The translations under genes were made by a program, and so were the position numbers. From an uncultured Desulfobacteraceae bacterium (GTDB lineage: Bacteria > Desulfobacterota > DSM-4660 > Desulfatiglandales > HGW-15): 64,000 nucleotides of DNA. The stretch covers positions 825-64,824 of the forward strand of contig CAZOLJ010000006.1 in the NCBI GenBank assembly GCA_964580575.1, given 5' to 3'. The notes beneath the pieces are model-generated. The model did not search any database. It was not told where the DNA came from and saw only the letters and a list, made by a program, of their open reading frames with translations. How positions within the stretch are numbered: the stretch's first letter is position 1; every line of letters begins with the position of its first letter. This document shows, piece by piece, positions 1 through 64,000 of this stretch.

Positions 1-520
1 AGACAGCGCAATGATTATCGATGCCATGGACCTCCTCTATACGAAGCGGTTTGACGGATTCTGTCTTGTCTCCAGTGACAGCGACTTCACTCGCCTCGCC
101 TCTCGAATCAGAGAGGAAGGTCTGCTCGTCTATGGCTTTGGAGAAAAGAAGACTCCAAAAGCCTTTGTATCCGCGTGTGACAAATTCATTTTCACTGAAG
201 TTCTCAGGTTCGAAGAGGATGTGGGGTCAGCCGTGAAACCCAAAACCACCCATGAGCTGAAAAAAGACGGCAAACTGGTCGCTCTTCTCAGAAGCGCTGT
301 TGAAGCGGCCTCCGACGATACCGGGTGGGCTCATTTGGGTGCTGTGGGCAGTAATATCGTCAAACAATCCTCGGAGTTCGACCCTCGGAACTATGGCTTC
401 GGCAAGCTCGGGGAATTCATCGCCGCCACTGATCTATTCGAAGTGGATGAGAGAGTCCAACGGGACGGTCATTCCAAAGCAATCTACATTCGCGACAAGC
501 GCAAGAAACATAAGAAATAG
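1..520 (+). CDS. NYN-domain protein with C-terminal OST-HTH/LOTUS domain (5' end outside window)
   Basis: ORF open to the window edge. 'LVSSDSDFTRLASRIREEG..VYGFG' is typical of the NYN nuclease fold; the C-terminal 'GWAHLGAVGSNI..FDPRNYGFGKL' is LOTUS-like. Confidence 0.7.
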   Translation, partial: DSAMIIDAMDLLYTKRFDGFCLVSSDSDFTRLASRIREEGLLVYGFGEKKTPKAFVSACDKFIFTEVLRFEEDVGSAVKPKTTHELKKDGKLVALLRSAVEAASDDTGWAHLGAVGSNIVKQSSEFDPRNYGFGKLGEFIAATDLFEVDERVQRDGHSKAIYIRDKRKKHKK

Positions 521-620
521 ACCTACAACGTCGAGCTGCGGGCCAGACCCAGTGCACTGCGCTCGTCATCTCCATGGGCGCATCATGGGAGGAGTCGTTG
601 CGCGCACTCATCTTTTCTTG

Positions 621-673
621 TTGACAGGAGAGAAAAGTATATTTATTCTCTTTTGAAAATAATTCTTTATTTT
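621..673 (+). promoter_or_regulatory. Candidate sigma-70 promoter with Fur/PerR-box-like AT-rich motif upstream of the Fur-family gene
   Basis: TTGACA (621-626), 17 nt spacer, TATTCT (644-649). The motif AAAATAATTCTTTATTTT (656-673) shares ATTCTTTATT with the catalase upstream region. Confidence 0.35.
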
Positions 674-697
674 GCTCGCTGCGTTGATCCATAAGGA

Positions 698-1141
698 ATG
701 ACCCGACAACAATCCCGTTTCGACAAGATGCTGGAAGCGCTCAAGAGGCACGATTCCCGAATCACGCCTCAGCGTATGGCTGTGCTCAAGATCCTGGCCT
801 CCAGCGAGGGGCACCCGAGTGTTGAGAACATCTACGAGCAGGTGAAAAAGCGTTTTCCCACGACGAGCCTGGCCACGGTTTACAAGACCGTGACCCTTCT
901 CAAAGAACTGAACGAGGTGCTGGAAATTGGGTTTCCGGAGGGGAGCAATCGCTATGACGGCCATAGACCTTACCCTCATCCGCATCTCATCTGCACCAAA
1001 TGCAAAAAGATTATTGACCCGGATCTGGAGAGCCTCGAGGGCGTGACCCGCGAACTGGTTGCAGATACAGGTTTTCAGATCACCAGTCATCGTCTGGATT
1101 TTTTCGGGCTCTGCCCCGACTGTCAGGCAGGAGGGCATTGA
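698..1141 (+). CDS. Fur-family metalloregulator, PerR-like by context
   Basis: 147 aa with a winged-helix N-terminus, 'HPHLICTKCKK' and a C-terminal 'CPDC' (two CxxC pairs). It lies directly upstream of catalase and peroxidase genes. Confidence 0.85.
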   Translation: MTRQQSRFDKMLEALKRHDSRITPQRMAVLKILASSEGHPSVENIYEQVKKRFPTTSLATVYKTVTLLKELNEVLEIGFPEGSNRYDGHRPYPHPHLICTKCKKIIDPDLESLEGVTRELVADTGFQITSHRLDFFGLCPDCQAGGH

Positions 1142-1170
1142 GCAGCACCTATTTTTTTGGTCGAATTTGG

Positions 1171-1185
1171 AGAATCATTCTTTAT
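1171..1185 (+). promoter_or_regulatory. Candidate PerR/Fur operator upstream of catalase
   Basis: 11-bp palindrome AGAATcATTCT (1171-1181) followed by TTATT. It shares ATTCTTTATT with 663-672. Confidence 0.35.
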
Positions 1186-1281
1186 TAATATTGATACCAC
1201 GATTTGCAGTCCTTGGTCGCGATGCGGTTGAGCGACATCGCCTTATCAAGCAATCTTAAAAATTCAGAAAGGAGAAATGAA

Positions 1282-2730
1282 ATGGCAGAAAAGAAAAAAC
1301 TAACCACCAGGAACGGCGCCCCGGTCGTGGATAACCAAAACACCATGACCGCCGGACCCCGCGGCCCGGTATTGCTCCAAGATGTGTGGTACCTGGAGAA
1401 GCTCGCACACTTCGACCGGGAAGTGATCCCGGAGCGCCGCATGCACGCCAAAGGATCGGGCGCCTACGGTACCTTCACTGTCACCCACGACATCACTCGC
1501 TACACCCGGGCAAAAATCTTCTCTAAGATTGGGAAGAAAACCTATCTGTTCGTCCGCTTTTCCACGGTAGCCGGCGAACGCGGCGCCGCTGACGCTGAGC
1601 GGGATATCCGCGGCTTCGCGATGAAGTTCTATACCGAAGAAGGAAACTGGGACCTGGTGGGGAATAACACGCCGGTATTCTTCCTGCGCGACCCCCTCAA
1701 GTTCCCCGACCTGAACCACGCCGTGAAAAGGGATCCCCGCACCAACCTGCGCAGCGCCCTGAACAACTGGGACTTCTGGACTTCGCTCCCCGAAGCCCTG
1801 CACCAGGTCACCATCGTCATGAGCGACCGGGGCATTCCTGCCTCCTACCGCCACATGCACGGTTTCGGCAGCCACACCTTCAGCTTCATCAATGCCAAGA
1901 AGGAGCGCTGCTGGGTCAAGTTCCATTTCCGCACACAGCAGGGTATCAAGAATCTCACTGATGAAGAAGCCGAGAAAGCCATCGGCAAATGCCGGGAGAG
2001 CCACCAGCGTGACCTGTACGGGAGTATCGAAAAGGGCGATTTCCCCCGCTGGACCCTGTTTGTTCAGATCATGCCGGAAAGGGACGCGGCAAAATACCGA
2101 TTCCATCCCTTCGATCTCACCAAAGTATGGCTGAAAAAGGATTATCCGCTGATTGAAGTGGGGGTTCTCGAACTAAACCGCAACCCGGAGAACTATTTCG
2201 CCGAGGTGGAGCAGTCGGCCTTCAACCCGGCCAACGTGGTGCCCGGCATCGGTTTCTCCCCGGACAAGATGCTTCAGGGACGGCTGTTCTCCTATAGCGA
2301 CGCCCAGCGGTATCGTCTCGGAGTCAACCACCACCAGATCCCGGTCAATGCGCCCCGCTGCCCGTACCACAGCTTCCACCGCGACGGATCCATGCGCGTT
2401 GACGGCAATTACGGAAGTACCCTCGGCTATGAACCTAACAGTTTCGGTGAGTGGCAACAGCAGCCCGAGTTTGCCGAGCCGCCCCTGGCACTGGAGGGAG
2501 CTGCGGATCACTGGGACTTCCGCAAGGACGATGACGACTATTACACCCAGCCCGGTTTGCTGTTTCGCCTCATGAGCGCCAAGCAAAAGAAGGCCCTGTT
2601 CGAGAACACCGCCCGCTCCATTGCCGAGGCGACAGAGGAAATCAAGCTCCGCCATATTGGCAACTGCCTGAAGGCTGACCCCGCCTACGGCGAAGGCGTT
2701 CGCGCCGCGCTCAAGAGACTTGGCGGGTAG
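1282..2730 (+). CDS. katA: Monofunctional haem catalase
   Basis: Catalase signatures '[14 protein letters not shown]', 'RFSTV.GE.G' and 'R.FSY.D.QRYRLG'. ATG at 1282 follows RBS AGGAG (1270-1275); the longer track ORF from 1204 is probably upstream read-in. Confidence 0.95.
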
Positions 2731-2755
2731 GCCGCATCGTGATAGAGTCGCAGGA

Positions 2756-2805
2756 AATCCCCCCAACCCCCCCTTCAGTAAAGGGGGAGGAGGGGGGATT
2801 TTTTG
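2756..2805 (+). terminator. Rho-independent terminator after catalase
   Basis: C-rich arm AATCCCCCCAACCCCCCCTT pairs with G-rich arm AAGGGGGAGGAGGGGGGATT, followed by TTTTTT. Confidence 0.75.
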
Positions 2806-2878
2806 CAGGAGTTTCGTGTAGCACACTGACCAATTTGTTATCGCCTTTGTATTCGACCAAGGAAAGGAGGGGAGAACT

Positions 2879-3994
2879 TTGAACCGAACAGAGCGTTACA
2901 TCAAAGCATTGCTGATGACCGGAGCGGTCGCGGCGGCGCTGGTGACTTGTTTTGCTTTCGCCGGACCGCTAGGGCTGCCGCCGATGCCGGTTCCGGCCGA
3001 TAACCCCATCACGCCCGAAAAAGCGAAGCTTGGCGACAAGCTGTTTCATGACCAGCGCTTCAGCACCACAGGAGAGGTCAGTTGCTCCACCTGTCATGAC
3101 AAGGACAAGGGGTTTACCGATGAGCTTCCTGTGTCGGAGGGCATTAACAAGCTCAAGGGCACCCGAAACGCACCGACCGTCATCAATGCAGCCTATCTGG
3201 AAACCCAGTTCTGGGACGGTCGTGAGCCCACCCTCGAGTCCCAGTCGGCCCAGCCTTTTGTGAACCCCGTGGAAATGGGCCTCAAAGACCATGATCCCAT
3301 TCTCAAGATCGTACGAACCGATCCGGAATACCAGGCCCTCTTCAAGAAAGCTTTCGACAAAAGCGGGGACCAGATTACCATGGTGGAGGTAGAGAAGGCC
3401 CTGGCCACCTTTCAGAGAACCCTCATCGCAGGGAACAGCCCCTTTGATCGCTATTACTTCGGAGAAGACAAGAAAGCCATGAGCCCTGCCGCGGTTCGGG
3501 GGCTGGACATTTTTGTCGAGCAGGGAAGGTGTGTCTCGTGCCACGTGATCGAGCAAACCCAGGCGCTTTTCACCGACAACCGTTTTCACATGATCGGGGT
3601 GGCGGCCCACCGGATGCCCAAAGATCTGGACGAACTGTCGGCCGCGGTCGAGGATGTCAAGAAAAAGGGAACGGACATTGCGGTGCTTAGCGACGCAAAA
3701 ACCTCGTCCCTCGGTCGGTACGCGGTGACGCGTGATCTCACGGACATCGGCGCCTTCAAGACGCCCACGCTCCGCAACATCGATCTCACGGCCCCTTACA
3801 TGCATGACGGGAGCCTCAAGACCCTGAAGGAAGTGGTGCAGTTCTACAACAACGGGGGACGGGTGAAGGAGAGCGATCCCCTCCCTGATCTCTTGAGCGG
3901 CGGTATCCGGCCCCTCGACCTCACCGAAGAGCAGGAGAACGACCTGGTGGAATTCATGAAGGCCCTGACGAGCCCAGAATTTGTCCGCAAGTAA
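2879..3994 (+). CDS. ccpA: Di-haem cytochrome c peroxidase
   Basis: Signal peptide, two CxxCH sites (CSTCH, CVSCH) and 'FKTPTLRN...APYMHDG' typical of bacterial CCP/MauG. TTG start. Confidence 0.9.
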   Translation: MNRTERYIKALLMTGAVAAALVTCFAFAGPLGLPPMPVPADNPITPEKAKLGDKLFHDQRFSTTGEVSCSTCHDKDKGFTDELPVSEGINKLKGTRNAPTVINAAYLETQFWDGREPTLESQSAQPFVNPVEMGLKDHDPILKIVRTDPEYQALFKKAFDKSGDQITMVEVEKALATFQRTLIAGNSPFDRYYFGEDKKAMSPAAVRGLDIFVEQGRCVSCHVIEQTQALFTDNRFHMIGVAAHRMPKDLDELSAAVEDVKKKGTDIAVLSDAKTSSLGRYAVTRDLTDIGAFKTPTLRNIDLTAPYMHDGSLKTLKEVVQFYNNGGRVKESDPLPDLLSGGIRPLDLTEEQENDLVEFMKALTSPEFVRK

Positions 3995-4031
3995 CGCACA
4001 AGAGCGAAAGACGATCAAGGAGGTCAATGCG

Positions 4032-5105
4032 ATGGAATTGAACCGACGTGCATTTCTCAAGACAACCGGTGCAGCCTTGATGGCGACCGCGCTTCCCATG
4101 AGCCTGGTGAAGATCGCTTTCGGCGGCCAGAGTCCCAGCCAGGACTTCACTTTTGGATACCTTTCCGACGCCCACATCCAGCTCATCAAAGGGACCAAAT
4201 TCGTGCGCAACTGGGACAGGGGACTGATCCGGAGCGTCCAAGAAGCCAATCTCCTGACTCCGCGACCGGACTTTTTCATGTTCGGCGGGGACTTGGCCCA
4301 GCTCGGCATGAAAGAGGAACTGGACCACGGCCTGGAGATCATGTCCAAGCTCAGAGGCAAGGTTCACTATGTCATCGGCGAGCACGACTTCTACCTCGAT
4401 CTCGGGGAGTACTGGCAGAAGAAGATAGGGCCCCTGTGGTACAGCTTTGATCACAAGGGCGTTCATTTCGTGGTGCTCAACAGCATCCTCACCTATGACC
4501 GCTGGACCCACAAGAAATGGGAGAGTCCCATGGAGCGGATGCTGGCCATGGCGAGGCTTGACAACCCCGAGGGGTCGCCGTTCATGGTGGGTGAGCAGCA
4601 GCTCGGATGGTTGAAGAAGGACCTGGCCAAGGTAAACGAGAACACGCCCGTAGTGGTCTTCTCACACTCGCCGATTCAGAAGATCTACCAGGGGTGGAAC
4701 TTCTGGACCGAAGATGCGGAAAAAGTGCAGGCCCTGCTGAAACCCTTCAAGAAGGTGACGGTGATCTACGGCCATGTGCACCAGATCCAGTACAATCAGA
4801 TCGGCAACATCAGCTTTCACGCGGTGATGGCCACAGCCTGGCCCTGGCCCTATCCCCAGTCCTACACCCAGGTGGCCAGTCGTCTTCCCAATCTGACCGC
4901 GCCCATGAACCGCGCCGATCCCTTCTTTGAAAGGGATGCCACGGGCTGGCAGTTCATCGATCTGAAGAAAGGCAACGTGGACATGCACTACCAGTTGCCC
5001 GACAACGAGAACCGAAGGGTTGGCTTCAGCGCCAAAACCGGTTCTCCGCAAGATGCGAAGTACCAGGCGCCCGGTAGCCGGATTCCGCCTCAAACCCACT
5101 TCTAG
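4032..5105 (+). CDS. Tat-exported metallophosphoesterase (calcineurin-like)
   Basis: ATG at 4032 after RBS AAGGAGG. Twin-arginine leader 'NRRAFLKTTGA'. Motifs 'SDAHI', 'GGDL', 'GEHD' and 'GHVH'. Confidence 0.8.
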   Translation: MELNRRAFLKTTGAALMATALPMSLVKIAFGGQSPSQDFTFGYLSDAHIQLIKGTKFVRNWDRGLIRSVQEANLLTPRPDFFMFGGDLAQLGMKEELDHGLEIMSKLRGKVHYVIGEHDFYLDLGEYWQKKIGPLWYSFDHKGVHFVVLNSILTYDRWTHKKWESPMERMLAMARLDNPEGSPFMVGEQQLGWLKKDLAKVNENTPVVVFSHSPIQKIYQGWNFWTEDAEKVQALLKPFKKVTVIYGHVHQIQYNQIGNISFHAVMATAWPWPYPQSYTQVASRLPNLTAPMNRADPFFERDATGWQFIDLKKGNVDMHYQLPDNENRRVGFSAKTGSPQDAKYQAPGSRIPPQTHF

Positions 5106-5125
5106 GCGTTGCAAGGAGGTATTCC

Positions 5126-5548
5126 ATGGGGAAGAAGAAAAGGTCCCTCACCTTGGCTATGGCGGGGGCATGTGTATCCATTGTCCTGATGATGTGTTTT
5201 CCGATTCAGGCGGACGAGTTCACCAAGAAAGATCTGGAGCGATGGCAGAAGGAGTTCATGACCGTTGTGGCGGAGGGCGACAAGCTCTTTCACAGCTCCA
5301 GTCTGGGGAAGAACAAAGTGTCCTGCGACCAGTGCCATCCGAACGGGGCCAACACGCACCCGGAGACTTATCCCAAGTTCCAGAAGCAGACCGGCAAAGT
5401 GATTTCGCTCTTCGAGATGGTCAACTGGTGTCTCCGGAACCCCTTGGAGGGGGAGTCCCTGGCTGCCGATGACCCGAAGATGGTCGCCCTTCTTGCCTAC
5501 ATCACCTATGAGCGGCGGGGTGTGCCTCTCGCACCGGGGAAGCACTGA
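5126..5548 (+). CDS. Periplasmic mono-haem c-type cytochrome
   Basis: Signal peptide and a single CDQCH haem-binding site; 140 aa. Confidence 0.75.
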   Translation: MGKKKRSLTLAMAGACVSIVLMMCFPIQADEFTKKDLERWQKEFMTVVAEGDKLFHSSSLGKNKVSCDQCHPNGANTHPETYPKFQKQTGKVISLFEMVNWCLRNPLEGESLAADDPKMVALLAYITYERRGVPLAPGKH

Positions 5549-5566
5549 TCTTCGCAGTAAAGAGAG

Positions 5567-5652
5567 AATCAGGAACACCTTAAGCTTTTGGGTACTGGAA
5601 CCGCCAACCTGGCATGAGGGTTGCCTTCATGGCGGGAAATTCCTGATTTTTT
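5567..5652 (+). terminator. Large nested stem-loop plus U-tract between the cytochrome c and peroxiredoxin genes (terminator or attenuator-like)
   Basis: Outer stem AATCAGGAA (5567-5575) with TTCCTGATT (5640-5648). Inner stem CCGCCA (5601-5606) with TGGCGG (5630-5635). T-run at 5647-5652. Confidence 0.45.
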
Positions 5653-5771
5653 GAAGAGGAGGTGAAAGGATGAAAGAACTCAAAGTCGGATGTGGCAAGC
5701 CGACCGGTTCGACGGTCGGCGGCTCTTCAGAGGAGAAGAAGACAGCGGTAGAAGAGAAAAAGGAGGTCGCC

Positions 5772-6383
5772 ATGGTAGTAGTGAGAGTTGGGGGCAAGGC
5801 GCCGGATTTTGAAGCTCCGGCTTATCAGAATGGGCAGTTCGGACAGATAAAGCTTTCGGACTATCTTGGGAAATGGGTAGCCTTGTGCTTTTATCCGGGA
5901 GATTTCACTTTTGTCTGAGCAACGGAATTGGCGGCAGTTGCCTCCAAATACAATGACTTTCAGGCCCTGGGCACGGAGATTCTCTCCGTGAGTGTGGACA
6001 GCCACTTCGTACACAAGATGTGGCAGGATAACGAGCTTTCCAAGATGGTCAAAGGCGGCGTGCCCTTCCCCATGCTGTCGGACCAGACCGGTAGAATCGG
6101 CACCGTGTACGGCGTTTATAACCAAGATGCAGGCGTCGAAATGAGAGGACGATTCCTCATTGATCCTGACGGCGTGGTGCAGGCCATCGAAATCCTGACC
6201 CCGCCGGTGGGCCGCAATGTACAAGAAATGCTCCGGCAGATCCAGGCCTTTCAGCATGTCCGAAACAGCAAGGGCACGGAAGCCACCCCATCGGGCTGGC
6301 AACCGGGAAGACCCGTTCTCAAACCGGGTCCGGATCTGGTCGGCAAAGTCTGGGAAGTGTGGAAAGTGGAAAACGCCTTTTAG
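5772..6383 (+). CDS. Peroxiredoxin (AhpC/Prx family) with selenocysteine at the peroxidatic position (UGA 5916-5918 recoded)
   Basis: Track ORFs 5670-5918 and 5928-6383 share a frame and are separated only by TGA. The joined sequence reads '[17 protein letters not shown]..', where the Prx consensus is FTFVCPTE. ATG at 5772 follows RBS AGGAGG. Hairpin at 5928-5947. Confidence 0.8.
5928..5947 (+). promoter_or_regulatory. Candidate bacterial SECIS hairpin for the Prx UGA
   Basis: TTGGCGGC-AGTT-GCCTCCAA forms an 8-bp stem with one mismatch, starting 9 nt after the UGA. Confidence 0.4.
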
Positions 6384-6491
6384 CACGCCGATTCAGCCCC
6401 AAGCGGGAAATACGATTGATCAAAAAGTCCAAACCGGTTGTTCCTGGGGCGGGGCCCATGGCGCCGCCCCTCTATTTTTTTGGATTTCAGA

Positions 6492-6920
6492 ATGCTCAGC
6501 TTTCTTGTTGGGATCGGGATTCTTACCGCCATCGTGCTTCTGTGGTTTTTGATCACCTACTGGCTGAACCCCCACGTGGAGTCTCCGGATGGAAAAGCGC
6601 GCATCACCGGATCGTGCGGAGATACCATGGAGATTTCTTTGAAGTTCCGCAACGAAAGGGTGACTGAAGCCGCCTATTGGACAAACGGCTGCGCTTACAG
6701 CTTGAATTGCATCTGTGCCGCTGCAGACCTGGCCAAAGGGAAGACTCCCGATGAGATCCTGGTGATCGATCCTGAACTCATCCAGCAGTCGGTAGGCGGT
6801 CTCCCTCAGGACCAGATGCATTGCGCCAGGTTGAGCGTGGAGACGCTCCACACCGCTTTGGAGGACTACATGCAAAACACGAGGGGAAGTGGGAAAAGGG
6901 CGAACGCCGGCAAGGCCTAG
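6492..6920 (+). CDS. Membrane-anchored NifU/IscU N-terminal-domain-like protein
   Basis: N-terminal TM helix, then 'GSCGDTMEISL...NGCAYS...HCARLSVETLHTALEDY', the three-Cys IscU-like pattern. Paralogue at 34758-35201. Start uncertain (6438 or 6492). Confidence 0.65.
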   Translation: MLSFLVGIGILTAIVLLWFLITYWLNPHVESPDGKARITGSCGDTMEISLKFRNERVTEAAYWTNGCAYSLNCICAAADLAKGKTPDEILVIDPELIQQSVGGLPQDQMHCARLSVETLHTALEDYMQNTRGSGKRANAGKA

Positions 6921-6921
6921 A

Positions 6922-8289
6922 TCATGACAGAACCTGTTTTTCGGGAGGCTCGATATTGAGACGCTTCATTTTGCGCCACAGGGTGGTCGGGTGGATGCCC
7001 ATTTCCGCAGCCGTGGCAGTTCTGTTCCACTGATTGCGTTTGAGGGCCTCTCGAATGTAACTTCTTTCCATCTCGCCCAAGGAGGACGGCCTAGTTTCCG
7101 GGGGTCTGTGCAACCTGCTCTCCTCCGAGTTCCTGAAAAAATCCGGCAGGTGTTCCACACCGATCGTGCCGTTCTTGCAAACGACCGTGGCGTACTCGAT
7201 GATGTTTTCCAGCTCCCGAACGTTCCCGGGAAAATCATGGGACATGAGGATGGGGAATGCTTCGGGGGAGAGGCCCTGGATCTCCTTGCCGCTCAGGCGG
7301 CAGAATTTCCGTATGAAGTGTTCCACCAGGATGGGGATGTCTTCTCTCCTGTCGCGCAGAGGAGGAAGAACGAGCTTGACCACGTTGATGCGATAGTAGA
7401 GGTCCTGTCTGAACTTTCCTTCTTCCACCAGGCTCTGGAGGTTTTTGTTTGTGGCGGCAACGATCCGGACATCCGTTTTCAGAGACTTCGTGCTTCCAAG
7501 AGGCTCATAGGTCTTGTCCTGGAGCACCCGGAGGAGACGGACCTGCATGGCAGGAGAAATGTCGCCGATTTCATCCAGGAAGAGGGTTCCGCCGTCGGCC
7601 ACAGCCAGTCGCCCGGGCTTGTCTTTGAACGCTGTACTGTGGGCGCCCTTCTCATAGCCGAAAAGCTCTGATTCCAAAAGCGCGTCAGGCAGAGACCCGC
7701 AGTTGATCGTGATCAGAGGCCCGGTCTTCCTCGGACTCAAGGCGTGAATCGCCTTGGCGAACAGCTCCTTGCCTGTGCCGCTTTCGCCTTCCAGAAGAAT
7801 TGTGGCGTCGCTTTCAGAGACCTGCTCCAGAATCCCGAAAAGACGCCTCATCTCTTTATTCTTGCTGGTGATGTCCTGAAACGAGTGGCGTTTTGTAAGC
7901 TCTTTACGGAGTTCCTCCACCACACTCAAGTCTCGAAAGGTCTCCACCCCCCCGATGACGTGATCCTGCTCATCCCTTAGAAGGGCCGTGGAAATGCTGA
8001 CAGGGAGTCTTTCCCCGTGAAGATTGACAATGTAGATGGACTGGTTCACCGCGGGCTGGCCCGTCTTCATAGTATGCTTAAGAGCGCACCGCTTTTCGCA
8101 AATGCTGGCCCTAAAGACCTCCCAGCATTGGCGGCCAATGGCTTCTTCTTTCTTGATGCCAGTAATCTTCTCAGCAGAGCGATTAAACGATGTGACTTTT
8201 AAATCGGAGTCCACCGTAAAAACGCCGTCTGCAATGCTGTCCAGAATGATCTTTGTCTGGTTTTCCGTTTGTCGACCCATGGGTTCCAA
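6922..8289 (-). CDS. Sigma-54-dependent transcriptional activator (PAS + AAA+ + Fis-type HTH, no receiver domain)
   Basis: 'GESGTGKE', 'ESELFGYEKGA' and 'GGTLFLDEIG' motifs and a C-terminal HTH. The N-terminal PAS carries a C-x8-C-x3-C motif. Confidence 0.9.
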   Translation of the reverse strand: MEPMGRQTENQTKIILDSIADGVFTVDSDLKVTSFNRSAEKITGIKKEEAIGRQCWEVFRASICEKRCALKHTMKTGQPAVNQSIYIVNLHGERLPVSISTALLRDEQDHVIGGVETFRDLSVVEELRKELTKRHSFQDITSKNKEMRRLFGILEQVSESDATILLEGESGTGKELFAKAIHALSPRKTGPLITINCGSLPDALLESELFGYEKGAHSTAFKDKPGRLAVADGGTLFLDEIGDISPAMQVRLLRVLQDKTYEPLGSTKSLKTDVRIVAATNKNLQSLVEEGKFRQDLYYRINVVKLVLPPLRDRREDIPILVEHFIRKFCRLSGKEIQGLSPEAFPILMSHDFPGNVRELENIIEYATVVCKNGTIGVEHLPDFFRNSEESRLHRPPETRPSSLGEMERSYIREALKRNQWNRTATAAEMGIHPTTLWRKMKRLNIEPPEKQVLS

Positions 8290-8629
8290 TAAAACCTCGT
8301 GTCCTCCTCAAAAAGGAGATTCATTCTAAATTCAAAAAAACAAATCCCTATTGATCTTTTACTTTCCTGCTGCTAGGGTACAAAAATTAAGCATATCCAA
8401 TTCTTGGATTCGCTTTTCCTGCCGGCTTTGGTATTACTGATGTCCCTTGCCGCCGGCAAAAAAACGTAAATAAATTGGATGGAGCTGATTTGCAAAGTCT
8501 GAGTGAAGGCGAAGGAGTCAATTAATCTGCCCTCGATCCCTGACGTTGCAGACCGCAAAAGCCCCTTAATTTTGAAAAACAACCAACATGTTGAGCTCAG
8601 TGCACTTCTGCAATAAACACTAATGCATG

Positions 8630-8647
8630 AATTGCTTATTTGCAATT
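8630..8647. promoter_or_regulatory. Inverted repeat, possible activator binding site (UAS)
   Basis: AATTGC-N6-GCAATT, a perfect 6-bp-arm palindrome about 100 bp upstream of the -24/-12 element at 8732. Confidence 0.3.
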
Positions 8648-8731
8648 TTTTTAAAGGAAGCTGAGGGTTTTAAATCTTCAAAAGGTAGGCTGCTCAAGGC
8701 TTACCAAGGAAGTTCGAAATACCGTTGTGCA

Positions 8732-8748
8732 TGGCATAGCCTGTGCAT
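8732..8748 (+). promoter_or_regulatory. Candidate sigma-54 (-24/-12) promoter for the metF-hdrA cluster
   Basis: TGGCAT-AGCCT-GTGCAT against consensus TGGCAC-N5-TTGCW, with correct GG/GC spacing. It lies 110 nt upstream of the 8859 start, divergent from the sigma-54 activator. Confidence 0.5.
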
Positions 8749-8858
8749 TGTAGTACCTTTTCAATTGGGCACCTACTCCGAGTAGGGTTATCTCGTTTTG
8801 TGCGATAAGGGAGCTTTCCACTCGGGATGTTTGAGGGGGAAAGGCGGAAAGGGGACTT

Positions 8859-9731
8859 ATGAGCTTTCAAAAGAGACTGTCGTCCGGTGAATTCGTGATT
8901 CTGGCCCAGATGAACACGCCCAAAGGCGTCAATATCTCCGAAATGGTCAACAACGCTCGTCGTATCAAAGAGCGCGTCCATGGGGTTGTCATCCCTGACA
9001 TGGACAACGGGGTCATGCGGATGAGTGCCATGGCCGGGGGAGCCCTCATGCGACAACAGGGGCTGGAACCCATCATGCACGTGTATGGCCGCGACAAGAA
9101 CAGGATGGCCCTCCAGGGAGATATTCTTGCAGCCTACGTGCTGGGCATCCAGACCCTGGTGGTCGTGAAGGGCGAAAACATGTCAGCCGGCGATCATGTC
9201 CAGGCCAAAACCGTAGACGATCTGGATGCGCTCAGCCTTCTGGAGGCTATCCGCTCCCTTAAGAAAGGCACAGACATGGCGGGTTTTGAACTCGACGGCA
9301 ACCCCGACTTCACGGTGGGCTGCACTCTGGGACCTTTTGTGGACGACCAAACGCTCGATCAGGAAATCGAGAAGGCGCAGATGAAGGTTGAAGCCGGCGC
9401 GCAATTCCTCCTGACTCCCGCCGTCTTCAACATCGATCGGTTCTCCTCCTTTCTGAATAAGGTAAAGGGGCTGGGAGTCCCCATTATCCCGACCGTATTC
9501 CTACTGAAGACGGTGGGCATTGCAAGGTACATGGCGACCTACGAGCCCGGCGCTTTCATTTCCGAGCCCCTGATCAAGCGCATGCGCCAGTCCAAAAATC
9601 GCGAAATGGAAGGCTTTATCATCGCAGGGGAAACCATTAAACAGCTCAAGGGTGTTGTGCAGGGGGTACAGATTGTCACCCTCGGATGGGAACACCGCCT
9701 GACGACGATACTGGACTACGCGGAACTCTAA
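8859..9731 (+). CDS. Methylenetetrahydrofolate reductase family protein (MetF paralogue)
   Basis: 290 aa. Sequence similarity to the MetF at 13985 in the 'RMSA/S..A...Q.GL.PI.H...RD.NR.ALQ.DILGA' block (seen in both ORFs). Confidence 0.8.
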   Translation: MSFQKRLSSGEFVILAQMNTPKGVNISEMVNNARRIKERVHGVVIPDMDNGVMRMSAMAGGALMRQQGLEPIMHVYGRDKNRMALQGDILAAYVLGIQTLVVVKGENMSAGDHVQAKTVDDLDALSLLEAIRSLKKGTDMAGFELDGNPDFTVGCTLGPFVDDQTLDQEIEKAQMKVEAGAQFLLTPAVFNIDRFSSFLNKVKGLGVPIIPTVFLLKTVGIARYMATYEPGAFISEPLIKRMRQSKNREMEGFIIAGETIKQLKGVVQGVQIVTLGWEHRLTTILDYAEL

Positions 9732-9803
9732 CCAGTGTCTCTTTCATTTCCTTTATCCCCATTCGTTGTTTGGGAGCGGCCATAGGCTTGCATTTGGATC
9801 GAT

Positions 9804-12800
9804 ATGAAAAACAATGAGATGATCAAGAACAGTAATAGAACCCTTGTGATCGGGGGCGGCGTAGGAGGAATCAAGACGGCGCTGGACCTTGCGGAGGCTG
9901 GCCGGGATGTCGTTCTCATCGACAAAGCCCCGGCGATCGGTGGTCTCATGACCCAATTGGACCGCACCTTCCCGACCAACAACTGTGACCTGTGCACCCT
10001 TTCTCCTCACCTGGCGGAAAGCGGCAGGCAGCTCCACATCGAGCTTCTCCCCTTGACTCAATTGGCCGCCGTGGAAGGGCAAGCCGGAGCGTTCAGGGTC
10101 ACCCTGAAGTCCGCTCCAAGGTTCCTTGACCTTTCGAAATGCACGGCTTGCGGGGAGTGCCTCAAAGAATGCCCCGAGTGTGTCCGCTTCACACCGGGCT
10201 TGGACCACCGGGCGCCCACCTGCATGCGCTATCCCAGAGCCACTCCCTATGCCTACTCCATTGACATCGAAAAGTGCACGGACCTGGACCGATTGGTTCA
10301 TGTCTGCCGAGCGGACGCGATCCTGCCCAAAGATTCGGAGACAATGCGGGAGATTACGGTGGGCTCGATCGTGCTCGCGGCCGGAGCCGGCGTGTTCGAT
10401 CCGGCAGCGCTGGAGGACTATGGGTACGGCACGCGGCCGAATGTGCTGACGGGCCTGGAATACGAGCGAATCCTCTCGGCTTCAGGGCCGACTTTGGGGC
10501 AATTGGTCCGGCCCTCGGACGGAAAACAACCCAAAAGGGTGGCCTGGATCCAGTGCGTGGGATCGCGAAGTGTGAAGGAAGGGTGTCTCCCCTATTGCTC
10601 CAGCGCCTGCTGCATGTATGCTCTGAAAGAGGCGATGGTGACCAAGGAGCGATTCCACGAAGACATAGAGACCGTGATCTTCTACATGGACATGCGCACG
10701 TCGGGGAAAGACTACGAGCTCTATTTGAACCGGGCTAAGGAACAGTTCGGCGTTCGCCTGGAACGAACCCGGCCTCACACCGTGGAGACCGTCCCCGGCT
10801 CCGATGACCTCTCCATCACCTATGTTTCTGCAGGTGCCAGCCTGCCCAAGAAGGAAGTTTTCGACATGGTGGTTCTTTCGACGGGATTTGTGATTCCCCC
10901 GGATGCGGTGGAACTGGCGGCCCGCCTGGGCATCAAGCTCAATGAACATGCTTTCGCTAAAACCGGAAGCTTCAGCCCTGTGGCGACCTCTCAACCGGGC
11001 ATCTACGTGGTCGGGCTCTCCGAAAGCCCCAAGGACATTCCCGAAACCATGGTGCAGGCAAGCGCCGCAGCGTGCATGGCCGCTCAGTACCTCACGAGCG
11101 CGGAGCCGACCGCCGAAGAAGAGGAAGAGGGGGACTTGCCGGCCGAGCGGGATGTGAGCTCTGAGGAGCCGAGGATCGGAGTCTTCATCTGCGACTGCGG
11201 GACCAACATCGGCGGTCTCCTGGACGTGTACCAGTTGGTGAAATATGCGGCTCGGCTGCCCCAGGTGGTTGTCTCTGAGATGACCGGGCGAGGATGTTCC
11301 AGGGAATCCCTGGAGGCGATTCAGCGTTCGATTCAGGAAAACTCTCTGAACCGCGTGGTGATTGGAGGATGCTCCCCAAGGACTCACGAAACCCTTTTTC
11401 AAGATACCGTGCGCACGGCCGGCCTCAACAAATACCTGGTCGAAATGGCTAACATCCGCGATCAGGACACCTGGGTGCACCTGGATCAGCCCGAGGAGGC
11501 CCTGAACAAGGGAAAAGACCTGACCCGTATGGCGGTGTCGGCGGTGGCCCTGGCCCACCCGCTCACGGAACACGTTCTCCCCATGAACAAGAACGCGCTG
11601 GTGGTGGGGGGAGGCGTTGCAGGAATGAACGCGGCCCTGGCCCTGGCCGACCAGGGCATGAGGGTCTACCTTGCGGAGAAAGCCGCAGCCCTTGGAGGCG
11701 TGGCCGTCGACATCCGCAGGACCCTGGAAGGAGAAGATGTTAAAGCCTATTTGACCAACCTCATCGATCGCACCCTGCACCACCCCAACATCCAGGTCCT
11801 GACGCGGTCCGTCATCGTGGATCACAGCGGCATGCCCGGCCTCTTTAAGACCGGCCTTCAGGTAGGTCCCCAGATGTTCTACCGGCAATTCACCCACGGC
11901 GTCACCATTCTGGCAACAGGCGCGGTGCCGAACCGGCCGCAGGAATACCTTCTGGACGACCACGACGCCGTTCTGACCCAGCTGGACCTGGACCGCCTCC
12001 TCGAAGAGCAGCCTGACAAAGCCAGGGGCTGGGAGAAGGTGGTCATGATCCAGTGCGTGGGCTCCCGGTGTCCTGAAAACCCCAACTGCTCGCGCATTTG
12101 TTGTCAGTCGGCCGTCAAGAACGCCTTGAGGCTGCTCGATCTCAACCCAGCCATTCAGATCTCCGTGCTCTACAGGGACATGCGGACCTACGGGTTCCAA
12201 GAAGACGCTTATCGAAAGGCCCGGGAGCGGGGTGTCCTTTTCTTCCGCTTCGAAGAGAAAGACAAACCCGTTGTCGAGGCGGACGGGGAAAGGGTAAAGG
12301 TCTCCTTTACGGATCCGATTCTAGAGAAAAAGATGACCGTATCCGCCGACAGCCTGGCCCTCAGCACCGGGCTCATTGCGGATGACGAAGGAACCGAAGA
12401 CCTGGCCATGGTGTTCCGCCTGGCCCGGACCCCGGACGGCTTTTTCCTGGAAGATCACGTCAAGCTCCGGCCTGTGGACCTGCCGGTTCCCGGGTTTTTT
12501 GTGGCCGGCACGGCCCATTCGCCCAAGACCATCCGGGAGAGCATTGCCCAGGCCCAGGCCGCGGCTGGCCGCGCGCAGACGCTTCTGGCGAGAAACGTGA
12601 TCAACCTGGGTGCGGCAGTCGCAAGGGTGGACGGCAAGAAATGCGCGGCCTGTCTCATTTGCGTCCGGGCCTGTCCGTTTGATGTTCCGTTTATCAACGC
12701 GGACGGCTATTCGGAAATCGATCCGGCCAAGTGCCACGGCTGCGGCGTGTGCGCTGCCGAATGCCCGGCCAAGGCCATCCAGCTCATGCAGTATGAAGAC

Positions 12801-12851
12801 GATCATCTCATGGCCAAACTCGACGGCCTGTTGGAAGGGGTGCTTCAGTGA
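9804..12851 (+). CDS. hdrA: Large HdrA-like flavoprotein (heterodisulfide reductase subunit A family, two FAD/Rossmann modules)
   Basis: 'VIGGGVGG' and 'VVGGGVAGM' dinucleotide folds, 'FPTNNCDLCTLSP', 'WIQCVGSR...YCSSACCMYA' and a C-terminal 2x[4Fe-4S] motif. Cys, not Sec, at the HdrA thiol position. Confidence 0.85.
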   Translation: MKNNEMIKNSNRTLVIGGGVGGIKTALDLAEAGRDVVLIDKAPAIGGLMTQLDRTFPTNNCDLCTLSPHLAESGRQLHIELLPLTQLAAVEGQAGAFRVTLKSAPRFLDLSKCTACGECLKECPECVRFTPGLDHRAPTCMRYPRATPYAYSIDIEKCTDLDRLVHVCRADAILPKDSETMREITVGSIVLAAGAGVFDPAALEDYGYGTRPNVLTGLEYERILSASGPTLGQLVRPSDGKQPKRVAWIQCVGSRSVKEGCLPYCSSACCMYALKEAMVTKERFHEDIETVIFYMDMRTSGKDYELYLNRAKEQFGVRLERTRPHTVETVPGSDDLSITYVSAGASLPKKEVFDMVVLSTGFVIPPDAVELAARLGIKLNEHAFAKTGSFSPVATSQPGIYVVGLSESPKDIPETMVQASAAACMAAQYLTSAEPTAEEEEEGDLPAERDVSSEEPRIGVFICDCGTNIGGLLDVYQLVKYAARLPQVVVSEMTGRGCSRESLEAIQRSIQENSLNRVVIGGCSPRTHETLFQDTVRTAGLNKYLVEMANIRDQDTWVHLDQPEEALNKGKDLTRMAVSAVALAHPLTEHVLPMNKNALVVGGGVAGMNAALALADQGMRVYLAEKAAALGGVAVDIRRTLEGEDVKAYLTNLIDRTLHHPNIQVLTRSVIVDHSGMPGLFKTGLQVGPQMFYRQFTHGVTILATGAVPNRPQEYLLDDHDAVLTQLDLDRLLEEQPDKARGWEKVVMIQCVGSRCPENPNCSRICCQSAVKNALRLLDLNPAIQISVLYRDMRTYGFQEDAYRKARERGVLFFRFEEKDKPVVEADGERVKVSFTDPILEKKMTVSADSLALSTGLIADDEGTEDLAMVFRLARTPDGFFLEDHVKLRPVDLPVPGFFVAGTAHSPKTIRESIAQAQAAAGRAQTLLARNVINLGAAVARVDGKKCAACLICVRACPFDVPFINADGYSEIDPAKCHGCGVCAAECPAKAIQLMQYEDDHLMAKLDGLLEGVLQ

Positions 12852-13291
12852 AATCCTTTGAACCCGTTATCGTGGCGTTCTGCTGCCATTACTGTGCCTA
12901 CACGGCGGCGGACATGGCAGGGAGTATGAGACGCTGCTATCCTCCTAACGTGCATATCCTCCGGGTCCCTTGCTCAGGGAAGGTGGACGCGATTCATATC
13001 ATGAAGGCTTTTCAAAAAGGCGCCGACGGCGTCTATGTGGCCGGTTGCCTGGAAGGGGACTGTCACTTCAAGGACGGGAACCTCAAGGCGGCCCGTCGGG
13101 TGGCCTATGTGAAGAAGCTCCTCGATGAGATCGGCGTGGGCGGGGAGCGACTTGAAATGATGACCCTGTCTGCGGGCATGGGCGAGCGTTTTGCGGTCAC
13201 GGCCTCCGAATTCACCGAGAAAATTCGGAGCCTGGGACCCAACCCGGTGAAAGGGGCGGCACAAGCCGGGCAAACGGCTGCGGCCGGTTGA
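12848..13291 (+). CDS. mvhD: MvhD-like protein (methyl-viologen-reducing hydrogenase delta subunit family), Cys form
   Basis: 'FCCHYCAY..AD.AG', 'RVPCSGKV' and 'GADGVYVAGCLEGDCHF'. GTG start overlaps the hdrA stop. Confidence 0.85.
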   Translation: MKSFEPVIVAFCCHYCAYTAADMAGSMRRCYPPNVHILRVPCSGKVDAIHIMKAFQKGADGVYVAGCLEGDCHFKDGNLKAARRVAYVKKLLDEIGVGGERLEMMTLSAGMGERFAVTASEFTEKIRSLGPNPVKGAAQAGQTAAAG

Positions 13292-13319
13292 TCGATGAGG
13301 TGAAGGAGAAGAGGAAACA

Positions 13320-13988
13320 ATGATCACTGCAGAGCGAAAACCGATTGAAGAAATCATGGAATTGATCCGGCCTTTCAACCGGATTCTTCTGGTGGGCTGC
13401 AACGAGTGTGTAACGGTTTGCGCTGCCGGAGGCCGCAAGGAGGTGGGCCTTTTGTCCTCCGCCCTTCAGATGGCTTGCATGAAGGAAGGCAAAGTCCTGG
13501 ATGTGAAGGAAATGACCCTGGAGCGGCAGTGCGACCCGGAATACGTTGAAGAGCTCGTGAGCGCGATCAACCAAGCGGATGCCGTGCTCTCCATGGCCTG
13601 TGGGTGCGGCGTTCAGGAAGTGGCGAGGCGCTTCAAGGAAAAACCGGTCCTTCCGGCCGTGAACACGAAATTCATGGGGGCTTCGGAGCGTCAGGGCGTG
13701 TGGGCCGAGCGATGCCAGGGATGTGGGGACTGTGTGCTCGGGCTGACCGGCGGGATCTGCCCTATCGCCCGGTGCTCCAAAAGGCTTCTCAATGGTCCCT
13801 GCGGAGGTTCGACGCGCGGGAAATGCGAAATCAACGCCGAGGTGGACTGTGCGTGGCAGTTGATCTGGGACCGGCTGAAAGCCCTTGGACTGGAAAAACG
13901 TTATGAGGACATCATGCCGGCAAAAGACTGGCGCACCAGCCGGGACGGCGGTCCCAGGCGAATCATCAGAGAGGATCTCGCATCATGA
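13320..13988 (+). CDS. metV: MetV-like Cys-rich small subunit of methylene-THF reductase
   Basis: Cys-rich 222 aa ('GCNECV', 'CQGCGDCVL..GICP.ARC.K...NGPCGG'). It lies immediately upstream of metF and overlaps it. Confidence 0.75.
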   Translation: MITAERKPIEEIMELIRPFNRILLVGCNECVTVCAAGGRKEVGLLSSALQMACMKEGKVLDVKEMTLERQCDPEYVEELVSAINQADAVLSMACGCGVQEVARRFKEKPVLPAVNTKFMGASERQGVWAERCQGCGDCVLGLTGGICPIARCSKRLLNGPCGGSTRGKCEINAEVDCAWQLIWDRLKALGLEKRYEDIMPAKDWRTSRDGGPRRIIREDLAS

Positions 13989-14908
13989 AAACGGAAAGCG
14001 TACTGGAAAGAATTCTGGCCGCCGGGCATCTGGCGGTGACTTCCGAGTGCGGCCCCCCCCGGGGCGCGGTGCCTGAAAAAGTCAGGGAAAAGGCCGAAAA
14101 ACTCAGGAGCTATGTGGATGCCATCAACGTGACGGACAACCAGACGGCCATGGTCCGCATGTCCAGTTTTGCCGCCTGTCTCATCATTCGACAGATGGGC
14201 CTGCATCCCATTCTACAAATGGTGACCAGGGATCGGAATCGACTGGCCATGCAAAGCGATATTCTCGGCGCCTACTCGCACGGAATCAACACCATGCTCT
14301 GCCTTTCCGGGGATCATCCCTGCTTCGGAGACCACCCCATGGCGGCGAATGTGTATGACCTGGACTCAATCCAGTTTATCCAGATGGTGAAAAACATGCG
14401 GGACAACGGAAAGTTCCAGGGAGGCGATGAGATCCTCAACCCTCCCAAGATGTTCATCGGCGCAGCCGCCAACCCCTTTGCCGACCCCTTTGAACTGCGC
14501 GTAGCCCGTTTGGCCAAGAAAGTCAAGGCCGGCGCGGACTTCATCCAGACCCAATGCATCTACGATCTGCCAAGGTTCGAGAAATGGATGGAGGGGGTTC
14601 GGGATCGAGGCCTTCATGAAAAGGTCGCCATTCTCGCGGGAGTGACGCCTTTCAAGTCCGTGGGCATGGCCAAATACATGAAAAACAAGGTCCCTGGCAT
14701 GAGCGTCCCGGACGAGATGATCAAGCGCCTATCCGGAGTCCCAAAGGACAAACAGGCCGAAGAGGGTCTCAACATTTGCGTGGAGACCATGCAACGCCTC
14801 AAAGAGGTGAAAGGCGTAGCCGGTTTCCACATCATGGCGATCGAATGGGAAGAAAAAGTGCCGGAGATCGTGAAAAAGGCGGGACTTCATCCGCGGCCGG
14901 GGGTGTGA
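13985..14908 (+). CDS. metF: Methylenetetrahydrofolate reductase
   Basis: 307 aa MTHFR fold motifs ('INVTDN', 'RDRNR.A.QSD.LGA', 'GADFIQTQ'), translationally coupled to metV. Confidence 0.85.
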   Translation: MKTESVLERILAAGHLAVTSECGPPRGAVPEKVREKAEKLRSYVDAINVTDNQTAMVRMSSFAACLIIRQMGLHPILQMVTRDRNRLAMQSDILGAYSHGINTMLCLSGDHPCFGDHPMAANVYDLDSIQFIQMVKNMRDNGKFQGGDEILNPPKMFIGAAANPFADPFELRVARLAKKVKAGADFIQTQCIYDLPRFEKWMEGVRDRGLHEKVAILAGVTPFKSVGMAKYMKNKVPGMSVPDEMIKRLSGVPKDKQAEEGLNICVETMQRLKEVKGVAGFHIMAIEWEEKVPEIVKKAGLHPRPGV

Positions 14909-15003
14909 GCACGAACAGAACGCAGTCGCCGAATTCCTTTTCATCGGAACGGGGAGCGGCGAAGAGAGAGGCAATGGGAGCAATCAAACAAGGAGGCAAA
15001 TCA

Positions 15004-15390
15004 ATGGACGATAAGAAACTTATCCTCGTGGTGGACGACGATCCGGATCTCGTGGAAGCCATCTCCATGAAGCTCGCGAGCGAGAACTATCGCGTGGCCA
15101 AGGCCTACGATGGAATCCAGGCCTGGGACAGGATCAGGGAGGAAAGGCCGCACCTGATCATCCTGGACGTGATGATGCCGAACAAAAACGGATACCAGGT
15201 CTGCAAGGAGCTGAAAAACGATCCCCAGTACAAGAACATCACCGTCGTCCTGCTGACGGCAGTGGGCGAGGCCGTGACCTCCACCAACTACACCCATATG
15301 GACGGAAAGACCGCCCTGGCTGATGAGTTTATTCCGAAACCAATCGACCTGGACAGCCTGATGGAGATCGTGAAAGACTACACCCGTTAA
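15004..15390 (+). CDS. Single-domain response regulator (CheY-like receiver)
   Basis: 'LVVDDDPD...ILDVMMP...K' receiver pattern. ATG at 15004 after RBS AGGAGG. Confidence 0.85.
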   Translation: MDDKKLILVVDDDPDLVEAISMKLASENYRVAKAYDGIQAWDRIREERPHLIILDVMMPNKNGYQVCKELKNDPQYKNITVVLLTAVGEAVTSTNYTHMDGKTALADEFIPKPIDLDSLMEIVKDYTR

Positions 15391-15399
15391 GAGGCAGCT

Positions 15400-15897
15400 G
15401 TGGTAGAGCACAAGGACTGTTCCACAACGGAAAAGTTCGCCATGGATGGGTTGAGGGTGAGCGGCAACCTGGCCCTCATGGAGGTCGCGGATCGATCTTA
15501 TGCAGGAAAGCGCCTCTCTCGTATGCTCGGTGAACTGGCTAAAGCAGGCGTCAACATGAACCTGTTCATCGGCGGGGAGACGCAGGAAGAGATCCGGTTC
15601 GTCTGCTGTGTGGCCGCTTCTGACGGAGCACAGATCAAAGCGCTGATGGACCCCAACCCTGAACTCAGGACAGGGGTGGAGCTCTCCGCGGCGGTGGATC
15701 TCCTGGCCCTTTTTCCGCACTGCTTTGATTTGAAGATGTTGGGTCTGGGAATCACCGCTTTGGCCAGAGCGGGGATTCCTTTGCACGGCTTCTGCTCTTC
15801 CTTGTCCGCGATCACGTTCATCACCGACCATACCGATTTGGATCAGGCCATTGCCGCGCTGAAGGGATGTTTCGAGCTTGGAGTAGAGACATCCTGA
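15400..15897 (+). CDS. Hypothetical protein, possibly ACT-like ligand-binding domains
   Basis: Codon-consistent ORF in an operon position. Weak resemblance to the tandem ACT repeats of aspartate-kinase C-termini; not secure. Confidence 0.35.
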   Translation: MVEHKDCSTTEKFAMDGLRVSGNLALMEVADRSYAGKRLSRMLGELAKAGVNMNLFIGGETQEEIRFVCCVAASDGAQIKALMDPNPELRTGVELSAAVDLLALFPHCFDLKMLGLGITALARAGIPLHGFCSSLSAITFITDHTDLDQAIAALKGCFELGVETS

Positions 15898-15928
15898 TCT
15901 CACTATAAACAGATGTTCCCTCGCCTTT

Positions 15929-16468
15929 TTGGATGATGCTTTGGAGACAAAGGCTGCATACCGGGAATCCCGGATCAAGACCTATGGCTTTCAGAGGATG
16001 GCGGGGCTTTCCCTGCTGAGGATGACGGTCCATAGCGAGAATATGGAGTCCCTGGGAGAAGCCTTTTGCCGTTTGGGAGAGACAGGCGCGGATTTCCTCC
16101 TGGTTTTCTCCCAGCGTCGCGGCCAGGCTTTGGAGGTCTGCCTCGTTGTGACGGCACAGTGGGCCAGATTGATTGAAGACCGTGTGGAGGAGTTCCTGCC
16201 AGGCACGGACAAGGCGGTCTGGCTCGGCGTGCCGGCGGAAATGGTGTTTTTCCAGGGCCCTCATTTCGGAGATCGTTACGGCATCCTGGAGGCTGCGGTG
16301 AGGGGATTGGCTGCAAGGAGGGTCAAGATGACGGCTGCCGCTTGCTCCGGATCCTGCATTTACATTGTGCTACCCGAGGGGAAATCAGAGGAAGCGGTTG
16401 CTGCTCTTTCAGAGGTGTTCGAAATACCCCGGGCTTCCACTCTAAAACAATCAACGACTTGCGGGTGA
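15929..16468 (+). CDS. Hypothetical protein, possibly ACT-like ligand-binding domains
   Basis: As for 15400-15897 ('FFQGPHFGDRYGI' resembles aspartate-kinase ACT regions). Start uncertain. Confidence 0.35.
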   Translation: MDDALETKAAYRESRIKTYGFQRMAGLSLLRMTVHSENMESLGEAFCRLGETGADFLLVFSQRRGQALEVCLVVTAQWARLIEDRVEEFLPGTDKAVWLGVPAEMVFFQGPHFGDRYGILEAAVRGLAARRVKMTAAACSGSCIYIVLPEGKSEEAVAALSEVFEIPRASTLKQSTTCG

Positions 16469-16474
16469 GAGCCG

Positions 16475-18025
16475 ATGATCGAAAAGGCCGTTGAGGCGGA
16501 GGATTGGCGGTTGAGGGTCTTTGACTCTCTTTCCTTTCCAACCCTCATCCTGAGACCGGACAAGGTCATTGTCACGGCCAATGAGAAGCTCTTGGACAAA
16601 TTCGGTGTCCGCATGGAAGACATCGTCGGCAAGACTTGTCACGAGGTCTTCTACAATTCGAAAGAACCCTGCTCCGCGTATCTTTGCCCCCTTCCTGGAG
16701 TCCTGGCCATAGGCGAAGGACATTCCATCCTGCGAGAGGTTACCCTCAGCACCGGCGAAAAGGCATGGGAGGACAGAGTCTTCTCTCCCATCAAGGACGA
16801 TGCCGGTAACATCATCTACATCATGGAGAGCCTCCGGGACGTGACCAGGATCAAGACCCTCGAGAGGACGCTCGAAGAGACCAGGGAATTCCTGGAAAAG
16901 GTCATCCAGAGTTCAGCGAGCGCTATTGTTGCAGCGGATATGGACGGAAATATCCTGATCATGAATCGAGCGGCTGAAACTCTCTTCGGATTTTCCGTCA
17001 GAGAAGCGAAAGGGAAAAAAAGTGTGATCGATCTGTACCCTCCCGGTAAGGCCAAAGAGCTTATGCGGGAGATGCGAAAGGGAAAGAGGGGTGGAAAAGG
17101 CAAACTCCCTCTCACGAAGGTCAACATTCTGAATATCAAAGGGGAAGTGATCCCTGTGGAAGTTACGGCATCCATCATTTACGAACAAAAAAAGGAAGTG
17201 GCCACCATGGGGATTTACAATGACCTCAGGGACAAACTCGCCGTAGAAAAAGCGCTAAAAGACACTCAGGCCCAGCTCTCCCAGTCGGAGAAAATGGCTT
17301 CCCTGGGCCAGTTGGCGGCAGGGGTGGCCCATGAAGTCAACAATCCCCTCACGGGAATCCTTCTCTATGCGAGCATGGCTCTGGAGCAAATGAATAAGGA
17401 TGATCCTATGCGGGAACACCTGGGATACATCGTGGAAGACGTCAATCGATGCAAAGGCATTGTGAAAAACCTGCTCGCCTACAGCAGACGATCGACAACC
17501 ACTAAAGAAATCATCCCGCTCAATGATCTGGTCCATCAGAGCCTGAACCTCATCCGCGACCAGAAGCTCTTTGGGAACATCGTGGTCGTCAAGGAACTGT
17601 CAGAAGAAATGATGATGGTTCACGCGGACAAAAACCAACTCGCCCAGGTGCTCATTAATCTCATCTTGAATGCCTGTGCAGCCATGAGCGGAGAGGGCGT
17701 GTTGACGTTTCGGACTTACCGGGACAAGCCGAACAAGCTGGCCTACCTGGAGGTTAAGGACAACGGTTGCGGCATCGCCGAAGAAAACCTGGCGAAGATA
17801 TTCGACCCTTTTTTTACCACCAAAGAACCGGGGAAGGGCACAGGGTTAGGGTTGAGCACTTCTCTCGGCATCATCCAGGAGAGCGGAGGCCGTCTTTCCG
17901 TCAGGGAAACGGGTCCCCAGGGGACCACGTTTGTTGTGGAACTGCCTCTTTTCGTTCCGGAAGAAGGCTCTGAAGACTTATTGCCACCGGATGGTTTGAA
18001 CGGCGAAAGGACTACCTACACATGA
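16475..18025 (+). CDS. PAS-PAS sensor histidine kinase
   Basis: HisKA H-box 'GVAHEVNNPL', N/G boxes 'DNGCGI' and 'GTGLGL'. The first PAS has 'CHEVF..(x10)C..(x4)CP'. Confidence 0.85.
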   Translation: MIEKAVEAEDWRLRVFDSLSFPTLILRPDKVIVTANEKLLDKFGVRMEDIVGKTCHEVFYNSKEPCSAYLCPLPGVLAIGEGHSILREVTLSTGEKAWEDRVFSPIKDDAGNIIYIMESLRDVTRIKTLERTLEETREFLEKVIQSSASAIVAADMDGNILIMNRAAETLFGFSVREAKGKKSVIDLYPPGKAKELMREMRKGKRGGKGKLPLTKVNILNIKGEVIPVEVTASIIYEQKKEVATMGIYNDLRDKLAVEKALKDTQAQLSQSEKMASLGQLAAGVAHEVNNPLTGILLYASMALEQMNKDDPMREHLGYIVEDVNRCKGIVKNLLAYSRRSTTTKEIIPLNDLVHQSLNLIRDQKLFGNIVVVKELSEEMMMVHADKNQLAQVLINLILNACAAMSGEGVLTFRTYRDKPNKLAYLEVKDNGCGIAEENLAKIFDPFFTTKEPGKGTGLGLSTSLGIIQESGGRLSVRETGPQGTTFVVELPLFVPEEGSEDLLPPDGLNGERTTYT

Positions 18026-19497
18026 AAGACGATACAAAATCCAAAACAGCCTATCGCGCCCGGGTTCTGGTTGTGGACGACGAGAAACGAATCCGAGACG
18101 GCTGCAACAGCATCCTTAACGCAGCAGGGTTCGAGGTTGGGCTGGCGGAGAACGGCTACGCAGGGCTGAAAAAGATCGGGGAAGAGCACTTTGACATCAT
18201 CCTGCTGGACTTGATGATGCCGGGTTTGCGGGGGATTGATTTGCTGGAACATGTGAAGGCTCGGCACCCCGATACGCTTGTCATCGTGATCACCGGCTAC
18301 GCCACGCTGGAGCACGCTGTGGAGGCCATGAAAAAGGGCGCTTTTGACTTTATTTCAAAGCCCTTTTCCCCGGAGGATTTGCGGACGGTGATTGGACGGG
18401 CCATCGAGTACATCCGAAGCCTCGAGGATATCGCCCACGAGAAATCGCGCATGGGCACGCTGATCAACCACCTCTTAGACGGGGTCATGGCCACAGACGG
18501 CGAGAAACAGGTGGCGCTGGCGAACCCGGCGTTTCTCAAGCTCACGGGGTATCGAGGGGAGAGCCCCATCGGCTTGCCGGTCAATAAACTGATCCAAAAC
18601 GAAAAACTGCTCCAGTTGATTGATGAAGCGCTCTCCATGCCTGCTGATCAGTTTACTGAACTGACGGACGAGTTTGATCAGGGGGCTCTCGCTGAAAACA
18701 AGGAGACTGTTCTGGCGGTGCGATGCGTGCCTTTCAGGGACAGACTTCACCGGAACCTGGGGACCGTGACGGTCGTCCATGATATCACCGCTCTGAAAAA
18801 GATGGACAAAATCAAATCGGATTTCGTTTCCATGGTGGCCCACGAGATCAAAAGCCCCATGAATTCGGTCCTGGCGCTTGTCAAAGTCGTTCAAGATCGT
18901 TTGGCGGGAGAGGTCACAGAGAAGCAGCAGGAGATCCTGGGCAGGGTGTCGGAAAAAATCAAGGGTCTTTCAGATCTCGCAGCCGATCTTCTGGATCTTT
19001 CCAGAATAGAATCCGGGTTGATCACGCTCGAAAAGGAAAGACTCCAGATTGCCTCTCTGCTCAACGAGCAGGTGGCTTTTCATCAGACCCGGGCCCAGGG
19101 CAAGCGCATTCAACTGAACCTGGAGTCTCTTTCGGAACTTGCCCCCATCCTGGCGAACAAAAGGGCCATCGAGGAGGTTTTCGCGAACCTACTGACCAAC
19201 GCCATCAAGTACACGCCGGAGGACGGGACGGTAAGCGTATCCGCTTTCGCTGAAAAGGACTATGTCCACATTGCGGTGAAGGACACGGGATTCGGCATTT
19301 CTCAGGAAAACCTGGGCAGGATCTTCGAACGCTTTTATCGGGTGAAGGACGACAAGACCCGAATGATTTCAGGAACAGGGCTCGGCCTGGCCATCGTGAA
19401 AAGCATTGTGGAGGCCCACAATGGGAGAATCGAAGCGGAAAGCGAACCGGACCGCGGTTCCACCTTCCACGTCTTTCTGCCCATCATGCAAAGTTAG
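18022..19497 (+). CDS. Hybrid receiver-PAS-histidine kinase
   Basis: N-terminal 'VLVVDDE...LLDLMMP' receiver, H-box 'MVAHEIKSP', 'DTGFGI' and 'GTGLGL'. Confidence 0.85.
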   Translation: MKDDTKSKTAYRARVLVVDDEKRIRDGCNSILNAAGFEVGLAENGYAGLKKIGEEHFDIILLDLMMPGLRGIDLLEHVKARHPDTLVIVITGYATLEHAVEAMKKGAFDFISKPFSPEDLRTVIGRAIEYIRSLEDIAHEKSRMGTLINHLLDGVMATDGEKQVALANPAFLKLTGYRGESPIGLPVNKLIQNEKLLQLIDEALSMPADQFTELTDEFDQGALAENKETVLAVRCVPFRDRLHRNLGTVTVVHDITALKKMDKIKSDFVSMVAHEIKSPMNSVLALVKVVQDRLAGEVTEKQQEILGRVSEKIKGLSDLAADLLDLSRIESGLITLEKERLQIASLLNEQVAFHQTRAQGKRIQLNLESLSELAPILANKRAIEEVFANLLTNAIKYTPEDGTVSVSAFAEKDYVHIAVKDTGFGISQENLGRIFERFYRVKDDKTRMISGTGLGLAIVKSIVEAHNGRIEAESEPDRGSTFHVFLPIMQS

Positions 19498-19505
19498 AGG
19501 CCAGG

Positions 19506-20282
19506 CTATTTCCCTTTCCACTGAGGCGCCCGTTTGTTCAGAAACGCGTCCACCCCCTCTTTCGCATCCTCCGTCATGCACAGAGCGGCAAAGACCTCAT
19601 TGGTGTAAGCGAGGGCTTTCCCAAATTCCAGGTCGGCCATGCCATAAAAAGCCTCTTTGCCCATTTGAAGGGCAAGAGGGCTCTTCTCCGCCAGCCTGTT
19701 CGCGAGCGCCATAGTCTCCTCTTCGAGTTTGTCCAGAGGGACCACCCTGTTCACCAGACCCCAACGCTCCGCCTCTCTCGCGTCGATCATTTCTCCGGTC
19801 ATCACCATCTCCAGGCATCGCTTCCTGCTTAGAGAGCGGGACATGGGAACGGCCGGACCCATACAGAAGAGCCCCACATTGACGGCGGTTGCCCCGAGCT
19901 TGGTCCCTTCTGCCACAATGGCGAGGTCGCAGGCTGCAATGAGCCCTACCCCGTTAGCCACCGCATAGCCGTGGGCCGAGGCGATCACCGGTTTTTTCAC
20001 GGAGGCGATGACGTGAAGGGCCTGCTCCATCCGGCTGATCCATTCGCGGTATCCCTGAAGGGTCTTCCCATGAAACTCAGAGATATCAATACCGGTGCAA
20101 AACGCTTTGCCTGCACCCCTGATGACGAAGACACGGACGGTCTTGTCCACCTCCAGTTCAATAAGGGCCTTGCAGAGTTCATCCGCAAGAGCGGTGTTGA
20201 AGGTGTTGAACTGATTCGGGCGATTGAGGGTGATCAGCCCTACATGATCTTTCCGTTCTACGATGATGCTCTCATACGGCAT
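19506..20282 (-). CDS. Enoyl-CoA hydratase/isomerase (crotonase) family protein
   Basis: 'ITLNRP...NT', 'GAGKAFCTGIDI' and 'A..HGYA.GG/NG' oxyanion-hole motifs. ATG at 20282 after RBS GGAGGAGG. Confidence 0.85.
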   Translation of the reverse strand: MPYESIIVERKDHVGLITLNRPNQFNTFNTALADELCKALIELEVDKTVRVFVIRGAGKAFCTGIDISEFHGKTLQGYREWISRMEQALHVIASVKKPVIASAHGYAVANGVGLIAACDLAIVAEGTKLGATAVNVGLFCMGPAVPMSRSLSRKRCLEMVMTGEMIDAREAERWGLVNRVVPLDKLEEETMALANRLAEKSPLALQMGKEAFYGMADLEFGKALAYTNEVFAALCMTEDAKEGVDAFLNKRAPQWKGK

Positions 20283-20330
20283 GGTGGACCTCCTCCAAAA
20301 TGGCATTAGGAATAAAAGGGATTCCCCGTG

Positions 20331-20726
20331 TCAACTTGCTGTGATGATGAATTCAGGCGGGTGGATAATGTGTTTCTTGACGCTGCAAAGGTCCATGACC
20401 CTCGTCACTGCCTTCTTGTACCGATCTGGAAAGTCGGCGGGCACCTTTAGATCGATGTGTAGTTTCTCTATCCTCTGTTTCTTCTCGTCCCAATCATAGC
20501 TCAGGGTCAGCCCCATGCCCTCGGAAGGGATCTCGCGCGCCTGGCAGAATTCCAGAGCATAAATCCCTGCACAGGTCGCGATCGATGCGAGAAAGATCTG
20601 AAAAGGCTCGGGAGCGGTCTCCCCTCCACCATTGACTAACGACTGATCCGTATGAACAACGAAATCTCCAACTTGGGCATCTATCTTTTTCCCGCCAGGG
20701 AAAGAAACTGTGATTTCCTTCAACAT
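20331..20726 (-). CDS. OsmC/Ohr-family protein
   Basis: About 130 aa with 'PEP.Q.FLAS.A.C' and a second conserved Cys near the C-terminus. ATG at 20726 after RBS AGGAGG. Confidence 0.8.
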   Translation of the reverse strand: MLKEITVSFPGGKKIDAQVGDFVVHTDQSLVNGGGETAPEPFQIFLASIATCAGIYALEFCQAREIPSEGMGLTLSYDWDEKKQRIEKLHIDLKVPADFPDRYKKAVTRVMDLCSVKKHIIHPPEFIITAS

Positions 20727-20989
20727 AGGCCTCCTTTGAGATCCTTTCTCAAGGGGCAACTCCGTCGGGCTAAAGCAAGGTCGGCCCCAAGAATTTCGTT
20801 TTCCTGAAAACTTATATGATGGGCCTTCCCATCTGTAAATAGGGAATCAATAGAGCGTTATCGTTTTGGCCCTGTGAGGCTCCTTTCCACATCTTGTCCT
20901 CAGGGCGCAGGAGCGTGGCCTATAGACGTTTTTCTCTTCCCCTGCTATAAAAGAAATGGTCCTTAGCGACCTCAACGGGGAGCGAAACC

Positions 20990-21481
20990 ATGCGGGAAAA
21001 GAACGGGGAACATCCTTGGGGTGATATGGGGCAATTAATTTTGTTCCTTTGCTTTATGGTCGTCTGGGTTGGTGACTCCTTTTTCCTGGGGGGATCCACG
21101 TTTCTTTCCGCTTCTGTCCCGCTCAGCGCCCGACTCCTTATTATGATCCTTGCCCTGGGAACAGCTGTTTGGCTGGCCAAAACAGGCCACGTGGTCGCGA
21201 GACATGAGCATCGTCCTGCAGGGGTTCTATCTTCCGGCGCTTTCCGGTACGTGAGGCATCCTTTGTATTTGGCGAGCCTCCTATTCTATTTCGGGCTCGC
21301 GGTTTCCACTGCTTGTCTCTTTTGTTTCGGCCTGCTGTTGGTCATCTTCTTCTTTTATAATTACATTGCAAGCTACGAAGAAAAGTTACTGGGGATGAAG
21401 CACCGTGAGAATTACCTTTCTTACCAAGAAAACACGGGAAAGTGGATACCGAACCTCAAGTCGATTAAAGACAGAACATAA
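20990..21481 (+). CDS. Isoprenylcysteine carboxyl methyltransferase (ICMT)-family membrane protein
   Basis: Multi-TM protein with 'G.FRYVRHP.YL' and a C-terminal 'EE..L' motif. Confidence 0.7.
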   Translation: MREKNGEHPWGDMGQLILFLCFMVVWVGDSFFLGGSTFLSASVPLSARLLIMILALGTAVWLAKTGHVVARHEHRPAGVLSSGAFRYVRHPLYLASLLFYFGLAVSTACLFCFGLLLVIFFFYNYIASYEEKLLGMKHRENYLSYQENTGKWIPNLKSIKDRT

Positions 21482-21497
21482 GGAGGTCTGCAGCAGC

Positions 21498-21880
21498 ATG
21501 CAGAAGCTAGAAAAACTCATCGAGCGCATCATACGGCGGGTCAACATCAACCTGAGAGGCCAGGAGTTCGATGCGAGCCCTTTCCTGAAACCCTGCGTAC
21601 CCCTGAAAAAGCTGTCCGAGTTTTACGCCTTTTACGGGATCACCGGCCACCATCCCCTGCATTTCCACTTCACCGGCTCCAACCTCGCCGGCAGCTATTT
21701 TCTGGGCAAGTGCCAGGTTGACGGATCGATCACATACTGGAAGCCAACGGCGCCTATTTCGACGGCAGAAAAAACAAAGGTCACGCCCAGAAGGGCCAGA
21801 ACATCGCTTTCAACATCATCCAACCCTACTCCATAGGCACGCAAAAGGGCATCTATCCCACCATCCACATCGAACCCTGA
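21498..21880 (+). pseudogene. Possible frameshifted or truncated gene abutting a palindromic repeat
   Basis: A good N-terminus (RBS AAGGAGG, 'MQKLEKLIERI...GSYFLGKCQVDGS') degrades to implausible sequence after about 21735. A protein-like reading ('LEANGAYFDGRKNKGHAQKGQNIAFNIIQPYSIGTQKGIY..') continues in a different forward reading frame (shifted 2 nt) to TGA at 21878. Confidence 0.35.
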
Positions 21881-21887
21881 TAACCTA

Positions 21888-22040
21888 GCAGGCTGCTGAA
21901 AAACGCCCATCTGCGGCGTTACCCTCATCCCTCGTCACTGCGACGTACTGGACTGTACGTCTCATCCCTCGGGATTTCGGGTGCCTTGCATCTGGCCGTT
22001 TTTGAGCAGCCTGCGTAGCCGGTGTTTTTCAGCAACCTGC
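21888..22040. repeat. MITE/REP-like palindromic element
   Basis: 27-nt imperfect inverted arms (21888-21914 and 21988-22014, 23/27 complementary). A third arm copy at about 22021-22040. Internal palindrome GACGTAC-N6-GTACGTC. Direct repeat CTCATCCCTCG x2. Confidence 0.5.
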
Positions 22041-22224
22041 CAGTGTCGTGTCTTGGCTATCCCCTGTGGTCGAAATGAAAGATTAACTCCCAGGCGCTCT
22101 TTACGAAGCCGTGAACCTTGAACCGTGCACCGTGCTTCTTTCTTTTTATGAGCCTATGCTCAAAATATTTCTTGACAGGCGTCTTTGCTGTTTTATATTA
22201 TGAGCGTAAGCTCATAATAGGAGG

Positions 22225-22569
22225 TTGGCCGTGCCCAGGCCGAGAAAGCTGAGATGGGTTCAAGGGCGTCCGGTGGTTGCCGCCTTTGTTCCAAACCAGA
22301 TGCCTCCATGGGGAAGAGAGGAAGCGGTTCTTCCCGTGGAAGGGCTGGAGGCGATCCGGCTCGTGGATTACCAGGGCTTGGACCAGGAAGCGGCAGCCGC
22401 CATGATGAACGTGTCCCGTCAGACCTTGGGCCGGATTCTGGCCGATGCGAGGGCCGTCGTGGCCGACGCTCTCATTATGGGCAAGATCCTTCGAATCGAG
22501 GGAGGTCACTTTGAATTGCCTCCTCGAGGAAGAGGGCGACGTGGCCGCGGTTGGCGCGGCGGATTCTAG
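22225..22569 (+). CDS. DUF134-family putative DNA-binding protein
   Basis: 'PRPRK.R.V...P....F.P' N-terminus, 'E..EA.RL.D..GL.QEEAA..M.VSR.T' HTH-like core and an R/G-rich tail. Start TTG 22225 or GTG 22231 after RBS AGGAGG. Confidence 0.75.
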   Translation: MAVPRPRKLRWVQGRPVVAAFVPNQMPPWGREEAVLPVEGLEAIRLVDYQGLDQEAAAAMMNVSRQTLGRILADARAVVADALIMGKILRIEGGHFELPPRGRGRRGRGWRGGF

Positions 22570-22588
22570 AGAAAGGGAGGTGTTTCTT

Positions 22589-22978
22589 ATGCCAGGATTT
22601 GATGGAACAGGACCCATGGGTGCCGGTCCTATGACCGGAGGAGCGCGAGGATTCTGCAACCCCGGCGGTGCGGGCTATGGGCGTGGCGGTCGATTCGGCT
22701 ACGGATTTGGCTATGGTCAAGGCATGGGCCGGGGCCTAGGGGCCAGACGAGGTTTCGGTCCGGGCCGTGGTATGGGCCGCGGGTATGGAAGAGGCTTCGG
22801 AGGCCGAGCATTTTATCCTGCATGGGGTGGAGGATATGTCCCGGCTTACGGGCCTTACCCCATGAACCCGCAGGATGAGGCCGGCATGCTGAGGGATGAG
22901 GCTGAGGCCATGAAACAGGAGCTTGAGGCCATCCAGAAGCGGCTGCAGGAGCTGGAAGCCAAGCCCCAGTCTTCCTAA
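22589..22978 (+). CDS. DUF5320-family Gly/Arg-rich protein with C-terminal coiled coil
   Basis: 'MPGFDGTGPMGAGPMTGGARGFC' N-terminus, GRG repeats and 'EAEAMKQELEAIQKRLQELE'. ATG at 22589 after RBS AGGGAGG. Confidence 0.7.
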   Translation: MPGFDGTGPMGAGPMTGGARGFCNPGGAGYGRGGRFGYGFGYGQGMGRGLGARRGFGPGRGMGRGYGRGFGGRAFYPAWGGGYVPAYGPYPMNPQDEAGMLRDEAEAMKQELEAIQKRLQELEAKPQSS

Positions 22979-23148
22979 AGAAGTGGAGGCTGGAGCACGG
23001 TTTCGTATCCCCCTCCTGTCACTCCCCTCCTCGGTCCTCCGTGCCGGCAGCGGCGGGAATGCGCAGCACGGGCGCCAAAGGAGGGGAGCTATAGTTGTCG
23101 GAGAAATGGTCACGGGTGAGGAGTGGGCCGGCGCAGAGCCTTTACGCT

Positions 23149-24294
23149 TTATGAAAGAGCGGCATTCTGAGGGAAGAATACAGGAAGGACGACGGTGAAA
23201 TTTGATCCCGTCCCTAGCTCACTCTCTACCATTACCCTGCCGCCATGGGCTTCCACAATCGCTTTGACGGCTGCCAGGCCCAGACCAAATCCCTTGACTT
23301 GTTCGCCGGCTTTTCCTCGATGGAAGGCGTCGAAAATATAGGGAAGCTCATCGGCGGGAATGCCCATCCCTTGATCCTTGACCGAGACGCGTATCCCGCT
23401 TGCATCCGTCGCGGTGGAAACGGTGATGTTGTCCCCCTTTGACGAGAACTTAACGGCATTATCCAAAAGATTTGTAAAGACCCTTCGAAGCTGTCGTGGA
23501 TCTCCGTTGATGGGCGGCAAGGCGTTTTCATTTTCAAGCTTCAGGGTAAGGCCAGCGCCGGAGATCTTTGGCTGGTAGGCCTCGCACAACTCCATAAGCT
23601 CCTTGTCCAGGGAGGTGGCGCTCAAATTGAGCTTTAATTTGCCTGTCTGGAGACGGGCGAATCCCAGAAAATCCGAGATGAGCATCTCCAGCTTGCCTGA
23701 CTCATCTCTGATAATCTCGAGATACCTGTGCTCCTTCTGATCATCGACCGTATCTGCCTTGTGCAAGAGGCGGAGCACGAATCCGCCGATGATGGTGAGG
23801 GAGGACTTCATGTCGTGGGCGAAGGTGGAGATCAGGTTGTTCCTCTCCCGTTCCAGCGATTTCAAAGCAGAAATATCCTGGAACGATTCGACCCCTCCGA
23901 TGAGGTCCCCGTTTTCGTCAAACAAGGCGGCAACATTCATTCTCACGGGGATGGTCTCCCCTCGCTTGGTCCCGACTGTGGATTCCACCAGAGACAAGGG
24001 TTGCTGGCTGGTCAGGGCTGTTCTTAGGGGACAGTGGGTATCGCACATGCCCCCATGAAGGATTTCACCGCAGAAACTTCCGAGCGCCTCCTCGGCTCTA
24101 TAGCCCGTCAATCTTTCGGCCCACGGGTTAAAACCGGTGATTCTGAGATGTCTGTCAACAGTAATCACGCCGGAGGGCACGCTGTCCACAACGAACTTAT
24201 AGAAAGCAAGATCCTTGGTATGAGCCTGAGTCTTTTGTGCGCTCTTCGTTCCCATTTTATCCGATTGGGTGGGCGCCGATCTTTTCGTCTCCAT
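23149..24294 (-). CDS. PAS sensor histidine kinase
   Basis: H-box 'FAHDMKSSL', 'DQGMGI' and 'GFGLGL'. PAS with 'CGEIL..(x8)C(x3)CP'. ATG at 24294 after RBS GAGGAGGG. Confidence 0.85.
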   Translation of the reverse strand: METKRSAPTQSDKMGTKSAQKTQAHTKDLAFYKFVVDSVPSGVITVDRHLRITGFNPWAERLTGYRAEEALGSFCGEILHGGMCDTHCPLRTALTSQQPLSLVESTVGTKRGETIPVRMNVAALFDENGDLIGGVESFQDISALKSLERERNNLISTFAHDMKSSLTIIGGFVLRLLHKADTVDDQKEHRYLEIIRDESGKLEMLISDFLGFARLQTGKLKLNLSATSLDKELMELCEAYQPKISGAGLTLKLENENALPPINGDPRQLRRVFTNLLDNAVKFSSKGDNITVSTATDASGIRVSVKDQGMGIPADELPYIFDAFHRGKAGEQVKGFGLGLAAVKAIVEAHGGRVMVESELGTGSNFTVVLPVFFPQNAALS

Positions 24295-25585
24295 TGGACC
24301 CTCCTCGAAGCCTATCCCCCGGACGCTGAGTGACGGCCTGCATCGCCTCTTCAACGGCCGCTTCCAGCCGGAGTGCCGTCGTGAGGCTCGGTCGGATGCC
24401 GGCATTGGCCAGGACATAGCCGGGCCCCTTCCGCGACAGATCTTCCTTCATCACCACCTGGTCCACGTTCTGCCCGACCAGCCATTCAGCCACCCTTATG
24501 CCCTTTGCCACATCCACCGCGCGATGGGGGTTGTCCATCACCTCCCGCTTCTCTACCGCACCGTCCTGCAGGCGCACCGTCACAAAGGCAAAATAGGGAG
24601 AATCGCCGAAATGATCGCTGATCGTTCCATCCCGATCCCCCAGAGGGACGGCGATTCGTGCATGGGTCCGGGACTGAGGCTCGTAATGGATCATCACTTT
24701 TTCTACATGCGGGACCTTTCGGCGAATCTCCTCTTCCAGCATTTGGCTGATCTGGTGCGCTCTCTCAAGATCGCCCGTCCTGAAGATCATGCTTGTCTGA
24801 AGAAACCGAAAACGCCCTGCGTTTCTTCCTATGAGGGAGGTCACCTTGACCACCATGGGGTGACCCTCCAGGATCCTTTTGACCTGGTCCAGGGTCTCGA
24901 AATCCATGGAGGCATCCAGCAGTACCCGCATGCCGTCCACAAGGAGTTCCCACCCTGCCCAAGCGACGAAAATCAGGACCACCGCCGCGGCGATCTGATC
25001 AATGGAGATCCCCAAGAAGATGTAGTTCCAGTGGAAATAACCCGTCACCACAGAGGCGACCACCACGATGGAAGAGAGCACATCCACCTGCCGATGACGC
25101 GCTTCAGCCATGAGAAATGGCGATTCCGTTCGCCGGCCTATCCGCATCGCGTAGCGGCCAAAAAAATAGGTGGCCACTACTCCGGCGGATAGCAGCAAGA
25201 CGGTGTGGATCGATATGGCAGGGCTTGCTGATGCGGGACGGATCACCTGCAGGGCGATTTCATAACCGGCAAAAAAGATGAAAAATGCCATGACCACGGA
25301 AATAAAGTTTTCGATCTTGTAAAGGCCGAGCGGGAAGGAAGGTGTTTTGTGGGACGAGAGTCTAAGCCCTACATACAGGATCAATGAGGCTACGGCATCG
25401 GTTCCCGAATCAATGGCGCCGGCAGTGACCGCGAGGCTGCTGGAATAAACGGCGAGGATCCCTTTCATCGCCACAAGCCCGAGGTTTAACAAAAAGGCGT
25501 ACAGGGCGATTTTCTTAATCAGCGCCGTCTCTTGATCCACACTGTGTGGAGAGATCTGAGGGGAGCCTGTTTCGGGTTGACTCAT
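24257..25585 (-). CDS. Cation diffusion facilitator (CDF) transporter fused to a NifX/NifB-type (dinitrogenase FeMo-cofactor family) C-terminal domain
   Basis: Six-TM CDF core with the cytoplasmic CDF domain. The tail 'RIAVPLGDRDGTISDHFGDSPYFAFVTV..DG......NPH' is typical of the Nitro_FeMo-Co fold. Confidence 0.8.
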   Translation of the reverse strand: MSQPETGSPQISPHSVDQETALIKKIALYAFLLNLGLVAMKGILAVYSSSLAVTAGAIDSGTDAVASLILYVGLRLSSHKTPSFPLGLYKIENFISVVMAFFIFFAGYEIALQVIRPASASPAISIHTVLLLSAGVVATYFFGRYAMRIGRRTESPFLMAEARHRQVDVLSSIVVVASVVTGYFHWNYIFLGISIDQIAAAVVLIFVAWAGWELLVDGMRVLLDASMDFETLDQVKRILEGHPMVVKVTSLIGRNAGRFRFLQTSMIFRTGDLERAHQISQMLEEEIRRKVPHVEKVMIHYEPQSRTHARIAVPLGDRDGTISDHFGDSPYFAFVTVRLQDGAVEKREVMDNPHRAVDVAKGIRVAEWLVGQNVDQVVMKEDLSRKGPGYVLANAGIRPSLTTALRLEAAVEEAMQAVTQRPGDRLRGGSNGDEKIGAHPIG

Positions 25586-25718
25586 CGATTCGCTCCATTG
25601 TCGGCGGTAGCTGCAATGTGTTTCAGATGGCTTCTGTCGTTTCCTCGAACCCCTTTCTCTCAAACCAGCGGGAGAGTAACCATCCTCCGATGCCCGCACT
25701 TCCGAGGATTCCCAGGAA

Positions 25719-26251
25719 TCACATTTTCTTTAACATATCCTCTGCCGCTGTAACGAGGAGATTGTTTGCAGGGAAAAAGGACTGGTAAGGCTGGGCCGAA
25801 TAACTGAACCGGGTTAGATCCTCTAGCGTGAGACCGTACTGAATGGCCATGGTGATCAGATCAACCTTGTCGGTTACGGGATTGCCGCTTGCAACCTGTC
25901 CCCCGAGGATTCGCCCTTTTTGTTTGTCCCCGATCAGTTTCATTCGTACCTTTTTGGCTTCCGGCATGATCGGAAAGATCGTTGTGAGTTCCGAGTGGCC
26001 CATGATAATCTCGTATTTACCCCGGGCCGTTTTCTCTGTCAGGCCCGTGCCGCCCCGGCGTCTGTTACCAGAGCGTCTTTCTTGTGCGTCTTTTCAATAG
26101 GCAGTATCTTTTCGATCACGTAAGGCATGGCGCAGTAAATCAAGGAGTGGTCTTCCGGTCGAATCACTCCCACCTTCTCCTTGTGTCCAAGTTCTTTGGC
26201 AAGTGTGATGCCTGCGGGACCTCCCCCGATAATGAGCAAATCAAATTTCAT
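25719..26251 (-). pseudogene. Pyridine nucleotide-disulfide oxidoreductase (NADH oxidase/CoA-disulfide reductase type) with a large internal deletion
   Basis: The N-terminal 70 aa ('DLLIIGGGPAG...IYCAMPY') and the C-terminal ~105 aa ('TGLTEK...L.G.Q..G....DK.DL...AI..G.T..DL') lie in different frames, joined at about 26040-26070. Roughly 280 aa are missing. Confidence 0.6.
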
Positions 26252-26285
26252 AGATTCTACTCCTTTTGTGCCACATCGGTTGTTT

Positions 26286-26657
26286 TCAATGAATGAGTTT
26301 GTCAAGGGCATCTGAAAGCGCCGCTTCTGACTGAAGCCCCACGAAACGCAAGACCTCTTTGCCGTTTCGGAAAAGGATCAGGGTCGGAACGCCCCGGATG
26401 CCCAAGTTTATTGCCGCTTCGCGATTCTCATCGATATTCACGGCTGCGAAGGAAGCCCTTCCATCAAATTGGGCCGCCAGTCGTCGCATGATCGGCTCTT
26501 GCAGGCGACAGGGTGCGCACCAGGGGGCACCGAAGTCAATGAGAGCTACACCCTTCTGTTTCGTCCTTTCCAATTCCTCACCGGATTTTATCTCTTCTAC
26601 CTCCAAGGCGTTTCCCCTCCTTCTACGGAAATAGACGCCGGATTCCCTTTGCCCCAC
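26286..26657 (-). CDS. Thioredoxin
   Basis: 'DFGAPWCAPCR' (WCxPC) and 'GIRGVPTLILF'. The true start may be internal to the 123-aa ORF. Confidence 0.8.
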   Translation of the reverse strand: MGQRESGVYFRRRRGNALEVEEIKSGEELERTKQKGVALIDFGAPWCAPCRLQEPIMRRLAAQFDGRASFAAVNIDENREAAINLGIRGVPTLILFRNGKEVLRFVGLQSEAALSDALDKLIH

Positions 26658-26821
26658 GAAGACTTTAAAAGTTAAGGGAATTCAAATATTGTGCCACTTG
26701 CTGAATTAATGGTCTCTGACCGTCATCCATAATGTAGGAAGGATAACCGTATGAAATCGCGGCTAATAATCGATTAAGAAACAGAGCAATAGGGAAAGAC
26801 TACAGAAAAAAATCAAATACC

Positions 26822-26873
26822 TTGACAAACAGAAGTAACGTTACCTAAGTTATTTCTGTTTGTATGTAACGTT
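26822..26873 (+). promoter_or_regulatory. Candidate sigma-70 promoter overlapped by GTAACGTTAC palindrome
   Basis: TTGACA (26822-26827), 18 nt spacer, TAAGTT (26846-26851). 10-bp perfect palindrome GTAACGTTAC (26835-26844) in the spacer, and a second GTAACGTT at 26866-26873. Confidence 0.35.
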
Positions 26874-26955
26874 CCGGGAATCATCGAAATAGCTTGCCCA
26901 GCCCTGTCCGCCCAAAACTGAGCAGCATAGAATCACAAAAGGACCGATTTCCATC

Positions 26956-27808
26956 ATGCAAGAAGACAAAACAAGAAGCATATTGGACCCGAGTTTTTCC
27001 AGTCTGCTGCTGGAGTCTATGGCTGACGGCGTTTTTACCCTTGATGAAAAGGGGAGAATAACTTCGTGGAACGCTTCTATAGAAAGGATCACAGGGTATA
27101 CCGCCAATGAGGCCATAGGTCAGCCATGCGCGATGCTGAATTTCACGCAGTGTTTTCAAAAAAGCTGCCCCGGGGGTATCGGGGACTGCGGGATTCTTCA
27201 GCACGACCGGCTGGACGGGAGAGAATGCTTTCTGCGCCACAAACAGGGCCATGATGTGCCCGTAATAAAAAGCGCGAGACTGGTCAAGGACGAAAAGGGT
27301 ACCGTCAAGGGTGTCATCGAAACCGTGACCGATCTTTCGGAACTGGAAAAAGCGCGGCGCAAAGCGGAAGAAGCCAGCCGCCTTCTAGGTGAAATTCACA
27401 GGTTCGACAAAATCATCGGTAAAAGCCACGCCATGCAGCAGGTCTTCTCATCCATCAAAGCCGCCGCTGCAAGCGAAGCAACTATTCTTATCCAGGGTGA
27501 AAGCGGTACGGGTAAAGAACTGGTTGCACGCGCCATTCACCATCATAGCGCTCGAAAGATGATGCCCTTTGTAACGGTGAGCTGCAGCGCTCTTTCGGAA
27601 TCCCTGCTGGAAAGCGAACTCTTCGGCCACGTCAGAGGCGCCTTTACCGGGGCCATTCGGGATCGTGAGGGGCGCTTCGAGGAAGCCGACGGTGGGACTA
27701 TTTTTCTGGACGAGATCGGGGAAATCAGTCCTTTCATCCAGGTCAAGCTCCTTCGCGTGGTGCAGGAACACGAGATCGAGCGGGTTGGCGAATCAAAGAA
27801 ACGCAAAA
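26956..27808 (+). pseudogene. 3'-truncated sigma-54 activator (PAS plus partial AAA+)
   Basis: Normal through 'GESGTGKE...ESELFGH..GAFTGA...[11 protein letters not shown]...[10 protein letters not shown]', then runs into the antisense of the opposing gene. The rest of the AAA+ domain and the HTH are absent. Confidence 0.65.
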
Positions 27809-28231
27809 AGGCTTCTTCATTTCCAGATAGACCTTTTGCGTTAAAGGCTCATAGAGACACATGGGGTCGGAGGGCAAGCGATGGAGAGTGATTTTTTCCG
27901 GGGCGCTATAATCGACCGAGCACTCCATGAGGATTTGTCCTTCTTCCAAACGGGACTCTGCAGGGATCAGAATCTCCGAATCTGCGTCCACTTTGGTCTG
28001 GCAGGCAAGGACGTAGCCCTCGAGGATTTCTTCTTTGGAAAGCAGGCTGATCGAGTGCTTGTCTGCGTGGATCTTGCCGTTGGTGACCTTGACCCGGCAC
28101 TTTCCGCAAACGCCTTTCCCGCCGCAGAGGTTGTTGATGTGGACTTTCGCTTGTTGGGCTGCCTCCATGAGGGTCGTTTCCCCCTGAACATCCATCTCTT
28201 TTTCGTCCGGCAAGAATTTGACTTTGAACAT
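27809..28231 (-). pseudogene. 3'-truncated RACo-like (corrinoid activation type) 2Fe-2S ferredoxin-domain protein, N-terminal fragment only
   Basis: 'MFKVKFLPDEKEMDV..GETTLMEAA....V.INNLCGGKGVCGKCRVKV..G......LS.EE...GYVLACQT' plus a linker to 'KVYLEMKKP'. The ASKHA-type body expected in ~600-aa homologues is missing. Confidence 0.55.
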
Positions 28232-28379
28232 GTCTTAGACGGCTCCTTTCTGAAACTTCAGTGAGTCCATCGGGAATAAAATGCGTTTTATCTCTAACAT
28301 TTTTTCACGCCCTTGTCTGTCCTGCACTGCCGTCTCTCCGAGCTGAAAGCAAGGGCACCACCATAAGAAATATATCATA

Positions 28380-28395
28380 AGCAATCCCCATGCCG
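28380..28395 (-). promoter_or_regulatory. Weak candidate sigma-54 promoter upstream of the RACo-like fragment
   Basis: Minus strand reads CGGCAT-GGGGA-TTGCT with correct GG/GC spacing, about 150 nt upstream of the start at 28231. Confidence 0.3.
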
Positions 28396-28537
28396 CGGTT
28401 GCAGACATCCTCTCTCGTTGTAAAGGCTGAAAAAATATGGTATCCGTTGGCTACAGATAGACGCCCGAGACGCTGAAAAATAAAAAGTGCGATGGAGATT
28501 CCGACCATTTAAGAGCGGCCCGATCTAAACCTCTGCG

Positions 28538-28581
28538 CGTTACATGCCGCATCTGTAACGGGTTGTAGCGTTACGGTAACG
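28538..28581. promoter_or_regulatory. Cluster of GTAACG/CGTTAC half-sites (possible operator)
   Basis: CGTTACA-N9-TGTAACG (28538-28560) and CGTTAC-g-GTAACG (28569-28581). Same hexamer as at 26835-26873. Confidence 0.3.
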
Positions 28582-28805
28582 AAGTTCTTTGAAAAACAAG
28601 ATCTATCCACTTGGACCCCGGTTGACGTTTGCGAGGAACCAGGGGAACGGTTTGACTGGGCGTTGTTTCCATATGATCCTGCGGTTTTACGGTCCGGATC
28701 GATTTTTGCAGCGGAGTATCCTCGATGAACAAGGCTCTGATACAGATCAGAGCGGCGGTGTGTGAATTTGAGCTGACCCGACTTAAGGAAAAGGAGAATT
28801 TGAAA

Positions 28806-29456
28806 ATGGCACAGGAACTTATCTACACGGAGACAAGAAATCATTGGGACGATGACATGACTTGGATTCCGGGGGAATCAGGGAAAGGCGTGGACACTCA
28901 TGCTTTCACTTTACCCGCAGGGATGAAATTCGCGAGATATTCAATCGATGTCGATGTGGCATCCCTGGCAAGCTACTACAAAGTCGAGTCTGCACCCAAG
29001 GCTGGAGCAACCGGCAAACAGCAGATCCAAGTGAGGTGGTGGTACAATCCCTTTGGCAAGATTCGGTATACCCTGAATGTTTACGGGGGAGAGCCTGAAA
29101 CCGTCACGGTTTGGTACGGAGAGAACAACTGGGTCGGCAAAACCCTGAACACCCTGGAACAGGATCTGAATCTCAGAATGCCGGGGCGGGGCAGCGTCGC
29201 CAGGAAGCTGTTCAGCCGTATGATGCGCATGGCAGACAAAGACCTTCAGCGCAACTTTATCACCCACCCAAAGTCCGGCTCGGTCGCTGGGACGCAGGAC
29301 ACGGCTCTTGGGCTGATCGCAACTGTCAAGTATGGCGCCATGGGAGGCCTGATTTTATATGCTCTCGACAAGGGCTATGAGGTCATGGGGCAGTTCGATG
29401 CCGGGGGCGCGCTTCCTTTTGATGATGAACTGGCCATCTCCTTTACAAAGCGCTGA
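28806..29456 (+). CDS. Hypothetical protein (no family recognised)
   Basis: 216-aa ORF from ATG 28806 after RBS AAGGAG. Composition looks like a globular protein. No motif I can name. Confidence 0.5.
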   Translation: MAQELIYTETRNHWDDDMTWIPGESGKGVDTHAFTLPAGMKFARYSIDVDVASLASYYKVESAPKAGATGKQQIQVRWWYNPFGKIRYTLNVYGGEPETVTVWYGENNWVGKTLNTLEQDLNLRMPGRGSVARKLFSRMMRMADKDLQRNFITHPKSGSVAGTQDTALGLIATVKYGAMGGLILYALDKGYEVMGQFDAGGALPFDDELAISFTKR

Positions 29457-29493
29457 GGCGCTGTGGCTGAATTCGTGATTGAGCCTGGTCCTT

Positions 29494-29841
29494 CTAAAAG
29501 GTAATCACCTCAAAGCCTTGTTCCTGGTAGCGGGCCATGCTGGGATGGCCGCTCATGTCGTCCAAGAGTTTTAGCCCTTCCTGCTTGGCGGCATCCAGAG
29601 TGCCCATCTTGTTGGAGCAGGCCTTGCAGACCCCGTCAATGAGATCTTGTTCTTTCGCCTTCATGTATAAGGAAGCCATGGGGTTCCCCTGCTTGGCCAG
29701 GTCCGGAATCAGTTTCGTTGCAGACCCTTCTATCACGATTTTCACATCAGTCCCTTTGGCTTTCATGTCCAGGGCATTCAAGAGCACATGAATGAAACAC
29801 ATAAACTCGCCATTGAAGGCGAAAAGCACCGTTTTTCCCAT
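29494..29841 (-). CDS. DsrE/DsrF-like family protein
   Basis: About 115 aa: 'VKIV.EG.ATKLIP.L......', 'GVCKAC..K.G', 'LLDDM.GHPSMA....QGFEVITF'. ATG at 29841 after RBS AAGGAG. Confidence 0.6.
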   Translation of the reverse strand: MGKTVLFAFNGEFMCFIHVLLNALDMKAKGTDVKIVIEGSATKLIPDLAKQGNPMASLYMKAKEQDLIDGVCKACSNKMGTLDAAKQEGLKLLDDMSGHPSMARYQEQGFEVITF

Positions 29842-30010
29842 CGCCGACTCCTTCATTCTCCCCTCCGTTCTCCTCTCACTCCGCCAACACACCGGCCCTG
29901 TCCTCGATGGTCTGTTCCGTCTCCTCTTGGCATGTTACGAGCCTCCTTTCAATGAGAACTATCCCAAAGTTCTTTGTCCGTAAGCTTTTTGTTTTCTTGG
30001 GCTTGAGGGT

Positions 30011-30718
30011 CTATTCCTCCGCACCGAGCTTTATGAGGTTTGAAACCTTCTCTTCCAGGGTTTTGACCTCTTCGAAAATAATTTTGAGGTATTCTCTATT
30101 GGAATCAGTGTCGCTCGACTTTCCATGGAGCCTCCGGGCGACACCGCCTACGACGGTGAGTGAATTCCTGAGTTCATGGGCTATCCTGTTTGACATTTCG
30201 CCCACTGTGGCCAACCTTTCGGCCTCTATGAGGCACTTCGTCTTTTCTTCGAGCTCTGCCGTTCGTTCCCTGACCTTTTGTTCCAGACCTTGATTCAAGC
30301 TGTGGACCTCCGCGTAGAGTTTCGAAATCCTTATGGCAATACCGATCTGGTTGGAGATGACGTAAATCACGTCGTTGAAGCGCTCATGGAAGTAATTCTT
30401 CTTCTTGGAAGACGTCACCAGGACTCCGATCGTTTCTCCTTCAAGCTTGATAGGCGTGACTGCAAAAGACTTGATATTCTCGCAGACAATGCGATTCGTT
30501 GAGATGGGTTTGTCTATTTGGTCCGCATCATTGATGATGACAATTCTGCCCGTAAGAAAACAGTCTCCAGAATAGCTGTCAATGGTGGGTTCTCTCGTCG
30601 TTTGTTCTATGAACGCCTGGCTCAGCCCCTTGTGACTCTTGATTCTGAGCTTCCCGTCCGGGTCCAGCAGGCGAATGGAACAGGCGTCCAGTTTGAACTC
30701 CTCCACCAACAGATGCAC
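30011..30718 (-). CDS. GAF + HisKA (dimerisation/phosphoacceptor) protein lacking an ATPase domain
   Basis: GAF-like core, then 'ERLATVGEMSNRIAHELRNSL' H-box, then stop with no HATPase_c. The frame is open upstream to about 30895 with no in-frame ATG (GTG at 30718 is the first canonical start). Confidence 0.55.
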   Translation of the reverse strand: MHLLVEEFKLDACSIRLLDPDGKLRIKSHKGLSQAFIEQTTREPTIDSYSGDCFLTGRIVIINDADQIDKPISTNRIVCENIKSFAVTPIKLEGETIGVLVTSSKKKNYFHERFNDVIYVISNQIGIAIRISKLYAEVHSLNQGLEQKVRERTAELEEKTKCLIEAERLATVGEMSNRIAHELRNSLTVVGGVARRLHGKSSDTDSNREYLKIIFEEVKTLEEKVSNLIKLGAEE

Positions 30719-31032
30719 GATCGCGTCGAGAACAGGCTGCAGGTCCAGAAGAGACGAGAGAACCCTCGTGATTTCATGGAGGATTCTGATCTTCTGTTCA
30801 GCCTCTTTCAGTCGTCTGGAGATCGTATCGACGTCTTGAGTGATTTCCTCTTCTCCTTTTAATGAAAAGCGTTCGAAGGCGAGATCAGGTCAGCAACCCC
30901 GTGGACCGGCCTGCATCGAGGACTCGCTGCCCCTTTTCTACACGATCTCTCCTTGTTTTCTGTTTCGACAGAGACCCCTATGACCTTATCCCATAACCCT
31001 TTCAAAAGACAAAATGTTACGAACCGCATGAT

Positions 31033-31251
31033 CTATTCTCGCGTCATCGCGGCCCCACATTTGGGGCATCGCTGCTCATAGCAAGGCGTTCCCATTTGGT
31101 GGGGCGCTTTTTCCCCGCACTTGGGACAAACGCAGTTGCCGCCAGGGCCTGCCGCAAAACCTCCGCCCTGACGTCCACCGCGACCTCGTCCCATGCCTCT
31201 GCCTGTTCCGGGACCTTGTCCTCTTGGTCCTGTTCCGTCTCCTCGTGGCAT
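31033..31251 (-). CDS. DUF5320-like protein with C-terminal zinc ribbon
   Basis: 'MPRGDGTGPRGQGPGTGRGMGRGRGG' then 'CVCPKCG...CPKCG' (two CxxC pairs). RBS AAGGAGG 8 nt upstream. Confidence 0.6.
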   Translation of the reverse strand: MPRGDGTGPRGQGPGTGRGMGRGRGGRQGGGFAAGPGGNCVCPKCGEKAPHQMGTPCYEQRCPKCGAAMTRE

Positions 31252-31358
31252 AGTCATTACCTCCTTTGCTTTTCTTTTTTTGCGAGAGTCCCCATGATTG
31301 GGGACGTCACCCATCCATTTCAAAAGGTTAAAAGATTAATGCAGCGGCCGACATGGGG

Positions 31359-32084
31359 TTATCCCTTCACCATGGTGAGTTTCTTCGTCCCTTTGATTTG
31401 CCGGAAGTTGGCTCCTTGGCTGACACACCGGAGTGCCAGGTCCGCATCCATCACTCTTGTCCCTGAAAGGGCGTGCACGCCGTAATCAAAGAGCACAGGG
31501 GAAAGAGGCACCGTATCGCCCAGCATGATGATGAAAGCCTTGGGGTCGCAAAGTTCAAGCAGATGGGGCAAGGTGTGGTTGGTCAAGGAAGTCCCTGTGA
31601 TGGCCACCACATCCGCCTGGGGGATGAAACGATCGGCTTCGGTTTCATTGAAATCCCCTTCCCTCGGATTTTTCTCAATCACCCAGAGGGCCTGGGCCTT
31701 TTCGCGAACTCTGGGCAAGAAAGGAAAATGCCCTACAATGGCCACTCTTTTGCCTTCACCCTTGTCCAGAATAACCTCTGCAGCGTTGATCTCCGTGCAG
31801 GCTTCAAGATCCACTTCGAGGAGCGAATTAATGGTAGCCATGCCGATGGCCGCCTCGAGGAGGCTATCCGAGTAAACCATCAGGGCAAGATCCCTGGAGG
31901 GTTTATCCAGCAGAAACCCGGGCTCCTTTACCAGAGGGCCTTCTTGCTTGAGCGCATCGCGCGGCAGGGTTGCGGCAAGGCCGCAATACCTTGTGAGAAC
32001 CCCGGTGTGAAAAACCCCCTGGCGGATGTCTTTGACAGGGGCGTCGAAATTGAGAGTCGAAATAATGTGGTCAATGATTTTCAT
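31359..32084 (-). CDS. DUF4213/DUF364 Rossmann-like protein (putative metal-chelation-type fold)
   Basis: 'G.....G.A......EAAIGMATINS' N-domain, then 'KRVAIVGHFP......VIE.NP..GD........IP.ADVV.ITG.SL.N.T'. Confidence 0.65.
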   Translation of the reverse strand: MKIIDHIISTLNFDAPVKDIRQGVFHTGVLTRYCGLAATLPRDALKQEGPLVKEPGFLLDKPSRDLALMVYSDSLLEAAIGMATINSLLEVDLEACTEINAAEVILDKGEGKRVAIVGHFPFLPRVREKAQALWVIEKNPREGDFNETEADRFIPQADVVAITGTSLTNHTLPHLLELCDPKAFIIMLGDTVPLSPVLFDYGVHALSGTRVMDADLALRCVSQGANFRQIKGTKKLTMVKG

Positions 32085-32195
32085 GGCCTCTGTCCTTCAT
32101 GTCGTTTGATAAGTCCCTTGCCTTTCCGCACCGATTACTCTATAAAAATCTCCGGAACAAAAGTTTTCTTTCACATCCTTGGCGCTGCGTGTCCG

Positions 32196-33203
32196 ATGAG
32201 AATTGAAGAGATCATCAAAAAATCCCATAAGGGAGCTCCTTTTTCAAAAGACGAACTGGTGCAGATGCTCAGTTATCCTCCGGGTTCGACGGAGTCCTAT
32301 CTGCTGATGGCCGAAGCAAACCGGATTTCCAAAGATCTCACCGCTAACCAGGCGGAAATCCACGCGCAGTTCGCATTGAACCTAGCCCCTTGTTCGCGCA
32401 ACTGTGCCTTCTGTTCGTTTGCACAAAAGAACAAAATCTTTAAGAAAGAAAGGCGGATCTCCGTGGAACAGGCCGTCCATCTCGCAAAGCAGTTCGAAAA
32501 GGATGGAGCCAATGCAGTCTATGTGATGACCACCGCCACCTATCCCTTTGAGCTCTTCTTGGACATGTCCCGCGAAATTCGCCGCAGTCTTCAGCCGGAG
32601 ACCACTCTTGTCGCCAATATCGGTGATCAATCCCACGTAAACGCCCAAAAGGTTAAAGACGCAGGATATGAGGGTGTCTACCATGCCTTGCGCCTGCGGG
32701 AGGGGACAGACACCTCGATTTCGCCGAAAACCCGAGAACGAAGCATCCGCAACTTCCTGGATGCCGGTTTGGGTGTGGGAACCTGCGTTGAACCCATAGG
32801 CCCGGAACACAGCAACGAGGAGATTGCTGAAAGGGTGCTGTTTACAGGCTCCTTCAATCCCTCTTACAGCGGCGCGGCAAGGCGAATTCCCATTCCGGGG
32901 ACAGAACTGGCCAGGCTCGGGATGATCAGCGAACTTCGAATGGCTCAAATCGTCGCAGTCACCCGGCTGGGTGTCCCCAGAACGGTTATCGGGAACTGTA
33001 CTCACGAACCTTGCACTCTCGGAGCCATGGCCGGAGCGAACCTCTTCTGGGCTGAAATGGGAGCCAACCCGAGAGACACCGCGGAAAAAACCGAAGAAGG
33101 CCGGGGCGAAAGCGTGAAGAGCTGCAAGGATCTGTTCTGGGAGGCCGGCTGGTCTAAGTGGGATGGGCCTTCCCGGTATTATCCCCCGCCGGTGGCATCT
33201 TAA
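32196..33203 (+). CDS. Radical SAM protein, BioB/HydE/PylB-like
   Basis: 'CSRNCAFCSF' CX3CX2C cluster motif about 60 aa from the ATG at 32196. TIM-barrel-length body. The track ORF from 31473 is antisense read-in. Confidence 0.7.
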   Translation: MRIEEIIKKSHKGAPFSKDELVQMLSYPPGSTESYLLMAEANRISKDLTANQAEIHAQFALNLAPCSRNCAFCSFAQKNKIFKKERRISVEQAVHLAKQFEKDGANAVYVMTTATYPFELFLDMSREIRRSLQPETTLVANIGDQSHVNAQKVKDAGYEGVYHALRLREGTDTSISPKTRERSIRNFLDAGLGVGTCVEPIGPEHSNEEIAERVLFTGSFNPSYSGAARRIPIPGTELARLGMISELRMAQIVAVTRLGVPRTVIGNCTHEPCTLGAMAGANLFWAEMGANPRDTAEKTEEGRGESVKSCKDLFWEAGWSKWDGPSRYYPPPVAS

Positions 33204-33646
33204 TCGTAACTCGCCCGGGTCGCTTCATCCGCCATGGTCGGTGCGATCAGTGGCTTCCACGTTGAGTTCTCCCACGTCCCAAGACGGGTGTGCAGATCCA
33301 GATATTTCTTGGGTATGGGATGCGTGCCCACAACGACCCTGATCCCATAGCGTTTTTCAAGAAAGGCTTTGAAGATATCGATATGGGGACAGGGGGGATA
33401 GCCGACGACCATGCCGGTGGCCAGGTGAATCACTTGCGCGCCGTTCTTCACCATTTCTTCGCCCGCATATTCTATGTTGCCGCCAGGACAACCATCGCAA
33501 GTTGTAAGACCGACCAACTCCACTTCGGTGTCCGAGTATATACTGAAAGCCCCTTCCTTGTTCTTCATCGCTCGGAGACACTTCCCGCCCGCACAGCGAC
33601 GGTATCGGTCGCAGATGATGATTCCAATCTTGGTCTTTGAATTCAT
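33200..33646 (-). CDS. CGGC-domain-like Cys-rich protein
   Basis: 'IGIIICDRYRRCAGGKC', 'TTCDGCPGG', 'GYPPCPH'. ATG at 33646 after RBS AAGGAG. Confidence 0.55.
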   Translation of the reverse strand: MNSKTKIGIIICDRYRRCAGGKCLRAMKNKEGAFSIYSDTEVELVGLTTCDGCPGGNIEYAGEEMVKNGAQVIHLATGMVVGYPPCPHIDIFKAFLEKRYGIRVVVGTHPIPKKYLDLHTRLGTWENSTWKPLIAPTMADEATRASYD

Positions 33647-33795
33647 TTCAACTCCTTTCAATTCTTGGTGGATCCATGGTGACGGCAATCCGAACAGCCC
33701 ATACGTCTGACTTTTCCCTTGTTTGTCCTCTTCGCCACCGCCAGGCCAAGCGCAGACAGACCCTCCTGCCCTGTCTGACGATTTGACGAAGGACG

Positions 33796-34743
33796 CTATT
33801 GCAGAGGGCCCGCTTCGCTGTCGGCGACGTAGTAGAGCAGAGTGTTCCGCACTTGTGCCCGGATTCGTTTCTCCCTCAGGAGTTTCCCGAGATACTTGGA
33901 GACCTCGTTGGGGTGCATGTTGAAGGTCTCGGCAATCTCATGGTCGGTACACGGGCGCCGCTGCAACATGGAATAAATCTCTTCCTGCGCGGCGTACATC
34001 TCCACTCTCTGTTTCGCTTTAAAGTCTGCAATCACCTCCGCTTGAGGGGCAAAAAGAGAGCACAGGGACTCCAGGCGTTCTCTGGAAACGGGCACTGCAA
34101 AATCCTCGGAGGGAGGTCGTACCGCGGTATTGAGATGAATGCGGTGCGGCCCGATCTCTTTGGCCAAAGCCGCGATTTTCGCGACATCCGGAGGGAGTGA
34201 GTTCATGCCCGCAACCAGAAAAACCTCCAACCACAACTGTCCCTTGAAGTGGGCTCGAAATGCTTTCTGGCCTTCAACCACCTGATGGAAGGAAAGCTCC
34301 GGGTGGGGCCGGTTCATCCACCCAAAAGAGGCCTGGTCCCAAGCGCTCAGGGAAGTCTTGACGATATGGGCGTGAGAGGCGGCCTCTTGAACCTCCGGTA
34401 GATGAAGCAGGGTGCCATTGGTCAAAAGCACTGCCGGAATAGAGCTGTGCGATCGGACGAACCGGAGCACTTCCCCGAAACCCGAATGAAGGGTCGGCTC
34501 TCCTGAACCTGAAAGAGTGATGTAATCGGCCTTGCCGTTCTCTTTGATCCACGCCTCAAGCTCGGCGATCACTGCCTCCACAGGCACGTATTCCTCGCGC
34601 GCCAGGGTTTTATGGGTGGTCTGTCCAAGCTGGCAGAACACGCAGTCCAGGGTGCATGTCTTGCGAGGTGTAAGATCGACTCCCAGGGATCGTCCAAAAC
34701 GACGGGACGCCACAGGTCCGAAGAGATAACGGAACGTTTGCAT
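33796..34743 (-). CDS. Radical SAM protein with C-terminal winged-helix-like domain
   Basis: 'GPVASRRFGRSLGVDL.P.K.CTLDCVFCQ' (CX3CX2C) and 'SGSGEPTL'. The C-terminal ~70 aa is HTH-like. Confidence 0.75.
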   Translation of the reverse strand: MQTFRYLFGPVASRRFGRSLGVDLTPRKTCTLDCVFCQLGQTTHKTLAREEYVPVEAVIAELEAWIKENGKADYITLSGSGEPTLHSGFGEVLRFVRSHSSIPAVLLTNGTLLHLPEVQEAASHAHIVKTSLSAWDQASFGWMNRPHPELSFHQVVEGQKAFRAHFKGQLWLEVFLVAGMNSLPPDVAKIAALAKEIGPHRIHLNTAVRPPSEDFAVPVSRERLESLCSLFAPQAEVIADFKAKQRVEMYAAQEEIYSMLQRRPCTDHEIAETFNMHPNEVSKYLGKLLREKRIRAQVRNTLLYYVADSEAGPLQ

Positions 34744-34757
34744 AGGGGGTAAGTCCT

Positions 34758-35201
34758 CTACTCTTTCTTCCTGCGTTGTTTCCTCATGTAGTCATCAAGG
34801 GCTGCCTGAAGCGTATCCGCAGCGAGGAAGGCGCAGTGCCGATCTTCCTCAGGAAGGCCGCCCAGGGTTTCGAGAATGGTTTCGCCCGAAATCTCAGCCA
34901 CTTCATCCGGGGTTTTTCCGAGCGCAAGCTCAGCTGCAAAAGAACCGCAGACCATACTGGACCCGCAGCCGTCTGTCCGGAAGGTGGCTTCTTTGACTCT
35001 GTCCTGTTCAAACCTCAAGAAAATCTCCATCCTGTCCCCGCAAGAACCGGCGACATGGCCGTATCCATCGGGATTGTCCATGGCCCCCATGTACTGAGAT
35101 CTGAGCCATCTCTCAAAGGCCAGCTGCCCGTAGGCCTCCCTGGTCTCCTCATGAATCTGGTGCTGTATTTCCTGGATGAAATCGTCGATCGACTCGGTCA
35201 T
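34758..35201 (-). CDS. NifU/IscU N-terminal-domain-like Fe-S scaffold protein
   Basis: 'GSCGDRMEIFL....V.EA.F.TDGCGSS...........GKT..E.......L...GGLPE...HCA.LA..TL.AAL.DY'. Paralogue of 6492-6920. Confidence 0.7.
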   Translation of the reverse strand: MTESIDDFIQEIQHQIHEETREAYGQLAFERWLRSQYMGAMDNPDGYGHVAGSCGDRMEIFLRFEQDRVKEATFRTDGCGSSMVCGSFAAELALGKTPDEVAEISGETILETLGGLPEEDRHCAFLAADTLQAALDDYMRKQRRKKE

Positions 35202-35551
35202 GCCTTCTCCCCTCAATTCCCGTTTTCACACCGCTGATATCGGTCCCCAGGAGGATAGTGAAGCAAGGGGTATGCCATGGTGATGATTTAGTCCCATCGG
35301 AGATCCCAAAGGCTTGAGTTATCGGGTAGTTGGTATGGAAACCCCATCAGCGAATTTGTTCTCAAGCCGCTCGGGATCTATGCAGGTTTGCAATGGTTTG
35401 CGGCAGTCCTGCAAAACTGAAAACCGGCGGAAAGAAGCCCCTGTCCGCCAAGGTGAATCCAAGGCAGATCAGAGATGGCAGGACACTGATAATGCAGAAG
35501 TCCGAGCCCTCTCCAGGCCGAACACATTTTGTACAGAAAATCTTTAAGAAC

Positions 35552-35596
35552 TTGACAAAGTTTGGAGAGACACATAAAGTTAGTTTCAGCTAACTT
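35552..35596 (+). promoter_or_regulatory. Candidate sigma-70 promoter with overlapping palindromic operator upstream of dtxR-feoAB
   Basis: TTGACA (35552-35557), 17 nt spacer, TAAAGT (35575-35580). Palindrome AAGTTAG-N6-CTAACTT (35577-35596) contains the GTTAG/CTAAC half-sites of DtxR/IdeR-type boxes but with a wider spacer. Confidence 0.4.
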
Positions 35597-35599
35597 GAG

Positions 35600-36067
35600 A
35601 TGGAGAGTGCGATGAGTATGAATACAAAGCTCAGTTCACAGATGGAAGATTATCTGGAAGCCATCTACCATCTGTGCAGAGATGAGGGGGTTGCTCGAGT
35701 CAAAGCCATTGCAGATCGACTTGAAGTGTCGAATCCGAGCGTCGTCGGCGCGATTAGAAAACTCAAATACCGGAATCTCGTGATTCAGGAGCCTTACGGT
35801 TACGTTCGTCTCACTATGGAAGGTGAGGAAATCGCAGGCGCGATCACCCACAGACATGAGGTGTTAAGCGATTTCTTAAAAGATATTCTGGGATTGGACC
35901 ATGAGACGGCGTCAGTGGATGCCTGCAAGATTGAACATGCCGTAAGTCCCGAAACGGTAAGACGTCTGCGTGCGGTTGCGGAGTTTATCAAGCAAGAGCC
36001 TCAAATCAATGTGGACTGGGAAAAGGAGTTCAAGCGCTTTTACGGCGAGTACCTGAGGAGGCTCTAG
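35600..36067 (+). CDS. DtxR/MntR-family metal-dependent transcriptional regulator
   Basis: 'EDYLE.IY.L.......RV..IA..L.VS.PSV......L......V..EPYG...LT..G' and 'HRHEVL..FL...LG'. Confidence 0.85.
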   Translation: MESAMSMNTKLSSQMEDYLEAIYHLCRDEGVARVKAIADRLEVSNPSVVGAIRKLKYRNLVIQEPYGYVRLTMEGEEIAGAITHRHEVLSDFLKDILGLDHETASVDACKIEHAVSPETVRRLRAVAEFIKQEPQINVDWEKEFKRFYGEYLRRL

Positions 36068-36069
36068 AG

Positions 36070-36309
36070 TTGATCACGACGCTGGAAAAAGCCAAAGAGG
36101 GAATGTCTGCAGTGGTGAAGCAGATCCAGGGGGGCCACAAGATCCGCCAGAGGCTTGGCGGCCTGGGGATACACATAGACGACAGTCTGAAGGTGATCCG
36201 CACCGGGTTTCTGGGAGGACCTGTCTTGATTGAGATTCATGGGACTGAGGTTGGGATCGGTCACGGCATGGCTGAGAAGATCGAAGTGGAAGTAATGGAA
36301 GAAGAATGA
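36070..36309 (+). CDS. feoA: FeoA-family protein
   Basis: 79 aa SH3-like, 'L....G....V..I.GG...R.RL..LGI..G..L.V'. TTG start, immediately upstream of feoB. Confidence 0.8.
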   Translation: MITTLEKAKEGMSAVVKQIQGGHKIRQRLGGLGIHIDDSLKVIRTGFLGGPVLIEIHGTEVGIGHGMAEKIEVEVMEEE

Positions 36310-38228
36310 GAATCGCTCTTGTTGGACAACCGAATTGCGGAAAAAGCGCTCTCTTCAACAGCGTGGCCGGATACAAGACCATCGCCTCCAACTTTCCGGG
36401 CACCACAGTGGATTGTGTTACAAGCCCGGTCAAATTGAACGGGGACAGCTTCACGCTAGTCGATTTGCCTGGGATTTATTCTGTTTCCTCTTCAGAAAGA
36501 GAGGAGATCTTGGCTCGCCGGTACCTCATCAAGGAGAGACCGGACTTGGTGATCAATATCCTGGATGCGTCCGTGCTGTCCAGGAGCCTCGAACTGACCC
36601 TTGAGCTTCTGGAGCTCAATTTCCCTCTGGTCATCTGCCTGAATATGATCGACGAAGCAGAAAAGAAGGGCGTGGAGATCGACGTGGGCCACCTGTCCCA
36701 GGAGTTAGGAGTCCCTGTGATTCCCACCATCGCGATTCGAGGGCAAGGAGTTCCGGAGCTCTTCCAGTCAGCCCTGGAGACGGCGAAAAGAGGAACTGCA
36801 GGCACGATTCATTTTCTGTCCCTGGATGTGGAGCGCGTGATTTCGGAACTCGCGGATCTTCTTGGGGTTGCCACAGCAAGGAGGCTGGGAGTGCCCCAGA
36901 GGTTCCTGGCCATTCGGTTGCTTGAACAGGACGAGGAGTTCGAGCAAGCCGTGCGAGTAATCAACCCCGGTATCATGGGCGACGTCGAACGCTTACGAAG
37001 CATGCTATCCGAGTGCCACGGAAGGCCTTCGGACATGGTGGTGTCGTCGGAACGGCATTCCCTGGCCATGAACCTTTTTGAGCACGTGGCCAAAGTCAAA
37101 CCACGAGGTGCAAAGCCTTTCAGGGAGCAAATCGACAAATACCTCATGCATCCTTACCTGGGGTATGCGCTTCTAGGGGCAATCCTCTTCTCCTTTTTCT
37201 GGATGGTTTTCAGTCTTGGCAAGCACATCGAAGAACCGATCCTCTCCTTGTTTGAGCAATTCGCAGCTTACCTGGGGGTGCACCTCAGCAAGGAGTCCCT
37301 TCTGTTCACCGTCCTCAATGGGTTGATCCAGGGCTTTTCGGGGGGCATTGGAATCGTCTTGCCTTACCTGATCCCCTTTCTCTTTGGACTTTCCCTGCTG
37401 GAAGACATTGGATACCTTCCAAGGGCCGCTTTCCTCATGGATTCCATTATGCACAGCATCGGGCTCCACGGGAAATCCATCATTCCCTTTGTACTGAGCT
37501 ACGGCTGCAATGTTCCTGCGATCATGGGCGTGAGAATCATGGAAAGGGCCAGGGACCGTTTTATCACTGCCGTTCTCGTCACCCTCATTCCCTGCGCTGC
37601 GCGGACGACCGTCATCTTCGCCCTGGTGGCTTTTTATCTCGGACCTCTTAAGGCGCTCTTGCTTTATGTTCTCAACGTCGTGGTCATCGCAGCGTCAGGC
37701 AAGATCCTTTCACGCTTCATGCCCGAGGTCTCCCCAGGGATGATCCTCGAAATGCCGAGCTACAGGTTACCGCAGTTCTCAGCCGTGATGCGGAAGGTTT
37801 GGTTCCGCCTCCGGGAATTTATCCTGATCGCCTGGCCTATTCTGATTGCGGGAAGCGTCATTCTCAGTCTCCTAGAGTACTTCCAGCTCGCTGAGCGCAT
37901 CAACGGGGTCCTCTCTTTTTTCACCAGCGGGCTGCTGGGCCTTCCTTCGGCAGTGGGCATCACCCTTATCTTCGGCATTTTGAGAAAGGAGCTGGCGATT
38001 ATCATGCTTGTCCAGGCTCTTGGAACAAGCACCTTTTCCTCCGTCATGACAGAGGAACAAATGATGGTTTTCACGGTCTTCAGTCTATTCTACATCCCCT
38101 GTCTTGCAACACTGGGCATGTTGCGCTCCACCATCGGTAACCGGGGCATGCTTTTTACCCTGTTTTTTACCACCGCCATCGGCACCCTGATGGCCCTCGG
38201 CTTCCGGGCTCTTTACTGGGCCTCCTGA
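36306..38228 (+). CDS. feoB: Ferrous iron transporter FeoB
   Basis: N-terminal G-domain 'ALVGQPNCGKSALFN', 'DLPG.YS' and 'NM.DEA', followed by a polytopic membrane domain; 640 aa. Confidence 0.95.
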   Translation: MRIALVGQPNCGKSALFNSVAGYKTIASNFPGTTVDCVTSPVKLNGDSFTLVDLPGIYSVSSSEREEILARRYLIKERPDLVINILDASVLSRSLELTLELLELNFPLVICLNMIDEAEKKGVEIDVGHLSQELGVPVIPTIAIRGQGVPELFQSALETAKRGTAGTIHFLSLDVERVISELADLLGVATARRLGVPQRFLAIRLLEQDEEFEQAVRVINPGIMGDVERLRSMLSECHGRPSDMVVSSERHSLAMNLFEHVAKVKPRGAKPFREQIDKYLMHPYLGYALLGAILFSFFWMVFSLGKHIEEPILSLFEQFAAYLGVHLSKESLLFTVLNGLIQGFSGGIGIVLPYLIPFLFGLSLLEDIGYLPRAAFLMDSIMHSIGLHGKSIIPFVLSYGCNVPAIMGVRIMERARDRFITAVLVTLIPCAARTTVIFALVAFYLGPLKALLLYVLNVVVIAASGKILSRFMPEVSPGMILEMPSYRLPQFSAVMRKVWFRLREFILIAWPILIAGSVILSLLEYFQLAERINGVLSFFTSGLLGLPSAVGITLIFGILRKELAIIMLVQALGTSTFSSVMTEEQMMVFTVFSLFYIPCLATLGMLRSTIGNRGMLFTLFFTTAIGTLMALGFRALYWAS

Positions 38229-38236
38229 GAAACAGA

Positions 38237-38256
38237 AAGGCCCCTTTCGGGGCCTT
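38237..38256. terminator. Hairpin terminator shared by convergent feoB and the hdrD-like gene
   Basis: AAGGCCCC-TTTC-GGGGCCTT, a perfect 8-bp stem between convergent stops. Weak T-runs on both sides. Confidence 0.65.
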
Positions 38257-38290
38257 ATGCTTCTTTGGAATTTGAAGAGAAGTCTTGCGG

Positions 38291-39604
38291 CTATTCTTCT
38301 TCCTCCTCTTCCCCCTCCTCGTCAAAAACGATCTCATCCCTTTCGTACTGGGCATCCCTCAGGGCATGAGCTTTTTCCACTTCCTCTTGGCTCCAGGGCT
38401 CCACGATGAGCGAGTCGGCCACGAGCTCCCACAGGTATTTGGTCTCGATGTCCAGGCCGAATTCCTTGGTTAGGCCTTTCATGATCTGGTCGCGACAGTT
38501 GTGGCAGGGCGCAATGACCAGTTTCGCTCCTGTGTCCTTGATCTGTTGGGCCTTAACCCTTCCGTAGTAAATCCTCTCGTCCGAATAGGGCATGGCCCAT
38601 GCTCCGCCGCCGGCTCCGCAGCAGTAGTTGTTCATCCGGTTGGGGTCCATGTCGACAAAACGCTCGCAGCACTGCTGGGTGATCCACCTCGGCTCTTCAA
38701 AGTAGCCGTGACCGAAAGCTTTCTGACTCTTCCTGCCATAGTTGCAGGGATCATGCACGGTCGCGAGTTCCTCATGGATCGTTTTATCCAATTTGATTCT
38801 TCCCGTCTCGATGTATTCTTTGAGAAGATCGTGAACGGAGACGACCTTGTATTTCTTGAAAACTTCGGGATACCAGTTTTGCAGACCAAGCCTGGTCGCA
38901 TAGTAGGCGTGCCCTCACTCCGGCAAAAGGAGCGTCTTGCACTCCAGCCTTTCCATGTGTTCGACGATGCGGCCCACGAGCGTCTTCATGGACTCGTCAT
39001 CGCCCGAGAAGAGGCCCCAGTTCACTCCCTCCCAGTTGTAGGAGGGCACGGTCCAGTCCTCCTTGGCCGCATAAAAAATGCGCCACCAGAATTTCATGTC
39101 ATCGGGCTCGCCGAAAGGCTCCTTGGAATTGACGGTGATCAGCACATTGGCACCCTTTTTGTCCACAGGCACATAGAACCCTGGGAAACCATCCGCTTCA
39201 AGCTCTTTGCCCAGGTCGGCGAGAAGAAAAAGGAAATCCGCCTTGGGAATCCCAAGGTTGTTCCCCCTGTTCAGATCCATGACCACGCCCTTGTGGATAG
39301 GGCCGGGGACCTTGTCTCTCGCGCGAAGGGTCCTGGCCCTTCGCATCATCTTGAGGATTTCCACGCCCTGGGGACAGGCGTATTCGCAACGGCCGCACAG
39401 GGTGCAGATCCAGGGGAACCTCGAATCAATGAGCTCCTGGTCCAATCCCAGGGCAGCCATACGCACGGCCTTACGCGGGTCCATGTTGTCGACGCCGGTA
39501 ACCGGGCAACCGCTGGCGCAGGTGCCGCAGGTGAAACAGACATCCGCCCACTCGGGAGACACTCTCAGTTTGCTTTCTTTACGGTTAATCACAACGGGTT
39601 CCAT
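38291..39604 (-). CDS. HdrD/DsrK/GlpC-like Fe-S (CCG-domain) oxidoreductase with selenocysteine (UGA at 38915-38917 recoded)
   Basis: Track ORFs 38915-39604 and 38291-38791 are in one frame. Translating through gives '...KTLLLPE-U-GHAYYATRLGLQNWYPEVF...'. The N-terminus has 2x[4Fe-4S] (CxxCxxCxxxCP); the C-terminus has 'NYCCGAGGG' and 'PCHNC' (CCG domain). Hairpin GACCA-GGCU-UGGUC lies 17 nt after the UGA (plus coordinates 38884-38897). Acidic poly-E tail. Confidence 0.8.
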
Positions 39605-39701
39605 TCAGTTCCTCCTTTTCCTAATAACATCCCAGCCCTGCAAACACCCTACGCCTTCATTGCGCGGTGTCTCTTGAGGGCGCGGAGCAAAAAACAGCAT
39701 G

Positions 39702-40091
39702 CTAACGGCTCAGGAATTTCTTGATCTGCGCAAGAAGTTTTTCTTTGTCCACGGGTTTGTCAAAAAAGGCGTCAGGGCTGAAGTACTCGTCGTCCCTCTC
39801 CTTTTCATATCGGACCCCCAACTCGTCCGCCATGCCTGAAATCCCGATGACGGGGGTGTTCTTGAGATCAGGGTCTGTTTTGATCCGCTTGCAGACTTCA
39901 AAACCCGAATACAAGGTCTCCATCATCACATCGAGCAGGACGAGGTCCGGATGCTCTTTTTGAGCCAATTCGACACCCTTCTTCCCGTCTTGTGCGGTCA
40001 GTGTTGCGAAACCATTGCGTTTCAAAAATGTTTCGGTGGTGAAAAGGAAATCGGGGTTGTCATCGATGATTAAAATCTTTTTAGATCCCAT
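39702..40091 (-). CDS. Single-domain response regulator (receiver)
   Basis: 'ILIIDDNPD...LLDVMME...K' receiver; 129 aa. Confidence 0.85.
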   Translation of the reverse strand: MGSKKILIIDDNPDFLFTTETFLKRNGFATLTAQDGKKGVELAQKEHPDLVLLDVMMETLYSGFEVCKRIKTDPDLKNTPVIGISGMADELGVRYEKERDDEYFSPDAFFDKPVDKEKLLAQIKKFLSR

Positions 40092-40130
40092 ATTCCTTCC
40101 TCTCTTTTTTCGACACAGACGACCAACGTC

Positions 40131-40982
40131 CTAGTATTCGGAGGGCATTTGTTTGAGCTGCGCCAGAGAAAAGACCGGTCCGTCCTTGCACACGTACTGG
40201 TCTCCAATGTTGCAGCGACCGCAAATGCCGACGCCGCATTTCATGCGCATTTCCAGAGAGAGAATAATCCGCTCCGGGGGAAACCCCAGTTTCTCCAACA
40301 CGGGTTGAGTGAACTTGATCATGACCGGCGGTCCGCACACAATGGCAATGGCGTTTTCCGCGTTCTTAATTTTTCGCTCCGTAATGGTGGGCACAAATCC
40401 CACGTTGTATTTCCAATTCGGATCATTCGTGCTGTCCACGGTGATGTGCATGTGAATGTCGTCCCTCTGCTCCCAGACAGCGAGTTCCTCCTTGTAAAGG
40501 AGCATTCCCGGGCTTCGGGCTCCGTACACCACCATGATGTCCTTGAATCGCGACCGGTTGTCCGGATGAAGCATGTAGACAATGCTGGAGCGAAGGGTGG
40601 TGAAAGCGAAACCGCCGCCCACGATGACCACATTCCTTCCCTCCATCTCCTCCCAGGGGTACCAGTTTCCCAGAGGGCCACGGATCCCCATCACTTCGCC
40701 CTCTTTCATGTTGTGAAGGTAGGTGGTCACCTGGCCGACCTTGTTCACGGTAAAGGCGACAAATCCCTTTTCCGTCGGGGAGGAGGCGATGCCGATCGGG
40801 ATCTCCCCTTTCCCTGCGATGGAGAGCTCTGCAAACTGACCCGGAGTATAGGCGAACTTCCTTTCGTCCTCAGGATCAAGGAAAACGAACCTGAAAGTCT
40901 TCAGGTTCTTGTCTTCGGTCTCCGTGACGATCTTGTCGATTCGGACCGGGTAAGGAAGATAGGGATTTTGCATCAGACTCAT
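40131..40982 (-). CDS. FAD/NAD(P)-binding oxidoreductase with C-terminal 2Fe-2S (PyrK/AsrB/FlxA-like)
   Basis: Ferredoxin-reductase fold ('PGQF..L', 'GPLG', 'V.GGGFA') and C-terminal 'MKCGVGICGRCN'. The start may be the internal Met at 40973. Confidence 0.8.
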   Translation of the reverse strand: MSLMQNPYLPYPVRIDKIVTETEDKNLKTFRFVFLDPEDERKFAYTPGQFAELSIAGKGEIPIGIASSPTEKGFVAFTVNKVGQVTTYLHNMKEGEVMGIRGPLGNWYPWEEMEGRNVVIVGGGFAFTTLRSSIVYMLHPDNRSRFKDIMVVYGARSPGMLLYKEELAVWEQRDDIHMHITVDSTNDPNWKYNVGFVPTITERKIKNAENAIAIVCGPPVMIKFTQPVLEKLGFPPERIILSLEMRMKCGVGICGRCNIGDQYVCKDGPVFSLAQLKQMPSEY

Positions 40983-40996
40983 ACTCCTTCTTCAAT

Positions 40997-41100
40997 CTGG
41001 AGTGATGGAGTGATGGAGTAGTGGAGTGTTGGGTTGAACAATTCAAGAAACCATCGATGACCTTCCATCACTCCAGTGCTCCAATACTCCAGTGCTCCAT
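40997..41100. repeat. Intercistronic hairpin element A built from degenerate 8-nt tandem repeats (TGGAGYRN)
   Basis: Left arm 40997-41033 is CTGGAGTGATGGAGTGATGGAGTAGTGGAGTGTTGGG. Right arm 41065-41100 is CCATCACTCCAGTGCTCCAATACTCCAGTGCTCCAT (inverted copies). 31-nt spacer. Confidence 0.6.
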
Positions 41101-41102
41101 TC

Positions 41103-42140
41103 TTAGTATCCATTCATCAATTCAAACACTTTTCGAATATCGATGTTGACAGGACAAAACTGAACACATCGCCCGCACCCGACGCATGCCGGCCCGTTCC
41201 TATACTTGTCTGCGTAATACTTCAGCTTGTGCATAAACCGCTGCCGGACCCGTTGGAGCTTTTTGTCCCGGGGATTGTGGCCGGACCCGTGCAGGGTGAA
41301 GAGCGGAAACATGCAGGCGTCCCAATTCCGGATCCTGTCCCCTTCTTTTCGGTAGACTTCGTCCTGGATGTCAAAGCACCAGCAGGTGGGACAAAGAAAC
41401 GTGCAGGTTCCGCAGTTGATGCACGCAAAAGAGACCCTCTCCCAGAAAGGGGCATTGAAAAGCTCATTGACCACTTTTCCCCGAAGCTGCTCCGTGGGCA
41501 CCTTGGAGGAGATTTTTTTCTCCGCCGCTCGGGGAAGGCTTAACGCCTTCTTGAGGAGAGCATCGTCGGCCTCTGTTCCGAAATCGACCTTTTCCAGGAA
41601 AGCCTCGCCCTTGGGCGTGAGGCTTCTCACCAGGTAACGGTCGCCCAGGTCGACCATGAGCGCATCCAGGCCTTTCTCGCTGAAGGGGCCGTTTCCCACA
41701 GAGGTGCAAAAGCAGGAGGCACAGGGGTCGTTGCAGCTGAAGCCGACAAGGGTGGTGGACTCCATGCGGCGGACCCACCACGGGTCTTGGAACTGAGGAT
41801 TGTCGAAATTGATCCTCACCAATTCAAAAGCAAAAGCGTCACAAGGCCTTATTCCCACGATCACCTGGGGAGAGAAGTCCTTCGCCGCTTCCTTGACGAC
41901 GTGCGCGTCCTCTTTGCTCTCGTCCAGAGTGTACTCGAACATCCGCTCTGACTGCGGAAGGATAACCGACTTCGGGGAAAGCCTGGTGTTCTGGAACTCA
42001 AAATTGGGCTTTCGACCGTTTTCCAGAAGCCTGAAGTTGTGGAAGTCCCCTTCCTTCACGGGGACAAACACCTTGTAAGCGCTTTGCAACCCTCTCAGTG
42101 CCTCAGTCCACTTTTCCTTGCTAAATGACTTTTTAAGCAT
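41103..42140 (-). CDS. 4Fe-4S dicluster protein (AsrA/FlxB-like)
   Basis: 'CINCGTCTFLCPTCWC' and 'CVGCGRCVQFCPVNI'. ATG at 42140; the track ORF start at 42254 reads through repeat element B. Confidence 0.7.
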   Translation of the reverse strand: MLKKSFSKEKWTEALRGLQSAYKVFVPVKEGDFHNFRLLENGRKPNFEFQNTRLSPKSVILPQSERMFEYTLDESKEDAHVVKEAAKDFSPQVIVGIRPCDAFAFELVRINFDNPQFQDPWWVRRMESTTLVGFSCNDPCASCFCTSVGNGPFSEKGLDALMVDLGDRYLVRSLTPKGEAFLEKVDFGTEADDALLKKALSLPRAAEKKISSKVPTEQLRGKVVNELFNAPFWERVSFACINCGTCTFLCPTCWCFDIQDEVYRKEGDRIRNWDACMFPLFTLHGSGHNPRDKKLQRVRQRFMHKLKYYADKYRNGPACVGCGRCVQFCPVNIDIRKVFELMNGY

Positions 42141-42152
42141 AACGCGAATCCT

Positions 42153-42254
42153 TAGGAGTATTGAATGCTGGAGTATTGGAGTCCTGGAGTGCTGGAGTAG
42201 TGGTGGAATAAAGAAAAAGAGAATATCCAGTACTCCAAGACTCCAGCAATCCAA
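42153..42254. repeat. Intercistronic hairpin element B (TGGAGYRN tandem repeats plus inverted copies)
   Basis: Left 42153-42206: TAGGAGTATTGAATGCTGGAGTATTGGAGTCCTGGAGTGCTGGAGTAGTGGTGG. Right 42227-42257: CCAGTACTCCAAGACTCCAGCAATCCAATCA. Confidence 0.6.
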
Positions 42255-43205
42255 TCATTTGACAAAGTCGTTATAGTCGTCCACTCGGTAAACATCCAGA
42301 GGCGGCCGCTGATCCATGCGGGTTCCGGCCTCCCAGCCGAAGAGCTCAAAAGCATCCTTGTTCAGCTTTTTGGTGAACGGCCTCATGGAGATCCCCACGG
42401 GGCAAACCCGTTCGCAAGCCCCGCAGTCCGTGCACCTTCCGGCACAATGGTAGGCTCGCAAAAAATGAAAGGTCATGGTGTCTACAGGGTCCGTGCTCTT
42501 CCCCACCCACTGGGGCCGCGACTCATCAACAAAGCAGGTCGGACAGTAGCAGAGAGGGCAGGCGTTCCGGCACGCGTAGCATCTGAGGCAGGATGAAATG
42601 AGCTGAGTGAAAAACTTCCGTTTTTCCTCGGGGCTCTTTCTCTCCAACACGTCAACGTCTTTGAAGGCGTTGACGCCCTCTTGTTCCGGCACCGGGTCGG
42701 CGACCATCTCGTCGTATTCCACAGGGTTCCGATGAAGGCAAGTGGAGCAATTGGTCCTCAAGAAATCTTTTTTCTTGAAGGTCTCCTGAAAACCGTTTCC
42801 GCTCACCGTGAAGGAGTCCTTGCTTTCAGTGACCTCCAAAATTTCTTTATTCCCCATCGTCCTCTTCACGGCTCGGTGGTCGATCATGCCGGTGCAGGGA
42901 ACGCCCACGATGTAAAGCTGTTCCCGCTTAATCTGGTTTTCGATGATGTGGGTCACGATGCTTCTGGAATTGCATCCATTGGCCACAATTCCGACGCGGT
43001 CGGTGCGCTTAGTCAGATAATTGCAGAGGTTCAGACCACAGTGGCTGTCCCAGTGAAGCAGGTCCACCTCCGCAGGATGCTTGATCAGCACCGGTTCATT
43101 CATCATGGGCACTGAGCCCTTCTGGTAGCCGATGAAAACGTCGACGGTTCCCTTCTCCAGGAGCTTTCGAGCGATGTCTCTGATTTTCTGAGTATACTCA
43201 AGCAT
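42255..43205 (-). CDS. FrhB/FdhB-N-terminal-like Fe-S protein (FlxC-like)
   Basis: 'CLRCYACRNACPLCYCPTCF' and 'CTDCGACERVCPVGI' with an N-terminal FrhB-like region. ATG overlaps the mvhD stop (TGATG). Confidence 0.7.
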   Translation of the reverse strand: MLEYTQKIRDIARKLLEKGTVDVFIGYQKGSVPMMNEPVLIKHPAEVDLLHWDSHCGLNLCNYLTKRTDRVGIVANGCNSRSIVTHIIENQIKREQLYIVGVPCTGMIDHRAVKRTMGNKEILEVTESKDSFTVSGNGFQETFKKKDFLRTNCSTCLHRNPVEYDEMVADPVPEQEGVNAFKDVDVLERKSPEEKRKFFTQLISSCLRCYACRNACPLCYCPTCFVDESRPQWVGKSTDPVDTMTFHFLRAYHCAGRCTDCGACERVCPVGISMRPFTKKLNKDAFELFGWEAGTRMDQRPPLDVYRVDDYNDFVK

Positions 43206-43636
43206 CAAACCACCTCAGCTCTTTTCTTAACAAGATAAGTTGCCTGACCGGTCTCCTTAACCGCCTTGATGACTTCGGTGGCAACCTCCACGAACTTCGT
43301 TGCTTCGGCAGAGGAAATCCACGAAAAGTGCAGCCTTCCCGGTTCCATCCCCACATGCTCGATCAGATTCTTGAACAGAGCGAACTTGCGTCTTGCGAAG
43401 TAATTACCTTCCAGGTAATGGCAGTCGCCCGGGTGTCACCCGGAAACCCAGACGCCGTCGGCGCCGTGCCGGAAGGCGGCGAGGATGAATTTGGGGCTCA
43501 CCCGGGCAGAGCAGGGCACCCGAATGACCCGGATATTGGATGGGTACTGGAAGCGGCTGACCCCTGCCAGGTCTGCCGCGCCATAGCTGCACCAGTTGCA
43601 CAAGAATGCAGTTATCTTAGGTTGCCAATCGTTCAT
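43205..43636 (-). CDS. mvhD: MvhD/FlxD-like protein with selenocysteine (UGA at 43436-43438 recoded)
   Basis: The track ORF ends at '...[10 protein letters not shown]'. Read-through gives '[23 protein letters not shown]...' to TGA at 43205. The Cys paralogue at 12848 has 'GVYVAGCLEGDCHF'. Hairpin AUUACCU-GGA-AGGUAAU lies 16 nt after the UGA (plus 43403-43419). Confidence 0.8.
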
Positions 43637-43654
43637 AGATAGCTCCTCAGCTCA

Positions 43655-43749
43655 AGAGTGACAAGTGACGAGTGACAAGTGACAAGTGACAAGCAACGAA
43701 GGCCAAAATCAAGATCCACAGACTCTCGTGACTTGTGACTTGTCACTCT
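43655..43749. repeat. Intercistronic hairpin element C built from 7-nt tandem repeats (GTGACRA)
   Basis: Left 43655-43694: AGAGTGACAAGTGACGAGTGACAAGTGACAAGTGACAAGC. Right 43725-43749: CTCGTGACTTGTGACTTGTCACTCT. The outer 12 bp (43655-43666 with 43738-43749) are perfectly complementary. Confidence 0.6.
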
Positions 43750-43753
43750 CTTC

Positions 43754-46700
43754 TCACATTTCATTGATCATGGCCATGATCTGCCCTTCCTCAAATCCCT
43801 TGAGGTTGAGCGCTCCCGAGCGGCAGGACGCCACGCACAGCCCACAGCCCTTGCAGAGCACCGGATTGACCTCCGCCTTTCCCGTGAAAGGGCCCTTCTG
43901 GATAAAGGAGGTCGCCGAATAAGGGCAGATCTCCACACAGACCCCGCAGCTGCTGCAGACGACAGGGGTCGCATAGGCGACCATACCGCTCACCGCGATG
44001 GTCTTTCTGGCCAGCAGGGTGACCGCTCTGGAGGCGGCCGCCTGGGCCTGGGCCACCGACTCATCAATGGGCTTCGGATAGTGGGCCATACCGCAAAGGA
44101 AGACGCCGTCCGTGGCAAACTGGGACGGACCGAGCTTGGCATGAGCCTCCACAAAAAAGCCGTCCTCGCTCAAAGGAACCTTGAAAAACTGGGCAAGCTT
44201 TTCGTCCTTGTAGGGAACAATGGCAGAGGCCAGGGCAAGCAAATCCGCCTTGATCAGGATGGGCCGTTGGAGGACGTGATCCATCACCTCGATCTCAAGG
44301 CCCTCTTTGCCGGCAGAGACTTTCGGTTTCTGTGAAATGGAGAACCGAATGAAGAGGATCCCCGCTTCTCGCGCCTCCCTGTAAAGGAGTTCCCGCTCCC
44401 CGTAGGTTCGGATATCCCGGTTGAGAATGTAAACATCCATGGCTGGGTTCAGTTCTTTGAGGTGGAGGGCGCTCTCGATGGAGTGGGTGCAGCAGACCCT
44501 CGAACAATAAGGCCTTTGGGGTTCGCGCGAACCCACGCATTGGATGAACACGGCTGTTTGAATCTTCTTGATCGACGGATCGCGATCGATGAACCTGCGG
44601 TCGAGCTCCTGGTGAGTCACCACGAGGGGGTGCTTCCCGTAAAGGTATTCCTCGGGCTTGTATTCATAGCATCCCGTGGCGAGCACGGCGATTCCATGTT
44701 CAAGGGTCCCCTGGAGGGTGCTGGACTGAAACGTGGTCTTGAAGCTTCCCACAAAACCTTCGACCTGGGTCAACTCGGCTCCGAGGTGGACCCGGATGTT
44801 TTTATCCCCTTGGACCGATTGCACAAGGCCCCCAAGATTTTTCTGGATATCTTCCCCCTGCCATGTCCTGTAAAGGTTCAGAGCCTGACCGCCCAGTACG
44901 GGAGCTTTCTCGACGATGTCCACCTCATAGCCCTGGTCGCTTAGGGTTTTTGCCGCCACCATACCGGAGATGCCGCCGCCGATCACGAGGGCCCGCTGGT
45001 TGATATCCAGCACGGCCTCTGGGAGGGATTCCATAAGAGCGACCTTGGCCACGGCCATGCGCACGAGGTCCTTGGCTTTGTCCGTCGCCTCCTGAGGATT
45101 GTCTTTGTGAACCCAGGAGTCCTGGTTGCGGATGTTGGTCATCTCGAAGAGATATTTGTTGAGGCCTGCGGTGACCAACGTCTCCTGGAACAGGGCTTCG
45201 TGGGTCTTGGGCGTGCATGCGGCCACCACGATCCGGTTGAGGGTGTTCGCCTTGATCACCTGGGCCATGGTGTCCTGAGTGTCCTGCGAGCAGGAGTAGA
45301 GGTTATCCGCCACGTACTCAACGTAGGGGAGGGTCTTCGCGTAGTCACGCACCGCCGGGACATTCACCACGCTGCCGATGTTGATGCCGCAATTGCAGAC
45401 AAACACTCCGATGCGAGGCCGCTCCCCCCGAATGTCCTTCTGCTCGGGCACTTCTTTCGCCTTGGTCAAGGTATTGCGAGCGCCGCTCAAAAGGGCTCCT
45501 GCCCGGGCAGCGGCCGAACTCGCTTCGATTACGGACTGGGGGATGTCCTTGGGCCCCTGGAAAGCGCCGCACACATAGATGCCTTCCCTGGATGTGGCCA
45601 CCGGAGCGAAGGAACTTGTCCTGCAGAACTGCGACCCTGTGAGGTCGATGCCGAGCTTGTCGGCCAATTCCATGACCTGCGGGGAGGTCTCGAGCCCCAC
45701 GGAGAGGACGACCATGTCAAAAGCCTCCTGGCGAAATTCACCGTCTTCAGTGGCATACTTGACACTGAGATCCTCGGTCAGCGGCATGGCCTCAACGGAG
45801 TGAACGCGGGACCGGATGAACCGAACCCCGTGTTTTTCCCGAGCGGCGTCGTAGTACCTTTCGAACTCCTTCCCGTGGGTCCGCATGTCCATATAGAAGA
45901 TGGCGCAATCGAGATTAGATCCTGAATGCTCCTTGGCGATCACCGCCTCTTTGATGGCATACATGCAGCAGACAGAGGAGCAGTAGGGATGGTCGCATTG
46001 GTGCATGTCCCTGGACCCGACGCACTGGAGCCAAGCGATCTTCTTGGGTTCCTTGTGATCGGACATGCGGGCGAGATGCCCCAGGGTAGGACCGGACGCT
46101 GAAAGGATCCTCTCGAACTCCATGGAAGTGACCACGTTCGGGAGCTTGGCGTAGCTGTAAGTATCGTACTTGGAGGGGTCAAAGGGTTGAAAACCTGGTG
46201 CAAGGATGATCGCTCCCACATCCAGTTCAATGATTTCATCCTTTTGAGAATGATCGATCGCCCCGACACCGCAAAATTCCGCACAGATCTTGCAGCCGCC
46301 GGTCTTGAAATGGATGCACATGCTCCTGTCTATGGCCGGCGTGTTGGGAATAGCCTGAGCGTAGGGAACGTAGATAGGCTTCCGGCCCTTGAGGCCCATA
46401 TCGTATTCGGAAGGAATGGGCTTCACCGAATGTTTGGTGATGTCTTCCAGTCTGATGTGCCCGGTCGGACAGACCGATGCACAGGCCCCGCACCCCATGC
46501 AGAATTCGGTCTGGATGTGAAACGGCGTATCGACCTTCATCTCGGTGCCGCGACCGGTCAGGCTGATGGCGGCATTTCCCATCCTCTCGCAGATCCTGGT
46601 GCAAAGTCCGCAAAGGATACAATCATCGTTCTCTTTCTTGAATCGGGGTTCTTCAAGGTCGTATTTTTTTGCCAGTTCCCTTAGAACGGGGACCTCCGGG

Positions 46701-46987
46701 CAACGGGCCAGAAGCAGCTCCACGAGCAACTTTCGACCCTTGTGAACGGCCTCCGTGTCCGTCTTGACCTCCATGCCTTCCCATATGGGGTAATTGCAGG
46801 ACGTGACAAAACGGGTCCGCCGTCCGTCGAAGACCTCCACAGTGCATAACCGGCACATTCCTGCAGGCTCCAGGGCCTTGTGGTGGCACAAAGTCGGGAT
46901 CTCGATCCCATATTTTTGTGCAATCTGGAGGATGTATTGTCCCTCTTCTCCTTGGACCGTTTTTCCGTTCATCTTGAAAGTAATCAT
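43754..46987 (-). CDS. Fusion protein: NuoG-N-terminal-like (2Fe-2S plus Fe-S) and HdrA-like flavoprotein lacking the first HdrA N-terminal module
   Basis: N-terminal 'MITFKMNGK......CHH....P.G.CR.C.VEV' (Fer2_4/NuoG type). Then HdrA body 'FERILSASGPTLGH...WLQCVGSRD...YCSSVCCMYAIKEA', a second Rossmann 'VIGGGISGM' and C-terminal 2x[4Fe-4S]. Confidence 0.85.
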   Translation of the reverse strand: MITFKMNGKTVQGEEGQYILQIAQKYGIEIPTLCHHKALEPAGMCRLCTVEVFDGRRTRFVTSCNYPIWEGMEVKTDTEAVHKGRKLLVELLLARCPEVPVLRELAKKYDLEEPRFKKENDDCILCGLCTRICERMGNAAISLTGRGTEMKVDTPFHIQTEFCMGCGACASVCPTGHIRLEDITKHSVKPIPSEYDMGLKGRKPIYVPYAQAIPNTPAIDRSMCIHFKTGGCKICAEFCGVGAIDHSQKDEIIELDVGAIILAPGFQPFDPSKYDTYSYAKLPNVVTSMEFERILSASGPTLGHLARMSDHKEPKKIAWLQCVGSRDMHQCDHPYCSSVCCMYAIKEAVIAKEHSGSNLDCAIFYMDMRTHGKEFERYYDAAREKHGVRFIRSRVHSVEAMPLTEDLSVKYATEDGEFRQEAFDMVVLSVGLETSPQVMELADKLGIDLTGSQFCRTSSFAPVATSREGIYVCGAFQGPKDIPQSVIEASSAAARAGALLSGARNTLTKAKEVPEQKDIRGERPRIGVFVCNCGINIGSVVNVPAVRDYAKTLPYVEYVADNLYSCSQDTQDTMAQVIKANTLNRIVVAACTPKTHEALFQETLVTAGLNKYLFEMTNIRNQDSWVHKDNPQEATDKAKDLVRMAVAKVALMESLPEAVLDINQRALVIGGGISGMVAAKTLSDQGYEVDIVEKAPVLGGQALNLYRTWQGEDIQKNLGGLVQSVQGDKNIRVHLGAELTQVEGFVGSFKTTFQSSTLQGTLEHGIAVLATGCYEYKPEEYLYGKHPLVVTHQELDRRFIDRDPSIKKIQTAVFIQCVGSREPQRPYCSRVCCTHSIESALHLKELNPAMDVYILNRDIRTYGERELLYREAREAGILFIRFSISQKPKVSAGKEGLEIEVMDHVLQRPILIKADLLALASAIVPYKDEKLAQFFKVPLSEDGFFVEAHAKLGPSQFATDGVFLCGMAHYPKPIDESVAQAQAAASRAVTLLARKTIAVSGMVAYATPVVCSSCGVCVEICPYSATSFIQKGPFTGKAEVNPVLCKGCGLCVASCRSGALNLKGFEEGQIMAMINEM

Positions 46988-47009
46988 CGGTCAAATCCTT
47001 TTTTCCGCA

Positions 47010-48911
47010 CTATCCCACGACAATGGCATCGAACTTACAGGCGTCGTAGCAGATCCCGCACTTGACGCACTTTCCTTGGTCCAGTTGATGAACCTTTTTC
47101 TTGTCCCCCGCGATGGCTTCCTGGGGACACTTGAGAGCACACACGTGACACCCTGTGCAGGCCTGCTCGTCCACCTCATAGTGAAAGAGGGGTTTGCAGA
47201 CCCCAGCAAAGCATTTTTTGTCCTTAATGTGGGCCTCGTACTCATCACGAAAGTAGAGAATGGTGGTGAGAACCGGATTGGGAGCCGAGGTGCCCAGCCC
47301 GCAGAGGGAAAACTTCTGGATCATGCTCCCCAACTCTTCGAGCAGCTCGATGTCGCCTTCTTTACCCCTGCCCTCACAGATGCCCGTGAGCACATCGAGC
47401 ATTTGCTTGATTCCCTCCCGACAAGGGGTGCACTGGCCGCAGGATTCGCCGTTGAGAAAGTCAAGAAAGTAACGGGCCAGATCCACCATGCAAGTGTCCT
47501 GATCCATGACGATCATGCCGCCGGAGCCCATCATGGAACCTACCTTGGTCAGTTCATCAAAATCGACTTGAAGATCCAGGAACGCCTCCGGGATACAGCC
47601 CCCAGAAGGCCCTCCGGTCTGAACAGCCTTGAATTTTCGCTTTTTGGGAATCCCCCCTCCCATGTCGAAAATGATCTCCCGCAGAGGAGTGCCCATCGGC
47701 ACTTCAACCAGGCCGGTATTCTTCACTTTTCCAACGAGGCTGAACACCTTGGTGCCTTTGCTGTATTTCGTTCCCATGCCGGCGTACCATTCGGCCCCTT
47801 TGAGCATGATGACGGGAACGTTTGCGTAGGTTTCGACGTTGTTGAGATTGGAGGGACCGTCCCTGAATCCCTTTTCCACCGTGTGAACATACTTGGCCCT
47901 CGGTCTCCCAACCTTCCCCTGCAGCGAGGCCATGAGGGCTGTGGATTCTCCGCAAACGAATGCGCCAGCCCCGGTGGAGATCTTGATGCTGAAGCTGAAC
48001 CCGGAACCTGCGATGTTGTCCCCGAGCAACCCGAGATCCTCCGCTTGCCGGATGGCGTTGACGAGACGCTTCACCGCCAGTGGATACTCATTGCGCACAT
48101 AGATGTAGCCCTGAGCCGATCCAATGGCGTAGGCCGCTATCAGCATTCCTTCCAGGACGCTGTGGGGATCTCCCTCCAGCACACTCCTGTCCATATAAGC
48201 CCCTGGGTCGCCCTCATCGGCATTACAGATGACATACCGCTCTCCGCGGTGTTTGCGACAGCTCTCCCATTTTATTCCCGTAGGAAATCCGCCGCCGCCC
48301 CGACCCCTCAGACCGGACTTCTTGATGCTTGTGATGATATCCTCAGGTTTCATTTCAGCGAGGACACGGGTGAAAGCGAAATAGCCTCCTCTCCCAATAT
48401 ATTCCTGGACGCTCTGAGGATCGATGTAGCCGCAATTGCGCAAGGCGACCTTGACTTGCCGAGAATAAAACGGGATTTCTTCCAAGAAGGGGATCGCTTT
48501 GAGGGGTTTCACCTTTTCGAGGGGGTTCCGGATGTCTTCCTCAAGGACGGATCGGGGGTCTCGCATCTGGCCAAGGATCAACTTCTTGCTGAACTTCTCT
48601 TCCGTGTAGTCTTGAACAACATCCAAGACCCTATCCTCGGTCACCCGTTTGTACACGACCCTCGGTCGCCCCTTTGCCACTATCTCCACCAGAGGCTCTT
48701 CTTCGCAAAAGCCGAGACAACCGGTTTGCCGAACTTGAAAAGAGTGAGCTTCAGGATACTCTTTCAGCGCTTTTTCGAAGGTCGCTTTGGCTCCGGCAGC
48801 GATCCCGCAGGACGCCATTCCCACATTGAGCATCATGGTCTCTGGGTAGTAGAGTTTCTGACTATACTCTGAAGTGATCTTTTCCAGATCTTTCACCGAG
48901 TGGATTTTCAT
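47010..48911 (-). CDS. NuoF/HydB-like NADH-binding FMN Fe-S flavoprotein
   Basis: 'GRGGGGFPTG.KW' (FMN), 'CNADEGDPGA', 'ESCGQCTPCREG' and C-terminal 2x[4Fe-4S] ferredoxin motifs; 633 aa. Confidence 0.9.
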   Translation of the reverse strand: MKIHSVKDLEKITSEYSQKLYYPETMMLNVGMASCGIAAGAKATFEKALKEYPEAHSFQVRQTGCLGFCEEEPLVEIVAKGRPRVVYKRVTEDRVLDVVQDYTEEKFSKKLILGQMRDPRSVLEEDIRNPLEKVKPLKAIPFLEEIPFYSRQVKVALRNCGYIDPQSVQEYIGRGGYFAFTRVLAEMKPEDIITSIKKSGLRGRGGGGFPTGIKWESCRKHRGERYVICNADEGDPGAYMDRSVLEGDPHSVLEGMLIAAYAIGSAQGYIYVRNEYPLAVKRLVNAIRQAEDLGLLGDNIAGSGFSFSIKISTGAGAFVCGESTALMASLQGKVGRPRAKYVHTVEKGFRDGPSNLNNVETYANVPVIMLKGAEWYAGMGTKYSKGTKVFSLVGKVKNTGLVEVPMGTPLREIIFDMGGGIPKKRKFKAVQTGGPSGGCIPEAFLDLQVDFDELTKVGSMMGSGGMIVMDQDTCMVDLARYFLDFLNGESCGQCTPCREGIKQMLDVLTGICEGRGKEGDIELLEELGSMIQKFSLCGLGTSAPNPVLTTILYFRDEYEAHIKDKKCFAGVCKPLFHYEVDEQACTGCHVCALKCPQEAIAGDKKKVHQLDQGKCVKCGICYDACKFDAIVVG

Positions 48912-48932
48912 GTTTCAGCCTCTTGTTGGATC

Positions 48933-49430
48933 CTATTCGTATCCGCCCAGGATTTTCGTGGCTTCATCAGGGGACAGCCGGGCGTGAACAGCCTCATTAA
49001 TTTTGACTACAGGTCCGAGACTGCAGCAGCCGATGCAGCGCACGGATTCAAGGGTGAAGCGTCCGTCTCCCGTGGTCTGCCCATCATGGATATGCAACTG
49101 TTCTTGTATCTGCTCATGAACCCGCTTGGCCCCTCTGACATGGCACGCTGTCCCCAGGCAAACCGTAATCAGATTGCGTCCGCGCGGCTCCAGGCTGAAG
49201 GTAGCGTAGAACGTCGCAATTCCATAGATCTGACTCAGGGGAACACCGACTTTTTCCGCAAGATAGGTGAGGCTTGGTCTAGGGAGGTAATTGTAGCGCC
49301 TCTGTATGGCCTGAAGCATCATGATCAGATTTTCTTTGTCATTGCCAAATTGGGATTCGATCAAATTGTCCAGTTCAAAGTAATCCAATTCATCGGCAGA
49401 AGCAGTCTGCACCGGACGCACCTCATTCAT
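48933..49430 (-). CDS. NuoE/HoxE-like 2Fe-2S thioredoxin-fold subunit
   Basis: 'VCLGTACHVRGA' and 'CIGCCSLGPV'; 165 aa. Confidence 0.9.
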   Translation of the reverse strand: MNEVRPVQTASADELDYFELDNLIESQFGNDKENLIMMLQAIQRRYNYLPRPSLTYLAEKVGVPLSQIYGIATFYATFSLEPRGRNLITVCLGTACHVRGAKRVHEQIQEQLHIHDGQTTGDGRFTLESVRCIGCCSLGPVVKINEAVHARLSPDEATKILGGYE

Positions 49431-49454
49431 TCCCCAGTCCTCCTCTCCTGCAAT

Positions 49455-49868
49455 CTACGCCCTGGTTGTCTGATCCGTACGGGGAACACCAACCGCTTGA
49501 TTGACGACAGGGCAGTTTTCAACGCACACGCCGCAGCCTGTGCACAGATCCATGTTGATGCTCCGGGCCCGTTTTCTTATTTTCACTTTGAAATCTCCAG
49601 GGCTTCCTTCTACGGACTCAAGATCAGAGTAAGTGATGAGCTCGATATTAAGATGCCGGCCGACCTCGACCAGTTTGGGGGAGATGATTCACATGGCGCA
49701 GTCGTTGGTGGGAAAGGTCTTGTCCAATTGAGCCATGGCCCCGCCGATGGCAGGGGATTTCTCAAGAAGGTAGACATAATACCCGGAATCCGCCAAATCA
49801 AGGGCGGACTGCATCCCTGCGATACCCCCGCCCACAACCAGAACCGATCCTTTCACGCTGCTGGACAT
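49455..49868 (-). CDS. Stand-alone HdrA N-terminal module with selenocysteine (UGA at 49689-49691 recoded)
   Basis: '[47 protein letters not shown]...' continues to '[12 protein letters not shown]' and TAG at 49455. It aligns to residues ~10-120 of the HdrA at 9804 ('FPTNNCDLCTLSP'). Hairpin CUGGUCG-AGGU-CGGCCGG lies 15 nt after the UGA (plus 49656-49673). Confidence 0.75.
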
Positions 49869-50168
49869 ATCCTTATTCTCCTTGGATTCCAAACAATAAT
49901 CAGAGTTCCGAGCCTTTCCGGTGTGAAGAACACAATTCGCCTCCCCGACCTGAGCCATCACGACATGTGAATTTCAGGCCTACCAAAACCCTGGACACCC
50001 TAGAGTGATGCCGGATCAATACTCATGAGTGACAAAAGGCCAGGCTTAATGAGGAAGACATTTAAAGTGTATAGGAACCAGATACACTATGAGATGAACA
50101 TAGCCATGACCGAGGGAATCTGTCAATGGTTTTTTGTTCTCACTATGGGGAAAAAAGGCATGGAACCC

Positions 50169-50198
50169 CCCCCGGCTTCTGCTTCAGGAAGCCGGGGG
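50169..50198 (-). terminator. Stem-loop after the dual-receiver gene (possible terminator)
   Basis: CCCCCGGCTTC-N8-GAAGCCGGGGG, an 11-bp perfect stem just after the stop. The T-run on the transcribed strand is about 12 nt away, so this is not a textbook intrinsic terminator. Confidence 0.4.
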
Positions 50199-50209
50199 AG
50201 TGGAGGTAT

Positions 50210-51886
50210 CTAGGCCGCCAAGCGAATGGCGTTCTCGGTCACCTTTCTGATCTCATCGGGAGTAAAGGGCTTTGGTAGATAGTCGACCGCCCCCAGCCGG
50301 GCGCTTTCCTTGGCTGTTTCGATACTGGCATAGCCGGTGATGATGATGACGAGCGTCTCCGGGCTTTTCTCACGGATGGCATGAAGGAGTTCCAGTCCCT
50401 GCACACCGGGGATTTTGAGATCGAGCAGGATGAGTTTGTAGGCCTTCTCCTCGATTTTCTGCAGTGCTTCTTCTTTGGTCATCGCCTGATCGACGGAGAA
50501 TCCTTTCTTTGACAAGATCTTGCGGATATTGTTGTTCACCGCCGCTTCGTCATCAATCACCAGAACGTCTTGCTCGTTTGCTTTCCTGGGCAATTCATGG
50601 ACCACGGCCTTGCGGGGGGCTTCTTTCTTCAGGAGGCCGGAAACCCTTTGCTTCAACTCCTCGTAGGGCATGAGAGAGACCCCCTCATGTTCGAGGTATT
50701 TCACGAAATCCGGTCCGGTCAGCGCAACCACCTCTTCGTGGCTGAAGGGCATGTCCGGGCCCACCCATTTCCTCACATCCGGAACTTCTCCTTTTGTCCC
50801 CGCCGTCTTCTTCCCTTTCATTTGGGGGCACAGGTTGCTCTTGAGGCCTGCCTTGCAGGTGTTCCCGATCTTTTTGTAGATGTCACAGATTTTCACGCCG
50901 ACTTTGCAATAGTGCTCCAGAGTCTCAGGAGACGGGGCACTAAGGGACGGCATGTCCGAAGGGCCGAGGGTGTCTGCATAGGATTCGCCTGCTTGCATCG
51001 CCACTTCGTCTCTTGCAAAAGGAATATCCACGTCAATGACCTGTTTCCTTTTAGCCATCACGGCCGTCATCTTCTTCTTGAGTTCTTCATAGGGCACAAA
51101 GGCAATGCCGTCGCTCTGAAGATTCATGAGGTACTCAGGTCCGGTGATTGAAGCGATCTCCTCGTAGCTGAAAGGCTGATCAATGCCGACAAGCTTCTTG
51201 GGGTCTAAAGCCTTTTCACTCTTCCCTTCTTTTTTCGCCTTCGTCCCTTTTTTGGCCTGTGGGCACGCCTCGGTCTTGAGACCTGCTTTGCAGGTGTTCC
51301 CAAGCTTCTTGAAAATGTCGCACACCTTTTGCCCTACCTTGCAATAGTACTCCAGGGTCTCGATCGATGGCATCTCCACAACAGGCATATCCGAGGGGCC
51401 CAGCGTATCCGCGTATCCTTCCCCCGCGACCTTTGCCACTTCTTGCCTGTCAAAGGGGATGTCGAGATCAATGACTTTGATCGCCTTTCTCTCCTTTTCA
51501 GAGACCGGCGCCTCGCGCAATTCCCCTGAAAGAGCCTTTTCCACCGTATCCCTTACTTCTTTCGGGGTGAAAGGCTTGGGAATGTAATCCAGAGCACCGA
51601 GCCGGATAGCTTTCATGGCGGTATCGGTAGAGGCATAAGCCGTCATAATGATCACTTTGGTGAGGGGCCACTGCTCTTTCACGAGCTTCAAGAGCTCCAG
51701 CCCGTTCTTTTCAGGCATCACAATGTCGGAGATCAGCAGGGAATAAGAATCCTTGGCCATCTTCTCAAGGGCCTCCTGGGCGCTCAAGGCCTGAGTCACT
51801 TCATAATTCTTTTTTGCCAGGATTTTGTGCACATTCTCACAGATTCCTTTTTCATCGTCCACGACCAGAATCTTCTTTGTCTCCAT
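50210..51886 (-). CDS. Dual-receiver response regulator with a duplicated central four-Cys domain (REC - X - X - REC)
   Basis: N- and C-terminal CheY-like receivers ('ILVVDDE...SDIVMP', 'VLVIDDE...LLDLKIP'). Between them are two ~135-aa repeats, each with 'IDxDIPF...YADTLGPSDMP...ETLE.YCKVG.K.CDI.KK.GNTCKAGLK...CPQ' (C-x6-C-x9-C-x8-C). Confidence 0.8.
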   Translation of the reverse strand: METKKILVVDDEKGICENVHKILAKKNYEVTQALSAQEALEKMAKDSYSLLISDIVMPEKNGLELLKLVKEQWPLTKVIIMTAYASTDTAMKAIRLGALDYIPKPFTPKEVRDTVEKALSGELREAPVSEKERKAIKVIDLDIPFDRQEVAKVAGEGYADTLGPSDMPVVEMPSIETLEYYCKVGQKVCDIFKKLGNTCKAGLKTEACPQAKKGTKAKKEGKSEKALDPKKLVGIDQPFSYEEIASITGPEYLMNLQSDGIAFVPYEELKKKMTAVMAKRKQVIDVDIPFARDEVAMQAGESYADTLGPSDMPSLSAPSPETLEHYCKVGVKICDIYKKIGNTCKAGLKSNLCPQMKGKKTAGTKGEVPDVRKWVGPDMPFSHEEVVALTGPDFVKYLEHEGVSLMPYEELKQRVSGLLKKEAPRKAVVHELPRKANEQDVLVIDDEAAVNNNIRKILSKKGFSVDQAMTKEEALQKIEEKAYKLILLDLKIPGVQGLELLHAIREKSPETLVIIITGYASIETAKESARLGAVDYLPKPFTPDEIRKVTENAIRLAA

Positions 51887-51955
51887 GTCTTCTTCCCCTT
51901 TTATGATCAGAGTTTTAAAACTTTCACCCATGGTAAACAGTCTGCCTTTACACGA

Positions 51956-51971
51956 AGCATATGTCGTGCCA
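51956..51971 (-). promoter_or_regulatory. Candidate sigma-54 promoter upstream of the dual-receiver gene
   Basis: Minus strand reads TGGCAC-GACAT-ATGCT (perfect -24, one mismatch at -12), about 70 nt upstream of the ATG at 51886 and directly downstream of an NtrC-family gene. Confidence 0.55.
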
Positions 51972-52297
51972 GGTCTTTGTGCTGCATATAACCAATTGAT
52001 AATAGGCCACTTTGTTTAATAATCCCTTTTGAGAACCTTGTCGGTGTATAGAATAAATATTCAGGCTGAAAAGGTAGAGTGCGAAAGGTACGAATGGTTT
52101 GTCATCTTTCGAGTGAGCAGGGAGAAGCGTTCTTCCATAAACATTCCAAGAAATTGGCTTGACTCCGTAGGAACATAAGCGTGGAGGGGAAAGACTGGAA
52201 AACCAAAATGAGAATCTCTAAAATGATGTATATGTTCGCTATACAGGGTATGATTTCTTCAAAAGGATCCTGCTCTGAGAAAAACTCTCGTGCTCTT

Positions 52298-53716
52298 CTA
52301 TCTGGATGAGGCTGGCCGAGTTGGAAGGGAAATACCGTGCTTCTTCATCAGATTTTGGAAATTCGGCCGCTGCAGTCCCACTTTTTTTGCAGCCCGGGTG
52401 ACATTCCAGTCGTTTTGCATCAGGGCCTGGATAATGAAGTTCCTCTCTACCTCTCTCACGGCATTTTCTCTTATCTCTTTTTTGACTCTTTTGAGAGCTT
52501 CGTTGTTTTCCGGTACTTGGACAACCAGCCCTCCAAGATCGTCCAAGGCAGGTAGTTCCCTGGGGGTGATTTCTTTCCCTTCACAGAGAATCACTGCGCG
52601 CTCAATGACATTCTTGAGCTGCCGCACATTGCCGGGCCAATCGTAAGTCGTCAGTCTGACCGAAGCCTCCTTGGTAAGACCGCTGATGTGCTTGCCGGTC
52701 AGGTCGCTGAACTGCCTCAGAAAGTGATAAGAGATCGGGAGAATGTCGCTTTTCCGGTCCCTGAGGGGTGGAGTAAAAATAGGATACACGAAAATGCGGT
52801 AGTAGAAGTCCTGCCGGAAGGACCCTTCTTTGACCATCTCCATGAGATCTCTGTTGGTCGCCAGGATGAGGCGCACGTCCACTTTTTGGGTCGATGTGGT
52901 GCCTAGGGCAAGGTATTCCCGGGTTTCCAGAAAGCGGAGGAGCATAGCCTGGACCTCCGGACTGATGTTGCTGATTTCGTCCAGAAAGACGGTGCCCCCG
53001 TCCGCCGAATGAAAGATGCCTTCCTTATTCTTGTAAGCCCCCGTGAAGGCGCCTTTGGCATAGCCGAACAGCTCGCTTTCCAGAAGGTTCCCGGACAAGG
53101 TGCCGCAATCAACGGCAAAGAAAACCTTTTCGCTTCGACGGCTGTTCGCATGGATGGCCCGGGCGATCAATTCTTTGCCCGTGCCGCTCTCCCCACAAAT
53201 GAGAACGGTTGAATCCGTGGGAGCCACTTTGGCGATCATCTTGATGACCGCCTGATTCTTCGGGCTTTCCCCGATGAGCCGGTGGGAGATAGTCCTTGAT
53301 TCCCCCTCCTGCAGACTCATTTGCCGATTCTGTGCGCGGATCTCCCAGTCCGAAAGGGCGCGTCGAACAATAGCCCGTAATTCCTCGGGCGTAAACGGTT
53401 TGGGAAGGTAGTCATAGGCCCCTGTTCTCATGACCTCCACGGCGGACGAGACCGTGGCATAGCCGGTAATCACGATCACCATGGAGTCGGGATAGGATTC
53501 TTTTACGCGCCTCAGAACCTCCAGCCCCCCCATGCTGCTCATTTTCAGATCCGTGATGATGACCTCAAAGGGTTTCTGTTCCATCCTCTTCAGCGCATCG
53601 TATCCGTTGAGCACGTAATCGACTTGAAGGCCCTCCTTGGAGAGTATCTTGACACAGCTCTGGCAAATCCCCAGCTCATCATCCACCACAAGGACTCGTC
53701 TGCTCTGATCAGGCAT
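52298..53716 (-). CDS. NtrC-family sigma-54-dependent response regulator (REC + AAA+ + HTH)
   Basis: 'VLVVDDE...ITDLKM', 'GESGTGKE', 'ESELFGYAKGAFTGA', 'GGTVFLDEI' and a C-terminal Fis-type HTH. ATG overlaps the upstream kinase stop (ATGCCTGA). Confidence 0.9.
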   Translation of the reverse strand: MPDQSRRVLVVDDELGICQSCVKILSKEGLQVDYVLNGYDALKRMEQKPFEVIITDLKMSSMGGLEVLRRVKESYPDSMVIVITGYATVSSAVEVMRTGAYDYLPKPFTPEELRAIVRRALSDWEIRAQNRQMSLQEGESRTISHRLIGESPKNQAVIKMIAKVAPTDSTVLICGESGTGKELIARAIHANSRRSEKVFFAVDCGTLSGNLLESELFGYAKGAFTGAYKNKEGIFHSADGGTVFLDEISNISPEVQAMLLRFLETREYLALGTTSTQKVDVRLILATNRDLMEMVKEGSFRQDFYYRIFVYPIFTPPLRDRKSDILPISYHFLRQFSDLTGKHISGLTKEASVRLTTYDWPGNVRQLKNVIERAVILCEGKEITPRELPALDDLGGLVVQVPENNEALKRVKKEIRENAVREVERNFIIQALMQNDWNVTRAAKKVGLQRPNFQNLMKKHGISLPTRPASSR

Positions 53717-55157
53717 TCTGCTCTCCTCTGGGGATGGGGAGATGAATCCTGAACGTCGTTCCTTCACCTACCTTGCTCTCCACGTCTATGGAACCGTCAT
53801 GTTGCTCAATGATTCCGTGCGTAATGGCAAGACCAAGGCCTGTCCCGGTCTCCTTGGATGTGAAGAAGGGATCGAAGATCCTGTCCAAAGCCCGCTCCGG
53901 TATGCCGCCGCCCGTGTCGCTGACCGTGATTTCTACCACCTGTTTTTCGGGAACCAGACGGCTGGCAAAGCGAATCTTTCCTCCAGGATCGGTCGCGTCG
54001 ATGCCGTTGATGGCGAGATTGATGAGGCATTGCTGGATCTGATCCTTGTCGATGTCCACCAAAGGCAGTGGCTCAGAGAGAACGGCCTCAAAAGCGACGT
54101 CCTTGAAAGCGGCTTGCTTTCTGGTGAGGGCCATGGAGTCACGAACAACCTGGTTGATGTCATGACGCGCCTTTGCCGGTTTGCTCTGACGCGCAAAATC
54201 GAGGAGGCTGGTCACGATTTTGCGACACCGCAGAGTCTCATTGGCAATCGTCTCAAGCTCGCGATAGTTGGGATCTTCAATGTCCATTTCCTCCTGAATC
54301 AGCAGGGCCGTGGTGAGAATAGTGGTCAGAGGGTTATTGATCTCATGGGCCACGCCTGCGGCCAATTGGCCCACGGAGGCGAGTTTCTGCTGCTCCACGA
54401 GTTTCTTTTGAAGGAGAATGTCCCTGGTAATGTCCTTTGAAATCTCTATGACACCCTGCACCGCATGGTCGCTGAAGATAGGATAACAGGAAATCGAATA
54501 GTAGCGTGGGTTGTCTTCTTTGTCCCGATGGACGTGAGTGGCTTGTGAGGCTCTGCCGGTGCCGAGGCATTCTATGAGAGGGCAGGGGTGTTCTTTCCCA
54601 TCGCAGGGTTTATTCCGGTCGTGGGAAAGCTCGTAACAGTGCATGCCCAAGGCGGAAGCCCTGTTTAGCCCCATCTTCTTGAGCAATGTGTCATTGATGT
54701 CGAGAATGCCGTAGTCCCTTCCGATGAGCATCACGTCTTCGTGAAAAAAAGCATTGATGACCGCCTCGTACAGAGTCGTCATTCTCGCAAGCTCCTGTCG
54801 GGTCCTGTCCAGGACTCTGTCCCCGGCAACAAGCTCGCCCAAGAGTTCCGCCGCTCCATCGTCAAGAAAAATAACCTGTTTCCCTTTTTCTTGAAGCACC
54901 GTCTTGGATACACCCGTATCGTCGGTCAGGCTGACCACCAGGTCAATGTCCTTTCGCTGGAGTACCTTGTGCAGATCCCGCGTCACGGATACGCTCCGGT
55001 CCCCTGCATGGGTCACGGCCGATGCCTCTTCTCCCGAGTCTACGATCGCGACGATGGCGGGATCAAGTGTCTCGAAAACGCGTTTTTGAAAGCGATCCAG
55101 AAAATCCATGCATTTCTGCCCGCTACCAATCACGACAATCTTCAGCTTCTTCCTCAC
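53709..55157 (-). CDS. Sensor histidine kinase (N-terminal Rossmann-like or unknown domain + PAS + HisKA/HATPase)
   Basis: H-box 'GVAHEINNPL', 'DTGGGI' and 'GTGLGL'. PAS with 'CYEL..(x10)C(x6)CP'. Confidence 0.85.
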   Translation of the reverse strand: MRKKLKIVVIGSGQKCMDFLDRFQKRVFETLDPAIVAIVDSGEEASAVTHAGDRSVSVTRDLHKVLQRKDIDLVVSLTDDTGVSKTVLQEKGKQVIFLDDGAAELLGELVAGDRVLDRTRQELARMTTLYEAVINAFFHEDVMLIGRDYGILDINDTLLKKMGLNRASALGMHCYELSHDRNKPCDGKEHPCPLIECLGTGRASQATHVHRDKEDNPRYYSISCYPIFSDHAVQGVIEISKDITRDILLQKKLVEQQKLASVGQLAAGVAHEINNPLTTILTTALLIQEEMDIEDPNYRELETIANETLRCRKIVTSLLDFARQSKPAKARHDINQVVRDSMALTRKQAAFKDVAFEAVLSEPLPLVDIDKDQIQQCLINLAINGIDATDPGGKIRFASRLVPEKQVVEITVSDTGGGIPERALDRIFDPFFTSKETGTGLGLAITHGIIEQHDGSIDVESKVGEGTTFRIHLPIPRGEQNA

Positions 55158-55364
55158 CCTTTTTGTGGCTCCTTAAAGGTCCCTGTTAAGCGAATACGCA
55201 TCTCCGAGAGCGCGCTGAGAAGCCCCTTTGTACAGGCCCCTCTACAAAATCATGGTAGGCCAGTGAGGATCTAAAATCAAGAAGGAACAGGCTCGGGAGG
55301 TTGGGAAGGCTCCGGATGGTCTCGGGGCCTGGCGAAGGACCACAGAGGCCCTCCGAGGGCGTCC

Positions 55365-56441
55365 TCATCCGGAGATCTGCGAGGTGAACGGCAAAATGAT
55401 TCTGAAAGTGCTTCCTTTGCCGGGGCTGCTGAGGACCTCGATTCTGCCGTCGTGCTCCTTCACGATTTCATGAACTACCATCAGTCCGAGGCCGGTGCCG
55501 TCCGTTCCCTTTGTGGAGAAGAAGTGGGTGAAGATTTTCTCAGAGGTGGCGTGGTCCATCCCAATCCCGTCATCCTCCACCTCGATGACGAAATGACGGC
55601 GGTCATAGAAATCGGCTTTCACAGCGATGGCGTGAGAGTCTTTTCCTTTATCCCTGCGGCACGCTTCCATGGCATTGGAAAGAAGATTGATCAACATCCG
55701 GCGCATGGCGCCGGGATCCATATGAACCACAGGAAGACGAGGGTTCGTGTTCGCTCTCAGTTTGCACTCGATCGACTGAGCTTTTTCGTAAAAGAATGCG
55801 ATGGACTCCATGAGCATTTTATCAAGGGCAATCGCCTCATAGACAGGCTTCCTTTTCTTGGTGGAATACAGGATATTCTGGACCAGGCCGGAAATCTCCT
55901 GGATGTTTTTTTTGACCACAGACCATCCTTTTTTCATCAGTTCCTGATCTTGGTCCTTCAGCGCTTCATCCACCACATAGGCGCCTCCTTGGAGACCCTC
56001 CAAAATGTTCTTGATATCATGGGAAAGGATCGCCACAGACTGACCGAGGAGAGTGAGTCCCTTCTGGGTCTCTTTCACCTTGCTGATGTTGGACGACAGC
56101 TCCAGAACCGCAACGACATTGCCCAGGGCATCCGTAATGGGGGAAGAGTAAATCACCACGTGGACGGGGCCGCTGCCCCCCAGTTGCACGACCTCTTCGC
56201 TGACGTGGGCCTTCTTGTCCTGAAAGGTCTCCCAGACAGGGCAGGAAGAGCATCGGGCGGAACTCCTTAAATAGACTTCATGGCACTTCTTGCCGATCGC
56301 ATCGCCGAAGTCATTTCGGAAGGTCTGGTTGGTTTGCAGGATGGTGAAAGATCGGTCTTGAATGGAGACATAGCAAGGAAGCAGATCGACAATCGCCTTG
56401 TACCCAAGGTCAATGAGGGTGGGATGAGTTTTTTCTTCCAT
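55365..56441 (-). CDS. PAS sensor histidine kinase
   Basis: 'LSHDIKN' H-box, 'DDGIGM' and 'GTGLGL'. PAS with 'CHEVY..(x10)C(x2)CP'. Confidence 0.85.
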   Translation of the reverse strand: MEEKTHPTLIDLGYKAIVDLLPCYVSIQDRSFTILQTNQTFRNDFGDAIGKKCHEVYLRSSARCSSCPVWETFQDKKAHVSEEVVQLGGSGPVHVVIYSSPITDALGNVVAVLELSSNISKVKETQKGLTLLGQSVAILSHDIKNILEGLQGGAYVVDEALKDQDQELMKKGWSVVKKNIQEISGLVQNILYSTKKRKPVYEAIALDKMLMESIAFFYEKAQSIECKLRANTNPRLPVVHMDPGAMRRMLINLLSNAMEACRRDKGKDSHAIAVKADFYDRRHFVIEVEDDGIGMDHATSEKIFTHFFSTKGTDGTGLGLMVVHEIVKEHDGRIEVLSSPGKGSTFRIILPFTSQISG

Positions 56442-56488
56442 GGTCCTGAACTCTCCGGCTGGTGCGAACCCTCAAGGTCCGGTTGGCC

Positions 56489-56881
56489 TTATTTCAGGCA
56501 GTTCCGAACGGCATCCAGGATTTCATCAGGCTCAGGCGGCTTCTCGATGTAAGCTGCAGGTTCAGGGATTTTCTCTCCCTTGTATTCATCCAGCACTTTC
56601 TGGGAATGAAAAAAGGTTTTTTTGGACAGCGCTGACAACATGATCACAGGAATATCCTTCAGTTCAGGGTCGTTCCTTAACTCGCGATAGAGGTTGATCC
56701 CGCTCTCTTTGGGCATCATGATGTCCAGGATAATGAGAGCCGGCCTGCTCTTGCGGGCCACCTCCAGCCCCTGGAAACCGTCCTGAGCCGTGAGAGGCTT
56801 AAAGCCGTTGGTTTCCAGCAGGGTGGTGATAAAGGTTCTCATGTCCAATTCGTCGTCAACTACAAGGACTTTCTTCGCCAT
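56489..56881 (-). CDS. Single-domain response regulator
   Basis: 'VLVVDDE...ILDIMMP...K'. ATG at 56881 after RBS GGAGGG. Confidence 0.85.
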   Translation of the reverse strand: MAKKVLVVDDELDMRTFITTLLETNGFKPLTAQDGFQGLEVARKSRPALIILDIMMPKESGINLYRELRNDPELKDIPVIMLSALSKKTFFHSQKVLDEYKGEKIPEPAAYIEKPPEPDEILDAVRNCLK

Positions 56882-57022
56882 CTGCGTTTCCCTCCATGAA
56901 ATCATGTTGCTTCGCTCGATGATTTCATCATGCGCGACTACGTCGCTTGTTAATTTGGATAAACGCCTGTGCCTTTGTGAAGCGGCGCAGCCGCGTTTCA
57001 TGAAATCGCGTGAGCGATTTTA

Positions 57023-57526
57023 TCAATACATGCTTCCAGGCAGAGTGAATTGTTTTGCCGGATTGCGAATTGCGATGACATGGCAATGGGCGTATTTGGA
57101 TACATTGGCCACCGTGCTTCCGTGAATCATGCGATCCTGTTCCGCCTTGCCTAGGGCCCCCATGACGATCACATCAATGGCGTTTTTCTTCGCATAACGG
57201 ATGATTTCCACATCGGGCGACCCGCTCTTGACGACGAACAAGTAGTTCTTGAAATCCCCGAGCTTCTTCTCGTACTCCTCCTTGAGCGCCTCCCTGGCCC
57301 GCTTCTCCAAGTCTTCGTCATAGAAGGCCTCACCGCCGGGAGACCCTGAAGGAACATGTTCGTCAACCACATTCCTCAGATAGGAATAGGAAGAGTGGGG
57401 GACATGAAAAATGTGGAGCTTTGCACCATGCTTCTTCGCAAGGTCGAAGGCGTGAAGGAAGGCGATGTTGGCGTCCTCTGAAAAATCCGTGCAGAAAAGG
57501 ATGTTCTTATATTCTATCATGATCAA
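57023..57526 (-). CDS. Universal stress protein (UspA family)
   Basis: 'ILFCTDFSE.A..A...A..LA...GA.L...HV' and 'VMGA.G......GS.A..V......CHV..I'. Confidence 0.85.
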   Translation of the reverse strand: MIMIEYKNILFCTDFSEDANIAFLHAFDLAKKHGAKLHIFHVPHSSYSYLRNVVDEHVPSGSPGGEAFYDEDLEKRAREALKEEYEKKLGDFKNYLFVVKSGSPDVEIIRYAKKNAIDVIVMGALGKAEQDRMIHGSTVANVSKYAHCHVIAIRNPAKQFTLPGSMY

Positions 57527-57550
57527 CCCCTCTCAAAAGAAATGATGTTT

Positions 57551-58696
57551 TCATGCGGATGGCTTCTTTTCGGGAAGCCTCACCCTGAAGACCGTGCCGC
57601 TCCCTTTCTCGGACGAGAGATCCATGACCCCTCCGTGCTCGTCAACGATCTTCTTGGCGATCATCAAACCAAGACCCGTGCCCCTCGAGCCCTTTGTGCT
57701 GAAAAAAATCTGAAAAACCTTCTTTCTCGTCTCTTCATCCATGCCGCAGCCATTGTCAATCACCTGATATTCCACGGCCCACCCCTGAGGCTTCGACGTG
57801 CGAAGGGACACCTCGCATGTTCTTGCAGCGCAGGAAATGTCTGTGCATGCATCAATCGCGTTGGTCAACAGATTGAGGAGAACCCGGTGAATCCCTTCGC
57901 GGTCAAACCACACGTGTGGCAAACCCAGAGCTGGAGCAATCTTCAGGGCTAGCCCTAACTCTGTGGCCCGGGGAAGCATCAGATCATAAACCTCCTTGGC
58001 AGGGCCATTAGGATCGCACAGCTCATACTCGGGCTCCCTCTCCTTGGCGTAGTTCAGGAGATCCACCGCCATGCCTTTGATCTTCTGAACGTTTCCCTTG
58101 ATCATTTGCCAGCCTTGGCTCAGATAGGTTCTGTTCTCCAGGTCAATGCCTTTTTCAAGGACGTACATCCCGCCTGTCAGGCCGGCCGTGATATTCTTGA
58201 TGGCGTGGGCCAGCGCTGCCACGGTCTGGCCCACAGCCGCAAGCCTTTCCGCTTCCACAAGCTTCCGGCTCTTCTCCTCAACCAGCTTCTCCAGGTTTTC
58301 CGTGTACTCCCTGAGCGTCTTTTTGTAGGAAATCCTCTCCAGGGCCCTTCGGAGGGCAATGTCGAGCGTTTCATCGTGGATGGGCTTTGTGATGAAATCA
58401 GACGCATCGTACTTGAGACTCTGTATGGCAAGCTCCATTTCGCCGTGGCCCGTGATCATGATCACTTCGGTGTTGGGGCTTTCTTCCTTAACGCGCTTGA
58501 GCAGTTCGATCCCATCCATCCCGGGCATCTTGATGTCGGTGAGGATGACCTCGGGATCCGCTTCATGGAAAACCCGAAGCGCCTCTTCACCGTTTTGAGC
58601 GGTCAGTACCCGGTAGCCTCGGTCGGCCAGAGAGATGCCCAGGACTTTGAGAATGCCCGGTTCGTCATCAACAAGGAGCACTTGTTTTTCCATCAA
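57551..58696 (-). CDS. Hybrid receiver-histidine kinase
   Basis: N-terminal 'VLLVDDEP...LTDIKMPGMDG', then H-box 'LAHAIKN', 'DNGCGM' and 'GTGLGL'. Confidence 0.85.
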   Translation of the reverse strand: MMEKQVLLVDDEPGILKVLGISLADRGYRVLTAQNGEEALRVFHEADPEVILTDIKMPGMDGIELLKRVKEESPNTEVIMITGHGEMELAIQSLKYDASDFITKPIHDETLDIALRRALERISYKKTLREYTENLEKLVEEKSRKLVEAERLAAVGQTVAALAHAIKNITAGLTGGMYVLEKGIDLENRTYLSQGWQMIKGNVQKIKGMAVDLLNYAKEREPEYELCDPNGPAKEVYDLMLPRATELGLALKIAPALGLPHVWFDREGIHRVLLNLLTNAIDACTDISCAARTCEVSLRTSKPQGWAVEYQVIDNGCGMDEETRKKVFQIFFSTKGSRGTGLGLMIAKKIVDEHGGVMDLSSEKGSGTVFRVRLPEKKPSA

Positions 58697-60180
58697 GCCT
58701 CGTTAATCCGGGGAAACCTGATGATAAAGGTCGCCCCTTCCCCTTCGTTGCTTTCCACATGGATGGTGCCGTCATAATCCTGCACAATGCCATAGCTGAT
58801 GGAAAGACCGAGTCCTGTTCCCTTGCCCACCTTTTTGGTCGTGAAGAAAGGTTCGAATATTCTGTGGAGAATGGCTTCAGGAATTCCTGTTCCGGTATCG
58901 CTCACTTCAATGGTGACCATCGCATCTTCGGCCTTGGTTCTCAAGGTGATGCGTTTTGCTTCTTCTTTGTGGTCGCCTTGCTCCCATTTCTTCTCGATCG
59001 CATCTCGGGCGTTGATCAGAAGGTTAACGAAAACCTGCTCCAGCCGATTAGGATCGGCCAGAATCGGGGGAAGATCCTCACAAAAACCCTCCACCACCTC
59101 GATTTCTCGCAACTTCAATTGCTGCTTGAAAAAGTCAACCGCCCGTCTGAGGACATCGTTGACCTGAACCTTTTCTCTTGCCACGTCTGATTTTCGGCCG
59201 AAGTCTCTCATGTGGCCGATGATTTTCGAGGCCCTGTCCACATGGGTGTCAATCTCTTCGGCCATGGTTCCGAGAATGCCTGCCTTGATCTGCTCCCCGC
59301 CGCCGGCCTTCCTTCGCAAGAAACTGCTCGCTGTCTTGATGACGGAAAGAGGCTGATTGAGTTCGTGGGCGATGCCTGTCGCCATTTCCCCAAGAGTGGT
59401 CATTTTGCCGGCCTGGATCAACTGCTGCTCGGCCATCAAGCGCACCGTGATGTCACTGGTGGTGACAAGAAAGACCTTCCAGCCATTGAATTCAGAGGAA
59501 GAAATGTGAATGCTCACATAGATGACCTTCCCGTCCTTGCGCACCTGTCTCGCCCGGTCGATGATGTTTGTGGATTTGAGACTGACCTCATAGCTCTTCC
59601 GATCATTGCCCTCAAATAGATCAAGGAAGGAGGTCATATAAATCTCGTCTTTGGAGAACCCATAGACAGCGGCGACGCTTTCATTACAGTCGAGAATCTT
59701 GAGGTTCTGCGCGTTCAAAACAAAAACCGGATTGGGAATCGTGTTGAAGATGATGCGGTATTTTTCTTCCGACTTCCTGGCCTCTTTTTCCAGCAATCTC
59801 AGATGGGTCAAGTCCAAACTCATTTCCATGACCGCGGTGACTTCCCCTTTTGAATTCTTGATGGGTGAGGTCTTCACCAGCCAGTAGGTCTCGGTGCCGT
59901 CCTTGGTCACGGCCTGTTCTTCGCTCACATGGGGTCGTCCGTCTTCAAAGGTCTTGAGGACAGGGCAGTCAGGGCATTTTTCAGAACGGCCTTTGTAAGC
60001 CTTGAAGCAGAAATCTCCCGGTTCCGGAGAGAACATCTTTTCGAACTCCCGGTTGTATCGCAGGAGCTTCAGATCCCGATCCTGGACAGTAATGTAGCAG
60101 GGAGACTCCTCAAAGAGCGTCTGGTATTCGTTCTGGTGGCGATTGGATGGTTCTTGTTTAGCCTTGATCAAAGGGTCCAT
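58693..60180 (-). CDS. PAS-PAS sensor histidine kinase
   Basis: H-box '[10 protein letters not shown]', 'DTGTGI' and 'GTGLGL'. The first PAS has 'CFKAY..(x10)C(x2)CP'. Confidence 0.85.
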
Positions 60181-60245
60181 CGAATTGATCGCATCCTTTT
60201 TTTCGATTCCGCTCTCCCCTGGGGTAACGCTCTCCGGTCGCCGGC

Positions 60246-61529
60246 CTACTCCTCCTCTTCTTCCTCCTTGGGAATCATGTGTTCCGGGATCTCCATGTGC
60301 TCGGCGATCACTTCCTTGAAGTGGACGGCCTTGATGTCGAGCTTGTGCTCCTTGGCCAGGTCCCGGATCTGGTCGATGCAGTTGTGGCAGGGCACCAGAA
60401 CGATCTTGGCGCCTGTTTCGCGGATCTGCTCGGCCTTGATCTTTCCCGAAGCCAGGCGGTACTTTTTCATTTCACCGCCCATGGGCATGGCCCCGCCGCC
60501 GCCCCCGCAACAGTAGTTGTAGTTGCCCTGGTACTTCATGGGGCGGAAATCCTCCGACACCATTTCAGCCAGATGCCGGTTTTTCTCTGCGAGTCCTCCG
60601 CTCCGGATGACATTGCAGGGGTCCTGGACCGTGGTGGGCACTTTGATCTTCTCTTTGAGCTTGATCCGGCCGTCCCTGAGGTAATCGTGGAAGAGTTCCA
60701 CCGAGTGAATCACTTCCTGCTTTGGCTCGTATCCCAACCAGGTGGGCGCTTCGTACCGAAGCGCACGATACGCGTGTCCTCACTCGGTTATGGCGACTTG
60801 TTTCACCTCCAGTTCCTCGGCGCGCTTGAAGGTGTTTTCAACGATCATGCGAGCGGTAGGCGCATCATTGATGAACATGGCCAGGTTCGTACCGTCCCAT
60901 CCTTTCTCGCTCGGGACAGTCCAGTCCTCCCCGGCGACCGTAAAGATTTTGGCCACCTCCATGATGTCCTGAGGGTAGAACTTGGGCTCCCTGGCATTCA
61001 CCGTGTACATGATTTTGGCGCCCTTCTTGTCGATGGGGATCTTGACGCCCACGACTTCCGCCGCGGCCTCCTCCTCGCACCACTGGATGGTCTCGACCCA
61101 GTCTTCCTTGGACACGGCCATCTGATTGCCGGTGAGCTTGTAGTTTTCGACGGCTTTCTTGAGACCTTCAGGCGCGATTCCCAAGGAGGTCAGCAGGCCC
61201 CGGAGGGTGGAGATGAGAAAGCCGATGTCAATGCCGAAGGGACAGTAGAGGGTGCAGCGCCTGCACATGTTGCACTCATAGTAAATGGTTTTGTAGATCT
61301 CCTGGAGGTACTCCTTGTCCACCCGGCCTTTTTTCTTGAGCAGGTCTCTCAAGAATCTCACTTTGTAGGCGGGGATCATTTTGGGATCTTTCCCGCTCGC
61401 CAGATAGAAGTGGCAGGTGTCGGCGCACATGCTGCAGTGGGTGCAGGTTTCAATCCACGTCTTCAAACGGGCACCCAATCGGGGTTTGAGGAAATCCATG
61501 ATCGCTTTCGGGTTCACGTCTTCAGTCAT
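60246..61529 (-). CDS. DsrK/HdrD-like Fe-S (CCG-domain) protein with selenocysteine (UGA at 60780-60782 recoded)
   Basis: Track ORFs 60780-61529 and 60246-60737 are in frame. Read-through gives '...KQVAITE-U-GHAYRALRYEAPTWLGYEPK...'. 'CTHCSMCADTC' and 'CNMCRRCTLYCP' are N-terminal; 'NYCCGGGGG' and 'PCHNC' are C-terminal. Perfect 8-bp hairpin GCGCUUCG-GUA-CGAAGCGC lies 15 nt after the UGA (plus 60746-60764). Poly-E tail, as in 38291-39604. Confidence 0.8.
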
Positions 61530-61575
61530 AGGGCAACTCCTTTAGCCAGGAAAATCTCTTTCAAAACCCACCAGG

Positions 61576-62241
61576 CTATATTGAGTATCCTCTTCTTCCG
61601 AATTCGATGCCGCTGGCTGCCCGGGAGAAGAAGAAAAGCACGGAGTGGGAGAGTCTTGTAAAAGGGATCAGGATGAGCATGAGCTCTGCAGAGAGAACAT
61701 GGAAGAGCCTCATGTTGTCACCGAGAAACTTGATGCTGTCCAAGGTGCCGTGAGTGAGGAAATAACCGGTCAGAAAGGGGAGAACCGTCACCACGATGAG
61801 GAGGTAATCGCCAGCCGTGGTGAGGAGGCGGAGATCAGGCAACAGTGCCCTTCTCAGGATGAAAAAAATAGCGATCGCAAGAAGGAGCAGCGTCATCCAG
61901 TCCGCCCATTTGTCGGGGATAGAGGACCAGGACCACCCGAAGCGTGACTCCTCCCACAGCGAGACGTGGCCTGCCAGCCAGATGGGCACCACAATGAGGC
62001 AGATGTGAAAGAGGTAGACACAGATAATGAAAACAGGGTTTTTTTTCACCGTCACATTGAGGGGCAGCAGCCACCGGCCCAAGGTGGCGAGAATGTATTT
62101 CACGCTGAAATAATTGTAGAGGGGCTTATCCTTTGTCCTGGCGACAAAGATGAACTGGGCCATGCGGATCAGCGTTCCGATGATGAAAACAAGAAAAGCG
62201 ATCCACAGTAGGGGTCCTTCGGCAAATGAGCTAAAGTCCAT
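61576..62241 (-). CDS. DsrM/HmeC/NarI-like membrane cytochrome b-type subunit
   Basis: Five or six predicted TM helices with conserved His residues ('FHICLI', 'GHVSLW', 'FHVLS', 'LSH'). Immediately upstream of the DsrK-like gene. Confidence 0.7.
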   Translation of the reverse strand: MDFSSFAEGPLLWIAFLVFIIGTLIRMAQFIFVARTKDKPLYNYFSVKYILATLGRWLLPLNVTVKKNPVFIICVYLFHICLIVVPIWLAGHVSLWEESRFGWSWSSIPDKWADWMTLLLLAIAIFFILRRALLPDLRLLTTAGDYLLIVVTVLPFLTGYFLTHGTLDSIKFLGDNMRLFHVLSAELMLILIPFTRLSHSVLFFFSRAASGIEFGRRGYSI

Positions 62242-62538
62242 AATCTTGTCACTCTCCTTCTTTCAATCGGCTTGTCGTTGCAATCTTTCCATTTCGTGGG
62301 AGCAAAAAACCCTTGGTTAGACGGGCAAGGGATAGGTAAAGCTCAACGACTAACAAACTTCATTACCAAAACGGTATATTTATATATCATTCCTAGGCGG
62401 AGTCAAACCAAAAAAGGGGGCAACGCTCTGGGAATGGCGAGGGAGCCAGGAGTCATCTTTCCAGGGGGTCGCAAGGGATGGGTTGCAGTGGGTGGAAGGA
62501 AATGGTAAAGCTCGAAGTGGAACAACCAACCGAGGAGG

Positions 62539-62943
62539 ATGGATATGAACAGACAGGAAGTGATGGAGCTCTTCAACAAAAGACCGCGAATCGGGGCCCT
62601 GAGCACCGCCAACCAAAAAGGAGAGGTGAACACGGCAGTGTTCGGGTCTCCTCAAATGATCGACGAGAACACCGTGATCATGGGGATCGGGAGGAACCGA
62701 ACCTTCCGCAATCTTCAGGAAAACCCCAAGGCGGTTTTCATCGTGGTGGAGCCGGGCAAAACGGTGATGGACTGGAAAGGCGCAAGGGTCTATCTCGAAG
62801 TGCTGGAGCTGGAGAGCGGCGGAGGCTTCTTTGAAGAGGTCAAGGCTGGGATCGCCAAGGCGGCAGGGAAGCAGGCCGCGGACATGATCCACGCTGCGGT
62901 TCGCTTCAAGATCACGGAAGTCCGGCCCATCGTGGAGTTCTAA
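62539..62943 (+). CDS. Pyridoxamine 5'-phosphate oxidase-like FMN-binding split-barrel protein
   Basis: 134 aa, 'IGALSTAN..G..N.AVF......DE.T......R..T..NL..NP.AVF.V'. Confidence 0.7.
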   Translation: MDMNRQEVMELFNKRPRIGALSTANQKGEVNTAVFGSPQMIDENTVIMGIGRNRTFRNLQENPKAVFIVVEPGKTVMDWKGARVYLEVLELESGGGFFEEVKAGIAKAAGKQAADMIHAAVRFKITEVRPIVEF

Positions 62944-62982
62944 AAAACTCTCGCGGAGCACGCGGAGAGACAAGAGGAATTT

Positions 62983-63076
62983 GGGCACAAAGTCACAAAG
63001 GCACAGAGGCACAAAGCAGAGAGCTAACGGGATCCTGAATTGACTTTGTGCCTTTGCCGCTCTGTCGCTTTGTCCC
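62983..63076. repeat. Hairpin element D built from 8-nt tandem repeats (GNCACARA)
   Basis: Left 62983-63023: GGGCACAAAGTCACAAAGGCACAGAGGCACAAAGCAGAGAG. Right 63041-63076: TGACTTTGTGCCTTTGCCGCTCTGTCGCTTTGTCCC. 62984-62995 is the exact reverse complement of 63041-63052. Confidence 0.55.
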
Positions 63077-63229
63077 TGAAGCTGTTGGCTTCAGCCGACA
63101 GCGGTTGAGTCCGTGTTCATCGGTGTTCATCCGTGTCCTCTTTCTCCGAAAGAAGGCTTTGGTCTTCGGCTGCCTACCCTTCGACGTCGCTCAGGGCCTT
63201 CGGCTGCCTACTGCTTACTACTTACTTCT

Positions 63230-64000
63230 TCACTCTCCATTGGCGTCCGGGTAACGCTTGGCAATGGCCTTAAGCGTGTCCAGACAGTCGAAGAAAGCAT
63301 TGATCACCTCAGGGTCGAAACTTTTCCCGGAAAGGCGGCGCATCTCCTCCATCACCCTGTCTTCATCCCAGGGATCCTTGTATGACCTTCTGGAGCTCAG
63401 GGCGTCATAGACATCCGCAACAGAGACGATCCGGCCGTAGAGAGGAATCTCTTCTCCCCTCTTGGGAGGAACGGGATGGTGCGGCGCCTCATGTCCCGCC
63501 GGTGCTTCTGTCAAGAAGGGATCCAGATGGCCCGGGTAGCCGGTGCCGTCCCATTTCTCGTGATGGTTCAGAGCCACCTGGGCAGCCACTTCCTCGAAAT
63601 CCGACTGCATGTTCTTGAAGAGCCGGGCGCCGAGGTAAGTGTGGCTTTTCATGATTGCAAACTCTTCCGGAGACAGACGGTCCGCCTTCTTGAGGATGAG
63701 GTCACTGATCGCCACCTTGCCCACGTCATGAAGCATGGCGGCCATTCTCAAAGAGTCCTTTTTCCGTTCGATTTCTTCGTCAGGCAACCCTTTGGTTGCG
63801 GCCCATGTTTCATAGATTTCAACGGCGTACGCCCCCACCCTGTTGACGTGAGGTCCGGTCTCCTTGGGGTCCCGCAGCTCGGCCATGCTGATCATCCGCA
63901 GAATGATGTTACGGGTCATCTGGGCCCGGGCAAGGGCAAGGGCCGCGGTTGTGGCAAAGTGGCTGATGAGGGATTCATCGGAGGGAGAAAAAGGATTGAC
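63230..64000 (-). CDS. HD-GYP domain protein (cyclic-di-GMP phosphodiesterase family), 5' end outside window
   Basis: 'HV.RV..Y', 'AAMLHDVGKVAI', 'HHEKWDGTGYPG' and 'IVSVADVYDALSS.R.YK'. The frame is open to the window edge. Confidence 0.75.
   Translation of the reverse strand, partial: VNPFSPSDESLISHFATTAALALARAQMTRNIILRMISMAELRDPKETGPHVNRVGAYAVEIYETWAATKGLPDEEIERKKDSLRMAAMLHDVGKVAISDLILKKADRLSPEEFAIMKSHTYLGARLFKNMQSDFEEVAAQVALNHHEKWDGTGYPGHLDPFLTEAPAGHEAPHHPVPPKRGEEIPLYGRIVSVADVYDALSSRRSYKDPWDEDRVMEEMRRLSGKSFDPEVINAFFDCLDTLKAIAKRYPDANGE

What the first reader, a model, noticed from the sequence alone, without database searches (positions are those of the whole stretch)
50636..51481. Duplicated ~135-aa four-cysteine domain sandwiched between two receiver domains
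The 50210-51886 product is REC - X - X - REC. The two X repeats (DNA about 51062-51481 and 50636-51043) share 'IDxDIPFxRxEVAxxAGExYADTLGPSDMP...ETLExYCKVGxKxCDIxKKxGNTCKAGLKxxxCPQ...PFSxEExxxxTGPxxxxxLxxxGxxxxPYEELK'. The Cys spacing is invariant: C-x6-C-x9-C-x8-C. I do not recognise this domain. Four Cys per repeat suggests an Fe-S or Zn site. A protein with two phosphoacceptor domains and two putative redox or metal sites lies immediately upstream of the Hdr/Flx operon and downstream of a sigma-54 promoter. It could integrate phosphorelay and redox signals, or act as a phosphorylation-gated adaptor.
Basis: partly seen in the sequence, partly recalled or inferred. Interest (0 to 1): 0.65.

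Follow-up and report, generated by a model that had tools for sequence, protein, structure and literature searches.

The report
Uncatalogued four-cysteine module in dual-receiver regulator
A two-receiver signalling protein of sulfate-reducing bacteria carries two copies of an undescribed module with four invariant cysteines, is switched on by a neighbouring sigma-54 two-component system, and usually sits next to heterodisulfide-reductase (Hdr) energy-metabolism genes, so it is probably a metal- or redox-sensitive second-tier regulator of those genes or enzymes.

Summary
ORF 50210-51886(-) encodes REC-X-X-REC. X1 and X2 are 56% identical (E 9e-59), and each has C-x6-C-x9-C-x8-C.

X matches nothing in Pfam, NCBIfam or the PDB, by sequence or fold. 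It has three parts: an acidic ~45-aa module A, a basic Cys4 knot with a Lys-rich tail, and a second copy of the module, A' (A vs A' profile probability 98%). The four Cys are invariant, or nearly so, in 151 X copies. A distant clade keeps them with different spacing (C-x6-C-x8/9-C-x3/4-C).

The family is narrow: 72 clusters at 50% identity among 1.84 billion proteins, and 184 loci in species-representative genomes, mostly Desulfobacterales.

The gene context is conserved:
- A PAS histidine kinase and an NtrC-type activator lie upstream.
- Two TGTAT-N9-ATACA enhancer sites and a sigma-54 promoter precede the gene.
- An hdrA(Sec)-nuoEF-hdrL-flx operon with its own sigma-70-type promoter follows in 47 of 70 loci.

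A' also opens a family of GcvH-like proteins that are likewise sigma-54-driven and Hdr-linked.

My best reading is a sigma-54-induced, phosphorylation-gated adaptor or regulator that binds a metal, probably Fe-S. Cofactor, partner and output are all untested. It is a new variant of a known kind.

The parts
50210..51886 (-). Gene for the 558-aa REC-X1-X2-REC protein (stop codon 50210-50212)
51512..51886 (-). REC1 (aa 1-125). D10, D11, D54, T82 and K104 are intact. Helix alpha-1 resembles that of the neighbouring NtrC-type activator.
51347..51481 (-). X1 module A (aa 136-180): IDxDIPFxxxEVAxxAGxxYxxxLGPSDMP, acidic
51257..51346 (-). X1 Cys4 knot (aa 181-210): C182-x6-C189-x9-C199-x8-C208-P-Q, basic
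51206..51256 (-). X1 Lys-rich linker (aa 211-227)
51062..51205 (-). X1 module A' (aa 228-275): GIDQPFSYEEIASITGPEY...PYEELK. It is an internal repeat of A and also occurs in GcvH-like proteins.
50636..51043 (-). X2 (aa 282-417), the second A-Cys4-K-A' unit, with C327/334/344/353
50213..50578 (-). REC2 (aa 437-558). D445, D446, D489, T517 and K539 are intact. Helix alpha-1 has the family-typical motif 'VNNNIRKIL'.
51956..51971 (-). Sigma-54 promoter (-24/-12) TGGCACGACATATGCT, 70 nt upstream of the ATG
52227..52245 (.). Palindrome TGTAT-N9-ATACA, the distal presumed enhancer site for the NtrC-type activator
52045..52063 (.). Palindrome TGTAT-N9-ATtCA (1 mismatch), the proximal presumed enhancer site
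52298..53767 (-). NtrC-type sigma-54 activator (REC, AAA+ sigma-54 interaction domain, HTH_8)
53709..55157 (-). PAS histidine kinase HK1 with a Cys-rich PAS domain. The gene overlaps the activator gene.
55365..56441 (-). Second PAS histidine kinase, HK2
50169..50198 (-). GC-rich hairpin just after the stop codon, followed by U6. It may be a partial terminator.
50097..50126 (-). Sigma-70-type promoter of the hdrA operon (TTGACA-18-TATGTT). The -35 box is conserved in 50 of 51 intergenic regions compared.
50068..50086 (.). Third TGTAT-N9-ATACA palindrome, just downstream of the hdrA -10 box. It is present only in the window's clade and a few other loci.
49455..49868 (-). HdrA-like N-terminal fragment with an in-frame TGA (selenocysteine) at 49689-49691. 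It is the first gene of the linked operon.
40131..49430 (-). Rest of the linked operon: NuoE-like, NuoF-like, a 1077-aa HdrL-like fusion, two Fe-S proteins, and a FlxA-like FAD/NAD protein

Best explanation
The gene encodes a second-tier response regulator of a conserved regulatory cassette.

**Proposed mechanism**
1. A PAS histidine kinase phosphorylates the adjacent NtrC-type activator.
2. The activator binds two TGTAT-N9-ATACA sites and fires a sigma-54 promoter. The conserved product of that promoter is this REC-X(-X)-REC protein.
3. The protein's own activity is then set by phosphorylation of its two intact receivers. REC1 resembles the activator's receiver, so it may share the same kinase. 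REC2 has a distinct, conserved helix alpha-1, so it may answer to a different kinase.
4. Activity also depends on the state of a Cys4 site in each X unit. This site is most likely a metal centre, and I favour an Fe-S cluster over Zn.
5. X has no catalytic or DNA-binding signature. It consists of acidic ~45-aa helical modules (A and A') flanking a basic Cys4/Lys-rich knot. The modules vary in copy number, and A' moves between protein families.
6. I therefore read X as a protein-interaction output. The protein would be a phosphorylation- and redox-gated adaptor acting on a partner within this cassette: either the kinase/activator pair (feedback) or the Hdr-NuoEF-Flx electron-bifurcating complex or its genes.

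**Shown:** architecture, residue conservation, promoter and enhancer sites, synteny, module sharing.

**Inferred:** cofactor, phosphorylation, partner, and direction of the effect.
For: **Architecture and repeat.**

**Conserved cysteines.** C47, C54 and C64 are invariant and C73 is present in 99% of 151 X copies. G50, K58, K59, T63, K65, G67, K69 and P74 are conserved at 95-100%, and all twelve are invariant in the 50-sequence alignment A1. The distant clade keeps the four Cys as C-x6-C-x8/9-C-x3/4-C, usually followed by Pro.

**Internal repeat.** A and A' match at hhalign probability 98%, E 6e-14, and each HMM detects the other module.

**Charge.** Mean net charge is A -7.1, A' -4.5, Cys4 +2.2, linker +5.4.

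**Receivers.** All phospho-acceptor residues of both receivers are conserved in the family. REC1, REC2 and the NtrC-type receiver are 44-48% identical to one another.

**Transcriptional control.**
- A sigma-54 promoter is present in 58 of 78 loci in the close family, and in 27 of 46 in the distant clade.
- The palindrome occurs at 2.36 per kb in the two intergenic regions against 0.031 per kb elsewhere. There are usually two copies upstream of this gene.
- The activator gene lies directly upstream in 64 of 71 loci.

**Link to Hdr.**
- hdrA lies directly downstream in 47 of 70 loci, and hdr/nuo genes lie elsewhere in the locus in 3 more.
- In the one distant-clade locus annotated (L132), HdrCBA, an [FeFe]-hydrogenase-like gene and NuoEF follow the gene.

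**The A' module elsewhere.**
- It also heads GcvH-like proteins (HMM E down to 6e-29).
- Those genes have sigma-54 promoters.
- They have paralogous PAS-kinase/activator pairs: 30% and 40% identity over the full length, with the same Cys-rich PAS.
- They sit beside Hdr genes.

**Variable copy number.** Two X in 55 genes and one in 26. P0124 has one Cys4 knot and three A'. P0086 is an X1/X2 chimera.

**Structure prediction.** AlphaFold puts C1 and C2 on one helix, at i and i+7. That spacing suits a cluster better than a Zn site, although confidence in this region is low.

**Precedent.** OrpR is an Fe-S-sensing sigma-54 regulator in a sulfate reducer (PMC8359166).
Against: - There is no experimental or structural evidence for any cofactor. 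AlphaFold confidence in X is low: pLDDT 63.7 for X alone, below 50 for the Cys loop, and 45-78 in the full-length model. A helix-based argument for Fe-S over Zn is therefore weak.
- No partner has been identified.
- Twenty of 70 loci have no Hdr genes nearby.
- One distant homologue, P0175, lacks the Cys motif altogether.
- The basic Cys4/Lys-rich segment could bind nucleic acid instead of protein.
- The sigma-54 promoter might simply drive the hdr operon by read-through. The protein would then be a co-transcribed accessory rather than the output.
Confidence: 0.4

Rival explanations
1. DNA-binding transcription factor. The basic Cys4 knot plus the Lys-rich tail binds DNA at the conserved sigma-70-type hdrA promoter. 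The protein is then the direct repressor or activator of the hdr-nuo-flx operon, giving a two-step cascade from the NtrC-type activator to this protein to hdr.
For: - The hdrA operon has its own highly conserved promoter, tATTGACAAGCC...TATAg, with a further conserved TTTGGTT/TTTTGT block just downstream of the -10. It has no sigma-54 promoter.
- A near-consensus -35 box suggests control by a repressor.
- The Cys4 knot and linker are strongly basic, +2.2 and +5.4.
- The first Cys spacing, C-x6-C, equals that of the DNA-contacting Fe-S cluster loop of EndoIII/MutY (my own knowledge, not tested).
Against: - No helix-turn-helix or other DNA-binding model matches.
- A and A' are strongly acidic.
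- A' also occurs in GcvH-like proteins, where a DNA-binding role would be odd.
- Twenty of 70 loci lack an adjacent hdr promoter.
- The only conserved palindrome in the locus fits the HTH_8 activator, with two copies upstream of a sigma-54 promoter.
Confidence: 0.2
2. Feedback modulator of its own two-component system. It would act either as a phosphate sink competing with the NtrC-type activator for the kinase, or as an anti-activator that forms receiver heterodimers with the activator or otherwise binds it. This is the PspA/PspF or NifL/NifA logic. The Cys4 site would add a redox input.
For: - The gene is the conserved direct target of the activator and lies next to the activator gene in 64 of 71 loci, a tighter link than the one to Hdr.
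- REC1 and REC2 are 44-46% identical to the activator's receiver, and REC1 shares its alpha-1 'GIC..x..KIL'.
- The other A'-bearing family is also sigma-54-driven, by a paralogous kinase/activator pair.
Against: - In the regions examined, the two-component system would have no output other than its own modulator.
- A sink does not need a conserved 140-aa Cys4 module, nor two of them.
- No interaction has been tested.
Confidence: 0.25
3. The four Cys form a purely structural Zn site or disulfides, and X is an inert spacer or dimerisation element between two CheY-like receivers. There would be no redox or metal sensing.
For: - Cys4 sites are often structural Zn sites.
- AlphaFold does not define a cluster pocket.
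- One homologue, P0175, lacks the Cys.
Against: - Conservation extends well beyond the Cys: G50, K58, K59, T63, K65, G67, K69 and P74 are invariant in alignment A1, and the A/A' motifs are also conserved.
- There are no CxxC pairs of the kind typical of Zn knuckles.
- The hosts are strict anaerobes rich in Fe-S proteins.
- The distant clade ends the motif in C-x3-C-P, as ferredoxin motifs do.
Confidence: 0.15

Closest known systems
FrzZ-type dual CheY-like response regulators (Myxococcus xanthus)
   Same: Both have two phosphorylatable receiver domains in one polypeptide, no enzymatic or helix-turn-helix output domain, and a presumed output through protein-protein contacts. This comparison rests on my own knowledge.
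   Different: - FrzZ has only a short linker between its receivers and belongs to a chemosensory (Che-like) pathway.
- Here one or two 140-aa Cys4 modules separate the receivers.
- The receivers here are NtrC-like.
- The gene is sigma-54-driven and linked to Hdr genes.
OrpR, an Fe-S-sensing sigma-54 activator of Desulfovibrio vulgaris (PMC8359166)
   Same: Both involve a sulfate reducer, a sigma-54 circuit and conserved Cys proposed or shown to hold a redox-sensitive cluster.
   Different: [quoted passage not shown]
- Here the Cys4 site lies in a non-PAS module of a separate protein that has no AAA+ or DNA-binding domain.
Anti-activators encoded under their own activator's sigma-54 promoter (PspA/PspF, NifL/NifA, HrpV/HrpS)
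   Same: The circuit layout is the same: the gene next to the activator gene is that activator's direct sigma-54 target.
   Different: - There is no sequence or domain similarity.
- Those proteins have no receivers.
- An interaction with the activator has not been tested here.
A'-Cys-rich-GcvH-like proteins of Desulfobacterales (P0174, P0205, P0235)
   Same: - They share the Lys-rich tail and the A' module (HMM E down to 6e-29).
- They have sigma-54 promoters.
- They have paralogous PAS-kinase/activator pairs.
- They have Hdr neighbours.
   Different: - They have no receivers.
- Their Cys-rich segment is different (C-x12-C-x5-C-x2-C-P).
- They have a C-terminal GCV_H domain.
- They are themselves uncharacterised.
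Classical Fe-S sensor motifs (FNR, NreB, WhiB, SoxR, and the EndoIII/MutY cluster loop)
   Same: All have four Cys within about 30 residues. The C-x6-C spacing equals the first spacing of the EndoIII/MutY loop (my own knowledge).
   Different: - The remaining spacings differ.
- There is no Pfam or PDB hit to any of these families.

Membership tests
Response regulator receiver superfamily (PF00072) | Receiver fold with the acidic pocket (DD, D), the conserved T/S and the conserved K | tested here: met
   There are two Pfam Response_reg stretches, whole-protein E 1.7e-59. D10/D11/D54/T82/K104 and D445/D446/D489/T517/K539 are present and conserved across the 70-sequence alignment. AlphaFold pLDDT is about 90 for both domains.
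NtrC-family sigma-54 enhancer-binding proteins | Central AAA+ sigma-54 interaction domain (PF00158) and a C-terminal HTH_8 domain | tested here: not met
   Only the receiver parts match. NCBIfam ntrC scores 165.6 bits against a cut-off of 558.6, and the hit covers residues 6-131. There is no PF00158 or PF02954 hit. Source names such as 'sigma-54-dependent Fis family regulator, partial' are misnomers.
Ferredoxin-type 4Fe-4S domains (Fer4 clan) | CxxCxxCxxxCP motif and a Fer4-family profile match | tested here: not met
   None of the 50 X copies hits a Fer4 model, even at E<=10. The spacing is C-x6-C-x9-C-x8-C-P. Only the terminal C-P, and C-x3-C-P in the distant clade, is reminiscent of ferredoxins.
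Zinc ribbons and zinc knuckles | Paired CxxC/CxxH knuckles and a matching profile | tested here: not met
   There are no CxxC pairs. Only isolated, non-significant zinc-finger hits appear: zf-CCCH_7 in 1 of 50 X copies at E 0.095, and zf-CCCH in P0139 at E 0.18.
Any catalogued domain covering X | A significant sequence or fold match for residues 136-417 | tested here: not met
   - Pfam and NCBIfam: nothing.
- PDB by phmmer or hmmsearch: 0 hits, or one at E 0.39.
- Foldseek against the PDB: no match at E <= 10.

The query model was of low confidence, so the two fold results are weak negatives.
Fe-S (or other metal) sensor proteins | A bound cluster or metal whose state changes the protein's activity | not testable with these tools
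   The only evidence available is the conservation of four Cys and their neighbouring residues.
FrzZ-like dual-CheY chemosensory outputs | Two receivers joined by a short linker, encoded in a che/frz operon | tested here: not met
   The 311 residues between the two receivers (aa 126-436) hold two structured repeats. The neighbours are PAS kinases and a sigma-54 activator, not che genes.

The most novel reading that the evidence does not exclude
X is a new redox-sensing Fe-S module. Its A/A' units are docking peptides for Hdr/HdrL-NuoEF electron-bifurcating complexes. The protein would then be a phosphorylation- and redox-gated regulatory subunit that switches such an enzyme on or off after translation.

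The same docking unit would tether GcvH-like carrier proteins to Hdr. In related loci an HdrA/HdrL-like protein even carries its own receiver domain, which shows that phospho-signalling can be wired directly onto these enzymes.
Probability: 0.12. Interest if true: 0.85.

Novelty: new variant of a known kind. Interest (0 to 1): 0.55.

Why it matters
Hdr/NuoEF/Flx-type flavin-based electron-bifurcating complexes are central to the energy metabolism of the sulfate reducers that dominate carbon mineralisation in marine sediment. I found almost nothing on how they are regulated.

This locus defines a conserved and testable regulatory cassette:
- a Cys-rich PAS kinase;
- an NtrC-type activator;
- a defined enhancer palindrome;
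- a sigma-54 promoter;
- a dual-receiver protein with an uncatalogued Cys4 module.

The cassette is found in at least 184 species-level genomes. A parallel cassette drives GcvH-like proteins that share one of the modules.

If the Cys4 site is a redox-active cluster, this would be a new type of response-regulator sensor/output domain. It would also be a direct handle on how these bacteria match their electron-bifurcating machinery to redox state. Even on the conservative reading, two new sequence modules (A/A' and the Cys4 knot) deserve family definitions.

Tried and rejected
1. **Known domain for X.** Searches of Pfam, NCBIfam and the PDB by sequence, with both single sequences and profiles, found nothing.
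3. **Selenocysteine or genuine truncation in 'short' homologues on long contigs.** Rejected. In the two loci examined the neighbouring genes are split as well, which points to frameshifted assemblies.
4. **A sigma-54 promoter in front of hdrA.** None in 50 loci.
5. **A/A' as a winged helix-turn-helix (excisionase/MerR-like).** I considered this from the pattern 'EEVAxxTGxxYxxxL..G'. I rejected it as unsupported because no HTH model hits and the modules carry a net charge of -4.5 to -7.
6. **Rfam.** No RNA family anywhere in the window.
7. **Plasmid origin.** No match.
8. **Further architectures containing A'.** A profile search returned only truncated GcvH-like genes.
9. **Context of distant homologues P0142 and P0137.** The contigs were too short. 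I resolved this with a two-motif DNA pattern scan of metagenomes instead.
10. **Literature.** Five full-text searches found no description of this protein family.
Full report
**1. The observation**

ORF 50210-51886 on the minus strand encodes a 558-aa protein. Pfam finds two receiver domains (whole-protein E 1.7e-59; the better-scoring stretch is aa 441-549) and nothing between them. NCBIfam hits are all receiver-only and lie far below family cut-offs.

The two central repeats are X1 (51062-51481, aa 136-275) and X2 (50636-51043, aa 282-417). They are 56% identical over 139 residues, E 9e-59.

The protein has nine Cys in total: C16 plus two sets with spacing C-x6-C-x9-C-x8-C (C182/189/199/208 and C327/334/344/353).

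**2. Anatomy of X**

I extracted 149 X copies from 120 homologues and aligned them with the window's two copies.
- C47, C54 and C64 are invariant, and C73 is present in 99% of the 151 copies.
- G50, K58, K59, T63, K65, G67, K69 and P74 are conserved at 95-100%. All twelve residues are invariant in the 50-sequence alignment A1.

X is composite, with three parts:
- An N-terminal module A: IDxDxPFxxxEVxxxTGxxYxxxLgxSDmP.
- A Cys4 knot (C-x2-G-x3-C-D-I-F-K-K-L-G-x-T-C-K-x-G-x-K-x3-C-P-Q) followed by a Lys-rich tail.
- A C-terminal module A': GIDQPFxYEEVxxxTGPEYxxxL..G....PYEELK.

A and A' are an internal repeat. The profile-profile probability is 98%, E 6e-14, and each HMM detects the other module in the window protein.

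A and A' are acidic, with mean net charge -7.1 and -4.5. The knot and tail are basic, at +2.2 and +5.4.

AlphaFold models both receivers confidently but X only weakly: pLDDT 63.7 for X alone, and 45-78 in the full-length model. It predicts short helix pairs in A and A', and a helix carrying C1 and C2.

No Pfam or NCBIfam model matches X, and no PDB sequence or fold does.

**3. Family and distribution**

An exhaustive profile search of 1.84 billion cluster representatives found only 72 clusters. A scan of one genome per species found 184 loci. The 80 listed are mostly Desulfobacterales, plus some Desulfatiglandales. Named taxa include Desulfosarcina, Desulfonema limicola, Desulfatirhabdium, Desulfococcus, Desulfatibacillum and Desulfobacterium sp. 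N47.

Copy number varies.
- Complete genes carry two X units in 55 loci and one in 26.
- Close relatives of the window protein include single-X forms orthologous to X1.
- One of them, P0086, is an X1/X2 chimera, which is the signature of recombination between the repeats.

A distant clade of about 390-410 aa has the order REC-A-Cys4-A-REC, with Cys spacing C-x6-C-x8/9-C-x3/4-C, usually followed by Pro. P0124 has one knot and three A' modules. P0175 has two A modules and no Cys.

Homologues that look truncated on long contigs sit in loci where the neighbouring genes are split too, which points to frameshifted assemblies.

**4. Regulatory context**

The window carries a sigma-54 -24/-12 element at 51956-51971, 70 nt upstream of the ATG. 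It is the only match in 64 kb. An equivalent element sits 60-150 nt upstream of the gene in 58 of 78 related loci and in 27 of 46 loci of the distant clade.

A palindrome, TGTAT-N9-ATACA, occurs three times in the window, and all three copies are in this locus. The chance expectation is 0.37. Across 82 loci its density is 2.36 per kb in the two flanking intergenic regions, against 0.031 per kb elsewhere. There are typically two copies upstream of the sigma-54 promoter. This is the classic layout of enhancer sites for an NtrC-type activator.

The gene for that activator (52298-53767; REC, AAA+, HTH_8) lies directly upstream in 64 of 71 loci. It overlaps a PAS kinase gene (53709-55157). Further kinases and receivers lie upstream.

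REC1, REC2 and the activator's receiver are 44-48% identical to one another. All phospho-acceptor residues of both receivers are conserved.

**5. Link to Hdr**

Downstream, after a GC-rich hairpin and a U6 tract, lies an operon. It starts with an HdrA-like fragment containing an in-frame TGA. NuoE-like and NuoF-like genes follow, then a 1077-aa HdrL-like fusion and Flx-like Fe-S and FAD/NAD subunits.

This operon follows the gene directly in 47 of 70 loci. It lies elsewhere in the locus in 3, and is absent from 20.

The operon has its own conserved sigma-70-type promoter: TTGACA is present in 50 of 51 intergenic regions compared. It has no sigma-54 promoter (0 of 50).

In the window's clade, a third copy of the palindrome overlaps the start of this promoter. 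The activator may therefore touch both promoters there.

In the one distant-clade locus I annotated (L132), Rrf2, HdrC, HdrB, HdrA, an [FeFe]-hydrogenase-like protein and NuoEF follow the gene. Partial hits in other loci of that clade are consistent with this. The association with Hdr/NuoEF gene clusters is therefore old, though not obligatory.

**6. A second family with the A' module**

Proteins of about 360 aa begin with a Lys-rich tail and an A' module that matches the A' HMM at E down to 6e-29. A different Cys-rich segment and a GcvH domain follow.

- Their genes also carry canonical sigma-54 promoters, with a different palindrome, GGCTACA-N7-TGTAGCC.
- In three loci they follow a kinase/activator pair. 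Two of these pairs were compared with the window's and are paralogous: 30% and 40% identity over the full length, with the same Cys-rich PAS motif.
- They sit among HdrABC/HdrL/FlpD/Flx-like genes.

A' is therefore a mobile unit, used twice in the same kind of circuit.

**7. Interpretation**

*Firm conclusions*
- This is a phosphorylatable dual-receiver protein.
- Its synthesis is the conserved output of an adjacent sigma-54 two-component system.
- Its middle part is an uncatalogued, strongly conserved Cys4-containing module.

*Most likely reading (confidence about 0.4)*
- X is a metal-binding protein-interaction output, and I favour Fe-S.
- The protein is then a phosphorylation- and redox-gated adaptor acting within the cassette.
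- Its target would be either the kinase/activator pair or the Hdr-NuoEF-Flx genes or enzyme.

*Arguments for Fe-S over Zn, all indirect*
- There are no CxxC pairs.
- C1 and C2 sit at i and i+7 on a predicted helix.
- The motif ends in C-P (C-x3-C-P in the distant clade).
- The hosts are strict anaerobes.
- OrpR provides a precedent (PMC8359166).

*Rivals*
- A DNA-binding regulator of the conserved hdrA promoter, acting through the basic knot and tail (0.2).
- A phosphate sink or anti-activator feeding back on the activator (0.25). This overlaps with the best explanation.
- A purely structural Zn or disulfide spacer (0.15).

**8. Novelty**

The kind is known: a response regulator in a sigma-54 cascade. 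The central module, its A/A' repeat, the sharing of A' with GcvH-like proteins, and the conserved enhancer/promoter cassette are, as far as five full-text searches show, undescribed. Source databases name these proteins only generically.

I rate it a new variant of a known kind, with moderate interest (0.55). It would rate much higher if the module proves to be a redox-active cluster that gates an electron-bifurcating enzyme.

Noticed in passing
window 49455-49868 (-), TGA at 49689-49691: The first gene of the downstream operon is a 137-codon HdrA-like N-terminal fragment. It has an in-frame TGA at the position '...TNDCAM*IISPK', presumably selenocysteine. Gene callers split the same gene at this point in related loci, giving 59-aa products.
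   Followed up: partly
window 53709-55157 (-) and 55365-56441 (-); L086 5137-6699: The PAS domains of the neighbouring kinases are Cys-rich. HK1 has HCYELSHDRNKPCDGKEHPCPLIEC, and HK2 has KCHEVYLRSSARCSSCP. The HK1 motif recurs in the paralogous kinase that controls the A'-GcvH genes (YCYEISHGYRVPCSSSRPDMKCPLVE). This may be an Fe-S or metal-sensing PAS domain like that of OrpR.
   Followed up: partly
L083 8001-8936; L086 9001-10083; L087 9001-10095: This is a family of ~360-aa proteins with the order Lys-rich tail, A' module, Cys-rich segment, GcvH domain. They are driven by canonical sigma-54 promoters with GGCTACA-N7-TGTAGCC palindromes upstream. They are embedded in HdrABC/HdrL/FlpD/Flx-like clusters and are uncharacterised.
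   Followed up: partly
L086 14073-17522 (-); L083 15419-16690 (-): An HdrA/HdrL-like flavo-Fe-S protein carries a Response_reg (receiver) domain. Here phospho-signalling is wired directly onto an Hdr-type enzyme.
   Followed up: no
window 50097-50126 (-) and the equivalent regions of 50 related loci: The sigma-70-type promoter in front of hdrA is very strongly conserved: tATTGACAAGCC, then about 16 nt, then TATAg. A further conserved TTTGGTT/TTTTGT block lies just downstream of the -10 box. It may be an operator or a leader element.
   Followed up: partly
window 56489-60180 (-): A further signalling cluster lies upstream: a PAS-PAS histidine kinase, a receiver-kinase hybrid, a universal stress protein and a solo receiver. 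That makes four kinases and at least six receiver domains within 10 kb.
   Followed up: no
L132 1838-10861: In the distant clade the dual-receiver gene is followed by Rrf2, a HycI-like protease, HdrC, HdrB, HdrA, DRTGG, an [FeFe]-hydrogenase-like protein, PHP, HATPase, NuoE and NuoF. This looks like an Hdr-linked bifurcating-hydrogenase cluster.
   Followed up: partly
L001 and L002 (long metagenome contigs): In both loci the dual-receiver gene and several neighbouring genes are called in pieces. In L001, for example, the product ends after X2 and a separate REC2 ORF overlaps it. This looks like assembly frameshifts rather than real truncations.
   Followed up: yes
window 36306-38228 (+): A FeoB ferrous-iron transporter gene lies a few kb beyond the Flx-like end of the operon.
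   Followed up: no

Follow-up and report, generated by a model that had tools for sequence, protein, structure and literature searches.

What do the sensor proteins of this locus in an uncultured, sulfate-reducer-like genome share, and what might they sense? The window (the whole stretch of 64,000 nt that was analysed) encodes PAS-domain kinases and sigma-54 activators, seven of which had been assigned a cysteine triad of the form C-x7-10-C-x2-6-C by a sequence-only reading. Six-frame translation of the window recovered all seven Cys motifs where that reading had placed them (genes A-G, Table 1). Each motif is enclosed by a significant Pfam PAS_4/PAS_9 match, and the three Cys of A-G occupy the same three alignment columns, except in the hmmsearch alignment, where the middle Cys of D sits one column off. 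All seven spacings fit the proposed range, and 6 of 7 domains have Pro right after the third Cys, as had been described. The additional 'G..C.E' signature survived in part: the Gly ahead of the motif is invariant, whereas 'C.E' occurs in five domains and is absent from D and G. The window contains ten PAS matches, and the three outside this set have no triad Cys. A binomial estimate gives ~3e-5 for 7 of 10 at a base rate of 12%, which is itself inflated by a triad-biased sample; this value is only indicative, because paralogues are not independent.

Table 1. Sensor genes, signalling array, redox genes and putative promoter elements in the window
Feature	Position (nt)	Strand	Description	Basis	Triad spacing	Motif (nt)	I-beta Glu (codon)
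NifU-like gene	6438-6920		neighbour of gene A				
Gene A	6922-8289	-	OrpR-type sigma-54 activator: PAS, AAA+, HTH_8	Pfam PAS_9/PAS_4, Sigma54_activat, AAA_lid_14, HTH_8	C-x8-C-x3-C	8086-8127	Glu116 (7942-7944)
Element TGGCATAGCCTGTGC	8732-8746	+	weak sigma-54-like element, divergent A/metF intergenic region	2 mismatches			
MTHFR gene	8859-9731		113 nt downstream of TGGCATAGCCTGTGC				
HdrA-like gene	9804-12851		follows MTHFR gene				
MvhD gene	12848-13291		follows HdrA-like gene				
Gene B	16475-18025	+	histidine kinase: triad PAS, second Cys-free PAS, HisKA, HATPase; motif CHEVFYNSKEPCSAYLCP	Pfam	C-x10-C-x4-C	16637-16690	Glu118 (16826-16828)
Gene C	23149-24417	-	histidine kinase, triad PAS with OrpR spacing	Pfam	C-x8-C-x3-C	24028-24072	Glu177 (23887-23889)
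Gene D	26956-27891	+	truncated sigma-54 activator, triad PAS	Pfam	C-x7-C-x4-CP	27127-27171	Glu122 (27319-27321)
Dual-receiver gene	50210-51931		gene behind TGGCACGACATATGC				
Element TGGCACGACATATGC	51957-51971	-	sigma-54 -24/-12-like element, 26 nt upstream of dual-receiver gene	1 mismatch			
Gene K	52298-53767	-	NtrC-type response regulator: receiver, sigma-54 AAA+, HTH	sequence			
Gene E	53709-55157	-	histidine kinase: N-terminal Rossmann-like domain, triad PAS, HisKA, HATPase; motif CYELSHDRNKPCDGKEHPCP	Pfam	C-x10-C-x6-C	54579-54638	Glu238 (54444-54446)
Gene F	55365-56441	-	histidine kinase, triad PAS	Pfam	C-x10-C-x2-CP	56238-56285	Glu114 (56100-56102)
Receiver	56489-57001	-	stand-alone receiver, array	PF00072			
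Usp gene	57023-57526	-	universal stress protein, array	Pfam PF00582 on identical metagenome contig			
Gene H	57551-58696	-	receiver + HATPase hybrid kinase, array				
Gene G	58693-60180	-	histidine kinase: triad PAS, second Cys-free PAS, HisKA, HATPase	Pfam	C-x10-C-x2-CP	59962-60009	Glu119 (59824-59826)
DsrMK/HdrDE-like unit	60246-62241	-	directly upstream of G, same strand				
CCG-domain protein	60246-60737	-	DsrMK/HdrDE-like unit				
Fer4 protein	60780-61529	-	DsrMK/HdrDE-like unit				
221-aa protein	61576-62241	-	DsrMK/HdrDE-like unit; membrane-bound by look of sequence	no Pfam match			

Two gene models need comment. For gene C, whose ORF runs into the upstream gene, the real start is probably downstream of 24417. 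Gene D, which has two additional Cys shortly downstream of its motif, ends within the AAA+ domain (the match breaks off at position 132 of the 168-position profile), and the rest of this domain was not found in the window. In the signalling array at 52-60 kb, the sequence-only reading had spoken of four triad sites but listed three, and E, F and G are the only ones there; its 'four kinases, one hybrid' come down to three kinases with PAS and a single receiver-kinase hybrid, H, that lacks PAS.

We surveyed 1364 PAS domains, a triad-biased sample, and found that the triad is an all-or-none trait: 161 domains carry the full set of three Cys and 1119 lack it entirely, leaving 49 with a single Cys and 35 with two. 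When the motif columns are masked, the nearest neighbour is a triad domain for 146 of the 161 triad domains and for 12 of the 1203 others. The Cys triad marks a coherent PAS subfamily that holds all seven domains. Loop-length variants recur widely, and under motif masking the domains group with one another. Loss of the Cys in orthologues, which the sequence-only reading had named as evidence against itself, is not what we observed: 118 of 120 orthologues of kinase E (48-96% identity) retain the three Cys, the Glu described below and two His, and A-type domains keep the triad in 115 of 120 orthologues. The triad is likewise retained in gene G orthologues (P0001, P0011, P0012, P0016, P0081), in a gene F orthologue (P0271) in which the Cys and Glu stay and the intervening residues change, in gene B orthologues with three Cys, Glu and a variable loop (P0004, P0005, P0018, P0119), and in L065, which has the spacing type of D. 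Triad PAS domains are spread over many bacterial phyla, with at least one protein labelled archaeal, and reach up to five tandem copies in one protein.

What is new here is a Glu on strand I-beta that co-varies with the triad. It is present in 88% of triad domains versus 1% of other PAS domains and in all seven domains of the window; it is missing from 12% of triad domains, with Val or Leu in its place in three B-like domains (L010, L012, L026). These patterns bear on another reading of the cysteines, in which they act as a thiol/disulfide or sulfenate switch without any metal. Kinases such as ArcB and RegB are known to use switches of this Cys-based kind, and AccS is another example. However, two Cys suffice for a disulfide, yet three are kept or lost together here, and the co-varying buried Glu and the Pro after Cys 3 indicate a defined ligand geometry. 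Of the redox inputs suggested by the sequence-only reading, plain thiol/disulfide chemistry is the least likely: the three Cys show an all-or-none pattern, and a Glu that faces the pocket co-varies with them. We regard such a switch as highly improbable.

The same reading was aware of no characterised protein with this exact spacing, but one exists. OrpR (DVU2106) of Desulfovibrio vulgaris Hildenborough, a sigma-54 activator reported in 2021 to sense redox potential via an iron-sulfur cluster, carries Cys52, Cys61 and Cys65 (C52-x8-C61-x3-C65) plus Asp/Glu54 in its PAS domain, the last proposed by its authors as a possible fourth ligand (PMC8359166). The protein, made in D. vulgaris or E. coli, is straw-brown, with bands at 410/320 nm and EPR signals of [4Fe-4S]1+ and [3Fe-4S]1+; purified anaerobically, it holds a cluster in the [4Fe-4S]2+ state, which turns into [3Fe-4S]1+ plus Fe3+ (PMC8359166). 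Both the triple Cys-to-Ser mutant and the PAS deletion are constitutive, and the triad is needed for redox sensing (PMC8359166). A full OrpR-type activator would bind such a redox-sensitive [4Fe-4S] cluster and have a PAS domain that, once oxidised, represses AAA+ activity. Gene A has the same architecture, an N-terminal PAS, a sigma-54 AAA+ domain and a Fis-type HTH; its CWEVFRASICEKRC, matched to OrpR by published residue positions, places C52, E54, C61 and C65 when counted from Met4, where the orthologues begin (the Cys are Cys55/64/68 of the ORF). Kinase C shares the OrpR spacing, and its PAS domain is 38% identical to that of A; like B, E, F and G it is a kinase, whereas OrpR is an activator. 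OrpR residue 54 is not conserved family-wide but the I-beta Glu is, which makes the latter, judged from the alignments, the better candidate for a family-wide fourth cluster ligand.

We put a probability of roughly 0.6 on the reading that the seven domains belong to one OrpR-type PAS subfamily and would hold an iron-sulfur cluster, most likely [4Fe-4S]2+, in the PAS cofactor cavity. The seven-sensor pattern is real and is mostly an expansion of a known sensor kind, and the metal or Fe-S part of the shared input that had been suggested is supported by homology to OrpR. Cluster binding and redox switching have been shown for OrpR alone, by others; for the seven domains we infer the cofactor and its ligation by the Glu. 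Several observations count against this reading. Five domains (B, D, E, F, G) have loops of a length other than that in OrpR; the I-beta Glu is not universal; in the window, gene A lacks flanking orp genes of the MinD or NifX type; and OrpR preparations have 0.3-0.5 cluster per chain, with the PAS placement derived from mutant phenotype and a model, not a structure (PMC8359166).

The main rival is a Zn(II) site on the three Cys and the Glu, with no Fe-S cluster in vivo, in which the metal would either brace the E-alpha/F-alpha loop or belong to a sensor of metals or oxidants, with zinc let go when the thiols are oxidised. Three Cys with a carboxylate are a classical zinc ligand set. In MopR/DmpR-type sigma-54 activators, the sensor domain binds its metal with three Cys and one Glu, a zinc site in the phenol-sensing MopR, though the fold is V4R/XylR_N, not PAS, and the zinc is structural, not a signal. 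The C-x2-C-P of F, G and most family members (116 of 161 triad domains) resembles zinc-knuckle motifs, E-type domains have two conserved His near the Cys, and the cluster occupancy of OrpR is substoichiometric. Conversely, the colour, absorption bands and EPR signals of OrpR belong to a cluster, evidence that also weighs against a thiol switch, and the site fills the cofactor cavity, not a surface loop. In addition, the named carriers of the family are mostly groups that we take to be anaerobes, which fits an oxygen-labile cofactor and would not be explained by a purely structural zinc. On this balance we judge the zinc site unlikely. A c-type haem PAS of the Geobacter GSU0582/0935 kind (CXXCH) was rejected, as C-x2-C is followed here by Pro, not His (CSSCPV, CPDCPV).

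Gene neighbourhoods were compared across the 80 best related loci, in 78 of which the AAA+ domain directly follows the PAS domain, with 51-96% identity to the AAA+ of gene A; gene A is a member of a PAS-AAA+ activator family that is very widespread. At least one orp-like neighbour family (NifX-like, MinD+Fer4 ATPases, DUF5320, NifU) is present at 55 of the 80 loci and at least two at 36; the closest relative of gene A (L003) has MinD+Fer4, NifX-like and NifU neighbours. Gene A itself differs from the orp-flanked OrpR in its neighbours, a NifU-like gene, a peroxiredoxin gene and the divergent MetF/HdrA/MvhD cluster, and neither a MinD+Fer4 gene nor a single-domain NifX gene was found in the window. 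The OrpR palindrome GGGCGYRTTTTGCGCCC had 0 matches in the window at up to 3 mismatches, a weak test because a single distant species served to define this site. The sequence-only reading was right about redox modules nearby, since MetF/HdrA/MvhD, NuoF/HdrA-like proteins and the DsrMK-like unit are all present, and near the sensors the window has many genes for oxidative stress and Fe-S (catalase, cytochrome c peroxidase, peroxiredoxin, NifU-like, thioredoxin, FeoB). Co-occurrence with Hdr/Dsr genes did not hold as a family trait: an HdrA-like neighbour occurs at just 3 of the 80 loci, where orp-like genes are the commonest neighbours.

If the OrpR-type Fe-S reading is correct, low redox potential would leave the cluster intact, and oxidants or raised potential would remove its unique iron or destroy it, as in OrpR. 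This change would free strand I-beta, which runs straight into the output-domain linker, and thereby switch autophosphorylation in B, C, E, F and G, or AAA+ activity in A and formerly in D. How the signal travels and how the array is wired is likewise our inference: gene K is probably the common output of kinases E, F and G and of hybrid H. The AAA+ domain of K is 41% identical to that of A, and its NCBIfam matches are AtoC/NtrC-like, every one under cut-off. By position and orientation, element TGGCACGACATATGC is a candidate target promoter through which K would drive the dual-receiver gene; the count of sigma-54-like matches across the window is not above chance.

A third assignment comes from NreB, whose PAS domain is a [4Fe-4S] oxygen sensor in Staphylococcus carnosus and a three-Cys [2Fe-2S] sulfide sensor in Bacillus licheniformis (PMC13478379, PDB 9WEX). 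In the latter, exactly three conserved Cys and a labile SH ligand hold the [2Fe-2S] cluster, and sulfide activates the kinase (PMC13478379). At least some paralogues might similarly bind [2Fe-2S] through three Cys, leaving the fourth position open or exchangeable, and sense sulfide or persulfide, an attractive signal for a sulfate reducer, rather than redox potential. Like the triad sensors, NreB is a cytoplasmic PAS governing a histidine kinase, with its Fe-S cluster in a cavity and three-Cys coordination possible; by our own estimate from the offset to the B-beta end, its first and last Cys (C63, C78) lie roughly at the positions of Cys 1 and Cys 3. OrpR switching coincided with H2S being sparged from the medium (PMC8359166), and the DsrMK-like unit adjoins G. 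However, the NreB spacing is C-x2-C-x11-C(-x2-C) with a HisKA_3 kinase (PMC13478379), whereas the kinases here are HisKA (PF00512) with other spacings. Around the NreB cluster, Asp, Glu and His are absent out to 8.7 A (PMC13478379), unlike the triad family with its co-varying Glu. The OrpR spectra fit [4Fe-4S]; no specific sequence relationship between NreB and triad PAS domains was detectable in the searches run, and NreB was not among PDB sequence matches to the triad profile, although the copy searched may omit this entry. NreB-type identity was rejected on spacing and on HisKA instead of HisKA_3, and a [2Fe-2S] site in some paralogues appears quite unlikely.

By Foldseek ranking, the closest solved folds are LOV, NifL and DosP PAS domains, and the AF2 model of the gene A PAS domain has a pLDDT of 92.4. 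Cys 1, on helix E-alpha, shares its column with the photoactive LOV cysteine, AsLOV2 Cys450 ('GRNCRFLQ' versus 'GRQCWEVFRA'), and the I-beta Glu falls in the column of AsLOV2 G511; in LOV structures, both positions line the flavin pocket. Cys 1, Cys 2 in the E-alpha/F-alpha loop and Cys 3 at the F-alpha N-cap would anchor the cluster, and the I-beta Glu, predicted to face the same cavity, probably supplies a fourth, weaker ligand. A LOV identity was rejected: the match is limited to the Cys column, Phe stands in the Gln513 column in A with variation among the seven, and the flavin residues and GXNCRFLQ motif are not kept. It is conceivable, though we lean against it, that PAS domains with three Cys plus Glu are a large unrecognised sensor class in which [4Fe-4S] sits on the Cys and the I-beta Glu, release of the Glu on oxidation is the mechanical signal, and paralogues (E, F, G, B, C, A) are tuned to different potentials or oxidants and converge on sigma-54 regulators; loop-length and second-shell variants within one genome would then be a tuned sensor set. 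Compared with LOV, the triad PAS has two extra Cys and the Glu, whose column precedes that of the LOV signalling Gln by two residues, on the same face; the proposed Glu release would be analogous to the LOV Gln lever.

Six-frame translation of the window recovered all seven peptides quoted in the sequence-only reading, in seven open reading frames (A to G; see the table), and that reading is correct as to the Cys spacing, the Gly before the motif and the Pro after it. A significant Pfam PAS_4 or PAS_9 match encloses each of the seven motifs, and in a MAFFT alignment the three Cys (Cys 1, Cys 2 and Cys 3; the triad) fall in common columns in all seven domains, with the middle Cys of D off by one column. 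By profile scan of the six-frame translation, the triad is present in seven of the ten PAS domains of the window; in the alignment, no Cys occupies the triad columns in the second PAS domains of kinases B and G, or in the PAS domain of a hybrid kinase at 18022-19497. Three small points of the earlier reading had to be corrected: the signalling array at 52-60 kb, credited with four triad sites, contains only three, and its kinases, counted as four plus one hybrid, are three PAS kinases and one receiver-kinase hybrid without a PAS domain (H). The third point concerns the activator D, which is truncated within the AAA+ domain, the rest of which was not found elsewhere in the window.

Triad PAS genes and candidate sigma-54-like elements, in window positions
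Feature	Position	Strand	Basis or context
A, sigma-54 activator	6922-8289	-	ORF with quoted peptide, six-frame translation
B, kinase	16475-18025	+	ORF with quoted peptide, six-frame translation
C, kinase	23149-24417	-	ORF with quoted peptide, six-frame translation
D, sigma-54 activator	26956-27891	+	ORF with quoted peptide, six-frame translation
E, kinase	53709-55157	-	ORF with quoted peptide, six-frame translation
F, kinase	55365-56441	-	ORF with quoted peptide, six-frame translation
G, kinase	58693-60180	-	ORF with quoted peptide, six-frame translation
Sigma-54-like element TGGCATGAGGGTTGC	5610-5624		before peroxiredoxin gene; candidate
Sigma-54-like element, weaker	8732-8746		before MetF cluster; candidate
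Sigma-54-like element	26682-26696		before thioredoxin gene divergent from D; candidate
Sigma-54-like element TGGCATACCCCTTGC	35263-35277		just upstream of second NifU-like gene; candidate
Sigma-54-like element TGGCACGACATATGC, one mismatch	26 nt before gene 50210-51931		next gene after K (NtrC-type regulator); candidate

Using a profile of the seven domains, we examined the best 120 database matches, 115 of which contain G..C-x7-11-C-x2-7-C. With full-length E as the query, we gathered 120 full-length orthologues of this kinase (48-96% identical), and 118 of them keep all three Cys. In the orthologues of B, F and G, the Cys are retained and the intervening residues vary. Thus, the lack of conservation across orthologues, which the earlier reading had named as an outcome that would speak against it, was not borne out. 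A broader sample comprised 1364 PAS domains from the best 150 library-wide profile matches; these were ranked by summed score, consist for the most part of giant multi-PAS proteins and do not represent an orthologue list. None of the triad Cys was present in 1119 of these domains, one in 49, two in 35 and all three in 161, a distribution that shows the triad to be gained or lost as a unit. When the motif region was masked, the nearest neighbor was a triad domain of another protein for 146 of the 161 triad domains, compared to a triad domain for 12 of the 1203 non-triad domains. Judged by sequence, the triad domains are a real PAS subfamily and not scattered cysteines. In some multi-PAS proteins of the library (P0122, P0138, P0148, P0155 and others), the triad PAS domain is repeated in tandem, with three to five copies per protein and five in a row in P0138; P0155, with three, is labelled as a protein of a Promethearchaeota (Asgard) archaeon.

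The C-x10-C-x2-C spacing of kinases F and G is found in 116 of the 161 triad domains, followed by x8/x4 (13), x10/x6, as in E (11), x10/x4, as in B (6), and x8/x3 (6), the spacing of the Desulfovibrio vulgaris activator OrpR; the x7/x4 motif of D was seen again in a related locus, L065. From this comparison, it follows that one domain occurs in the window in at least five variants that differ in loop length. A literature search suggests that none of the kinase-linked variants has been studied. The triad proteins of the window passed no NCBIfam model, and a Foldseek search against the PDB together with two PDB sequence searches returned generic PAS, LOV, DosP and NifL matches and no solved structure of the triad family; the Foldseek library has a cut-off of April 2026, and the NreB structure 9WEX, published in May 2026, is not among the matches. 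PrdR, the best NCBIfam match for A, scores far under the cut-off and was rejected.

According to the earlier reading, no characterised example with this exact spacing was known; a full-text literature search found one in OrpR, a sigma-54 activator of D. vulgaris Hildenborough (Fievet et al. 2021, PMC8359166). In the N-terminal PAS domain of OrpR, C52, C61 and C65 are fully conserved, and Asp or Glu is conserved at position 54. The anaerobically purified protein is straw-brown and contains 0.3-0.5 [4Fe-4S]2+ cluster per chain, which is converted by mild oxidants to [3Fe-4S]1+ plus Fe3+ and destroyed by air; deletion of the PAS domain, or replacement of the three Cys by Ser, makes the target operons constitutive, and the authors' model places the three thiols 5-8 A apart (PMC8359166). 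With OrpR as the precedent, we judge the redox-cofactor reading of the Cys-triad PAS to be sound. Gene A (motif CWEVFRASICEKRC), when numbered from Met4, the start in its orthologues, has C52, E54, C61 and C65, i.e., the same numbering as OrpR, and both proteins have the PAS, AAA+, HTH architecture. Kinase C shares the C-x8-C-x3-C spacing with OrpR, and its PAS domain is 38% identical to that of A.

The OrpR family was thought by the same authors to be restricted to Deltaproteobacteria and tied to the orp genes (PMC8359166). Scanning one genome for each GTDB species with a pattern from A-type sequences only, we found at least 587 loci with close relatives of the A PAS domain. The best 80 of these, 56-89% identical to the A PAS over about 125 residues, are labelled as Desulfobacterota, Planctomycetota, Zixibacteria, Acidobacteria, Gemmatimonadota, Firmicutes sulfate reducers, NC10, Hydrogenedentes, Eisenbacteria and others, and in 78 of them a sigma-54 AAA+ domain with 51-96% identity to the one in A comes directly after the PAS. 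Neighbor clustering in the best 80 loci identified five recurrent ORF families downstream of the activator, which by Pfam are (i, ii) two NifX-like groups (Nitro_FeMo-Co), (iii) a MinD/CbiA ATPase with a ferredoxin insert, (iv) DUF5320 and (v) NifU_N; at least one family is present in 55 and at least two in 36 of these loci, the commonest neighbors of OrpR-type activators being NifX-like proteins. The MinD-type ATPases and NifX-like proteins match the orp genes of D. vulgaris. Because the AAA+ architecture and orp-like neighbors recur in the best 80 loci, the A-type family is identified with the OrpR family which, as these labelled loci indicate, is much broader than Deltaproteobacteria. Gene A has no MinD-type or NifX-type neighbor in the window; its convergent neighbors are a NifU-like and a peroxiredoxin gene, and on its divergent side lies a MetF/HdrA-like/MvhD/MetF cluster. 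No D. vulgaris OrpR box was found in the window. The linkage of A to Hdr genes does not extend to the family: A-type activators are linked to Hdr in only 3 of the best 80 loci, and a conserved linkage to MetF/Hdr was rejected on this count.

Comparing all profile columns between triad and non-triad PAS domains, we found that (i) Cys 1 is followed by an aromatic residue (Tyr in 77% of triad vs 5% of non-triad domains); (ii) Cys 3 is followed by Pro (66% vs 6%); and (iii) a Glu on strand I-beta, here called the I-beta Glu, is located four residues ahead of the 'DIT' Asp in 88% of triad vs 1% of non-triad domains, the column containing Gly, Ala or Ser in ordinary PAS domains. This Glu is present in all seven window domains, in 118 of 120 E orthologues and in every aligned A-type sequence; the position equivalent to Glu54 of OrpR, by comparison, is acidic (Glu or Asp) in only 46% of triad domains and basic (Arg or Lys) in 39%. 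It should be noted that Val or Leu replaces the I-beta Glu in B-like triad domains (C-x10-C-x4/5-CP) of three related loci (L010 2551-5448, L012 2394-5474 and L026 2590-5331), so that the residue is not obligatory in every branch. When AsLOV2 is aligned to the family profile, Cys450 falls in the Cys 1 column and G511 in the I-beta Glu column; in LOV structures, these two positions line the flavin pocket from opposite sides. In the confident AlphaFold model of the A PAS (pLDDT 92.4), a short helix carries Cys 1, the loop after it Cys 2, the start of the following helix Cys 3, and the last strand the Glu. We regard the I-beta Glu as a testable candidate for the fourth ligand. The A-beta strand Cys ('PCY') of F and G was also considered for this role and rejected, the residue being Ser in the first domain of library protein P0273.

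We infer that the PAS cavity would hold a cluster on the three Cys, with the I-beta Glu as a fourth, weaker ligand. The unique iron of a [4Fe-4S] cluster is easily lost if one ligand is not a Cys, which fits the ready [3Fe-4S] conversion in OrpR. Since strand I-beta continues into the linker that joins the output domain, the signal could plausibly be transmitted by release of the Glu, in a manner similar to the I-beta Gln of LOV domains. The main alternative, although an improbable one, is that the same residues form a Cys3-Glu zinc site. A somewhat smaller chance is given to an NreB-like [2Fe-2S] cluster with an exchangeable ligand, which would serve sulfide sensing in some of the paralogues: the 2026 NreB structure demonstrates that a PAS domain can indeed coordinate a cluster through three Cys (PMC13478379), but the NreB spacing differs from that of the triad, and NreB is without a nearby carboxylate. 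A metal-free thiol switch appears very unlikely. The preferred reading is that of a cluster held by three Cys and, putatively, the I-beta Glu. AccS (PMC6456745), considered as a three-Cys kinase precedent, is unrelated, its Cys being located in the autokinase domain.

The array lies on one strand in the order DsrMK-like unit, G, H, Usp, stand-alone receiver, F, E, K. Upstream of G, the DsrK/HdrD-like protein is split into two genes (window 60246-61529, minus strand), one for the Fer4 portion (249 aa) and one for the CCG portion (about 155-163 aa), and the split is the same on the identical public contigs. At least at gene G and its flanks, the window is identical to the metagenome contigs JGI 3300020048 Ga0207193_1000534 (69 kb) and ENA ERZ27262927 k141_351800 (123 kb); among named relatives, Desulfatiglandales MAGs are the closest. 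The N-terminal ~120 residues of E (window 54800-55157, minus strand) resemble a Rossmann fold (KIVVIGSG...), and two E orthologues have a precomputed GFO_IDH_MocA match (PF01408); kinase E may combine a nucleotide-binding domain with the Cys-PAS. The minus-strand gene 50210-51931 encodes 573 aa with one receiver domain at either end and, between these, two copies of a ~150-residue module with four Cys each (YYCKVGQKVCDIFKKLGNTCKAGLKTEACPQ, HYCKVGVKICDIYKKIGNTCKAGLKSNLCPQ); Pfam detected only the receivers, and the product is possibly a further metal-binding signalling protein.

Sigma-54-like matches are reported only if located just upstream of a gene and on its strand. The window contains 59 consensus matches, compared to 60.7 expected by chance, and the listed elements are therefore candidates only. 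The peroxiredoxin gene (region 5610-6383, plus strand) has an ATG at 5670 with a good ribosome-binding site, an in-frame TGA (5916-5918) in the place of the peroxidatic Cys (canonical FTFVCPTE), and a stem-loop ~13 nt downstream; it probably encodes a selenocysteine peroxiredoxin. The second NifU-like gene (34758-35216, region 33796-35277, minus strand), with a radical-SAM gene downstream, is 64-68% identical to NifU-like neighbors of OrpR-type activators in other genomes. Directly upstream of C is a CDF cation-efflux transporter with a C-terminal NifX-like Nitro_FeMo-Co fusion (24257-25699, minus strand). The segment 25719-30718 is a cluster of seemingly decayed genes that includes D, ending in AAA+, a pyridine-nucleotide disulfide oxidoreductase split into small ORFs (26039-26311 and 25719-26003), a GAF-HisKA kinase without an ATPase domain (30011-30718), and ORFs 27881-28264 and 28725-29456, which have no Pfam match; the decay could result from pseudogenisation, insertion or an assembly problem. 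Between D and the thioredoxin gene (26286-26657, minus strand), the intergenic region 26658-26955 contains a 15-nt inverted repeat (26825-26863, 93% complementary) ~130 nt upstream of the sigma-54-like element. This layout is typical of an enhancer; therefore, a Cys-PAS activator may once have driven the thioredoxin operon.

These results suggest that, in this organism, several Fe-S sensors in parallel control redox-module and oxidative-stress genes. The putative Fe-S PAS domains named in a large PAS survey of 2023 number just nine and are all NreB-type, and OrpR is missing from it (PMC10468136); thus, the triad class seems to be absent from current functional maps. Because the kind is known already through OrpR, the seven domains add members to it, several of which differ in loop length and are coupled to kinases. 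Three results deserve to be retained: how broad the family is, how many paralogues a single 64-kb stretch contains, and the co-varying Glu, which offers a concrete and cheap mutagenesis target for the question of the fourth ligand in OrpR. If Fe-S binding is true, OrpR would be no isolated, orp-linked oddity of Deltaproteobacteria; it would stand, as the first member to be studied, for a very common type of cytoplasmic redox sensor in anaerobes, a type connected to histidine kinases, sigma-54 activators and giant multi-PAS proteins.
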